64,000 nt of DNA, taken from assembly GCA_973895155.1 (NCBI GenBank), contig OZ316896.1, forward strand, positions 124,001 to 188,000, given 5' to 3'. Below the pieces are notes generated by a model. It was not told the origin of the DNA, made no database searches, and saw only the letters and a list, made by a program, of their open reading frames with translations. Below are positions 1 through 64,000 of this stretch, one piece after another; position 1 is the stretch's first letter; each line of letters begins with the position of its first letter. A program made the translations under genes and the position numbers. Source of the DNA: Marsupella aquatica. Taxonomy: Eukaryota; Plantae; Marchantiophyta.

Positions 1-1403
1 TGAAGAAACAAGCCGCAGTATTTAAGTGCTCGGCTTCATCAGGGCCAACTCAAATTGAGGCCACTAAGTTACCAGGAGTGGTACTGGCCGAAGGACAAGC
101 CGCGCCATTTGCACTAGTGCCGGAAGTAAGTGGGAAGGGGAAGGGGCCAGCTGCCGAACCAGAAAAGAAGAAGAAGCGAAAACCTTCAAGGTCAAGGAGT
201 AATACGGCTCCACAGGCCGTGGTGACCAAGGAGGTAAACCCAGCACCGACCTCAGGCAGGGTTACGACAGAGGATCCAACTACCTTGGAAGAAGGGGATG
301 ACAAGGCTGAGGCCGTAGCCAAGGTTGATGTTGAAGCCGATGCCGTTGCCGAGGGTGGACCCAGTCAGGCCGATGGAGAGTTGACTTAGTCAAGGGCAGG
401 TAATCTGTCAGAGAACGAACCTACGGCAGTGGCTAAGATGGAAGCGTTGGGGGCGTCCACTGAGGAACAGACACCGCTGCCATGACGGTGGTGGAGGGCC
501 GCTCCACTCAAGGAGGGCGGACGTGGAGGGAGGAGGCGTGAGTGGGCAGGGCGGGCTCAGATCTCTAAGTTTAGGATTAGGATCAGGACCAGGAGGCGGC
601 CCTGACACTTAGCTTAGTGGGATTGCGGTTCCACTGGTAAGAGCAACACTTGTACTCCTGCCTCGTTGTACATAGGTAGATTTAGTTAGGTAGATTCAGT
701 GAGGTAGATTAAGCTTACGCTGCAAGGAATTAGGCGGATCCACTACCAAGATAAGTACCTGGGCAGCGGGGAGCTCAGGGCCTCTTCTTTAGCAAGTTTT
801 TAGTTGCACCAGCCGGGCTGGGATCAAGTAGTAAGAGAAGCTCTCGGTTAGTCATATAGTGACCCTTGTGTATATTCATGTTTCCTCATGCCTAAGAGCT
901 GAATAGAGTTGGCCTCACGGCTTAGTTCGCAGAGCTTGTGTATGAGATGTACTGTTTGTATGGCAAGTGCATGGTATGACTCAGTCAGAAGGAGTCATTT
1001 TGCTATTTGTGTGTCGCATTAACTTGTGTGAAGAGTGCCCACATCAACTAATAGAGGAAGGAAAGTAAGCAAGAGAGTGAGAGTTGGATGTGTCGAGCTG
1101 AGAGAGGTCTTAGCGGCTTAACCAAGCCTATTGGGGATCATTTCGGCGGCGGAATCCAAATATACCTAACAAGACGGAGGGGAAGACAAGGGAAGGCCTA
1201 GATTAGGCCGGCTACGTATCTCATGACCCGATGAAGGATCTGTCCAGTATATGTGTGTAAAATGTTAATAGTAGTAGTAGAAGGAGGTTAGCAGCGTCCC
1301 ATGCCACTAAGCCGCGGAAACGGTCTCCCCAAGCGTGAAACCCGCGGGAATTGGCTTGTGAAGGGGGGTTTCTGGGGTTTAGGGAGCCATGGGATGCACC
1401 ACA
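1..1403 (+). repeat. 5' LTR of copy A (left end outside the window); includes the C-terminal tail of the LTR-encoded ORF (1-485)
   Basis: Reverse complement of the sequences starting at 37943, 51258 and 53156. ORF 78..389 (GKGP..KKKKRKPS..QAVVTKEVNPAPTSG..EGGPSQADGELT) matches ORFs 38845..39609 and 52160..52990. Ends in CA immediately before the PBS. Confidence 0.85.
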
Positions 1404-1407
1404 TTTT

Positions 1408-1425
1408 TGGCGCTAGATGGAGGGG
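1408..1425 (+). promoter_or_regulatory. Primer-binding site complementary to tRNA-Asn
   Basis: TGGCGCTAGATGGAGGGG, 4 nt after the LTR end. One mismatch to the complement of the plant tRNA-Asn(GUU) 3' end ...CCCCUCCUUCUAGCGCCA (recalled from memory). Confidence 0.75.
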
Positions 1426-1472
1426 GCATTTCTTAAGCCGTGAGATATGAAGTTAGGAAAGAAGCGTAGGTA

Positions 1473-2999
1473 ATGATTGAACCTACGCCAAGGGAGGAAA
1501 GAGTGATTCAACGGGAGAGAGCTCGTCTGCAGCAGCTCGCCGGGTGGCATGATACACAGCGACTGAGAGGAGCAGAAAGAGCTGGTAGCTCCAAAGCTGG
1601 AAGTGGCCTCGAAGAAGACATACCAGAAGAAGAGTCGGTAGGAAGAAACGAGTACCCAACCGACATGGAGGAACCAGAGGCACGGCCAGACGAGAGGCCA
1701 GGGACCAGACTGAGCCAATAGTCGCGCATTCATTACAAAGCATTTCATGGAAGAGGAGATGAGGATCCGGACGAATGGTTGGATGATTTCGAGGGAACCG
1801 CTGCAGCAAATGGAGAATCGGCCATCAAGATGCAGATTCTTCCCGGCCTGTTCAAGGGTGAGGCTAGGCCTTGGTACAGAGCATTGGATGTGGAAGATCA
1901 AGCCATCTGGGATATCTTCAAAACACTATTTGTTAAGGAGTTTCGACCCATTGGAACTTCAGAACTAGCAGTGCTGAAATTGGGACAACTTCGGTTCAAA
2001 GGAGAACAAATCCTTCAAGAAGTTCTTGCAACGCTTTCAGAAACTGGTAAGACGTACAAAGACCAATGCATCTGAAGGTATGCAACTTCAATGGTTGGTG
2101 AATGCTTTGCCACAGAAGATGAGTTTTGCAATTAGGAAGGAGAACCCAGAGACTTTAGCCGAGGCAATTAAAGATATTCAATTATACATTAATGCAGATG
2201 TCACAAGCTGGAAGAAATAGCTTAAGTCTGAGAGTTCCTCATCGGAGGAGGGATCACCCCATAAGAAAAAGGATAAGAAAACAAAACACTCTAAGAAGTC
2301 AAGAAGTGATAACTCAAGCTCGGATAGTGGAAGTAGCAAGAGTGAGTCATCCTCTAGTTCTGAAGAAGAAAAAACTAGGAGAAGGAAGGGTAAAAGAAGA
2401 AGAAAGACGAAAGTCAAGCTGGAGGCTAAACCACCAGATAACATCGTAGCCCTTACCGAGCAGCTTAAAGCTATAATAGCAGAGGTAAAACCGAAGAAGA
2501 AGGTAGTGCAGGAGGATAGCTCTGTATGGTGTGCCTTATGTTATAAAACCGGACACCATAAAGATGCATGTCCTAAGCTCAATACTAGTCATGTTCGGCA
2601 TGTGGCTGAAGTCAGACCATGTCAGGGAGAAGTAGAGTACTTTCTAGGAGATGCCGCTGATAGTGTTTTCGGCATCAGTGAGACTGGAGCACGAGACCTA
2701 TCCAACCGACCTGCATCTCTCTGGTTAGGATTAAGGAACAATCCAGGAGAGATGTATCCTCGGATTATTCAGAATCCGTCAGTACCCCCTAGGCCGAATG
2801 TGCAAAGATTTGCGGCATGCTATAATTGTGGTCAACCTGGCCATTTTGCTAGAGAATGCCCGAATGCACGCAAACAAGGTGATGGACAACCAGCTCAGCT
2901 ATGTATGGGATGCCGACAGGAGGGTCACATGCTAGGACAATGTCCTACTTGGTTGGCGGGATTGGCCGCAAATCATAAGCTCTTGCCGGTCAAGGTCTT
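1473..2999 (+). pseudogene. gag: gag of copy A, with stop codons and a frameshift; three CCHC zinc knuckles
   Basis: FHGRGDEDPDEWLDDFE capsid-type motif; CALCYKTGHHKDAC, CYNCGQPGHFAREC and CMGCRQEGHMLGQC. Broken into ORFs 1473..1721, 1779..2075, 2026..2220 and 2506..3075. Confidence 0.88.
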
Positions 3000-3007
3000 T
3001 CCCTTGC

Positions 3008-5542
3008 GCACAATCTCAAAGTACCATCCTTTTTGGACACAAACAGCGCGGGCGCCCCATAAGGACTCTTACTAGGACGAATGAACCCTTGGTCGATCAA
3101 CTCTTCCAAGGCGTTCTTCAACATCATTCGTTCGTTCAGGTTCAGATGGTAAGGAGCTTTAGCCTGAGGAGCCGATCCTGGCTCCAACTCAACCTGGTGA
3201 TCCACTTCTCTCCTCGGGGGTAAACCTTTAGGTAGCTTTTGCGAGAGCACGTCGTTGAATTCCTCTAAAATTTCAGGGATTCTACCGCAGTCAAGCCCGA
3301 CCTTAGCTGACTTAGCCTTGGGCTGCGAAGCAGCCCCCTTGACTGGGTGGAGATGAAAGAAGAAACATTCATGCCCACCCTTAAAGTCTTTCCACCATTG
3401 CTTCGCCGATACACACGGAGACAACCACGACACTTTACTTACTTTAAGAAATCTTTATTTATTTTTGGTAATTTCGTGTACAACGATGGGCTCACCGCCC
3501 TTATTGGGAAAATGAAGCACTTCATCCCCCGGTTTCAAGGTAACATTGTGCTTTCTGAGATAGCCTACCGACAAAATGAAGTCTACGGCTAGACCGTCTA
3601 GAACGTAGAATATCTCCTGACTACCAAAATTTTGCTGTTCGCCTATGACCTCTACTCGAAGTCTATGTACCACTCTAGACACTATGCCTTTTGTGTCGTT
3701 GGCAAACTTGCACACTAACGGTTGAAGCAACTCTTGCTCGTCCACTCCAAGACGTGCCGCCGCCTGCCCACTTATGAAGCAGGCGGTCGCGCCTGTATCA
3801 ACCAATGCAACACCCAGATTACCGTTAGAAGTGACATTCACAAAAATCAGCTTTTCAGGACCCTTTGTCTTAACTTTAGGTACTATCTCTGGCAACAACC
3901 CTTTCACACCGGCAGGAACATCCTCTATAGGGACCTCGTCAGTTACTAAGGGTTCGGTTAGAGCGATACTTACCTTGATGCTCTTCTGCCCCCCATCTCC
4001 GTTCGGCTTGCCACCTTTCGTGGTGCCATCCTTACTTTGATGGCCCATGGTGCCACACGTGAAGCACGACCCTTCGGCCCGCCTCTGCTCCGTGAGCGCC
4101 TGCTTCTTTTCTCTCTGTGCCGATGAGGATCCCTTCTTGAAGTTGTTGGCTTTCCGGTTGCGTTTTGCATTTCCATTCTGGGGCTGGGGATCCGAACCAC
4201 CGGCCCCCGCCCCCTCTGGTTGCTTGCGCTTATTCCCGGGACCTTTTGCTTTCCCAGCTTCCCCCTCGGATCCCTTGCCACCCACCTTCGCCAAGTCCGG
4301 CCGGTTATTAACCAACGTAGTGGCCTTGTCAAAGGCGTCAGAAAGCGTTTTAAAGTCATGACGCTTTTCCTGACGCTTTTCCTGCAACTTTTCCCTGAGC
4401 AACGGCGGGAGCTTCACTATAAAGTTGTGAAGCTGCGTATGTAGGGTCTCTTGCCCCGCCGGGATACACGCCAACTGATTCTGGTAATAGGTGATGAACT
4501 TTTGGATATCACCCCTGAAGCTCATCTCTGTTACACATTTCTGAGCGTGCCGCTTTGGGTACTTAGTGGTGACGTGAGCACGGAGACCCTCAACCAGGTT
4601 TTCCCAAGATAAAGGCAAGGAGGAGTCTTCCCTCGACTTCTTCCATGACTTATACCAAGTCAAGGCATAATCGATCCTTCAGGTAAGGAGCAGCTGCGGT
4701 AGCCCAAGTGGATCGCTCAACGCACACTTGGAGATGAATCTCCATCGTGAGAGCCAACTCAGGAAATTTTGTCCACTTTGCTCGTAGGCCCCGTCATAAG
4801 TTGGAGGAGTCGGTAACTGGTTCACTTGGAACATACTCCGTCCAACTACCATTCCCCCTTTGGGACGTGTTGCACTCTGACTACCCAGACTAAGTAAATA
4901 CTTAATCTGGGCCCCCTTGTTGTGTTCCAGCTGCTCATAAATGAGTCGCTGGTCTTGGGTCAACGGACCCAATCCTTCGTCAGCGGCTGGGCCCTTGCGG
5001 GTTGTGTGAGGACGGTCCTCCCACCGTCTTTCCTTTGCGGGTCGCCTATCCTTAGGTTCCTTTGTGGATTTTGGTGATACTCCCCGCGCTTTGTGAGCAC
5101 CATGACCTCCCGGGGCTGAGGCATCACCCTTACCACCCTGGTTCTGCTTAGTCAAATTATCCACGATGACGTCCGACTCAACATCATCTTCTGGTTCCGC
5201 GTTCAACCCTCTCAAGGCTGGGACCAGTTCCTCTTCCGGGTCCTGACCCTCTTCCTTCGATTTTGCATCCGCATCGTCGTCACTTGCACTTGAGTCGGTG
5301 TCATCGTCGCTCGACCCGTCCTCTGAAGGCTCGGCCACCTCCTTCCCTTTAAGTCGATGGCGCTCCTCGCTTGACGTGTTTGCCACGGTAGCCGACGGTT
5401 CGGCCGCCACATCCTCGTCATCTTGCTTATAACGCTCATCTAGGGAAGTTGACCCGTCCTCCTTTGTTTCCTCTGGAACTTGGGTTCTCCCCTTGGTGGG
5501 GGGAGCCTGTTTGCCACTCTTTGAACGAGTGTTTTTCGCCAT
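3008..5542 (-). pseudogene. gag-pol: gag-pro-(RT start) polyprotein with in-frame stops at 4679 and 3455
   Basis: ORFs 4679..5608 (ATG MAKNTRSK at 5542), 3455..4663 and 2990..3433 share one frame. The DTG protease and RT N-terminal motifs are present. Confidence 0.85.
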
Positions 5543-5673
5543 GTCCACAGTGACCGAATCTGCCCGCAGTCGACCCGCCGGGCACGTTGAAGCACTAAGT
5601 CCCCGCAAAAATCAGTTAAAATTTTTGGATTCCGACTTAACACAACCCCGGCCCGGTGTCTATGCCAGCAATC

Positions 5674-5685
5674 GCTTTGATACCA
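5674..5685 (-). promoter_or_regulatory. Primer-binding site for initiator tRNA-Met
   Basis: Plus-strand GCTTTGATACCA = TGGTATCAAAGC, one mismatch to the canonical TGGTATCAGAGC, located just upstream of gag. Confidence 0.85.
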
Positions 5686-5689
5686 CAAG

Positions 5690-7224
5690 TGGTGGACCTT
5701 GCCACCCGACGCCCTCACCAATCCTGACACTCACACCTAAGTGCCCCTGGTGCCCGAACGCCTCCACGGAATACCTCAAGCAAGCACCTTAGTGCCCTTT
5801 TTGCACCACCCGCGGCCACTCCCATACGAAGCCGCACTTGCTCTCTAATACGACCGCTACTCAACGGTCCTCACAGTCTGCACCACCAACCAAGCACTTT
5901 GGTAAGTAACCCTTCAGGATCTAGAACTCACCAAGTCTAGCATCCTAACTCAAGCTCAACAGACGTTTGGTAAGTAGGTCAGCGATAGGTCCTCCCGATG
6001 CCATGAGTCGGAACCAGAACCGACGCCCACTGTTCGTCCATAACAGCTCCTTCCTTGGGCGCGGCCCGGGTTACCCCTCGTACCTATCCATCACCAACTG
6101 ACCGCCCTGACCTCAGGACATGCTCATGGCCCAAATAAGCGTAGCTTGTCCCAAAGCTTGTCCCAACGCGCCAGGACCAGAATGGCCCCAACTCTAGCAT
6201 CCAACTCCCGATCGCCCCGTTGATGGTCTAGGGGCCAAACACCATTGGGGCTCAACCTCCCACCTACTTGGCCTTGCCTTGCCAACGCAAGCTCCCTAGG
6301 GAGACTGAACACGGCTTGGCTGCTGTTCGGTGGGATTTGGCAAGGGGGCGAACTAACACCCACTTTCCCCAAGAACCCATGGCGCCCCCAGACCCAGCTG
6401 AGCTCAGGAGGTCGTAGCCCACCTCAAGAGCTTTCCAACGCACCCAAGAAGTCCTCCAACGGACTTCCCGTTGGGAAGATATCGTCATTTCCGTTTGGCG
6501 TCTCCCCTTAGTGTCGCGACCGCCGTGGCTCACGACTTGGGCTCGCCCTTGGCCCCCAGGGAGACACCACTCCCCTCATATATGCTTCTGGGGACCTGCC
6601 ACCCCCAGACCAGCTTTGGTCCTCATCATTTGGCCTACAACCCGATTCCTATTTCGCATAGCGGGCGCGCCACCAACTGGCAACGCCCATAACTTTCTTG
6701 TTAGGCATCCGCAAATGGAGTGCCTTAGCCCATTGTGACCGGGCCGACCCGGTGCTCATGCCTAGGCCCTCAGGTCTGATTGCCGCTCGGGGCCCCCGAT
6801 CGGCCCAACCCGGATTGGGCCATAACTTGCGCCCCAAGTGTCCGTTACCACTGGAGTCAACTCCATTGGCCTTGGGCCCGAGAGGAGCTCATACTCAAGC
6901 CCTCAGAACTCAAAGTCCGTCCGGTGGCCCGGACGGTCGACCTTGAGCCCAGCCCTTATCCCGCTTGACCCGGCTAGCACTCGGCTCGCCAAGGTCCTTA
7001 GTGTGTGTCACCAGCTTGACGCCATGCCTTCGCCAGTGCCACTTCCCAATGCTCACTAGTCTCCCCATGCTAAGTCCTCCCCGGATGGCCTATTCGGGCC
7101 TGGACCATAAGGGAGCTCGGCGTCGGAGTCAGCGACGCCGGAGCTAAGTGTTGAGGTAGTCGAGTTCCGCGACTTCCAAGCGGTATGGCCCTGCGGCATT
7201 GTGGGCCAAGTTGGATTCCACCCC
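5690..7224 (-). repeat. Probable 5' LTR (~1.5 kb) of the chromovirus-like element
   Basis: GC-rich non-coding block ending ...GGTCCACCA (minus strand) 4 nt before the PBS. An imperfect inverted end (GGATTCCACCCCA) lies near 7213-7225. There is no second copy in the window to confirm it. Confidence 0.5.
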
Positions 7225-7477
7225 AGAAGAGTTCCCTGTAAGTAGGAATCCAAAAACATTCCTTGGCAATGCTAGTTGTATAAGGTCTATTGTGTGGGCA
7301 TGTATTGATACAAGCAATATGTCATGTGCAGGTGGATTGGACTCCTCCTGAGGGGTTAGTGACACGGGCCATCATAGAGGATGAGCAGACGGACATTGTA
7401 CCCAATGAGGAGGGTACCCAGGAGGAGACACCTCTAACTTGTGGGCAACAGGGCAGTGCAGGCACACAGGCTCGTGA

Positions 7478-7636
7478 CAGAGAGAGAGGTGAGGGAGGGA
7501 GAGATAGAGGGAGGGAGAGAGAGAGATGAGGGAGGGAGGGAGGTGAGGGAGGGAGGGAGAGATAGAGGGAGGGAGAGAGGGAGAGATAGAGGGAGGGAGA
7601 GAGAGAGAGATGAGGGAAGGAGAGAGAGAGAGGGAG
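7478..7636 (+). repeat. Purine-rich (GA/GGGA/GATA) low-complexity tract
   Basis: Directly visible GAGAGAGG/GAGGGAGG/GATAGAGG runs. Confidence 0.9.
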
Positions 7637-7849
7637 GACGAGGAGCCATGTCCACAGGGACTCCACCAGGAGATCCCGTGACACTAGAGGCAAGGGTGCG
7701 GAGCAGACAGATCCTTTGTCCTCTAGTAGTAGTAGCTCAAATGAGGATGAGCAGAGGTTTGAGTTGCGCAGTCGAGGCGGACAGTCAGGAGGTGCGCAAG
7801 AGAGGTCCCTTCGTAGGTCTGGATGGAACAGGAGCCACTCTCAGCGACA

Positions 7850-7872
7850 TTAGGGTTTAGGGTTTAGGGTTT
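7850..7872 (+). repeat. Interstitial plant telomere-type repeats (TTTAGGG x3)
   Basis: TTAGGGTTTAGGGTTTAGGGTTT. Confidence 0.8.
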
Positions 7873-8124
7873 CTTTGCAGGACTTCCTCCTGAATTTTGT
7901 AAATCTCCCAATTCAATTTTGATCTCACCCATATGTAGTGGTGCCACATTCCAGGATTGAATTGTGTACAATGGGCATGTATTGATCTTGAACACTTGAT
8001 TGTGTATTTTGTATGTATTCCCTACCCCCTAAAATGCACAACCCTCCCACATAACCATGGAGCCCTAAACAATATCATAGGTCAGTATAACCCCACAAAA
8101 GCCAGATAATGTTAGTATATATAC

Positions 8125-8548
8125 CTCGTCTATGGGAAGAAGCAGACGTCTTATTTGGCAATGTTTAATTAATTACGTCTTTCCAAAAGACCAACATTAC
8201 GTCCTGACTAAAGACACACGCTAGCCTAAACGTCCTTTTTAAGGCCTCGTGTAAACACGTTATACAGGACGTTATTAAGTATAACATCGTATTTACGGAC
8301 ATAAATTACTGGAATTGTCCGACTAAACTCTTCCCATTGGACCGTTGTTATTTACTACGTCCATCAGATTACGTCGCATAAAATGAGGTAACTAACGTCG
8401 TGGTAGACATCATTAATGAGATCGTCTGGGTCTGGGCTCTTAACGTGCCCAGTTTCACGTCGCCAAAATCGACTTTGCTTCGGGGCAAGTTTACGTCGAG
8501 TAAAGCGTCAACTCAGATTACGTTAAACCCTCAAGAAATGTAGTTGTG
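8125..8548. repeat. Cluster of TTACGTC/ACGTC motifs resembling DNA-transposon subterminal repeats
   Basis: More than 10 ACGTC/TTACGT-like motifs in ~420 bp, ending in AAGAAATGTAGTTGTG, which resembles a degenerate CACTA end. Confidence 0.35.
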
Positions 8549-10469
8549 ATGTCACCAGCTAATACAAAAGCAATCACCAGCTCATTATGTCCTAACGGTA
8601 AGTGACTTTTATGTCCTGAGCCGTAACTCATGTACAATTGTGCTTTGACACGCCCTCCTAGATGCATCAAGAAGATCACTGACCTGTGCTCACCATAGCT
8701 TGGTTGGATTGATGAGGAGATTATTCATAGCAAGGTGAGAAACAACAGACCCAATGGGTAGGCTTAATTTATTAGGTTCTATTGTAAGGTCAAGTTGTGC
8801 CCTGGTCAGCCTACTTTTTAAGGTTTTTTGTTTTTAGCCAATGTGGCAAATGTCAACCTCTCTAAGGGAAGAAATGCTAAGAATATTCTTTATCAAAATT
8901 CCAGGATTATTTCCTGACTGTCAAATTTCCCTCTATTTATGAACAACAGTTAGATTCTAGCAAATGGGGTCCATGATTTGGTGGGAAAGTGGCGAAGGAA
9001 AGACACAAAATCTAACAAGTTTTTGCCAACAGTGGCAAACAGTTTTGGGGAGGTGGCTTTGGCAAAAATTCACACCTAAAAAATATGTTGGCCCTGGCCT
9101 TAGTGCAAACAGCCTACAGGAGTGTGATAGATGGCAGTGGGAATGGAAAGGCAGAAACGAGGTTGGCGCTTCCCCAATATGACCTGTGTGAACTGCTCGC
9201 TTCCCATCTTGGTCGTCAACAAGCTTCCCATCTTGGTCGTCAACAATTCAGCATATCGAAATGTTGACACACACAATGGAAGAATTTGTAGGGAGGTTGG
9301 TCCATGCCTAAGGTGAGGTTCATTTTTTGGCTCTTATTGAATCACATTTTCTTCACAAATGGGAGGGGAAGCCATTGGAAGTTGTGTGATGGTATCTTCT
9401 CCAGGTGTATATCATGCTTTGAGCATACTCAACACCTTTTCTTCAGTTGAAACAAAGTTACAAAGAGGTGGAGACGAGGGTGGAGAGAGATCCAACAACT
9501 AGTGCTAGGTCCTCCTGCACTTAAGGTGACTACCAGTACAATGTTTAAGGCCATTGATAGTGCAATTTTGAAGTATGAATGGAATCATGGAATTATGCCA
9601 CAACATATGGAAAGAAACAAACAAACCCACCTACTCTCAATTTCTTGGGATATGTCCGGATTGGGTGGTCTTCCATAACACTAACTTGACGTTGGAATCC
9701 ATGATAGGCTTCTGTCATTCTGCTAAGAAAGCTAAGCAGGTCAAAGATGTCATTGAGCTACTCCAGGTCGTGCTGAAACCTCGGGAACAGACTCATAGTC
9801 CAGTCTCGCTTGGAGTTGAAGATGAGGAAAGTAGATAGGATCTTGCAGCTGACCAGGTATGGTATACATCTTAGGGAGAGTAGTAGCAGAGAGCCCTGGT
9901 GTACCCGGGGGTGTACCAGCCGCTGGGATCAGGAGTTGGCCATGGTTTGGTGGTTGCTTTTGATTGCTTGACATGACTAGTCTTGGACTTTCCGGGTTGG
10001 ACTTTTTGTCCTGCCTGGGCCTTGGTGTGTTCCTCCCTGGGTGGCGTTTGTCCCTGGAGTGGTGTGTTGGGGTGCACCTCCCTCATTTTGGCGCCACCCT
10101 TGTGGGGCACTTGGTTGTAAAAGAAAAAGAAAAGAAGATGGCGATCCCTAGTAGCACAGAGGTGCCACTATGAAATGCTAAATGAAAGTCTGACAAACTT
10201 CCAGTACAACCTGATAATTATCAACATTTGATTCCATCCCTCAATCTAAGCAATTCGATGGTTTGCAACTTGCCTTGTGACCATTAATGTGCACTGTCCT
10301 CTTTGTTAGCCAGTGCTCTATTAATTGCATGTTTCACTTCATCAGGTCCAACTGTTTGAGCTCTCATGAGTTTTCAACTTAGGCTTCTAGGTCCATTCTG
10401 GAAAATCTGGCGGCCTAGAAAAACCCAAGGATAATTCCAAATGTAGTGAATTTCTTCTCACCTTGTTAT

Positions 10470-15756
<5,287 letters not shown>

Positions 15757-16657
15757 AGAATTCGCCTAATGGCCTTCTCTCATAATTTTTTAAATGAGAA
15801 TTTTGCATTCTACATTCTCTAATCTGTCGCATCCTTGTGAGCATCTTGTCTTCAGATTGACAGGATATCTATCTGAGTGCGCTGTTTATGTTATGCCCTT
15901 TCCTTCTTGAAAGCTGTCATTGGTCTGGACCCAGAATGGCGCATTGGATTATGGATGGTATTCCAATTGTTGTCTCCAAGCTTTGCACCATTTTCATACC
16001 AAGCAAGTGTGACGTGACCGCTCATTCGAACGAATTACTTGAGAATGCATTCTCTGGACATGGGAATGCATTTTGGTCAAGAATCATGTAAAAACAACCA
16101 CTTCCTAGCAAAGACTCCATGGGCGCCTATCTAATTCAGGTCTAGTGAGTTGTAAAAACATCACACAATGCGCCTAGTGACCAACCCGAGATTCTCGACA
16201 CTTGCAAGTTGGAAACTACAAAGTCGATCGAAACTTTACAATAAATCATCGATATCAAAATGGGAATGATACCCACATCGGTGCAGTCGGTATTGATTCT
16301 ATGAGTGAGCCCAAGACGAAAGAAAGTAAACGAAATCGTTTAGAAGAAGCATTTTCTGGAAGATTGTTCTGGACGACACAATCGCGAGACCTCTACAGTC
16401 AGTCCTACTCTTTACGTTATCTACATTTCATATCCCGAGGATGAGTCCTAAAAGTTATCCAAACACTAAGGGAGCTCCAATATTATCCCTTCGACTCGAT
16501 CATACCATCGCGCTAAACATGATACACGTATCGCTTCGCCAAAAAAAGGAAATCTTTGCAATCGAATGCAGACGCACAGTTCACACTTTGTTAACTGGCC
16601 CAATCGCCTCATTGCTCCCCGATGCTCAGCTCGATGATTGTCATACAGCAAAATCGA

Positions 16658-16972
16658 CTACATCACAGCTCCACAGCATAAACTATCTCCCGTCTGTTGA
16701 TGCGCCTGTTCCTTGGCCATCTGATCTGCTAAATCATTCCATTTCGACTTCCAGTCTCTTCCATTTGTGTGCGCCAGGACATGCGTCCAGAAGATGCGTC
16801 GTTCACCCTGCTCCCTCAGCAACCACTTCAACAAATCACTGTTCAAAACGGGGGCTCCATCAGCTTTGACCCATCCTCGTGCTATCCATCCCGGAATCCA
16901 TTCAGTCATGGAGCGGATGAGCAGCATGCTATCAGAGTAGATGTAAAGCGGCTTCACTTTCGCCTTTGAAAC
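16658..16972 (-). CDS. RNase H (RNase HI-type) C-terminal half, present as a single exon
   Basis: IYSDS...WIPGWIARGWVKADGAPVLNSDL...WTHVLAH...NDLADQMAK. Phase-0 acceptor TTCCGCAG|GTT at 16973/16972. The N-terminal catalytic Asp/Glu segment was not found. Confidence 0.7.
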   Translation of the reverse strand, partial: VSKAKVKPLYIYSDSMLLIRSMTEWIPGWIARGWVKADGAPVLNSDLLKWLLREQGERRIFWTHVLAHTNGRDWKSKWNDLADQMAKEQAHQQTGDSLCCGAVM

Positions 16973-17192
16973 CTGCGGAAGTCTACAATTGGGTTTTGTT
17001 ATTGCATCTGTCTGTCAATGAAGATTTGGAGAAGAAAAAACATAGGGCAGTCTCCTCTTCGCCAAGGTGAGACAGTTGATGCCAATCAACAGCAATCGAG
17101 TTGACAGAACTCAACAAATATGGAAGAACACGAATTTCAGGGAAAGCAGATCACCTTCCAATGAGTTACTGCTACGAGTATCAGAATCCTGT

Positions 17193-19301
17193 CTACAGCT
17201 TTCTGCCAAACACGCGACATCGTTCGCAACGTTTCTTGCAGATATCCTCAAGCATCTTCGCTGCTGCTGTACGTTCCTGCTGCATTTGTTTTGCCCGGGA
17301 TCTCATCAATTGACGTTCTTCCTTACCGCCGTTAGAAAAGTCATCGAGCCATTCAGCTATAAGTTTCCCGAGTTGGTACATGTCCGATCCCTTGGTGTAT
17401 CTTTTCCTTTTCCTTTTCCTTTTCCTTTTGTCATTGTCTTCTTCCAACGTTTCCGCATCCCAACCCGTTAAGTCCTCACCAACCCATACTTCATTGTCGT
17501 CTCCAGCAGCTTCCAAGTCTATGATCACCCATTTCCATTCATCCAAATCATTTACTTTGATAACGTTGGGCCACCTTATGTCCCTGTGGGTGTAGCCTTT
17601 CATGTGCAAGTCCGCAAGGCCGCATAACATGTCATGCGTGGCATTTACTAAATCCTTGCAATCCTTAGGCTTTGCATATGGGTCACCAACAGGTTGTAGT
17701 CGCAATACTGTTCTAGCCTTGGATCGTCGGACGGATATAAGTTGGATCAGGTACCTGGAGCCAGCGATTTTTTCATACAGGCATTCTATCGCGGTCACCT
17801 TCTCTTTCGTCAATCCTGGGATTTCCTTCGTCACGCAGTCAGGATAGATCGTCACTGCTCCACCATAAACTCTTGCTATTGGCTTATATAATGCCAAGGG
17901 GATGTCACTATCCAGTTCTTCCTGTAGTTTCTGTAGGAGACAGTGCATCCGAATGGTGCTATGTAGGAACTTGGCTACATCGCTCAACATATTCAAGTCA
18001 TAGAGTTGTGAGATACTTTCACAAAGAATTTCCTTGCCTCGCGGATAGAGCTTCAGCCATTGAAACTGCCTTCCACCGGAGCAACCACCAATCACATAAG
18101 GGAGCTTACCATAGAACAAAGGGCTCCATGCCTTTAATTTTGAGGTGTTCTCACCTGCAGCCTCGTGCCGAAGTGCCGGGTCTGTCTTATTCTCCCATCG
18201 GAGAATGAGACAATCCCTCACAAACAGCTGAAAATCTGGTCTTAAAAGCGGTTTTAGTGGTCGCGATGCTGGAGTAGTAGTCGAGGGATTGGGTGAATCC
18301 AGTAACCAGACCAAACCTTGTAATTTTGCGTTTGCTGGAGCCTCGTCATTTAATAATGAGATGAAATCTCCAGTGAGTTTAGCCAATTCATGTGAGCTCG
18401 TGGCCTCATTGCCTGGACAATGACGCATTATCTCTCCGAACGCACTGTCGCAGAAGGTTGCCAACTCTCCCGCCACTGCGGGAATATCAAGCTCCACCAG
18501 CTCAGAAGAGCATATTTTCTTGAATTTTACAAGATTGCGAATTGGGAGCGGTACTGGTGTCTGGGACAAAAACTCCGAGAGTTCATGGGCACTTCGTGGG
18601 AGCGTCGGAGGTGGTTCCAACAGTTTCCCAAAATAGCGCTCTCTAGCTTCAATATTAGCTTTTGCCTTCTTTGAAAGTTTTGCCTTCTTTGAAAGTCGCG
18701 CTCCCTCTGCGTACACACCAATCACGAAGTGTTGAAGAGGAAGAGAAAAACAGGAAAGTCATCCAATAATCACTCGAGCAAGGAGTCTACAAATTTGGCA
18801 CGATTCCGGCAGAAATGCTTTATCGGTTAGCAAAGCAGGAAGACACAGGACACCTGTAATTGCAAAAGTGCTTTCCAAACAAATGCCAGAGCAAGGGCGA
18901 CAGCTGCTGTCCATGATACCCTTGATCACTTTTCAGCAAAGAAAACAAAGCAGCAACAGAGGGGTGCTCAAAGGAAAAAACTCAACGAAAAGACAAACCA
19001 GAACAAGAACCAGAAGATACTGACGAGAAACACATTGCTGTGAAATTCAGTTGGAATTACCATCCGTAGAGTTTCCTTTTTGAAGCCGAATTGCCAACTT
19101 AATTGCCACTATCAATCCGCCAGGTGCCACTGGGAACAGGCGCCGGATTATGTCTTCGAGCTCCATTTCCGACAACTCTAGCAACATAGGTACTCCGACC
19201 CAGTCAAGGCATAGTTTCGCAGCAACGCCTCGCAGTCGTGCTTCGTCATGAATAGTTCTCCGAAGCAGGTTCATAATATTTTCTTCTTCACCACTCGCCA
19301 T
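17193..19301 (-). CDS. Crinkler (CR/RHS)-type protein: SAM-like N-terminal header + PD-(D/E)xK-like domain + protein kinase-like domain (~584 aa, 2 coding exons)
   Basis: Exon 1 19301-19061 (ATG MASGEEE..., donor G|GTAATT) joins exon 2 18706-17193 (acceptor CGCAG|AG) in frame. Motifs: LRPDF...LRWENK, W.PLFYGKLPYVIG, HRDIRWPNVI, IIDLE, SDMYQLGKLI; basic NLS-like KRKRKRKRKR. Confidence 0.75.
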
Positions 19302-19802
19302 TGGATCTTGCAGGCTGAACAATATACTGCTTACTTCTTAAGATATATGCTATGAAACCAGGCAGAAACCAGGCAGAGACAAGACAGCCACAAACGCAAG
19401 TTATAACAAAAGAAAGCACATACAAATGACAAGCAGAAACGAAACCCTCGGGTTGACAGAAATCGTAGCAACAGAGGAAGCGACAGAGGAAAGAGCACCA
19501 CAAGGATGAAAACTACGGTACAAGGCCGTGAAACTCACCATCCACCAAACCCTGGATCACCGAAAACCCAGTCCAAATCCTGCAACCGCACGATGTAAGG
19601 CCTTTTGATCCGCAGTGTATCATGACAATCAATTAAACATGCAACGATTCACCACCTCAAAATTTCCAAACCAGACTGCTAGCGAATCCGCCTCACTTCA
19701 GTCTATGCCGAACAGACCAGTATACCGAATGCTCGGACTCTTTATGCCGACGGCCTCCTCGGTCGGCAGACAAGGAGTTATCCGTTCCCGACCAGTTGCT
19801 TG

Positions 19803-21450
19803 TGTAAACCCCCGGGCCTATATTTGAGAACCCCTATGTATATGTTTATGGTCCTTCCTTATTCCTTAACGATGTATTGGTACTTATTGGTACTTAGCCC
19901 TCTTCGGGATCGCCTTTCATGATGCAAATCTTGGTCCTTCATTCAGGCTGCTCTACCTGCGGCCAATCTGGGCCGTCCATTCAGGGCGCTCAATCCGCAG
20001 CTAATCTCTGCCCTCCATTTAAAAATGAACGGCCCAGATTGTTAGGGTTGAGGGCGTTCCTGCATCGCCATCCAACGGACAGCTGCTATTGGACGGCCCA
20101 GATTTTGTTCAATGGGCCGGTGGTTTCCTGGGCAGGCGTTAATCTAGGAGAGCAGCAGGATGTGGCCACTTCCCATTTCACTTTCTGGAAACGCCGTCAG
20201 GCTGGAAGTTTGTCATCTGTGCAGGAGCCATTTCCGTCTCGGCCGGGATGAGCGTTCTCTCGCATTCTAGTCATTCTTCTTTGTGCCTCTCATTCCGTGT
20301 TCATCGAGAGCTTGAGTAGATTCGGGTGTTTTGTCTGGGCTCAGGATGACCGGCTGCGGTGAATGTGGGTTCGGCTGTGAGTTGACAGTTGGAGCGCAAC
20401 TCAGCTTGCTTCTTTTTTTTTCTTCTTTTTTCCCTTTTTTCAATAAAACCTGCGAAACCTCGCGGGAAAGGAGGACCAAACAGGCCAGGGCAAAGCCCAC
20501 AAAACCCCAAAAGGGAAAGAAAGCCAGGTGGCCAGCACCAAAGCCAAGCGAAGACAAAGTCAAGTGAAATCATGGCCAAGCAAAAACCTGAAACTAACTT
20601 CGAGTCAGCCCCAAAGTGAGGGGGAAGACAAAAAGCCTACTTCATCTGTGTCATAGGTAAGTGACACACTGAGGTCGCAGGCAAAAGAGCCCAGGGGACC
20701 CATCCAGGCATACCCAAAGACAACCGAGCCCCAGCCAAAGGAGCAAAGCACCTACAATCAAGGCAGGAATATCCTAATCCTAAATCTTAATATATTTCTA
20801 ACCAGGGAATAGAAAGCACCTCTCAGAGGGTAATTGTAACATGCGAGCAAATAGTAGAATTTTTGCTTGCACAGACAAGTTTTCCCCTTGTATTGGGCCC
20901 CAAAATCAGGTCCGGAATCTTCCTCACTAGCATGAAGACCCCGTTTGATCATCAAAAAAGGAGAAGATAATGACATAGGAAATGAGTAAACATGAGCATG
21001 TTCTAGTCCCTTGAATGTACTGGGAGAAAACATTTGGACCAATTTTTACGAGGCAACTCAAACCACCTGTTTTTACCTCCATGTCCGATCATTCGAAATG
21101 ACATTTGCTTCAGGCCAGCGAAATCGCTAGTCCAATCACGCCAACACTTTGGGCCACTCACACAAGGTACGGGCTCCAGATATAGGCTCCCACATGTGAA
21201 AATTCCCACCCGAGGCAAAGCAAAAACGGAAAAGTATAGCGGATTAATTCCCGCATGACAAGAATCCACGTCTCATTACTGACGAGTCAAGGATGATTAA
21301 GGCCGTTTGGAACCTAATCAAGTCACTTGCGAGTAAACGGGACAATTACCGTTCGAACCACAGGCGAATGCAAGGCGAACCCTCCACTTAAACAAAGCCA
21401 GTCACCCTAAAACCTCCAGTCTTTGGAATTTATTTTTCCCCGGTCCCACA
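19803..21450. repeat. Possible solo LTR (~1.65 kb)
   Basis: Bounded by TGTAAACCCCCGGG and CCCCGGTCCCACA (TG...CA); GC-rich and non-coding. No matching 5-bp TSD (GCTTG vs TGACC). Confidence 0.35.
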
Positions 21451-21499
21451 TGACCTGCCAATTTTCCCTCGCACTGGACACTTACATCTAGATAAAAAA

Positions 21500-21610
21500 C
21501 ACTACTCAAATGGATGGTTGTACGACATAACAAATGTGTTGTACGACACCTCATTTGTGGCCGAAAACTCATTTGTGGTCGAAGACTGTTGGTGTAACAA
21601 ACAGTCTTCC
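21500..21610 (+). mobile_element. Possible CACTA transposon terminus
   Basis: CACTACTCAAAT at 21500, followed by short repeats TTGTACGACA x2 and CTCATTTGTGGYCGAA x2. The partner end was not found. Confidence 0.4.
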
Positions 21611-21744
21611 TACTTTACCTGACCTGCATGATTACATCATTTCGTCACGTTTATAGTCTTGTGTCCATGTATGTAAAACCCCACATTTTTACAGCCCAGC
21701 TTAGTACATTCCTTAATACATTCATTTGTACTTTAATTATGATT

Positions 21745-22480
21745 ATTAGATTACCCCGGCATTCGCTTCGTATCTATGTGTAGGATTACCCTAGCTTTGT
21801 ATCCATGGGTGTGGCCAATTTCTGAACATTAACCTTACTAGTACTTTATTGATCATAAGATTACCCCAGCTTGCGTTTCGTATCCTTGTGTAGGATTACC
21901 CCGGCTTTTGTATCCATGTGTATGGCACAAATCCTGAACATTAATTAATGTACATTTATTGATGGATAAGATTACCCCGGCTTTCATATCCGTCTCAGGG
22001 GTCTCACTATATGGGGACCTACCCATCACCTACGACGTTTTTAGGCCTCGGACCCCCTAAAATGTAAGAAAAAATTATTATTTTTTAACCCCTATAAAGT
22101 TGGAATATTCTTGGAATATTCCAAAAAATGGACTAAAAAGGCCCTAATGTTCTTATAAGTCTCAAAATTGAATTTAAAAGACCCTATTGTTCTTCTACAA
22201 AAATTCTTAAGTCTTCCCTTACAACCAATAAAATGACCCTATCCTTCGTCGCACGTGATATGCCATTTTTGTGGAAGTGAAACCCCCGAGGTATCCGTGT
22301 GTATGGCACAATATCCTAAGATTAACTTGTCTAGTACATTGCTTCATGATTGGATTACCCCGAGGTTCGGATGTATTCCTAACATTAACCTTAGTTGTAC
22401 ATTACTCGATTATTAGATTACCCTAGCTTGTGCATGATATACACGTATATGGCCCAATTTCCTAATATGAACCATAATAC
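21745..22480 (+). repeat. Degenerate ~110-bp tandem repeat (GATTACCCCGGC...GTATCCATGTG...AACATTAA)
   Basis: The ATTACCCYRGC core recurs at about 21750, 21786, 21860, 21895, 21971, 22354 and 22417; the array is interrupted by a MITE. Confidence 0.7.
21994..22290. mobile_element. 297-bp MITE with 15-bp TIRs and an 8-bp TSD
   Basis: Left end CTCAGGGGTCTCACT vs reverse complement of the right end CTCGGGGGTTTCACT (13/15). Flanks ATATCCGT (21986-21993) and GTATCCGT (22291-22298). Removing it restores the host repeat unit. Confidence 0.75.
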
Positions 22481-23550
22481 CGCATTACATGACCTCAACT
22501 TTTGTATCTCTTACTGACAATGGCCATTTATCATGTAAACATCGTCAATAGTGTGTGGTTTTCTCAGAATACTCTAAACCCTAAACCTTGTTCCTTTTCT
22601 TTCAACAGTGTTGTGTGGGTTTATCAGAATACTTGGCCTTTACAGATGAACAGTCACCTTTTAAGATTAAGAGTGTACCAAGGGTTAGCGCGAGGTGCAA
22701 TACAATGCCCACAACAAGAAAGATTAGGCAATTCAACCATACTACCCTGCTGTGCCTGGTTGTTCCCGAAAAAACCTTCACCCGGCCCCTACTGGAAGGT
22801 TGCCCATTCAACCTCCTTACAGTAGCAGACTAAACAGAAATCATCACAACTAATCCAAAAACGCACACTACTGGACAGTACAGTGAGTACTTCTGATTAT
22901 TATACAATAAGAGAGTGTGTGGTCAGTGATGATGTGGTTTTTCAATAGCTTCTCATCCCACTTTATAAAAACAACAGTGAGGACAGTCTGACCAGCACCG
23001 CATTTCTTCATTAATGAACATGTCTGTTTACGGTAGTCCACAAAACAAGACATTCCACTCGTAAACAAAATAAGACATTCCACTTAGAGCAGCATTGCTC
23101 TCCTACTGTTCAACTGAGTAATCACTTATCAAAGTGGCTTAAACTGTGGCTGTGTTATAGAATACCCCCATCCCATGTACCCCCCTTCACCTTCAATACT
23201 GTAATTTTGATACGTAAAGACTTTCGTGGATTTTCTCTTTGTATATTTGAGTGCATTAATTCTCCATAATGCACCCCTTTTTTTGAGGAGGGGATTATAC
23301 AAAACACCTACCTGATACTAACACAATATCTATGAATAGAACCTAATATAACTAAAGAAGGTATATTTTTGGCCAATTCCATAGCAACCACTTCTTGGAT
23401 GACCCTTTAATTTGAATTTTCTATTTCAGCGATTCACTTTTTCTTGTTTGTTACCAAAAAGTCACTCAAGTTTTTACGTACATTAATGTCCTAGTTACGG
23501 GCATTATATCCCACAATGCCCTCTAACCAGTGAGGACATTATCCTATTAA

Positions 23551-24395
23551 TACCCTTCAGAGCACATGGGCATTAATTTGCATTACCCCAGCACATGGTG
23601 GCTGTGCGTTTTGGAATACCCCATCCCTCGTACCCCCCAACCTTCAAAATACTGTAATTTGATACATACATACCCTTCGGAGCACATTGGCACTTGCATT
23701 ACCCCAACACATGGTGGCTGTGCGTTTTGGAATACCCCATCCCTCGTACCCCCCAACCTTCAAAATACTGTAATTTGATAATACATACCCTTCGGAGCAC
23801 ATTGGCACTTGCATTACCCCAGCACATGCTGGCTGTGCATTTTGGAATACCCCATCCCTCGTACCCCCCAACCTTCAAAATATTATAATTTGATAATACA
23901 TACCCTTCGGAGCACATTGGCACTTGCATTACCCCAACACATGGTGGCTGTGCGTTTTGGAATACCCCATCCCTCATACCCCCAACCTTCAATAGTGTAA
24001 TTTGATACATACATACCCTTCGGTGCACATTGACATTTGCATTACCCCAGCACATGGTGGCTGTGCATTTTGGAATACCCCATCCCTCGTACCCCCCAAC
24101 CTTCAAAATATTATAATTTGATAATACATACCCTTTGGAGCACATTGGCACTTGCATTACCCCAGCACATGCTGGCTGTGCATTTTGGAATACCCCATCC
24201 CTCGTAACCCCAACCTTCAATAGTGTAATTTGATACATACATACCCTTTGGTGCACATTGACATTTGCATTACCCCAGCACATGGTGGCTGTGCATTTTA
24301 GAATACCCCATCCCTTGTACCCCCCAACCTTCAAAATACTGTAATTTAATACATACATACCCTTCGGAGCACATTGGCATTTGCATTACCCCAGC
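23551..24395 (+). repeat. Tandem satellite, ~113-120-bp unit, ~7.3 copies
   Basis: TACCCTTCGGAGCACATTGGCACTTGCATTACCCCAGCACATGGTGGCTGTGCRTTTTGGAATACCCCATCCCTCGTACCCCCCAACCTTCAAAATACTGTAATTTGATA repeated, starting at about 23551, 23671, 23786, 23901, 24014, 24129, 24243 and 24358. Confidence 0.95.
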
Positions 24396-25145
24396 GACGC
24401 AAGATTCAGGACGCACTGCCACCAGTAAGCATAAAAAATGTAACCATTCGGAAACACGTTCGCTCGAAGACTGCATCCGACAACGACTCTAATCCATCAC
24501 TTGCTGCAATTATTGACGACATCAGTACGCCATCCAAGCGACATAAGATTCAAGACGCAGAAAGGAATTTGGAGGTGGCGAGCACAGTAAAGGACCAGAT
24601 TGAAGGCCAGTGAAAGGAATTTTCGAAGGCCAATGCTTCCCGACCAAAATTCCGACCCAACAATAATGCAGAAGGGAATTTGAAGGTGACGAGCACAGTA
24701 AGGAACCAGATTGAAGGCTGGTACAGGAATTCTAGAAGCATTGACCAAACTTTGTTTCCTTTGTATTTCTCACGAACCTAATTGAATGGTGACACTTTTG
24801 ATGCTAACGGAGTCTAATGGTTTCAACATGAATGTTATAGTTGCAAAAGACTTTAATTGGAAATGTTATGGGAGTGCGGGATTACAAGTGAGTCACCATG
24901 AATACTAGTGGTGTATGAACACTTAAAAAATAATGTTATGGGAGCCTACGGTAACCACCCGTAAGTCACCCTAATCAATACTAGCGGAGTTTAAAGGTTT
25001 TAATAATAATGTTGTGGGAGTCCAAATGTTGAAACGTCGAGACCGTGCACTGCATGTAGGAGACCATGCACCGCGCTCCCTAAATACCCTGAAATGGCCT
25101 GAAGACCGGTCTCATTGCACGCGCTGTGCAAAGAAGATATATACA

Positions 25146-25431
25146 GCTAAACCCAATCTCCCTCACTCCAAACTCCCTAAACCCCCACTACGCCACTCCC
25201 CAACCCCCTCAACCCAAACTCCCTAAACTCCAAAACGTCTCCCTCAACCCCCGACCAAACCCCCTAAACTCAAACTCGCTCTGTCAACTCCTCCCCAACC
25301 AAACTCCCTCCACCCCCAACACACAACTCCCCCAACGCAACCCACAACGCTAAACCCAATCTCCCTCACTCCAAACTCCCTAAACCCCCACTACGCCACT
25401 CCCCAACCCCCTCAACCCAAACTCCCTAAAC
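25146..25431 (+). repeat. C-rich telomere-like block with an 83-bp direct duplication
   Basis: GCTAAACCCAATCTCCCTCACTCC...CTCCCTAAAC at 25146-25228 and 25349-25431. Confidence 0.85.
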
Positions 25432-27471
25432 CCTGAACCGTAAACGGTAAACCCCGAACTGGAAATGTGAGTTGGCATTTGGAGGATGACAGGATTGTAG
25501 TTGATCCCTTGGTGTATTGGGGGCCGTGGGAGGGAGCCACGAGGAAAAACGTAACGGTAAGGGAACCCTATAATAGGTCTGGGGGTGGTGCTCTTGTTCC
25601 CCTTAGGTTTATGTCCTGTGCGGTGGGGCTCGTTTTTGCCATGTGGCTTGTTCGCCCTGCCCATGGGGTTTTTTGGGGGTGGAAAAAAGTTTTTATAAAA
25701 ATTCTACTCCAAGGAAATTGGTTGGTGATATCATTAGGTGGTGAATGTTTGGTGGAATGGAATTGCCTATGTGGGAAATGGACTAATTTGCAATCCAAAT
25801 CCCATGACAATTTTCTACACAAATTTAGAGAGACCTGTGTATAATTTGGTAAGGAGACCTGTCCACATCTAATTCTGACTTCTAAAGGAAAAAAAATGAA
25901 TGTGGAGCCTACTCATGCTGATAACGTGTTGAGTACTGCATAGAATAGTCGTCTTCATGTAGGGAAACATATATTCAGGTGGTTGTAGTAACTACCTTAG
26001 GTTAGTGGTTACACCATGATTTGGAGTAGACTTAACCCTAGGTTACCACAGCTTTTAAATATGTGGAGGAGGTCCACATTTGCAATGAGAATTATTCAGA
26101 CGGAGGTCAAAGATTAATCGGATATTGGTCATCGTGACTTATTTCCCAACCAATCAGGTCCGCCTCGCTAGCCATTTCCAGTTTTATCGTGGAATTGACA
26201 GCAAGGATTGAGGAAAACAACTGCCAGATTGGCATTCCAGTGGCAAGAACATTAAATTTAGTGGTTGATTGCTGCCTGACTGTTTTTGGATTAATTCAAA
26301 GGAAGAATGTTGTCTTTCCACCAGACATCTTCAACATCTCACCCAAGCAAATTCAAGCCAAAAAGAAGAAATAACAGATTAAGCGCAGCTACTATGGTAA
26401 CAGCAGGAGTTTTTATGATAGCAAGGTGTTGTCCTTCATTTGAATACTTACCTAATGCTCTGATTGTTATTACTTCTCTCTCAAGACCTTCTACACATGA
26501 ATCTATTTTTTTGAAGTAGGATTTTTTGAAGTGGGCATTGGCCTAGCAGAAGCAACAGACTACTCTACTATTCCACTACTCCTTGCAGAACTATGCTCCT
26601 TTCTACGTTCACGCGCACGGTCTATGAGCTTTCGGATTCAATCATGCCGTCAACGTAGCAAAGTTTTTACTGTCCACTTTCCTGCCTTGTCTGATAATCC
26701 TTCACGATAGTACTGTACAGTGCATCATTCCATTCTCGCGTCATTTGAGAATTATTCCCTTACGCCTTCCCTAACCCCAGAGTAGCTAACAAGCTTTCGA
26801 GCACGTTTCACGACCTATCTTGGGAATCTGAGAAGCTCAGACAGTTGAGATGCAGATGGAACTTCATATCGTTTTGGTCGAATCCAGACTGTCAACTCCC
26901 TTTGAAGCAGAAGAACATGGCCACTTTACTAGAATTGAATTATCTAATCTTCGACATGGATGTATTCGAAGATCTGAATACATCCATCAGTCTCGGCCAA
27001 AGGCTTCCTGCCAGTCCATGAACTCGAAGACTCATTGCTTGAAGTTTTCTGCTGGTGGAGGTCGCCATCCGCGCATTTGATCTTTATGCCCTAAACCCTA
27101 AAACTCTCCTGTCACCAATGTGAGTTCCCTTCCAGTACCATGTTCACAGCAAGGCAGCTACTCTATGCAAAGTCTTCTTTTGATCTAAGGACAATACTCA
27201 ACTAAGATGTCAAAAGAGGTTTCTACATATCAAGCCAACAGCTTGATTTCACGCACCTATAATTTCGACACTCAAAACGAAACTTGCGTGACATTTCTCT
27301 TACATGAAATGGTCTTTCAGCCAGAAGAGGACTAGGTACAACCCCCAATGCAGAATCTCAAAATTAATGTTACAGAATTGCGACACCCAAAACCTGATTG
27401 TATCTGCGCTGCCAGTGACTACTGATTTGAAGTCACTTTCCAGCCAGCCCAACACAGCTTTCAATCTGGGT

Positions 27472-30400
27472 TCACCAGTAATCACCACAAGAACACATTC
27501 CATCTTTAAAATGGTGGAACCGATTTGCATCCCTTGCAATAATCTCGCGTCCGGTCACCTTAGAGATATACTTGGTTGCTGAGTGGCAATCTGAACACAC
27601 CCGAAGGTTCTTACTTACACGAATAGGTTCTCCCCAAGGTAGGTGCATAAGTCCGTAAGCAATAGCCAACTTCTCACTATGAGAGCAAAGGGCTAGCTCT
27701 TTATCCTCTTCATTGATATCATGCAATACAAGCTGGGTATCCGGAATGTAGCCTTCCGCCTTCAGTTTTTCACTCAATTTATTCAGCTCAGTATAGATCG
27801 CCTCCGCTTCTGGGTGAGATGTATCCCCCACCACAAATTCATGGATCTTGTTATGAACTTCGATCCAGCTACGTCCTGGCTCCTTCCGAACACCTCTCTC
27901 TTGCATCATAGTGCGTACAGATGACACCTTCTCCCACTTCCCAGCTGCAGCATAGATATTGGAGAGCAGCACATATGTAGAGGCCTTACCGGGTTCCAAC
28001 TTGAAAAGCTCGTTAGCGGCCAGTTCACCCAGCTCCACGTTACCGTAAGTTCTACAAGCCCCAAGCAAGGCTGTCCAAGTTACATCATTTGGTTCGATCG
28101 GCATCTCACTGATCAACTGCTTTGCTTCTTCCACGTGTCCCGCCCGCCCAAGAATATCCACCATGAGGTTATAGTGAAAAACAGTACGCTCGATACCATA
28201 GTCTTGCGTCATAGCAGAAAAGATTCTACGGCCGTCATCAACAAGGCCTCCATGAGAACAGGCTGACAACACAGCTGTGAATGACGTCTCGGTGGGCTTC
28301 ACATGGTCTGCATTCATTTGTCTGAAAAGTCCCAGGGCTTCCTGCCCATATCCGTGTTGTGCAAGTCCACCGATCATTATGTTCCAAGTGACTACATCGC
28401 GTTTCTCCATTCTGTTAAAAACAAGTCGGGCGTCAGATATACTGCCACTCTCTGCATACATGTGAACGAGTGCACTACCCACACGCAAATCCGACTCCAG
28501 TCCGGCTTTGCTAGCGTGGCCATGAACCTCCTTCACCCACTCCAAAGCCCCCGCACTTCCAGATGCATTCAGGATGGTCACATAAGTGATTTCATCTGGT
28601 TCGAAGCCTTGGCGTCTCATTTCAAGAAACATTCGATATGCTTCATGCCCAGATACATGTTGTGCAAGCCCTCCTATCATTACAGTCCATGTGATTACAT
28701 CGCGTTTCTCCATTCTGTCAAAGACCAGTCGGGCATCATCTATACTGCCAATCTTCGCATACATGTGAACGAGTGCATTGCCCACACGCAAATCCGACTC
28801 CAGTCCGGCTTTTCTAGCGTGGCCATGAACCTCCTTCACCCACTCCAAAGCCCCCGCACTTGCAGATGCATTCAGGATGGTCACATAAGTGATTTCATTT
28901 GGTTCGAAGCCTTGGCGTCTCATTTCAAGAAACATTTGATATGCTTCATGCCCAGATCCATGTTGTGCAAGCCCTCCTATCATTACAGTCCATGTGATTA
29001 CATCGCGTCTCTCCATTCTGTCAAAGACCAGTCGGGCATCATCTATACTGCCAATCTTCGCATACATGTGAACGAGTGCAATGCCCACACGCAAATCCGA
29101 CTCCAGTCCGGCATTTCTAACATGGCCATGAACCTCCTTCACCCACTCCAAAGCCCCCGCACTTGCAGATGCATTCAGAATACTCGCATAAGTGAATGCA
29201 TCTGGTTCAAAGCCTTCCAGTCTCATTTGGAGAAACAATCGATATGCTTCGTGCCCACATCCATGTTGTGCAAGTCCTCCTATCATTACATTCCATGTGA
29301 TTACGTCGCGTTTCTCCATTCCGTCAAAAACAAGTCGGGCGTCATCTATACTGCCACTCTTTGCATACATGTGAACCAGTGCAGTGCCCACACGCAAGTC
29401 TGACTCCAATCCCACTTTGCTAGCATGCCCATGAACCTCCCTCACCCACTCCAAAGACCCTTCACTTGCAGGCGCATTCAGGATGCTCACATAAGTGACT
29501 GCGTTTGGTTCGAAGCCTTCCCGTCGCATCTGGAGAAATAATCGATAAGCTTCATGCCCACTTCCGTGTTGTGCAAGTCCACCGATCATTACAGTCCATG
29601 TGACTACATCACGTTTCTCCATTCTGTCAAAAACCAGTCGGGCGTCACCTATCCTGCCACTCTCTGCATACATGTGAACCAGCGCAGAGCCCACACGCAA
29701 ATCTGACTCCAGTCCCGCTTTCCTAGCGTGGCAATGAACGTCCTTTACCCATGCCAAACCCCCATCACATGCGGATGCATTCAGGATGCTCGTATAGGTG
29801 ATTGCATTTGGTTCGAAGCCATCCCGTCTCATTTGGAGGAATAGTCGATATGCTTCCACACCATCACCACGTTCTGCATATGCTCGAATGATAACACTCC
29901 ATGTAATGACATTTCGATTAGTCAACTTTTCAAAAACTTTCCTTGCCTCGGTGATGCACCCACATTTAGCGTACATCAGTACGAGAGCAGACCCTACACG
30001 CACGTCCGATTCAAAGCCGGCATGTCGAATACCCTGATGAATTTCTTTTCCCCAATTGAGAGCTAATGGGCTTGAACATGCATTCAGGATGCTCAGATAC
30101 GTGATCTCATTCGGCTTCACGCCTTCTTGGCGCATTAGATTGAAAATTTCGAGTGCAGATTCAACATGATCACTCCTAGCGTATCCCGCAATCATGCTGG
30201 TCCAAGTAATAACACTCTTCTTCTGAATTTGATCAAAAACTCTACGTGCATCCGATAAACCTCCGCATTTGATATACACATTCAAAAGCGTGATTGCCAC
30301 ATATGGATTTTCGTGAATTCCACTCTCGATGATGCAATCATGAATTTGCTTGGCTCCTGAAAGATCTTTCTGTTGCAAGCACATTTGCAGAACTTTAACA

Positions 30401-30639
30401 TATGTGTACGAGTCTATAGCAATGCCTCGCTGTAGACGATCTTTCAACGTAGCAATTGTTTGACCCGTGGTACCAGGATGCATATGCCTACTGCCAATCC
30501 CTTTTGCAGTGACTTGAGACCGATCTCTCGTGCAATAACTAACATTAGATGGAAATCTGCAGTGAGTAACCAAATTCTCCCTTGCCTTAACCCACGCTGG
30601 GGTTGACCATCCATCCACCCAAAGTGCTAGTCTTGTCAA
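27472..30639 (-). CDS. PLS-class PPR protein with E1/E2/DYW domains (organellar C-to-U RNA editing factor)
   Basis: Open frame of 1055 codons (first in-frame ATG at 30483; upstream exons possible). About 23 PPR motifs, PG box (EPGRSWIE), HSEKLA, CSDCH and terminal CSCGDYW*. Confidence 0.95.
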   Translation of the reverse strand: MTRLALWVDGWSTPAWVKARENLVTHCRFPSNVSYCTRDRSQVTAKGIGSRHMHPGTTGQTIATLKDRLQRGIAIDSYTYVKVLQMCLQQKDLSGAKQIHDCIIESGIHENPYVAITLLNVYIKCGGLSDARRVFDQIQKKSVITWTSMIAGYARSDHVESALEIFNLMRQEGVKPNEITYLSILNACSSPLALNWGKEIHQGIRHAGFESDVRVGSALVLMYAKCGCITEARKVFEKLTNRNVITWSVIIRAYAERGDGVEAYRLFLQMRRDGFEPNAITYTSILNASACDGGLAWVKDVHCHARKAGLESDLRVGSALVHMYAESGRIGDARLVFDRMEKRDVVTWTVMIGGLAQHGSGHEAYRLFLQMRREGFEPNAVTYVSILNAPASEGSLEWVREVHGHASKVGLESDLRVGTALVHMYAKSGSIDDARLVFDGMEKRDVITWNVMIGGLAQHGCGHEAYRLFLQMRLEGFEPDAFTYASILNASASAGALEWVKEVHGHVRNAGLESDLRVGIALVHMYAKIGSIDDARLVFDRMERRDVITWTVMIGGLAQHGSGHEAYQMFLEMRRQGFEPNEITYVTILNASASAGALEWVKEVHGHARKAGLESDLRVGNALVHMYAKIGSIDDARLVFDRMEKRDVITWTVMIGGLAQHVSGHEAYRMFLEMRRQGFEPDEITYVTILNASGSAGALEWVKEVHGHASKAGLESDLRVGSALVHMYAESGSISDARLVFNRMEKRDVVTWNIMIGGLAQHGYGQEALGLFRQMNADHVKPTETSFTAVLSACSHGGLVDDGRRIFSAMTQDYGIERTVFHYNLMVDILGRAGHVEEAKQLISEMPIEPNDVTWTALLGACRTYGNVELGELAANELFKLEPGKASTYVLLSNIYAAAGKWEKVSSVRTMMQERGVRKEPGRSWIEVHNKIHEFVVGDTSHPEAEAIYTELNKLSEKLKAEGYIPDTQLVLHDINEEDKELALCSHSEKLAIAYGLMHLPWGEPIRVSKNLRVCSDCHSATKYISKVTGREIIARDANRFHHFKDGMCSCGDYW

Positions 30640-33600
30640 CTTCTGATTGAACTCAGGTGCTCTGGGCTTCCCCTGTCAGCACCACAACCCACGATCAGAT
30701 CTGCTACCAGGATAAAATCCAGGAGATTCCACGAGGTGCAATGAATTTGAAGTTATTTCTTGACGACTATGTTTCCAGTGATCTTTCTACAATGAGTGTT
30801 CAGAAATGGATAGCAGACCGGTAAGCCTCTCGAGTTCTAGGGTGCATTCCTACCTCCGTCCAAAGATGTATTTTCTTGTCTCCCTTGCTCTGCTGTGATC
30901 TTTGGTACAGATAACTTGCAAAAGTTAAATGACTCCTTTCCAACTGAGAGTAACGGCTATCTGTCAAGAATGCAATGATCTTAGAATAAAATATTGAAAT
31001 AATTGTGAAAGGCACATCCAGGTATCAACAAGCTCGTTCCTTCTCCTGTATTTCACTGTACCCACAGAAAGGACAGAGTCAAGAGCCTATCGAATTGGTA
31101 CTAAAATGCTGCAGCCAGAAGTCACATGCTATCCTTGGGTTGTGTACAGGACAGACTCTTAGGGCATCTTGACAGGCGTTTATTTGTAAGTTGCCTACAC
31201 TGTCTTTTCTGCGCTATACACAAACCAGAATCTCAGGTTTCTGAAAAGAGACTACTTAGAAATAAAGCCTAGCCATCATCTGTAGAATCCATCGTGATTA
31301 GACACAGATGACATGAACGTGAAAGCGCTTCCCTCCCTCTCCTACAATTCAGAAATAAAGGCTATGCATCATTCTTGAACTTGGCTCTTATACAATCCGT
31401 GAAGAGACACATCCGACATGAATGTAACAGCCTCCCCTCCCCTCCCCTCCCCCCCCTCCACCCCACCCTGTGCTTCTTAACACGAAAAAGGAATCAAACT
31501 TGAAGTTCAACTCAAGTCTTGATCACATAAGCCTCATAGTAGGAAATTCCAGCAACTATAAATGTCACACCGTGGTGCTGGAACAAGAGTTTCTGTTTAA
31601 AAGTAGGTACGCATAACGTTGAAATCACTCTTCAGTCTCATTACCTGAAGGCCGTGTACAAGAACAATGGCGGATGCCAATACCAATCAAACCGGAAGAT
31701 GAAGGATAAACTCTGCAAATTAAACGTCTTTGTTGAGAATGTATTCAAAGTCGTTTGGTCACATCAAATCCAACAAAATGACATGCATACAAAATTAATC
31801 ATACCTGGCTGAGGACTGTTGCCTAAAGCGGTCCATATCCAAAAGTTCCATCGAGTCAGCTCCGTTCCCGTGCCGGGAATACGGAGCTCAATAATACAGT
31901 TTTGAGAAATACGATCTTACCTGTTTGACAAAGGTTCAAATCAGTCTAAGTAGTGCAATCTTGCAGAGCCCTCAAATTTCAAGTCTCATCTTTCCTTCCC
32001 ATGGACTAGGGAAAGAATATTCATTACGCGAAGGCTCTGTTGGGGAAACCTTGCCCGGGCAGAGGAATCTCAGCTCAGCGTAACAGTTGGAGGAAGCCCT
32101 AGAAGCATGGAGTAGCGGTATCTTCTCCAGGATCAATTCCTCCTGCTGGACTCTTTTACGAATCATCCCAGCTTTGCCATCAAAACTTGAGAATCAAAAC
32201 TACAAGTTTTGAGAAGAAAAAGTATGAGAAGATCTTCCATCCAAACCCCAAAGCAACCCACCGTCATACCTGCACATTGCCCTCTGAAAAACTATGGCGC
32301 GAGTGCTCTTGTTTATCGCCCTCCGAGAAAGAACCCTTTCCAACTGAAGTGTCCTGCATACCAAACGAAGAATTGACGACATTTCTTCAAAGAAGAACTT
32401 GTGAACAAGTGTTATGCAGACCGTGTAAGTAGCAAATTGGGCAGGCTCGACAATTCGTTCAGAACAACAAGTTGAAGCAAGTGGCAACAAAATTGATCTA
32501 GATTGTAACGGGAAATCAGGAGACGGGCAGCAGGAGACGTCATGCAAGAAATGAGCAGGACTTGAACCAGGATGGACAGTATCCCGGGCTGAAAAAGAGA
32601 TTCTCTCCCGCTTCCTTGGGCGCCCAGAGGTGAGAAGTATAGTTGCCCAGCAATCTAAGGTCGAAACGCAGAAGAACATCCAGTATAGCTAGGGCCTTAC
32701 TAGGAATTCTCTGCCCAAAGGACATGACGAGTGGCCGTGTAAAAGTGGTAACGCGAACCTAACAGGGATCACTGGATTCGTCAGCATGTAGCTACGCACA
32801 GCTCGATACCAACTCCCCGAGAAGCAACTATAGCAATTCAGCAATCCGGAGCCACTACGACAAGTAATTCTTAGCAGATTGTGAATTCTACAAGGATTGT
32901 TAGCTCATTAAATTAACTGCTGAACTACCATCCAATAATACATTCTTAATTTTGGTTTCTTTTATATTTTGCAGTATAATTCATATTTGGCGAGCCTCTA
33001 CCTGGTGGTGGATTAAGGACTTCCTTGGTCGTGGAGTGTCATTTACTTTTCATCCCAAGTCATTCTCGGTGGGGGTCTCCAAGATTCTGAGATGTATTCT
33101 TATTGACTTTTACCTAGAATCCTAGTCAGTGAGGGTCTCTGACATGCGGTCGAGCGGTCGAGCTATCTGGCAAGCCACTCTGTGGTGGATTAGGGACACT
33201 TGGGGCCCACCCAACACTTCCTCACTTGGAGTGTCATTTAGTTTTCACCATCTAAATTATTCTTGGTGGGGTCTCCGGGATGGACTCGGGTCATTTGGGG
33301 CAACAGTATTTGTACTACGCGAGTGTCTCCAAATTGGTTTTGGTTCACTTGTTGCCCACGGTCCGTTTTTACCCATGGTTTCCTAGTCGTAGTGTCGTTA
33401 CCTTTTGACCTTTAGTCGTACTTGACAAGCCTGTTTGAGATGGATTTGGGCCTCATCGAGGATGGTAGATCTGTACGTACATTGTCGTTCTTTACAAACA
33501 CGCGATCCGTATGGAATTTGATTGTACGAACATTGAAAAGTACTGTACGGTGAGGCTTTGCATGCACTTTTGGGTCCATCATCGTATTTCGACGATGGTC

Positions 33601-33741
33601 TCTGACATCGGATGTGGGATAGAACCAATTTGGCTCCTTCATTTGAAACAAAATACTTTTAATTTCATCTCGAAGAGGGTCTCTAAGAGACACTGTGCAT
33701 GTTGTAGCTAACCCTTTAAAACTGTTAAGAGGGTTGACAAA

Positions 33742-34200
33742 TTGTGTCGTCTGGCCAAAGTACGCCCACCACTCCATCTCAGAGAGGGTCTCCGAGAGGC
33801 TGGGTCTCATCTGGGGACCTTTTTGAACCAAGAGGCAGTCCAGGAGAACTGTTGTCTAGCCACTTGGGGCATCTCAGAGAGGGTCTCCGAGCGACTGGGT
33901 TGCAATCTCACTTCCCTTTCCACCCGAGATGCGATTGAGAATTTTTGTCGTGTGGCTGTTTGGGCCACACCGCTCCATCTCAAAGGTCTCCAAGAGGATG
34001 GGTTTCATCTGGCAACCTTTTTGACCCAAAAGGCGGTCCAGGAGAATTGTTGTCTAGCCACTTGGGGCATCTCAGAGAGGGTCTCCATGCAACTGGGTTG
34101 CAATCTCGCTTCCCTTTCCATCCGAGATGCAATTGACAATTTCTGTGGTCTGGCCGTTTGGGCCACACCACTCCATTTCAGAGAGGGTCTCTGAGAGACT
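33742..34200 (+). repeat. Tandem repeat, ~198-bp unit, ~2.3 copies
   Basis: CAGGAGAAYTGTTGTCTAGCCACTTGGGGCATCTCAGAGAGGGTCTCC at 33841 and 34039; internal sub-repeat CATCTCAGAGAGGGTCTCC. Confidence 0.85.
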
Positions 34201-34784
34201 AGGTTGTGATCTCGCTTACAGGGCGTACTTTTCTAATGTGGAGTTCACTACAGTGTGGGACTTTTTTTCTACTTCCCATATTTCACCCTAAACCCTAACC
34301 CTAAACCCTAAACTCCTCTTTACTAAAACAAAACCCTAAACATAATTGGCTACCTTTATCCAAGTCTCCTCCAACAAACCCTCCTTGATCTTCTCGACTC
34401 CACTATGCTCTTCCCCCTTCTCTTAACCCCAATTTCCTCTTTTAGTAAAGCCACCCAAATGATGACAAGTCTTAGTACGGCCCATACTTCATTGTCGGCA
34501 ATGGTCTCCGAGAATGGTATAATTGTGGGCCACCATTTCCTCTTTGAGTTGAGGCACCAAGTATGTACATAAGGCAAAGAATATGAAAAAAAGGAGAAAT
34601 GAAAAGAGGATTGTTTCGACACAAAAATTATCAAAACGTGGGAATGAGAGAGTATCATTCACCACTTTATTTATACTAAATCCAAGAGGGCATTGATTAC
34701 ACCCAAACGCTTAGATAAAAGCCAAGTGGCACACATCTCGGCACACATCCAACGTAGGAATGTGTGCTAGTACTATTGCAATCA

Positions 34785-35275
34785 AAATAAATAATGCATG
34801 CAAGTAAAATAACTAATTCATGCATCTAAAACAATTTGTGTATGCATGCATCTTATGACTTGCATATTTGCTCATCTTGCATGCGCATAAAATAACTAAT
34901 GTATGCACCTAAAACAATTTATGCATGCATGCATATTTGCTGATCTTGCATCATGCGCATAAAATAACTAATCCATGCAAATAAAACAATTTGCATGCAT
35001 CTAAAACAATTTGTGCATGCATCTTGTGGTCGGGCTTGTGGCTTGCACATTTGCTCACCTTGCATGCACATAAAATAACTAATACATGTAAATAAAATAA
35101 TTTGCATATATTTGAAACAAATTATGCATGCACCTTATGGATTGCATATTTTCTCATCTTGCATGCACATAAAATGACTATTGCATGCAAATAAAATAAT
35201 TTGCACATGCATCCAAACAATTTGTGCATGCATCTTGAGGTTTGCATAGTTGCCTACCTTGCATGCACATAAGTA
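34785..35275 (+). repeat. Degenerate CATGCA-rich tandem repeat
   Basis: About five copies of TTGCATATTTGCTCATCTTGCATGCRCATAAAATAACTAAT...AAAACAATTTG. Confidence 0.8.
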
Positions 35276-35395
35276 ATAGTCAAATTATTTAGTTATCCCG
35301 TAACAAAATATAAACCTAGTCTATATAATTAATAATATACGTAGTGATGGTATTCCGCCACCAAAACATACTAATAGTGACAAATCGGGGCACTG

Positions 35396-37942
35396 AAGAG
35401 CTTGGAGAGTGCACAGAAAGCGCTGATCTGGGCTCACCTGCGGGCAATTGGACCCATTTTTGAGCAGGGATTGAGGTTTGGATCCCTGCTGCGATTGTGG
35501 ATGGAGCAACGAGTGATGGCCTACATTTGATAGAATCAATTGTTGTCTGGTCACACTTGGGGAGGGATTGTTACGGTCAACAGAGGTCTCTTGCGCTCAT
35601 TAGGGCACACACCTGTGAGGAGGAAGGTCATTGGGATATTTGCATTCACGCTCGCTCTCTTGGTAGGCATTCGAGGTTTTGGAGGGGACCGCGGGATTGG
35701 GATTTCCCGACCTATCAAAATCAAGATTGTGATGGGGAAGGCAAAGAAGAATTGGAGTCGGGACAAGTGGGGATAGGAAACATGAGACGGAGTTTGAGCA
35801 TTAATTCTTTAAACAAGACCGGTGCCCATTGGTTCATGACAGAAGTGTGGAGCCTGAGCCTTGAATACCGTTGAGTCGAGTTGGCATTTGCGGATTGCAA
35901 TAGGGAGAACAGCACTGGAAGACAAGGAGGAGAAAAAAGGGTATAGATTCATTGGCACGCGGAAGCACTGGATTAGCAACAAGCAAGAAGGAGACGGCTG
36001 GAGGAGGATACATCTGCGGGAGGACTGGGAGCGCTCGACACCCTGCTATAGTGGATCGCTAATGAAGGGACAATCTGGCTCTTGAGATGGTATGCGAAGT
36101 ATTGGGATCTGCCTTCGTGGGATTGAGGTGCTGAACCGCGATCTCAGAGAAATACCTCGAGAGTGTTCTCTAGAATCGTGGTGTAGCAAGTCACTTTGGC
36201 TGCGGGATTTATCTCAGCGGTTTTGCAGGTAGCTGAAGGGAGGGGGGGCCACAAACGGGAAGTGCAGGGCAAGATTAACAGCGGTAAAGAGGGGAGGATC
36301 TCCCTCCAAGGGATAGAGTTAGCACGGAGAAGGGAGGGCTGGAAATAGAAGCAATGGACCTGAATGAAAGGGGAACGAACGGTGGCAAAGACTTGTTGCA
36401 AGGTCGGGGAGAACGTGAATAACGGAGAGAGAACATCGTCAGGTAAGATTGGAGCATTCCTAGCTGCCTTTGATGATATCCCTAGATCCTGCTAATGCTT
36501 ACTACAAAATAAGGTCTAGAATGAACATGGAAGAACCTGCAATCGATTACTATGGCTCGGCTGGTCGGAGGATTTCTCGGGGTGGACGCAAGGAGGGAGG
36601 AAGAAACTTGAGTCTGACAAGAGGGTTGTCGGGGAATATGAGTGGAGGGAACGAGCTGGAAGAGATTGGCACAAAGCAAGACCAGCTGCATTTGGAGGAG
36701 GGTGAGGGCCAAGGAATGGATTTTGCCTACTCTGCCCAGGATGCACGCTCTGGGAGAACCAAAATTGGGAGGACGGTACCCAACACGACTTTTCCCTCCT
36801 CAGGTCCTTTCAAGGGAAGGATCAGTGAACGACCCCCCTGTGCCAGCCGAATCTCCTATGGAGGTGGAGATGGAAGCACCTCGGATATTGAGAGCCTCCT
36901 CGCCAATGATAGATGCAATTGGGGGTTCTAAGCATGTGAACAAGAAGGAAGAAGGTGCACAACAGACTAAAGGAGATGCTCAGGAGCCTGCCATTCAGGA
37001 GGAGGAATCAGAGGAGTGCATCAAGATCCTGAGAGGAATAGCGCTCAGATCTAAGGGTAATCTGGATAAGAAACTATATGTGGACTTGGAATGGAATTTT
37101 CCAGAAGCAGCAAGGAATGTGAGGCAGTTATACAACTGCGGGATGCTGTGTTACTTCACAGGGCGTACCCCCCTTATATCAGTCTTCAGAGAATGGGTGG
37201 AAGAGGTGATGACGATAAGGGAGAACTGGTCGGTATTACAGATCAAATTTGTAGGGAAGAACTTTTACATGGTGGTATTCTAAAATCCTGACCATCGTGA
37301 CCTTGCACTCAATTATGCACCGTGGTTCATAGAGGGTTGATTTGTATATACATTCCCTTGGGATCCCTCATTTGATGTTAAAAGCGAGAGCTTTACCAAA
37401 CTACCGGTATGGATTGAGATCCCTTTTTGTGCTCTTGCTTTGGAAGGCTGCAGGAGGAAGATTGCAAGTACATTGGGAACTCTGCTATACTACATTTAGG
37501 GAGACCAATTTAGCTCGTACCCACATGATCGTGCCTGTATCCTATGGGATACTGACCGGGAGGTGCCTTCTAGTGTGAGAATCCAAATCAAAGATGACAT
37601 TGTGATTTGGCAACCAGTGACCTTTAAAAATATTCCTTACCACTGCTATAAATGCAACAAAAAAGGACACCTAGCCCGCAACTGTATAGAAGAGACTGAG
37701 CCGACTAACAAACCACGGGAGGAGGGGGACGGAGGGTATCCACTGGATGAGAAAGATGATGAGCGCCATTTTGAAGCTTACCCTGAGGAGATACAAAAAG
37801 CGGCGGCAAATGCGGAGGTGAGGGCGCTTTTTCGTGCATCCGAGGTTACCACGCCTTTGCTTGTTCCTGTGGATAGGGCAGCGAACATGGTTCTTGTGGA
37901 GGGGCCGGCTGAAGGTGTTCGTAGGGATCACAATATCATGAG
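35396..37942 (+). mobile_element. L1-clade LINE 5' part with a decayed ORF1 (DUF4283-like + zinc knuckle), interrupted by gypsy copy B
   Basis: 36642-37942 reads GMLCYFTGRTP...FREWV...VGKNFYMVVF*...APWFIEG*FVYTFPWDPSFD...KLPVWIEIPF...IASTLG...QPVTFKNIPYHCYKCNKKGHLARNC, with in-frame stops. The 5' boundary is approximate. Confidence 0.82.
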
Positions 37943-40900
37943 TGTGGTGCGTCCCATGGCTCCCCAAACCCAAGAAAACCCCCTTGCTCAAGCCAATTCC
38001 CGCAGGTTTCATCCTCGGCAAGGCCGTTTCCGTGGCTTAGCGGCATGGGACGCTGCTAATTCTCCTTCTACTACTATTAACATTTTACACACATATACGG
38101 GACAGATCCTTCATCGGGTCATGAGATACTTAGCCGACCTATTCTAGGCCTTCCCTTGTATTCCTCTCCTGGTCTTCCATTAGGTATCTTTGGATTCCGC
38201 CGCCGGAATGATCCCCAATTGGCTTGGTTAAGCCGCTAAGACCTCTCTCAGCTCGACACATCCAACTCTCACTCCCTTGCTACTTCCCTTCATTGATGTG
38301 GGCACTCTTCATACAAGTTAATGCGACACACAAATAGCAAAATGACTCCTTCTGACTGAGTTATACCATGCACTTGCCATACAAATAGTACATCTCATAC
38401 ACAAGCTCTGCAAACTAAGCCGTGAGGCCAACTCTATTCAGTTTTTAGGCATGAGGAAACATGAATATACACAAGGGTCACTGTATAACTAACCGAGAGC
38501 TTCTCTTACTACTTGATCCCAGCCCTGCTGGTGCAACTAAAAACTTGCTAAAGAAGAGGCCCTGGACTCCCCGCTGCCCAGGTATTTATCCTGGCAGCGG
38601 ATCTGTCCAGAACTTCACTGCGTAAGCTTAATCTATCCTACCTGTAATCTACCTAACTGTACAGCGAGGCAGGAGCACAAGTGTTGCTTCTACCAGTGGA
38701 TCCGCCATCCCACTAATCTAAGTGTCAGGGCTGTCTCCTTGTCTTGATCCTAATCCTAAACTTGGAGATCTGAGCCTGCCCTGCCCACTCACGCCTCCTA
38801 CCTCCACGTCCGCCCTTCCTTAAAGGAACGACGCCCTTGCACCATCACAACACCGGTGGCGGATCCTCAATGGACGCCTCCAACGCTTCCCCCGCAGCCA
38901 CTGCCGTCGGTCCGTCCTCTGACAGATTGCCTACCCCGGACCGAGTCAACTCTTCATCGGCTTGACTGGGTCCACCCTTGGCTTCGGCCTCAGCATCGGT
39001 CACGGCCTTCGATACGGCTTCGGCCTCTTCGTCATGTTCTAGTGGAGGATCCGGTACCTCGGCTTCATCAATAGCTGTCCCGGCCACAGCCTTGCCATCC
39101 CCACCTTCTTCAACAGGTGGATCTACTGCCGTGACCATGCCGGAGGTTGGTGCCGGGTTGACCTCCTGGGTCACAACGGCTTGGTAAGCCGTATAACTCC
39201 CAGACCCAGAAGGTTTATGCTTCTTCTTCTTCCCTATTTCGGTAGTTGGTCCCTTCCCCTTGCTACCTACCTCCGGCACCGGGGCGTGTGTCTCGGCTTG
39301 TCTTTCGGCCAGTACCCCTCCTGGTAACGGAGTTCCCACAATTGGAGTTGGACCAGATGAAGCTAAGCACTTAAATATTGCGGCCTGTTTCTTCAGCCGC
39401 TCTGTTTGGTTATCGGCCCGCCGCTGTAAGTTCTCCATCTTCCTGGTGGTTTCCTCCATCTCCTCCTGGGCTTCCTCTAGGTCCTTCCGTCCCTCTTGCA
39501 GCTCCTTTCTGGCTTCCTCCAATTCCAATTTTAAGGTAGCCCTCTCCTCCCGGGTTGCTCTTCGCTCCTTGTCGAGCTTTGCTACGACCTTAGACTCCAT
39601 CTTATTCATCTTGGCATAAGTCTGGTCGAGCTGGTCGTCCTTCTCACGCAGGTCGGCCTTGAAGCTGGCCGTCAGGGACGCAAGCTCCTATTGCAGCGCA
39701 ATAATCCCTTGATAGGATTTTCCTAACTCGGCCTCCTTCTGCTCAAGGGCTCCGCGGATATCCTCGAGCTCTCCTTTCAACGCCCTCTCCTTTCTTTGAG
39801 TCTCCGCCATGGCCCGGTTGTTGGCGGTTATGTGGGCCTCCTCTGCGTCCCTCAGCTCCTGCTTCCACTTTTCCTTTACCTTGACCGCACCGGCCAACTC
39901 TCCTTGAGTCCGAGTCAGTTTATCTTTGATAATTTGATTGCCAGATTGAGCAGCATCCAATTGTCCTTGCATGATGTTTAGCTCATGCCGCTTAATCCGC
40001 AACTCATCTTGGGCTTTCTTGGCCGCCTGCAAGTCTTCCACCTCGGCTTCCGTCTCCCTAAGCCGCCGAATGACCTCGTCCTTCTTGCTTCTCTCCAAAG
40101 CCACCGCTTCTTCTAATCGGTGCTTTTCCAACATCTCCCTCTGGAAAAAAGGTCCCTGCTCCAACTCCTCCCCAAAGATGCTGAGCGCCAGGTCCCCACA
40201 CATCTCCCCGTACTCCATGGCTCTATCTTTAGCATAGGTGGAGTAAGTAGAAGTCATCGGCATCAACCACCTCGGCCTCTGCTCCCAAGCCGCCTTGCGG
40301 ATTTCTTCTACGGTGGCAAGAGGGTTGCTTCTTTTTTTGGCAAGCCGCCTGATGTCCTCCGGCCAATCTCCTCCTGGTAAATCTTTCTCCCTAGCCAGGG
40401 CTGCTTTCTCTTCCTCCCTAAGTCGCTCCTGAAAATCTTGTGCCGTCTGCTTTATGCCGTCAAAGCTCGGGGGAGCAACCTCTGGTGGGGGAGACTCGGG
40501 GCTACTCTGCTGGGTGGGGTCCCCTTGAACTACTCTTGGAAGTGTGGGGATAAACCGGCCACAGGTCCTTACTCCTGGAACATGATGATCCGACCCATAG
40601 CCGGAGTTATCATTGTTGTAGTCCTCCACCGCCTCCTCCACTGCTTGGACTCCCGGCTTCCCCCTCTGTTCCCCTGGTCCTGCCGTGAAAATGGCCTCAC
40701 AGATCACGGGCTCTTGTTCCTCCTCTGGTTTCCAGGTTGTCCTCTCCCTCTGCTTTCCGCGGGAAGGAGCCTTAGGCTGCTCTGCCTCCGATTCGGGGCT
40801 TGAGGCTCCCACATACATTTGAACTCCCGGCTTGTGTTCCGGCCTCCTTCTCTCGTTGGCTCCGGTAAAGGGGTTTTCCCTCCTGAGTTGGCTTAAGCCG

Positions 40901-42620
40901 GCCTCTGGGGCAGTGTCCTGTACCGGTGCCGTTGCCGTTGCCGTTGCCAGTGCCGTTCTCTCCTTCTCCAGCAATTTCAGCAGATTCTGCATGCCTGATT
41001 GCTGCATCGGCAAGTCTTCTTTCCTTGGCCAAAACACCTGCTCGATCGTAGGACTGGCAGGCTGGTTGGGCTCTTCTGTTGCCGGCCTCTACTCCGGAAC
41101 CTCCTCCGGTGCCCTTGCCGATAGGGGAAGTACTGGGGCAAAGATTTGACTTCTGGCATACCGGCACAACAGCGGCATGTGATAGCCAAGTCGGGACACG
41201 CTTCCCACGCCGATCACCTGCTGTTCCTCCTTCAAGATCTTCTTCAGTTGTTTGAGGAGGTACCCGTTGTAATCCCGGCTTGGGTCTGGCCTTTCTGCCA
41301 GGTAGACCTGAGCCTTGCCGATCTCTGCCCTTGGCAAGTTACAATGCATGGTCACCCGCAAGAAATCGATCATCTCTTCGATGTTCGGGTTGGTGCAAGT
41401 GTTCCGGAAGAAGCCATTCTTCGTTGATGGTCCTAGGAACGACCGGAACTCCTTGTCAGGTAAGGTCTTCCTGGTATCAACCTTGGTCTTATTACCCATC
41501 GGCAAGCCAAACACCTCGGCAATCACCCGGGGAGTGAGATAGAAATCCTTCCCATACACCCTCGTGGAATTGGTCTCGGGTTCCCATGATCCCACGAATT
41601 CTAATAAATCTGAGTCCTACACCTCCGGCTTCAGCCATGGTAATCTTACGAAGGCTTCCAAGCCGGATCCGGCCATGAAGCCCTGGTACTTCTTGGTCTA
41701 CATGGCCGTAAAGCATGCATCCTCCTCCCGTGCAAAATGTAATTGTACTTCCTCTGGTAGGGTCGCCGCCCAGCCTTTCCAGGTGTCATCCTTTGTTGGA
41801 ATGGCATTGATGGGATCGACCTCCTCCTCTTTGGCTTCTCCTTGCCTCCTATTCTGCTGCTCTGCTGGCTTCCTTGGTGCCACCGACCTCATTTTTTTTG
41901 CCAGGGTGGCCTCTTCGTTGTTGTTTCCTTTCCTCTTCATCTCGGCTACCGTGGATGTTTCTCCTAGCACAATTGCCTTTGTCCACCCCTCTGTGCTACC
42001 CTTCAACTCCCAGTACACGTCGTTGCAGCGGTTGATGGCTTCCCGAATGCCGACGATTCTGTCTTTGCAAAACAGAAGGTCATCGAGCTGATTGGCAGTA
42101 GGAGTCCACAAGAACTCGGCCTTGATGAGTTCTCCTCCTAAGAAGGCAAACTTCTGTAGCTCCCACAGTCAAGCAAGCTCCTGCCGTTCTCGAGCTGCTC
42201 TCTCTGATTCTTCGTCCTCATAAGTCCTAATGTACTCAGTTGCCCGTTCAAACAGGCATCCCCAAAAATGTGCCGCTTGATTGATGTTGCTCATACCCTC
42301 CTTGACTCGATCGTTGGTATCTGCTCCCGCCCAGAGTGCTTGCCTAAGCAGCTGACAGTAGTTGGCCTTCTGTAGTCGTCTGCCCAGTTTGTGCTTGCAA
42401 TTGAGCCACCATTCCTCGCGAGCGGTCCTTACCCCTCTCCTCCTCTGGTCTTTCCTCCCGTTGGTTACCCCTAGCCACCGATGCTTAGCGCGCCCTAACC
42501 CTAATCGTGTTCTCTCCCCCGGTGTCCTTACCTCCGGCCTCGGCCCGGGTTCCATAGTCACCCTTAATTGTTTATATTTTCCTTGTTTTTGTTACTATAC
42601 TAATGTGTTTATAGGGTACA
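37943..42620 (-). repeat. 3' LTR of copy B, 4,678 bp (TGTACCCTAT...GCACCACA)
   Basis: Starts with TG immediately after the PPT and ends in CA at the same end found next to both PBSs. The distal 1.9 kb is duplicated in the 5' LTR. Confidence 0.75.
38845..42555 (-). pseudogene. LTR-encoded accessory ORF (~1,236 aa): plant-transposon/PMD-like domain + long coiled coil + basic NLS-like motif + acidic tail; five in-frame stops, no frameshift
   Basis: ORFs 42169..42561, 41698..42111, 41089..41595, 39688..41037 and 38845..39609 are all in the same frame. Stops at 42169, 41698, 41617, 41089 and 39688 are all TGA/TAG. Motif GLEAFVRLPW...LLEFVGSW...VYGKDFYLTPRVIAEVFGLP. Confidence 0.85.
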
Positions 42621-42638
42621 CCTCCGTTTTCCCCACTT
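42621..42638 (-). promoter_or_regulatory. Polypurine tract
   Basis: AAGTGGGGAAAACGGAGG, 21 nt after the integrase stop and directly followed by TGTACC. Confidence 0.75.
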
Positions 42639-45600
42639 AACTGGCCTAGTGATTCCTGGCTAGGCATCACATAGCTCCCCACTTAATTGTGAAGCGTCCT
42701 CGCAAACAACTTCATCTTCGTCCATATAGTATTTCTTGAGGCGGTCGTAATGGATGCGAACTGGGTACACCTCTCCAGTAATGTTGGCCAATTGCACATA
42801 GCCATTAGAGAACTTCATTGATACCCTGAAAGGTCCTAACCAGCGAGTGTAAAGTTTCCCTGGAAACCTACTATACCTACTGTCATAAAGTAATACAAGA
42901 TCTCCTGTGTGAATACTAAGTAGTTTCAACCTTTTATCATATTGCTGCTTCATGGTATTCTGTCTATATTCTACTCTCTCGGCTGAAATCATTCTTGCCT
43001 CCTCTAAAGCTTCTAACCTATATTCTCGCTCCTTTAGGCTTTCCTCCTCTGAGGTTCTCTCCTCAATTGTAACTTGAAATGTAGGAATCTCAAGTTGCAT
43101 GGGTACCAGGGCTTCCTGTCCAAAGGTTAAGAAAAAAGGTGTATGACCGGTAGTGGATTTATAGGCTAAATTGTAAGCAAAAATAGCAGCAAACAATTTA
43201 TCATTCCAATCAAGTTTGTTCTGAGCTCCGGTTTTGTTCAATATCTTTCCTATAATTCTATTTGCTCGTTCTGTCAACCCATTTGCCTTTGGGTGGTAGG
43301 GAGTAGTAGGTCTATGTCTAACTAAATACTGCTCATTTAAACGACTAATTATATCATTCAGAAAATGGGTTCCTCTATCACTAACTAATTCTAGGGGTGC
43401 GCCATACCTGGTGAAGATCTGCTCATACATGAATTGAGCCGTAGTAATTGCATCATCCTTCGTTGTCGGCCTGGCCTCTACCCACTTAGTTGCATAATCC
43501 GTGGCCAGGATTATGTACTTGTTTTTTTGAGGATGGGTCAATGGTTTCAGAGGTCCCAAGTAGTCAATACCCCATTTCTCAAATGGTGCCAGAGGTAGAA
43601 TAGGGTGCAGTGGATGTCTTGTGGACGCCCTTGGTCCTCCCGCTCGCTGACAAGGGTCGCATTATTTGATAAACTGATAGACATCCTTGTGCAAGGTGGG
43701 CCACCAATAACCGGCATTTAATATCTTTTTAGATGTGGTTGCTGGAGAAAAATGTCCTTCGGCTTCCTCCCCATGCATAGCCCGTAAGACTCGTTTTACC
43801 TCTCCTTTTTCCAAACACCTTTGAATCGTGCCGCTGATTCCATACCTGTGTAGGATGCCCTTAATGCACTGATACTGTCTGACCTTCCGTAGAAAGACTG
43901 CAACTTGCTCTCTGTTTAGCCCTGGCTGTAATCTGGATGTGCTGAGAAATTGTAAAATCTCAGGGTACCATGTATCAGCTATTTCCACAACGAATAGCTC
44001 CTCGTCGAGAAATTGATCATTGATGCAATTCGTGGTAGGTTCACCTGTGATCCTTGAAAAGAAGTCGGCATTGGCGTGTAGCTTTCCTGGCTTGATTTTT
44101 AGCTCATAGTCAAACTCCTGTAATAGCAAAATCCATCTTGCTACCCTGCCTGTAAGGTCCGGCTTATTTACTAGGTACTTCAAACTTTCATGATCGGTAT
44201 GAAAGATTACTTTGTACCCCAGTAAATAATGCATAAATTTTTTACAGGAATAAATGACTCCTAATGCTTCTCTTTCTGTGGTGGAGTAATTGTGTTTGGC
44301 ATCGGCAAGTTGGCGGCTTGCAAAGTATATGGGATGGTCCCTTCCTTTCTCATCCAACTAACTTAGTACTGAGCCGATACAGAAGCCTGAGACATCTACA
44401 AAGACATGAAAATCCTTGTTCCAGTCTGGTGCTATCATGACTGGGGCCTCTACTAACATTTGCTTCAATTCTACTACTGCTGTTACTCGTTCTGGTGTGG
44501 GTTCAAAGTCTGCACCTGCTTTGAGCATGTTGGTTAATGGTAAAGCTAGTTTGGCAAAGTCCTTGATGAACCGGCGATAATAGCCAATGCACCCCAAGAA
44601 GGATCTCACATCCTTTATGTTCTTAGGTTGCATGATATCTAGCCATACTGCTAGCTTACCCTTATCAATCTCAATGCCCTTCTTTGATACCTTGTGACCT
44701 AGTAGCACACCCTCTGTTACTCCAAAGAAATATTTATCGGGGTGTAACTTGAGACCTACCTCTCTGCATCTCATGAAGGTTTTCCTGAGGTATTTAGCAT
44801 GTTTTGATGCCTTCCCAAACACTGCAAAGTCATCAATGAAGATTTCCATGAATTTTCTCAAGTAGTCGTGGAAAATGTTCACCATTAATCGTTGGAACAT
44901 TGCTGGTGTGTTACATAGTCCAAACGGCATACGATTGAAGACATAGATCCCCATTCCGTGATGAAGGCCGTCTTGATTTGGTCCTCCTGCCTAATCATGA
45001 TTTGGTTATAACCAGAGTATCCATCCATGAATGAGTATAGTTCATGACTGGCTACCATGTCTAGTACCATATCAGTAAAGGGTAAAGGAAAATGGTCTTT
45101 TAATGTAGCCTCATTCAACTTCCTGTAATCCTGACAAACCCGGATCTTTGGTTTACCATCGGGTCCAGCTTTCTTGGGAACTATCACGATTGCAATTACC
45201 CAGTCTGAGTGTAGGACTGGAGTGATGAATCCGGCTTCTACTAGCTTGTCGATTTCAGTTTTTACCATCAAAGAATACTTAGGGTTCATCCGTTGAATCG
45301 GTTGTCGAAATGATTTGGCCCCTAACATGAGATCGATTCGGTGTTCTCCTAGTTTTGGGTCTACTCCCTTCAGATCTTGGTGACTCCATGCAAACACATC
45401 CTGAAATTCAATTAGTAATTCACTGATCTCCTTCTTGAGCTCAGGTGTTAGGTCTCTCCCTAAGTTCAGTTCCCTTCCTTCTCCTAAGTTGAGCTTCCGG
45501 TATTGCCGTGCTTGGATCATATTAATCTGCTTCTTCAAATTCGGGTCCAGCTCGGCTTCCAGCCTTTCCAGTCTCATACCTCCATAGACTGGAATCTTGG

Positions 45601-48600
45601 CAGTACTAGCCGAGTTTGTTGACTTAATTTCTCCCTGGTTCTCAACAAACTGTTCCCCTGCCGTTCTGCTCGGTTTTGATTTAGTTGTCGGCTTCCCTTC
45701 CTGACTCGGTTTTGGATTCTTCCCGTACATGTCATCTATTCTTGCTTCCTGAGGGTCAGGCCGTCGTGCTCTTCCGGCTTCTAGTAGGCCTCAATTTGCT
45801 CTGCCCTTGAGATCGGCTTGTAAGACGATCCCCTTGTATTTAATTTGTTGTCGGGGATAGACTGTGTTGTGGATCCTGTCGGCTCTACCACAACGCCTAA
45901 GGAAAATCCATGGTCCCTGCTGTAGCTCCCCACTTAACCGTTTCACCCAACTGGTCCACCTTTGGTGCTTCCTCCGGGATTGAAGCTAAAAAGGTGGATT
46001 CTATGGTAAAGCAGTCCTCGACCTCTTCTTCACCTTCCTCTAAGTCACCTTCCATAGGTTCTTGCCATAATCCGCTGGGGGGTACCTCTAGTCCAAAGAC
46101 ACTTTCTTCGGTTAGGTCAGTGAGGCATTCTAGCCAACGTACCTCATCGGCAGATTCCAGTCCACTGTTGTACCCATCTATCTCCCTGATGCTTTTCCTG
46201 CGGTCATCCTTGGTGTCCCAGGATACCGTGATAGATGGGGCCCCAAAGGTGAACTCCTTCTTACCCCAATTCTCTATTACCTTGGCTAGGTACAGCCATG
46301 GCTTGCCAATTAAAAGCCGGAACAACGTAGGGTTTACCGGCTTCATTACTACATAGTTAATGCTAAAGAAGATACCTCCTATCTCCGTTTTGATGCTGGG
46401 TAACACTCCCGTGGGAATGACTTGATACCCATTGGCCATGTTTAACACTCTTCCAGTCATCTCTGGCGTTAGACCCCATCCTTTTGCTGTTGAATCAATC
46501 ATAATACATACCCCTGATCCTCCATCAATGGGTACTCGCAATAATATTTCTCCTTGAATCATTAATGGTAATGCTCGGGCTCCTTGATCTTCTTCTATCA
46601 TCAGCACATCGGATTTGGTTGCTACCTTGGGTAATCTCGGCTTGCCGAGAATCGCCTTCCTTAACTGCTTCCGGAAGTACGGGCTATTTTTCAATAGTTG
46701 ACCTACGGTTGCCGAGACTCTAGATTCTAGCACATCTTTAGCCAGGTCATAGGGAACTATCGCCTTCTCTTCTGGCGGTGTCCTCTTGGCTTCGGCCTGT
46801 TTTTCCACACTGGTTTCCACAGCCATTGGATCCTCCAAAGCAAACAACGCTTTTGCTCATTTCACATCCTTGGCTATGGCTTCGGTATTCTCTAGGGTTT
46901 CTAATTCTTGCAATTGTTCCTTAACACTAGCCGTAATAGAGGGGTAGAACAACTTAGGGTGATCTCGATTGAAGTTGCTATCCTATGAAGGATTGGGCTC
47001 ACTGGTGGGCTCATGGCTTACCTGTGTTGCCGGCGCCTTTCCTTCCCCTTCTGTTGATGTTGACGAAGAGTCGATTCTTTCTTCCTTATCCTTCCCTTTA
47101 TTTTTGGCCAGCCCATCCCACCTTTCCTTCCTTCTGGTAGATCGAGTAGAGACCCGGTAGCAATCATGATCCAAATCCTCCTCTAAGAAGGTTGATAGGG
47201 CCTCGGCCTCATCATCAGATGGTCCAAACTCTGCCTCGGCATCCGTTTGCCATCCGAGTTTGATGTGGTTGATTTGAACTCCTCCAGGGGTAGTACCTGG
47301 TGGCAAGACCTTGACTGGCAAGAGCTTATGGTTTGCGGCCATGCCTGCCAACCACGTAGGACATTGTCCTAACAGGTGGCCCTCCTGTCGGCATCCCATA
47401 CATAGCTGAGCTGGTTGTCCATCACCTTGTTTGCGTGCATTCGGGCATTCTCTAGCAAAATGACCATGTTGACCACAATTATAGCATGCCGCAAATCTTT
47501 GCACATTCGGCCTAGGAGGTATTGACAAATTTTGAATAATCCGAGGATACATTTCTCCCGGATTGTTCCTTAATCTTGACCAGAGAGATGCAGGTCTGTT
47601 GGATAGGTCTCGTGCTCCAGTCTCACTGATGACGAAAACACTATCAGCGGCATCCCCTAAAAAGTACTCTACTTCTCCCTGACATGGTTTGACCTCAGCC
47701 ACATGCCGAACATGACTAGTATTAAGTTTAGGACACGCATCTTTATGGTGTCCAATTTTATAACATAAGGCACACCATACAAAGCTATCCTCCTGTACTA
47801 CCTTCTTCTTTGGTTTTACCTCTTCTATTATAGCCTTAAGCTGCTTGGTAAGGGCTACGATGTTATTTGGTGTTTTAGCCTCTAGCTTGACTTTCATCTT
47901 TCCCCTCCTTCTGCCCTTCCTTTTCCTTGTTTTTTCTTCTTCAGAACTAGAAGATGACTCACTCTTGCTACCTCCACTATCCGAGCTTGAGTTATCACTT
48001 CTTGACTTCTTAGAATGTTTCTTTTTCTTATCATTTTTCTTATGGGTTGATCCTTCCTCCGATGAGGAACTCTCAGACTTAAGCTGTTTCTTCCGGCTTG
48101 TGATATCTGCATTAATTATGTATAATTGAATATCTCTAATTGCCTCGGCTAAAGTCTCTGGATTCTCCTTCCTAATTGCAAAACTCATCTTCTGTGGCAA
48201 AGCATTCACTAACCATTGAAGTTGCATACCTTCAAATGCATTAGTCTTTGTACGTCTTACCAGCTTTTGGAAGCATTGCAGGAACTTCCTGAAGGATTTG
48301 TTCTCCTTGAACCGGAGTCATCCCAACTTCATCACTGCTAACTCTGAAGTTCCAATGGGTCAAAACTCCTTGACAAATAGTGATCTGAAAGTATTCCAGA
48401 TGGCTTGATCTTCCACGTCCAATGCTCTGTACCAAGGCCTAGCCTCACCCTTGAACAGGCCGGGAAGAATTTGCATCTTGATGGCCGATTCTCCATTTGC
48501 TGCAGCGGTTCCTTCGAAGTCATCCAACCATTCGTCCGGATCCTCATCTCCTCTTCCATGAAAGGCCTTGTAATGAATACGCAACCGTTGGCTCAGTCTA

Positions 48601-48631
48601 TTCCCTGGCCTCTCGTCTGGCCGTGCCTCTG

Positions 48632-50981
48632 TGTCACGCAATTGACATGGGTCTTAACACCAAAAACGTCACTATGGGTGCCAAAACCATCTCCTTGTAC
48701 TTGAGGATCACGAAGGGATGTTGTGAAGGCCGGTAAACACCAATTTATGCCCTTAACACCAGACTATCGTAGCAAGACTCTATCACACATCACCCAAGCT
48801 CAATCCCAAGGAACCAAGGTTGGGGATCAGATCTGCGCTCATGATAGTTCTGGTGAGAAGGGGTCTTCATATCGGGCCCGTACACACAGGGCCTAGCGCT
48901 ACGGTGCGCATAGGTCTATACGTATGCTTACTATCATAGGTATGTTTCTATTCCGCCGCCGGAATGTACCCATAAACCAGTGACTCCTGACTGATTCCTG
49001 GCTTAGGGACTTCTAAGCCATTGCCCCACCACTCTGCCATTCCACTCTCAGCAATCAGAGCTATGACAACCCTCACCCAACCCACTTCAATGCACCCGGT
49101 ACACCTCTCAATGGCGCTGCTAGTCCCATCAAACACTCAGATTGCCTCACACACACACATCCATGAGAGAAATGAGGCCGAAGAGGAAAACTCAATTAGA
49201 TTCAAAGATGTGCACAATAGTTCACTGAGAACACTTGATCCGAACACTAGGCCCAAAGGCTGTCTCCTCCAGATTGCGACGTGCTTGCCCCGCAAGCCCC
49301 GTGCTTGCCATGCAAGCTCAATCCTGAACCTGAGCCCGACTCACTCCAGATTGCGACGGCAAATTGGACTCTAACCAATCCCGTACTTGCCTTGCAAACT
49401 CAATCCTGAACTCAACCTCCTTCACTGCACTTCATTCTTGGGGGCACGTACAGATCTCACACCTCCATTTCCGAATGTCAAGTACGCATGCACAGTTGAC
49501 TCGACTTCAAAGCTGGTACCAGACCTAACGACGATCTACCCCAGACTATAATGAGGCCCGGCCTCACGCTTGCCCTGCAAGCTCAGCTCTGGCCATAAAT
49601 CCCTTAGTGCTCTCTACCAGACAAAGGCCGGGACTCCCCATGGATCACGTAGCCTTGCCACACCGAACTGTAAATGCTCCTTCTGCTGCCCCTCAATCAG
49701 TATCTCAGCCTCCCTAATGTGCTCACCACAAACCAAATTGACATCCTCCCCACAGTTTACAATCACCAAAACATCACGTATCACCAAGGCTCTGTATCGG
49801 GGGAAAAGAACCCAGTTGTGCTGCCCACTAGAAAGAGCCACAATCCAGCTCGCAAACCTAGCAACCTGTTGTAGCTGTGAAGCTTGGCTGATTACTCCCT
49901 GAGTAATAGCACAACCAAGCTCTCCCCAACATGCAGCGTCCAAGTCCAGCCTTGCTTGCACAGAGCTCCTCCCTACTGTTCAGTCTAAGTGAGATCACAC
50001 AACTGAATAGATCTATCGGGGGGCTGCTCTATATACTCTCATACTGAGCCCAAATGGGTGGATACTACACTGCTGGAGCCCCATCCCAGCCCTAACAGAG
50101 CCGCCACTATCTCTAACTACTGAACCCTAACTCGCAACTTTATTTCTATCTTGAATTGGCTATGTACTTCGGATTTGGCCCTCCTCCATGGTTTTTGCGA
50201 GCTTGCGCCTCCTCTCCCGATTTCTCTATTCAACCATTTGCTGCGTGGATAGCAGCGTTGGAAGCGGCTTGAGCTCCTCTTTCCAACAAGGTCAATTATA
50301 GCCAATTTGGCCAAATACACAGAAAGTTATGCCCCCATAACCGAGAGGGGGTACTCACTGCTACGCTAACCCGAGTTACATAGCTAACCCGAGTAGAGCT
50401 AACCCGTGGTCTCGGGTTAGGCCGCTACCCACTATCCGCTAACCTAGGCTAAGCTGAGCCTGAACCCGAGCTTGCCTATGCTAACCCGAGCCCGAGTTTA
50501 GGCTACCCAAGTTCAGTCTAACCCGGGATCAATCTAATCCGAACCCGGGTTAAGCCTAAGCTGAAGCCGTGCTGACCTGAGCTAAGCTGAAGCCGTGCTT
50601 ACCTAAGCTAAGCCGTGCCCGAGCTTGGGTTAACCCGAAACTGAAGCCGAATCCGCTAATTTCGGCCACAAGTTAACCCGTCACACTAATCAGGCCGTAT
50701 CTTCCTTAATACACCTTCGTTTCCCAAGTGTTTTATATCAATTTTACTCGCCTTGACCAGATCTTTTCAATGCTCGTTACAGATCCGGATTTGGTGACAT
50801 ATTGAAAGAGATATTGTCGTCGACCACCCACGACATAGCTTTTATTTCCCTACTCTTAACGCCATGATTGCCCTTATTCTTGTCATCGTGCTAATTGTTA
50901 TGCAATATCAATAGCTACTCCTTGCATACAGCAACCTACTTAATCAGATTACAGAATAAGGACCATGTCATTGGCGTCACA
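48632..50981. mobile_element. Solo LTR (2,350 bp) of an unrelated family, inserted in gag of copy B
   Basis: TGTCACGCAATTGACATGG...CCATGTCATTGGCGTCACA with imperfect ~22-bp inverted ends. Perfect 5-bp TSD CTCTG (48627-48631 and 50982-50986). Copy A has the empty site. Confidence 0.9.
50335..50660 (+). repeat. GCTAACCCGAG / GCTAAGCTGAAGCCG short-repeat cluster inside the solo LTR
   Basis: More than 10 (CT)AACCCG(AG)-like motifs in both orientations. Confidence 0.8.
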
Positions 50982-51235
50982 CTCTGGTTCCCCCATGTCG
51001 GTTGGAGACTCACTTCTCCTTACCGACCCTTCTTCTGGTATGTCTTCTTCGATGCCACTTTCAGTTACGGAGCTACTAGCTCTTTCTGCCCCTCTCAGTC
51101 GCTGTGTATCATGCCACCCGGTGAGCTGCTGCAGACGAGCTCTCTCCTGTTGAATCGCTCTTTCCTCTCTCGGCGTAGGTTCAGTCATTACCCACGCTTC
51201 CTTCCTAACTTCATATCTCACAGCTTAAGAAATGC

Positions 51236-51253
51236 CCCCTCCATCTAGCGCCA
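51236..51253 (-). promoter_or_regulatory. PBS (tRNA-Asn type) of copy B
   Basis: Plus-strand CCCCTCCATCTAGCGCCA, identical to the PBS of copy A. Confidence 0.8.
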
Positions 51254-51257
51254 AAAA

Positions 51258-53155
51258 TGTGGTGCGTCCCATGGCTCCCCAAACCCAAGAAAACCCCCTT
51301 GCTCAAGCCGATTCCCGTAGGTTTTGTCCTCGGCGAGGCCGTTTCTGCGGCTTAGCGGCATGGGACGCTGCTAATTCTCCTTCTACTACTATTAACATTT
51401 TACACACATATACTAGACAGATCCTTCATTGGGTCATGAGATACTTAGCCGGCCTATTCTAGGCCTTCCCTTGTATTCCTCTCCTGGTCTTCCATTAGGT
51501 ATGTTTGGATTCCGCCACCGGAATGATCCCCAATTGGCTTGGTTAAGCCACTAAGACCTCTCTCAGCTCGACACATCCAACTCTCACTCCCTTGCTACTT
51601 CCCTTCATTGATGTGGGCACTCTTCACACAAGTTAATGTGACACACAAATAGCAAAATGACTCCTTTTGACTGAGTTATACCATGCACTTGCCATACAAA
51701 CAGTATATCTCATACACAAGCTCTGCGAACTAAGCCGTGAGGCCAACTCTATTCAGTTCGTAGGCATGAGGAAACATGAATATACACAAGGGTCACTGTA
51801 TAACTAACCGAGAGCTTCTCTTACTACTTGATCCCAGCCCTGCTGGTGCAACTAAAAACTTGCTAAAGAAGAGGCCCTGGACTCCCCGCTGCCCAGGTAT
51901 TTATCCTGGCAGCGGATCTGTCCAGAACTTCGCTGCGTAAGCTTAATCTATCCTACCTGTAATCTACCTAACTGTACAGCGAGGCAGGAGCACAAGTGTT
52001 GCTCCTACTAGTGGATCCGCCATCCCACTAATCTAAGTGTCAGGGTCGTCTCCTTGTCTTGATCCTAATCCTAAACTTGGAGATCTGAGCCCGCCCTGCC
52101 CACTCACGCCTCCTACCTCCACGTCCGCCCTTCCTTAAAGGAACGACGCCCTTGCACCGTCACGACACCGGTGGCGGATCCTCAATGGACACCCCTAACG
52201 CTTCCCCCGCAGCCACTGCCGTCGGTCCATCCTCTGACAGATTGCCTACCCTGGACCGAGTCAACTCTTCATCGGCTTGACTGGGTCCACCCTCGGCTTC
52301 GGCCTCAGCATCGGTCACGGCCTTCGATACGGCTTCGGCCTCTCCGTCATGTTCTAGTGGAGGATCCGGTACCTCGGCTTCATCAATAGCTATCCCGGCC
52401 TCGGCCTTGCCATCCCCACCTTCTTCAACAGGTGGATCTACTACCATGACCATGCCGAAGGTTGGTGTCGGGTTGACCTCCTGGGTCACAACGGCTTGGT
52501 AAGCCGTATAACTCCCAGACCCAAAAGGTTTCCGCTTCTTCTTCTTCCCTGTTTCGGTAGTTGGTCCCTTCCCCTTGCTACCTACCTCCGACATCGGGGC
52601 GTGTGTCTCGGCTTGTCTTTTGGCTAGTACCCCTCCTGGTAACGGAGTTCCCACAATTGGAGTTGGACCAGATGAAGCTAAGCACTTAAATACTGCGGCC
52701 TGTTTCTTCAGCCACTCCGTTTGGTTGTCGGCCCGCCACTGTAAGTTCTCCATCTTCCTGGTGGTTTCCTCCATCTCCTCCTGGGCTTTCTCCAGGTCCT
52801 TCTGTCCCTCCTGCAGCTCCTTTTTGGCTTCCTCCAATTCCAATTTTAAGGTAGCCCTCTCCTCCTGGGTTGCTCTTCGCTCCTTGTCGAGCTCCGCTAT
52901 GACCTCAGACTCCATCTTATTCATCTTGGCATAAGTCTGGTCGAGCTGGTCGTCCTTCTCACGCAGGTTGGCCTTGAAGCTGGCCGTCAAGGACGCAAGC
53001 TCCTGCTACAACGCAATAACCCCTTGATAGGATTTTCCTAACTCGACCTCCTTCTGCTCAAGGGCTCCGCAGATATCCTCGAGCTCTCCTTTCAACGCCC
53101 TCTCCTTTCTTTGAGTCTCCGCCATGGCCCGGTTGTTGGCGGTTATGTGGGCCTA
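51258..53155 (-). repeat. Distal 1.9 kb of the 5' LTR of copy B, including the ORF C-terminus (52160-53155)
   Basis: Colinear with 37943-39840; ORF 52160..52990 matches ORF 38845..39609. Confidence 0.88.
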
Positions 53156-54563
53156 TGTGGTGCGTCCCATGGCTCCCCAAACCCAAGAAACCCCCCCGCA
53201 CAAGCCGATTCCCGCAGGTTTCATGCTTGGCGAGGCCGTTTCCGCGGCTTAGCGGCATGGGACGCTGCTAACCTCCTTTCTACTACTACTATTAACATTT
53301 TACACACATATACTAGACAGATCCTTCATCGGGTCAGGAGATACGCAGTCGGCCTAATCTAGGCCTTCTCTTGTCTTTCCCTCCTATTGGTTAGGTATAT
53401 TTGGATTCCGCCGCCGGAATGATCCCCAATTGGTTTGGTTAAGCCGCTAAGACCTCTCTCAGCTCGACACATCCAACTCTCACTCCCTTGCTTACTTCCC
53501 TTCTACTTGTTGATGTGGGCACTCTTCACACAAGTTAATGCGACACACAAATAGCAAAATGACTCCTTCTGACTGAGTTATACCATGCACTTGCAATACA
53601 AACAGTACATCTCATACACAAGCTCTGCGAACTAAGCCGTTAGGCCAACTCTATTCAGTTCTTAGGTATGAGGAAACATGAATATACAGAAGGGTCACTG
53701 TATAACTAACCGAGAGCTTCTCTTACTACTTGATCCCAGCCCTGCTGGTGCAACTAAAAACTTGCTAAAGAAGAGGCCCTGAACTCCCCGCAGCTCAGGT
53801 ACTTATCCTGGTTGTGAATCTGCCTGATTCCTTGCAGCGTAAGCCTAATCTACCTACTGTAATCTACCTAACTGTAATCTACCTATGTACAGCGAGGCAG
53901 GAGCACAAGTGTCGTCCTCACCCATGGATCCAAAATCCCACTAATCTAAGTGTCAGGGCCGTCTCCTGGTCCTGATCCTAAGTCTAAACTTGGAGATCAG
54001 CGCCCGCCCTGCCCACTCACACCTCCTACCTCCACGTCCACCCTCCCTAAAAGGGACGGCGCCCTTACACCGTCACGACACCGGTGGCTGGTCCTCAATG
54101 GACGCCCCCAACACTTCCTCCGTAGCCATTGCCGTTGGTCCGTCCTCTGACCTGCCCCTGACCGAGTCAACTCTTCATCGGCCTGACTGGGTCCACCCTC
54201 GGCTTCGGCCTCAGCATCGGTTACGGCCTCTGATACGGCTACGGCCTCTAATACGGCTACGGCCTCCCCGACATGTTCTAGTGGAGGATCCGGTACCTCG
54301 GTAGCATTACTGGTTCTCCCGGCCTCGGCCTTGCCATCTCCACTCCCTAGGACTGGTGGATCCACCGCCGTGCCGATGCCGGAGATTGGTGCCGGGTTTA
54401 TCTTCTCGATCACAACGGCTTGAGAAGCCGTATAACTCCCAGACCTAGAAGGTTTCCACTTCTTCTTCTTCCCTATTTTGACAGCCGGTTCCCTCCCCTT
54501 GCCACTTACCTTCGGCACCGGGGTGAGTGTTTCGGCTTGTCCTTCGGCCAATACTACCCCTGG
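53156..54563 (-). mobile_element. LTR end of a third family member (copy C), nested in the 5' LTR of copy B
   Basis: A new TGTGGTGCGTCCCATGG terminus at 53156; ORF tail 53997..54551; similarity stops at ...CCTGG(T) 54563/54564. Confidence 0.85.
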
Positions 54564-55035
54564 TGTAGTATCACACTAGGGACATAAATAAACATTTAAG
54601 ATCCAAAACTCGGTATTCGTTCCCATGGAAGAACATGTAAGGAATGATTTTCTATGATTTAGCACTTATGAATGAATAAGGTAACAAAAACACAAAGGTT
54701 GAGCCTTTTACTATGGTTGCTCAGCAAGGCATAGTTTTAAATGTCTGCTTGACATTAAAAATAAAATTAACAAATGGAAACAATTAATAAAACACAATGA
54801 AAACCTTGAGGTATGGTGAGGGAGTTAGGAAACAACCAAGGTGACTCCTCAACATAACTTCATTTGATATGATTTAGGTGGTATATCCGCAAGAACATTT
54901 TTGGAAAGGATTACGATACTAGGATGATTACTAAAATGCCGTCAACATGTCTCAACTTTTCCTTCCAAGGTACTGAGTGGAGACTAGTAATCAATCACTT
55001 CTGTATCCAATCGGTACTTTGTGTCACAAATAAGA

Positions 55036-55387
55036 GGGGTATGGCATGCGTGACAGTAAACAGGAAACAGGTTTACTGGTACCAATAAAAATTTTCCTGT
55101 TACCAGCAAAAATTTATTGTTACCAGGAAAAATAATAATGTCAAAATATTTTCTAAAACGTCAAATTTTCCAAAAAAAATTAAATTATAACATTTTTTGG
55201 CTAGCTTTGGGCGCTAGCATTACCAGCGCCGGGCGCTAGCAAAAAAAAAAATTACGAAAAAAAAAAAAAACTTTTTTTTCCAAAAAAAAATTTCAAAAAA
55301 AATTTCAAAAAAATTACCACTCATTTCCTGTTACCAGTTTCTGTTTCCTGTTACTGTTTGCTGTTTCCTGTCGTTTGTAAATACCCC
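55036..55387. mobile_element. ~350-bp Mutator-like MITE
   Basis: GGGGTAT...ATACCCC ends with ACAGGAAACAG/TTCCTGT subterminal repeats. Flanking direct repeat AATAAGA(G) (7-9 bp depending on boundary). Confidence 0.7.
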
Positions 55388-56372
55388 AATAAGAGACACC
55401 ATCATAATCAAATTTGAAGCCATAAGTAATTGGTAAGTAACAATCTTTGCATCCCGTGCACAAGCAATGTCACGCCAAAAACTATGCATCAAGAACTAAG
55501 GAATATGTGAAACATCACCAACAAGGAATCTATTTCCACATACTCAAAAGATTTAATAATCACAATAATTTTACTTCAAGGGTCCAAACTTCTCATTCAT
55601 TTAGACTTGAAGGGGGAAGAATTCCTTTGTATTAAGTACTCATATGCAATGGAGTGCTTGATACAAATGGAGGTACCAAAGTTGCAATCTTGCAACTGAG
55701 CGCTCATGAAATTTCTTCACACTAAAAGTGACAGAAATTCAACTACATATAGGCTAGCAGAAACTAAAGGGGAAAAGAGATAATGAAAGGACATGCCCTT
55801 TCATATCTTAAGGGTCATAAACTAAAGTAAAAAGTATGAAAATATGCTACAGGAGTACTCAAGGTTCACTAGAATGTTGCTGGAATGAAAAACTAATCAA
55901 AAATGATCTCTAGTGTAAACTGGAGTAAAAGTGTTTTTGCACTTTTGTGGTAAAACTAATAAATAGTGAGTTTATCAAAATTTTAATTTCTAACATAAAG
56001 GTCAAAATGGGGTGAAACTTTCCTAGGTGAAAGATTTATATACATGCTACATGCTGGCAAAATTTCAGACTTTTCTAAGGTGTCTAAGTGCCTTAATAAA
56101 ATTGATGAAAATTTCTGTCGGATATAAAATATACTATTCCGGAAAATTTTTTAAGTGTCGGAAGCGCCGTTGCGCCTTTGCGCACTCACGCTACTGCAAA
56201 ACTAAAAATGCTATAACTTCTAAACGACATGTTGGTTTAAGCCGATACTTTCAGGGTATGGTCTGCTACATAAGGGCTATCTCATGAAAAAGTATGAGAC
56301 TTTTCTAACTACTTTAACTATTTAACAAAAATGATGGAGATTGACTAATCCTGACTCAAAGGATGGAGTAGG

Positions 56373-58942
56373 TCAATCCTCCTGAAGTAGTGCTGACTGG
56401 TCCGGTTGTTGAACACTCCTGAATATCTCAGTTCGAATCACCTCTCGAAGGAAATCCATAACTTGCATATCATGTCGAGCAAATGGAAGAGACCTGATTT
56501 GTCGTTCAGCATTTAGAATGGGGAGTAGTCTTCTGTGAAACATAGTATTCACCTTGCTAGCTTGCATATAGATGCCGACCAAATCATAACTACAACAAGT
56601 AGTATGGTAGTTGCGTGGAAACTTGTTGATGAAGGTGTCAGAGTCCTTGGCAAGTGATAGAAGTGGGGTGACACGAGGTAACAGTTCCCGCCACTTCAAG
56701 GTGTAATCAGCCAATCGCTGGGAAGTAATGTTGTTCCAAATTCTCTGACTCTCAGCAACTGGTGAGATAAATTGTTGAACAATAAAAGGTTTCTCTGGTA
56801 GGACACCATGTTCGACCTGATATCGTTTGTTGGTTTGTCTCAAAAAGTTGATGATGAATTCCAAGACATAGGCAGGTAAGTTCCCGAAGTATGCCAGGGC
56901 CAGATCTCCATTCTCCAATACAATGTGTCCAACCAGGATTATGACAGCAAGAATAGGGCAAAAATATTTAGCCTCTGTCCAGATCTTATCCATCTCTGCT
57001 ATCTCTAGGCGGGTGACATCCTTCAAATGAAGCTTCAGGATATAGAGACATTCAACTCTCTTCTTATGATAGTATTGCCAAAACTCAAAAATGGGAGGAG
57101 TTCTAAGGTCTTAAACTCTAACAAACTCAGCAAATTGTGTAATATTCTCCTGAGGGGTCTTAGGGTCAATATGCAGTGTAGGGATGAAATTGACCTGGTG
57201 GAAGGGTGTCAGGATAAGAAGTGGCAAGATGTTCACCTGTAGGGGTGATCTCAAGTTCTGGAAAACTAGGATAGAGCTGGTCTGGTTGATTCGAAGGACT
57301 GTAAGGAGAGGTGGGTGAATGGCTGGAAGAAGGGGAAGAATAGTAAATGGGAGAGCCAGAGGCTGAGGTATGATAACGGACGACATAATAGACTTGCTTC
57401 GGGTTGCAACCAAAAATCTGTGTAAACCTGTGGACTAAATCCTCACAATATTCTCGATGATGATCTCGAGTAAGTAAAGCTGATGTCTTATGCAGAAGAT
57501 CATCCAAGACATCAATTAAGTGTCTCTCATCACACTCCAGCATGTCAGTCATTTTATTAACAAGAGTAGAATAGTGTTTAGCAGAGTGACCTGGGGAAGC
57601 AGATAGTGTCTGTTGGAGCTCTAACCTGGGTGATGCATCATTTTCCTCCATTGGTTCAGCTTCAACAATATTTGTAACCCTAATATTGGAGGTGGGTTGA
57701 AATAGCTCCATCACTTCAGGATAGAACTGAGTCGGTCCTTGGGTTGGAGAGTATGGAGAGTCGGGACTACTAGGTTCAGGCAGAGTTACAGAGGCTGCTC
57801 TTAACCTCTCAACAGAGTCAACTATCTCCTCAGGTTCACAGATCAATAAGTTGCTTAACTTATCAATAATTTGTTGATTAGATTCTACTCTCAGTTCATC
57901 AGCCGTTGGTTTGCTGAACATGAAGGGTCTCTTACGGGATCTCATAGAAGGGGTCAAGCTGTCTACAGATAAATTCTGAGTTGGGACTGTGGGTGATCGA
58001 AGAGTATTAGGGATAGATATGTCAACTACAGGTACAGAAGGTGGGGACGTTCCTACTGGTTCTGGCGCGGATGTATACTCATCAAGATTGGAATTGAGGG
58101 GGGTGTAAAGTCTTCTGTCCTGATTGAGATCTTCGAAAGGGGATCAGGAATTGGTGAAGTGGTTCTCTATGGGTAAGAGGGGTAACCTCTGAACAGATAG
58201 GTGGGGGAACCTCCGGTTGGACTTCATCAGCATCTTCTCCTTCAGTATCCTCGTTTCCTGATTCACTAAGATCAAATTCATCAAGCAGTCTGATCCGCTC
58301 CTCTTGTTCGCCTGGAAGTAAGCAATTCCCATGAAAGTACAATTGGCAAAGATAAGAAGGGAGAGTAGTGAACTCGTCCATTTTCACCTTCTTTACTTGA
58401 GATAAAATAACCTGTCTTAGCAACAAGGCCCAATTTATCTGAGCAACACCCTTCCAACTTGCCACAATAGTATTGGCAAGTGACACAGGTATCATATGTG
58501 GCCGGATGGGATGGAGAATTGGAATCAAAAACTCTAAAATGATTTTGAGAGTATAATCGGTGCACTGATCCATTTTCCATCCATGGCGAACGTTTCGAGT
58601 TCCAGAAAAATAAGGCCTCGCAATCTCCCCTTGTTGTGAGTGTAAGCTGTCGCCTTTGGCGGGACAGTCGAAAGCATCAGCAACAAATTGCAGAGTCCAG
58701 AATTCTGGATTCGCCCGAGCAGTTCCCACCATACCTACTTCGATTCGTGCCCCATCACTGAAATCCTTCAAAAAACTCAATGAAGTTGCAGACCAAGGCA
58801 GAGTGAGTAATTTACTCAGGTGCATGACCGCCAGTGCTTCCTTCAAAACGTGCAAGCTTCTTTTCATCGTAGGGTATGTCACAGGGACGGCCTTAGGTAG
58901 AGGAACTCCTCTCGCGGTCATCTCTCCCCCTTCGTCTGCCAT
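56373..58942 (-). pseudogene. Accessory protein paralog 1 (~855 codons; 2 frameshifts, 1 stop)
   Basis: ORFs 58082..59032 (likely ATG at 58942), 57166..57957, the tail of 57111..57413, and 56373..57026. Colinear similarity with paralog 2. Confidence 0.8.
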
Positions 58943-59115
58943 AGTAACAAGAAACAAGGCGTTGTCACCAACTATCGATCCAAAGAGAGCAATGCCAAGT
59001 GATCTGTAAGTAGTGGGTATTTCCAAAATCATGAAGAAACTGAAAATTTTTAAATTTTTTATGGGGTTTAACCTCTAATTGTTGATAACAGAACGGAGAT
59101 AGCATTCTGTCTATA

Positions 59116-59287
59116 AGTTACGGTTCCCAAGTTTAAAGTAAGTTTACGAATAAACTCCAGTTACGAGTTACGAGTTACGGGGTTGCGACAGTATACTAGT
59201 TACGAGTATACTAGTTACGACTTACTAGTTAGGGCTTTACGAGTTGTGCCTTACGAGTTGGCGACCGATGATCGCGACGTCTTACGG
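59116..59287 (+). promoter_or_regulatory. Array of ten TTACG (mostly AGTTACG) motifs in the divergent intergenic spacer
   Basis: TTACG at about 59118, 59144, 59161, 59168, 59175, 59200, 59215, 59237, 59251 and 59282, all on one strand. The regulatory role is inferred. Confidence 0.55.
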
Positions 59288-59444
59288 CTACTTCCAACGG
59301 GACTTAGCAACGGGATGGCGAACGCGAATTGAAGAAAAGGCAAATTAGACTTCGGGCGCTCACTCCTAACTTAATTCCTGCCACCTCTGTTGATTCTACT
59401 AGCTTCCCCACTCCTTAGCGCACTCAACATAATGGATGAGAGCT

Positions 59445-61703
59445 ATGGCAAACCTCGGCATTGATGAACAGTACCGAGTTGACACTCTGGCAATTCCTAA
59501 GAGCATAGTCGCCCAAATTCCACCAGCGCCCGATAGCTATGCAAATTTACGGACTTCCTTATAGCAGCTAGGTTTGCAGCATCTACTTGCCGTCCCTTGG
59601 GAAGTAGAGCTCGACACATATTTGCAGGATTTTGTAAAGGGGTCAGTGCTTGCTCCTGAATTTTGACGGACTATTCGAGCTCGACCCAGCTTATGGACTG
59701 TGGAACAAATTGCTTATGCCTTCCGCTGCCCTTCAGAAGGAGAAGGATTGTATTCAAAGAAGAAAGATTTATCTACACCTTACTTCTCTGGGACTCGCAA
59801 TCTCACCAATGGCTGGAATTTAACACAGTGTATTTATCCAAATTTGAGAGTGCTTCTGGAATTTCTAGTACCCATTTTACACCCGAAGAAACCAACCATC
59901 TGTCCAGTGGCTTTGGTGAATACAATTGTAGCCGCACATAGTGGATCTGTCCCGGTGAATTGGGCCCTGCTAATTTTCAATGTGATGAAGGATCAGGTGA
60001 GGACCATGAAGGCAGGTAGACCCACTCATCTGCAGATTTATTTGTCTCAACTCTATCATGCTTATGATTGTTTATATCCAGAGGAGAAAACGGAAAGAGG
60101 GCTGCTCCTGATTGAGTTAGGCATTGAAGAAGACCTAAGTATGGAAGAACCAGTGGATGCTGTTCCCCTGGATTCTCATGATCAGAATGTGGATGCTGAG
60201 ATGGAATTAGATAGGACACCTGCTCATAACTTAGAGCTGGTTCGACACCCTCTGCATAACGTGGTGTATTCACCAAGGGTTAATATGAGAGATCAACCTG
60301 GAGCTGGAGAAGACAGAGATTCTCCTGAGCAATCAGCCGACGTTGCTGAACTGGCTCTTGCAACTGTCAACCTAAGGACCAACTCCTCCACTCCTTTGAA
60401 GGCAGAGTCGAATCAGCAGCTTATTGATAAGTTGACATCTCTCCTCAGTTGCAGTGATGATGAACTATATGATGCTGTTAATAATTTGAGAATGGAGGCT
60501 GTTAGTTTGGGATCACCATTTCATGATCAGCTAAGCCCTGTCAGAATAACCTCTTCCCCAAGAGAACCAGCACCAATGGAGTTTGTGCTCTGTACTCCTG
60601 TCACTGTACAGCCCCCTCCCCTAGAAACAAGTGAGCCTATTCCAGTAACAGATAGTATCAGCTGTGTGGCCATTGTGGATGACTTGTTAGAACTACTACA
60701 GTGTGAACCTCGACAGATAGCATCTGTGGTCCGCAACTTGATCCAACAATGTCCAACTGCTAGTCCTACTCCTAGCCCAGGTTCGCAACCTTACAGCCCT
60801 GATTCCAACTACAAACCCACAGAAGGACCCACCTACAATCGGTCACAATATGAGCACCCTTTTGACAGAAAAGATCTACCTGAAGACTCTGATCCACCCT
60901 CAGATGGTGAAACTTATAGATCTTATGATAATTCTCTTGAGTCATCCCCAAGGCAGGGATTTGAAGATGTTGATACTGCCTTAAGATCCAATCCAAACTT
61001 AGTAGCAGTTGTCACTTCATCTACTCAAACACCTCGGAATGCTACTATCGAAAGCAGGTACCCTAGACGTCCTGAGTCAGAAGTGCACAGGTATGCCACC
61101 ACTTGCAAAATAATGCAGGCCAACAGACCACCGGTTGGAGAGTTCTAGAGATACTACTATCTAAAGAAGACTGAGGCAAGCTACATCTTCGATCTTAGGT
61201 GTCTTGGTACTTCTAGAGTGGAAATGGCACAATTTGATGAGTTCTGGATTGACTCAATATACTTTCGGCCTATTCTTGCTATGATGCTACTCCAAGGTGA
61301 TGTAGAGGTAGAGGATTCAGACTTAGTTCTGGCATACTTTGGAAACTTTGTAGCCTATGCCTTGGATTTTGTGGTTTCCTTCCTGATGCAGAGCAAGAAG
61401 TCTACTACTCTACAACACGATTACATACCACAAGAACCTAAGGTTACCCTTGTTTCAACCAGTACATTGGCTGAGAAACAGAGGATCTGGAATAATGTCA
61501 CTTCTCAGACTCTAGCTGAATTCAACCGATACTTCAGAGATGTCAGATGGAGACTTCGACCCTTCTATTCCAGGATGATGAGTAGTGATGAGTTCCTGTT
61601 TCATTATTCCCAAGTGTATGCTGCTACCTGCAACAACTATGATGTGATTGGGATGTACAGAGAAGCTCTTCGTATAGATTCATGTTATTTTATGAAGCAC
61701 TAG
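59445..61703 (+). pseudogene. Accessory protein paralog 2 (>=750 codons in one frame, with in-frame stops)
   Basis: ATG at 59445 (MANLGIDEQY...LGLQHLLAVPW...RARPSLWTVEQIAYAF) is in frame with ORFs 59700..61148 and 61218..61703. Stops near 59562, 59664 and 61146. Confidence 0.8.
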
Positions 61704-64000
61704 AAGAAACCCACCCTTTCTGAGACCACAAAGAACGTGACTTGTCCGAGACCTTCATGAAACAGCGACTCCAAAGTTGTTGGTGTCATGTTAGTCACAC
61801 CTTCTTGACTGAGTTTTGGTGAAGTTTTGAGGAGTCATGTTTACAACTTTTAGGGAAGTTGTAACTATAACTGAGTTAAGGCAATTAGGTTGAAGTCATA
61901 CAAGCGACTCTACATTAGAGTACAACTTATGAGAGCACAACATTTGAGCCCTTCAACCTTAAAGTATGGGATCTAACCCAATACATATGATTTTGGATAC
62001 ACCATATGTCATCCCACATAGATTTAATTATAGTCAGGTCATACCATTTGAAACCATTACTGAGTATTCCATCATTATTCCTGCCCCCATTTAGACACCA
62101 TGAAGCGCGCCCCAGCCCCATTCAACTGCAAAAAGGATTTGTCAAAGCTTGCTAACCTAACTTAATGCTTTTTGTAGTCAATCTCTAATTTTTCTATCGC
62201 CGTCTTCTGGTCGTGCCAAAAAGGTGCTTAATTATCACCCAATTTCAGCCTCACATATGTAGCTAGGTTGGGTTTACTTATTGCCATGCCCCATAAACCT
62301 TCATGTTTCCCATGCCCCCTTCATATATGACAACCAATGCATGGTTCATGTTCAATATAAGTCCAACTTAAATGTCCAACTTAAATATATATGATCAGCT
62401 CTTCACTACCCCAACCCTAAAAAAGTGTACTTATCATAATGGTAATGTGGGGTCATATATACCTGACTATTTGGCCACATTTTCACCAAAGGGGGTGGTT
62501 CAAAGTTGTGACTAACCACTCACCCCACATATAACTATTGCGTAAGTCCTTTGGTTTCAAAGGAAAAAACTAATTAGGCAAATCATAGACTTTTGTGTCT
62601 CTTTTGTGCTTTCAATGTCTCCACTTCAATGTGCGTGAGTGTGCCTTTGGACACAAGTTTAGGGTGCGCGGGTTTCGTTTAACACGGCAGCAGAGTGCAA
62701 AGTTGAGTTGAATGTGCGCGGGAACTCGGTTTAGGGAAAAACTAGCTTGTCCATTCTGCTGTCGGCCGGGGACATTCATCGTGCTTGAAGGTTTTGTGAA
62801 GGGTTTTGTGCGAGGAGCTTTACGGACTTCACTCTCGCTTGAGAGATGGTGATGGTAGGCAGGTGCAACAGCAGTGCTTGATCAAGGCTAGACTTTATTG
62901 CGTAAGTCCCTGCTCGTCGTCTGGATATGTCATTGTTGTCGGGGTCTTCATGCTCGTCTGATTTGTCTTTTGCTCTTTGTGGCCGAGAGTCGACTACCTC
63001 ACTCACTGACTTCTTGTCCAATGCATACCACAACCCTATTCCTCGTTCTCAGTCTACGAATTGTTTCCAAAACTATTCGGAGAAACTGAGTCAAAGTGTC
63101 GTTCGTTGAGTGTTGACAGTGTCGCTCTTTGGCAAGCAGGAAGGTGCTTTTTCCGGGTTTCCATCGTAAGGTTACGAGCTTCTGTTGTTGCAGCTGTGAC
63201 CGACAACTGAGGAGCTACAACCAAGAGCTTATTGATTTGCAGCACTGCCATGGACGAGGAGCTGTGGAGGGCCGGGGAGCTGCAAGAAAGTGGGGAGTGA
63301 TCTTGAAGGCCAACTATCTAGCGTGAGGTGGATCATCGTGGCTGCAACATTGACCGGGCCTTTTTTTGCGTTGGGCACTGTGAGTAAGGCAATCTACGGA
63401 GGCGCGAAAGAGTCACGAGGAGTCGAGTTCAGCTACGGCAGTATTCACTTCAATTGTCCCAATGTGGTTGGCGTGAGCTGCAGGTGAGCTTAGTTGTGTG
63501 CACATTTCATGTAAGTCAAGTGGTCGGTGTTTTAGGCATTGCGGAACTTGATTGACCACCCCATGGCTAAGGTTTAAGGTGCGGACTACAACAAATATGT
63601 GTTGTTGCTGAAAGTGTTGGTGGTGAGCGACAACTGGTATTGTTTCAGCTAAAGGGAGCACATTGGAGCTTGTGTATCCATGACCTGCGACCGATTGCGG
63701 CTGCCTGTTGTTACAATCGCCGAATCAATCACGCACCCAATCTTGCGGGCAGAAACAACTTTGCGGGAGTGTTGAAGGTTTAGGGTGAGCAACAGCGGAG
63801 AGCTCATTGCTTGGTGGCAGGGTTGAAGGTGGATGATCGGGCTGCAAGGCCAACCGGGGACTTGTTTTGCATTGAGCGATTGCTGCGGATTGCTATGCAG
63901 CTTCAGTTAGGGCGGCTTGGTGCTACATCGGCACAGGTAAGGCTGCAATCCCCTATCGACGCGGACTCACCTCGTGACTGCAAGTATAGTTGTCTAGGTG

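Follow-up and report, generated by a model that had tools for sequence, protein, structure and literature searches.

Our analysis makes it about an even call that the locus described here, which lies in a window of 64,000 nucleotides of Marsupella aquatica DNA, represents a decayed copy of a cassette that is likely multi-copy and probably stems from a Ty3/Gypsy retrotransposon, and whose two head-to-head paralogues encoded VANC-like anti-silencing proteins. This reading builds on the demonstrated paralogy, purifying selection and breakage of the two genes, an intact relative, the Ty3 context of two relatives, a motif array and local CpG retention, and on a predicted VANC21-like fold. What is new is the resemblance of the modeled N-domain to VANC21, together with the motif array between the genes.

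Paralogue A (56373..58942, minus strand) comprises an N-domain (58231..58942), a low-complexity linker with three short helical modules, and a C-domain (56376..57197). Paralogue B (59445..61703, plus strand) has the same architecture, with an N-domain (59490..60177) and a truncated C-domain (61044..61698), but contains two helical modules and lacks its 3' end. An earlier note, made from the letters of the sequence, placed the start codons at 58942 (minus) and 59445 (plus); both ATGs and every motif it quoted are present. Its description of two divergent open reading frames of common architecture is right for the architecture and wrong for the open frames, as both genes are broken here. A carries two frameshifts (~58.1 kb; ~57.19 kb) plus one stop codon (57113-57111), and B is interrupted by stops at 59562, 59664 and 61146 and terminates ~50 aa before the end of its intact relative P0002, which rules out intact genes at this locus. 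P0002, an 808-aa protein to which B is 71% identical, is encoded by an intact gene on contigs of 3.4-3.9 kb, and the stops of B are absent from most other copies.

The pair arose, as had been proposed, by an old duplication in which the proteins were kept while the DNA diverged. Comparison of the two arms by tblastx (combined E = 9e-115) gave 41% identity over 213 aa for the N-domains, 53% over 38 aa for the middle part and 36% over 209 aa for the C-domains, hence ~40% protein identity in both domains, with saturated silent sites. Identity by codon position was 0.49/0.64/0.36 in the N-domain and 0.51/0.63/0.37 in the C-domain. The top DNA match between the arms was only 66% over 134 nt; with dS saturated, a recent inverted repeat is ruled out. 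The suggested dN/dS check, run on the pair, gave a dN of 0.64 against a saturated dS of 3.5 (N-domain) and 2.2 (C-domain), which indicates purifying selection. Because the present copy is dead, selection worked on the family and not on this copy, and the notion of a module kept under selection stands for the former and falls for the latter.

The N-domain belongs to a family with 292 matches, in which several Arg/Lys columns, among them 76, 119, 133 and 147, are kept across 89 N-domains (R76 in 96%, position 147 in 92%). The model of the N-domain of A, built from an alignment of 77 sequences, has a pLDDT of 94.8 and a pTM of 0.89, and the one structure that clearly matches it is DNA-bound VANC21. 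Among 48,161 chains, the VANC21-DNA entry 9LNK was the only one with Z ≥5 (Z 7.1, rmsd 4.1, 191/214 residues; the runner-up had Z 4.4 over 59 residues), and among Foldseek's top 174 chains the sister entry 9LNJ gave Z 7.3 over 192 residues. The match as a whole (Z 7.1-7.3, rmsd 4.0-4.1, identity 11-12%) lies below the tool's caution line of Z 8, and a VANC21-like fold is what the modeling predicts for the N-domain of the pair. Foldseek found no match for the N-domain in PDB and viral libraries at E≤0.001, PDB sequence searches were empty, and VANC21 was absent from a profile search of PDB sequences. No Pfam family reached its cut-off with N-domain members, full proteins or the C-domain: neither DUF1985 (at E≤5) nor the plant mobile domain (PMD, PF10536) matched any of the 77 N-domain members, PF10536 matched none of 45 full proteins, and Transposase_32 (PF20167) matched one of the 77 members (E 0.005) and one of the 45 proteins (15.7 bits, where the curated cut-off is 45). 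A word-based search gave eight protein matches for the N-domain among proteins of 624-2000 aa and none for that of the minus gene. Locus scans returned nothing in viral contigs or prokaryote genomes and, in metagenomes, one locus out of 83 pattern matches. The eORF tables of PMC6317226 may already include this family.

The C-terminal domain, which the earlier note did not recognize, was equally without a match in Pfam, in Foldseek searches of PDB and viral libraries (E≤0.001) and in the Atlas. That of A yields an all-alpha model with a pLDDT of 76.7; its best Z in VIA was only 4.2, and a new fold is not thereby proven. In the word-based search, P0002 was its sole match among proteins of 444-1414 aa, and most family relatives have a coiled coil in place of this domain.

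Judged by gene order in both relatives with visible context, the N-domain family is probably a Ty3/Gypsy accessory domain located after pol. In one of them (L001), an N-domain gene follows reverse transcriptase-RNase H-integrase on the same strand, and in the element neighboring the pair, a remote N-domain homologue follows integrase (hhalign probability 89.6, E 1.9e-6). Carriage of the pair by a mobile element is upheld as far as a likely multi-copy repeat and a Ty3/Gypsy accessory family go, and gag-pol and LTRs are not visible for the pair itself.

Between the two start codons lies a spacer of 502 bp (58943..59444), likely a shared promoter, whose CpG observed/expected ratio is 1.21; the bodies of the two genes have ratios of 0.40 and 0.26. 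It holds an array of predicted binding sites (59116..59286, plus strand) with six copies of AGTTACG and ten of TTACG, all on a single strand; six copies of a 7-mer were reached in 0/500 shuffles. Across the 127 tiles of the window, a 7-mer repeated six or more times occurs in seven and a CpG ratio ≥1.1 in two, one of which is the spacer tile, and the spacer tile alone combines a motif array with a high CpG ratio. L001 has its own motif, AAACCGC, in five copies (0/500 shuffles) with a CpG ratio of 1.09, directly upstream of its N-domain gene, and the neighboring Ty3 element has a third, CGGGTTA/TAACCCG, in nine copies, in a tile picked after viewing. CpG retention in the spacer also fits any active promoter.

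In our model, the spacer would be transcribed in both directions from the shared promoter, and the proteins A and B would attach through their N-domains to the AGTTACG array that separates their genes, so that the bound array might shield the promoter from methylation and silencing. The cassette would in this way act sequence-specifically, regulating itself or countering silencing. The short helical modules may oligomerize, the heterodimer suggested in the earlier note is putative, and the C-domain may recruit a host factor. A fold can be shared without proof of function, as the analogy with MAIN and MAIL1 cautions: both are reported to have this fold, and their direct DNA binding is described as unproven (10.1101/2024.09.27.615353).

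The same proteins may instead be Ty3 accessory factors with another role, such as a nucleic-acid chaperone, an integration tether or a factor in particle trafficking, comparable to the extra ORFs of Athila and Retand, and the array a cluster of host transcription-factor sites or a slippage repeat. We hold this to be unlikely, yet the strongest of the alternatives. The function of extra ORFs is described as unknown (PMC7264820), elements of this kind are reported to have tandem arrays commonly in their non-coding DNA (PMC6317226, PMC11963269), the Z of the VANC21 fold is below 8, and the Atlas look-alikes are Transposase_32 and ATHILA clusters (0.86-0.87; a lead only). However, the sole solved match, across nearly the whole N-domain, is a protein that binds DNA sequence-specifically, the CpG-bearing arrays of the three elements all differ, and no clear transmembrane segment stands out by hydropathy, the top 19-residue value being 1.73 (P0002, within the C-domain).

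Whether the two genes form one unit depends on their copies. In run X1, near-identical contigs have a depth of 190 over the minus gene, 180 over the spacer, 228 over the plus gene and 115-320 over the right flank, and diverged pieces have 12-31; contig depth is not copy count, and no single contig covers both genes. The unit is likely multi-copy, as deep, near-identical contigs are seen across the two genes, the intervening spacer and the right flank. An obligate two-gene pair is doubtful, since plus-gene contigs are 4-8x deeper than minus-gene contigs in runs X3 and X4; the plus gene appears to be the more numerous of the two in one organism. This difference, the variants of the spacer at 59122-59222 and the loose contig ends at 59070 would also fit a fusion of two related single-gene elements by recombination or insertion, followed by co-amplification, which would make the head-to-head layout historical and not functional. 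Such a history, which is compatible with an anti-silencing function, gains from a tree of 89 N-domains that does not place those of A and B as direct sisters and from closer relatives elsewhere that differ for A (P0007, P0105, P0135) and B (P0002). It seems rather improbable to us, as depth in X1 is about equal across both genes and the spacer, the C-domains of A and B cluster together (support 91/91), and the element end or TSD in the spacer that the earlier note had named as a sign of juxtaposed elements was not seen among the rows listed.

Nesting of the element in another is borne out on the left, where a neighboring Ty3 repeat family is interrupted at 54564/54565; the element's right end, with any TSD, falls beyond the window. 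The left non-coding flank (54565..56372), which starts at this cut, is more repeated than the genes, contains a MITE (55036-55387) and is possibly a terminal repeat. The right flank (61704..64000) has a depth near that of the minus gene and runs off the window; a six-frame search of it found no Pfam domain. Within the window, no gag-pol, LTR pair, PBS, PPT, TSD or flank-to-flank repeat was seen for the pair's element, and no tRNA genes were found. The lack of an LTR hallmark in the window, the short contigs (3.4-3.9 kb) on which P0002 is intact, the origin of VANC itself in a Mutator element and the reported movement of PMD genes among hosts, Gypsy elements and MULEs (PMC5418596) would suit a cassette of a Mutator- or CACTA-like DNA transposon or a pair of domesticated host genes within a segmental repeat, but we give this little credence, as Ty3/Gypsy is the setting of both relatives whose context is visible, neither flank has a transposase domain within the window, and private stops in deep, near-identical copies suit a decaying mobile family.

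More tentatively, and with the balance tilted against it, the preferred reading of an anti-silencing cassette may extend further: LTR retrotransposons, likely far outside flowering plants, would use VANC-type anti-silencing, a large, Pfam-invisible accessory family would co-evolve with family-specific CpG-bearing motif arrays, and this lineage would have doubled the gene into a head-to-head pair that regulates its own shared promoter, and added the C-domain. What extra ORFs do in plant Ty3/Gypsy elements is presented as a long-open question (PMC7264820; PMC11963269), and PMC12844716 still asks if they affect methylation. Here, a putative activity and its putative target can be named for each of three elements, so that a swap test is feasible, with the prediction that each protein prefers its own array. 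If true, anti-silencing would extend beyond eudicot Mutator elements, a retrotransposon route to the PMD/VANC fold would gain weight, and new protein-motif pairs would become available for targeted epigenome work.

Among known systems, Athila ORF-1 (PF03078), Transposase_32 and Retand TRP28 resemble the family in the post-pol position seen in L001 and in the Atlas similarity noted above; in Retand elements, tandem arrays often occur alongside several extra ORFs, of which TRP28 is a predicted DNA binder. In contrast, PF20167 matches a single N-domain member, and the extra ORFs of Retand are mostly antisense. The PMD is reported to be structurally similar to DUF1985, PMD-A of Gypsy/Ogre is Gypsy-encoded, and MAIN and MAIL1 are paralogues for which heterodimer action is proposed (PMC5418596); unlike them, no N-domain member matches PF10536, the PMD survey as described covered angiosperms, and the PMD literature searched yielded no head-to-head pair. 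VANC21 (DUF1985) of the VANDAL Mutator-like transposons is reported to remove methylation and to recognize a short motif, tandem arrays of which accumulate in the non-coding DNA of its own element (PMC5735166). The pair differs from VANC in having no sequence match to it, in the Ty3/Gypsy and not Mutator-like setting of its relatives, in consisting of two divergent paralogues that have a C-domain in addition, and in DNA binding and demethylation that are putative; it resembles VANC in the predicted fold of its N-domain and in being a transposon accessory gene system with a family-specific array of a short motif in its own element.

Our analysis shows that the head-to-head pair is real, but also that it is dead in the window copy. 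The start codons and every motif quoted in the earlier note are present in the sequence, and the architecture it described as shared by the minus-strand gene A (56373..58942) and the plus-strand gene B (59445..61703) is borne out by three protein blocks that align between the arms (combined E 9e-115), with identities of 41% over 213 aa, 53% over 38 aa, and 36% over 209 aa. As claimed, the arms are barely alike as DNA and alike as protein (pS of 0.74 and 0.71, pN of 0.43; dS of 3.5 and 2.2, dN of 0.64); the dN/dS ratio of ~0.2 to 0.3 is far from 1 and only rough, because silent sites are saturated. What had been missed is that neither gene is an open reading frame: A is broken by two frameshifts and one stop, and B by three stops and an absent 3′ end. 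Between B and the intact relative P0002, N-domain identity is 83% and C-domain identity 76%, with 58% along the linker.

A phmmer search of 1.84 billion representatives gave 292 matches at E ≤ 0.001. Among the 150 matches listed, P0002 (808 aa, 71%) is the only relative that spans the two domains in a single continuous match; the three full-length members of its cluster differ from it at 0, 2, and 5 positions. Of 157 proteins compared, many of them fragments, 139 matched just the N-domain and 12 just the C-domain. In the C-domain tree (13 rows), four minus-type rows and two plus-type rows each form a group with support of 100/99, and the two groups unite at 91/91. The N-domain tree, built from the 89 of 160 sequences that passed the coverage filter, places A and B inside one clade of nine (support 1.0), not as direct sisters. 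A has three copies of the short helical module in its linker and B has two; across 165 proteins the module was found in 13, of which five belong to the seeds' own cluster.

The stretch was found whole or partial in six public sequencing runs, five of which were aligned with it. X1 contigs that are 97 to 99.6% identical have depths of 190 over A, 180 over the spacer, 228 over B, and 115 to 320 over the right flank, and diverged pieces have depths of 12 to 31; contig depth is not a copy count, but these values fit a family in which the whole unit is present in some ten or more young copies. Among the 40 of 440 differences listed, the B stop site 59562 has a different letter at all depth in all four runs compared, position 61147 at nearly all depth and the B stop site 59664 at half to all depth in four runs; near A's first frameshift, an X4 contig of high depth shows a length difference. 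Loose contig ends lie at 61688-61698 in all four runs, where the window copy lacks the gene end. Very probably, the pair is a degenerate copy of a mobile accessory cassette. B contigs are far deeper than A contigs in X3 and X4 (5183 and 1376 versus 670 and 300-311), the motif array varies among contigs at 59122-59222, and no contig in the four runs compared spans both genes, all of which counts against a fixed pair.

The N-domain belongs to the accessory domains of Ty3/Gypsy elements, since it follows pol in a metagenome locus (L001) and a remote homologue follows the integrase of a neighboring element. In L001, the single such locus recovered, RT-RNaseH-integrase is followed by a purine tract, ~490 bp, and then, in the same orientation, the N-domain gene, an order that we take to be the Athila layout. 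The neighbor, a decayed Ty3/Gypsy gag-pol at ~42.7-48.2 kb, has its homologue at 41664-41361 (iE 9e-5; hhalign probability 89.6). Past its integrase runs one long stop-broken frame (39690-42699, minus strand) with this homologue and a coiled-coil-like tail. Repeats of 1.9 kb of the neighbor family (96% and 85%), coding sequence included, lie at 37943-39839, 51258-53154, and 53155-54564; because copies adjoin, this suggests tandem units rather than plain LTRs. For the A/B unit, only the left junction (54564/54565) was located; no LTR pair, PBS, or PPT was found in the window and no Pfam domain of note in the flanks. A MITE at 55036-55387 is bounded by GGGGTAT/ATACCCC, carries sub-terminal repeats, and has a target duplication of 7-8 bp; a joint in X1 skips about this stretch. 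The window is eukaryotic DNA rich in repeats, among them tandem repeats of ~115 bp (23550-24395) and ~100 bp (34773-35272). It also contains an intact PPR-E-DYW gene (27472-30483, minus strand; 1003 aa; six 303-nt repeats, 60-91% alike) and a 411-aa ORF (17193-18428, minus strand) matching PF17667, fungal-type protein kinase, above the family cut-off. The PPR-E-DYW gene and the decayed gag-pol make a land plant the most likely host, perhaps a non-flowering one to judge by what such proteins resemble.

The 502-bp spacer (58943..59444) carries, all on one strand, six copies of AGTTACG, a count reached in 0 of 500 shuffles, and ten of TTACG; its CpG o/e is 1.21, compared with 0.40 and 0.26 for the two genes. 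Seven of the 127 window tiles have a 7-mer at least six times and two have a CpG o/e of at least 1.1, and the spacer tile alone has both. In L001, the stretch 2271-2759 holds the purine tract that follows pol and then, upstream of the N-domain gene, five copies of AAACCGC (0 of 500 shuffles), with a CpG o/e of 1.09 versus 0.42 in pol. Non-coding DNA of the neighbor at 50.3-50.8 kb, a stretch chosen after viewing, bears nine copies of the CpG-bearing CGGGTTA (TAACCCG).

The N-domain model (pLDDT 94.8) had no significant Foldseek match. With VIA-align against 48,161 chains, one match reached Z ≥ 5, the anti-silencing protein VANC21 on its target DNA (9LNK; Z 7.1, rmsd 4.1, 191 residues); the next chain had Z 4.4 over 59 residues. 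A second VANC21 structure, 9LNJ, gave Z 7.3 over 192 residues, both results sharing one model and one aligner and lying below the tool's caution line of Z 8. We give the match weight because of its coverage, the gap to the next chain, and the identity of the matched chain as an accessory protein from a plant transposon. The C-domain model is all-alpha (pLDDT 76.7), and its best VIA-align comparison reached only Z 4.2.

VANC21 keeps the DNA of its arrays unmethylated (PMC5735166). By analogy, both proteins would be made from the shared spacer, their N-domains would bind the spacer array, and the bound proteins would keep the promoter unmethylated; we put the chance of this whole mechanism at about even. 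It is concrete and open to test, and was overlooked in the earlier note. A and B may also have formed a dimer. In a literature search that took in only a minority of subscription journals, we found no report of a head-to-head paralogous pair, of this protein family, or of family-specific arrays beside LTR extra ORFs. Extra ORFs of unknown function are frequent in such elements (PMC7264820, PMC6317226, PMC11963269, PMC11728184), VANC and MAIN/PMD are reported to have a common fold (PMC13547354, 10.1101/2024.09.27.615353), PMD-A is encoded by Gypsy elements (PMC5418596), and an anti-silencing role of transposon PMDs has been speculated (PMC5418596; 10.1101/2024.09.27.615353). Hence, a Ty3 protein of this fold is not categorically new.
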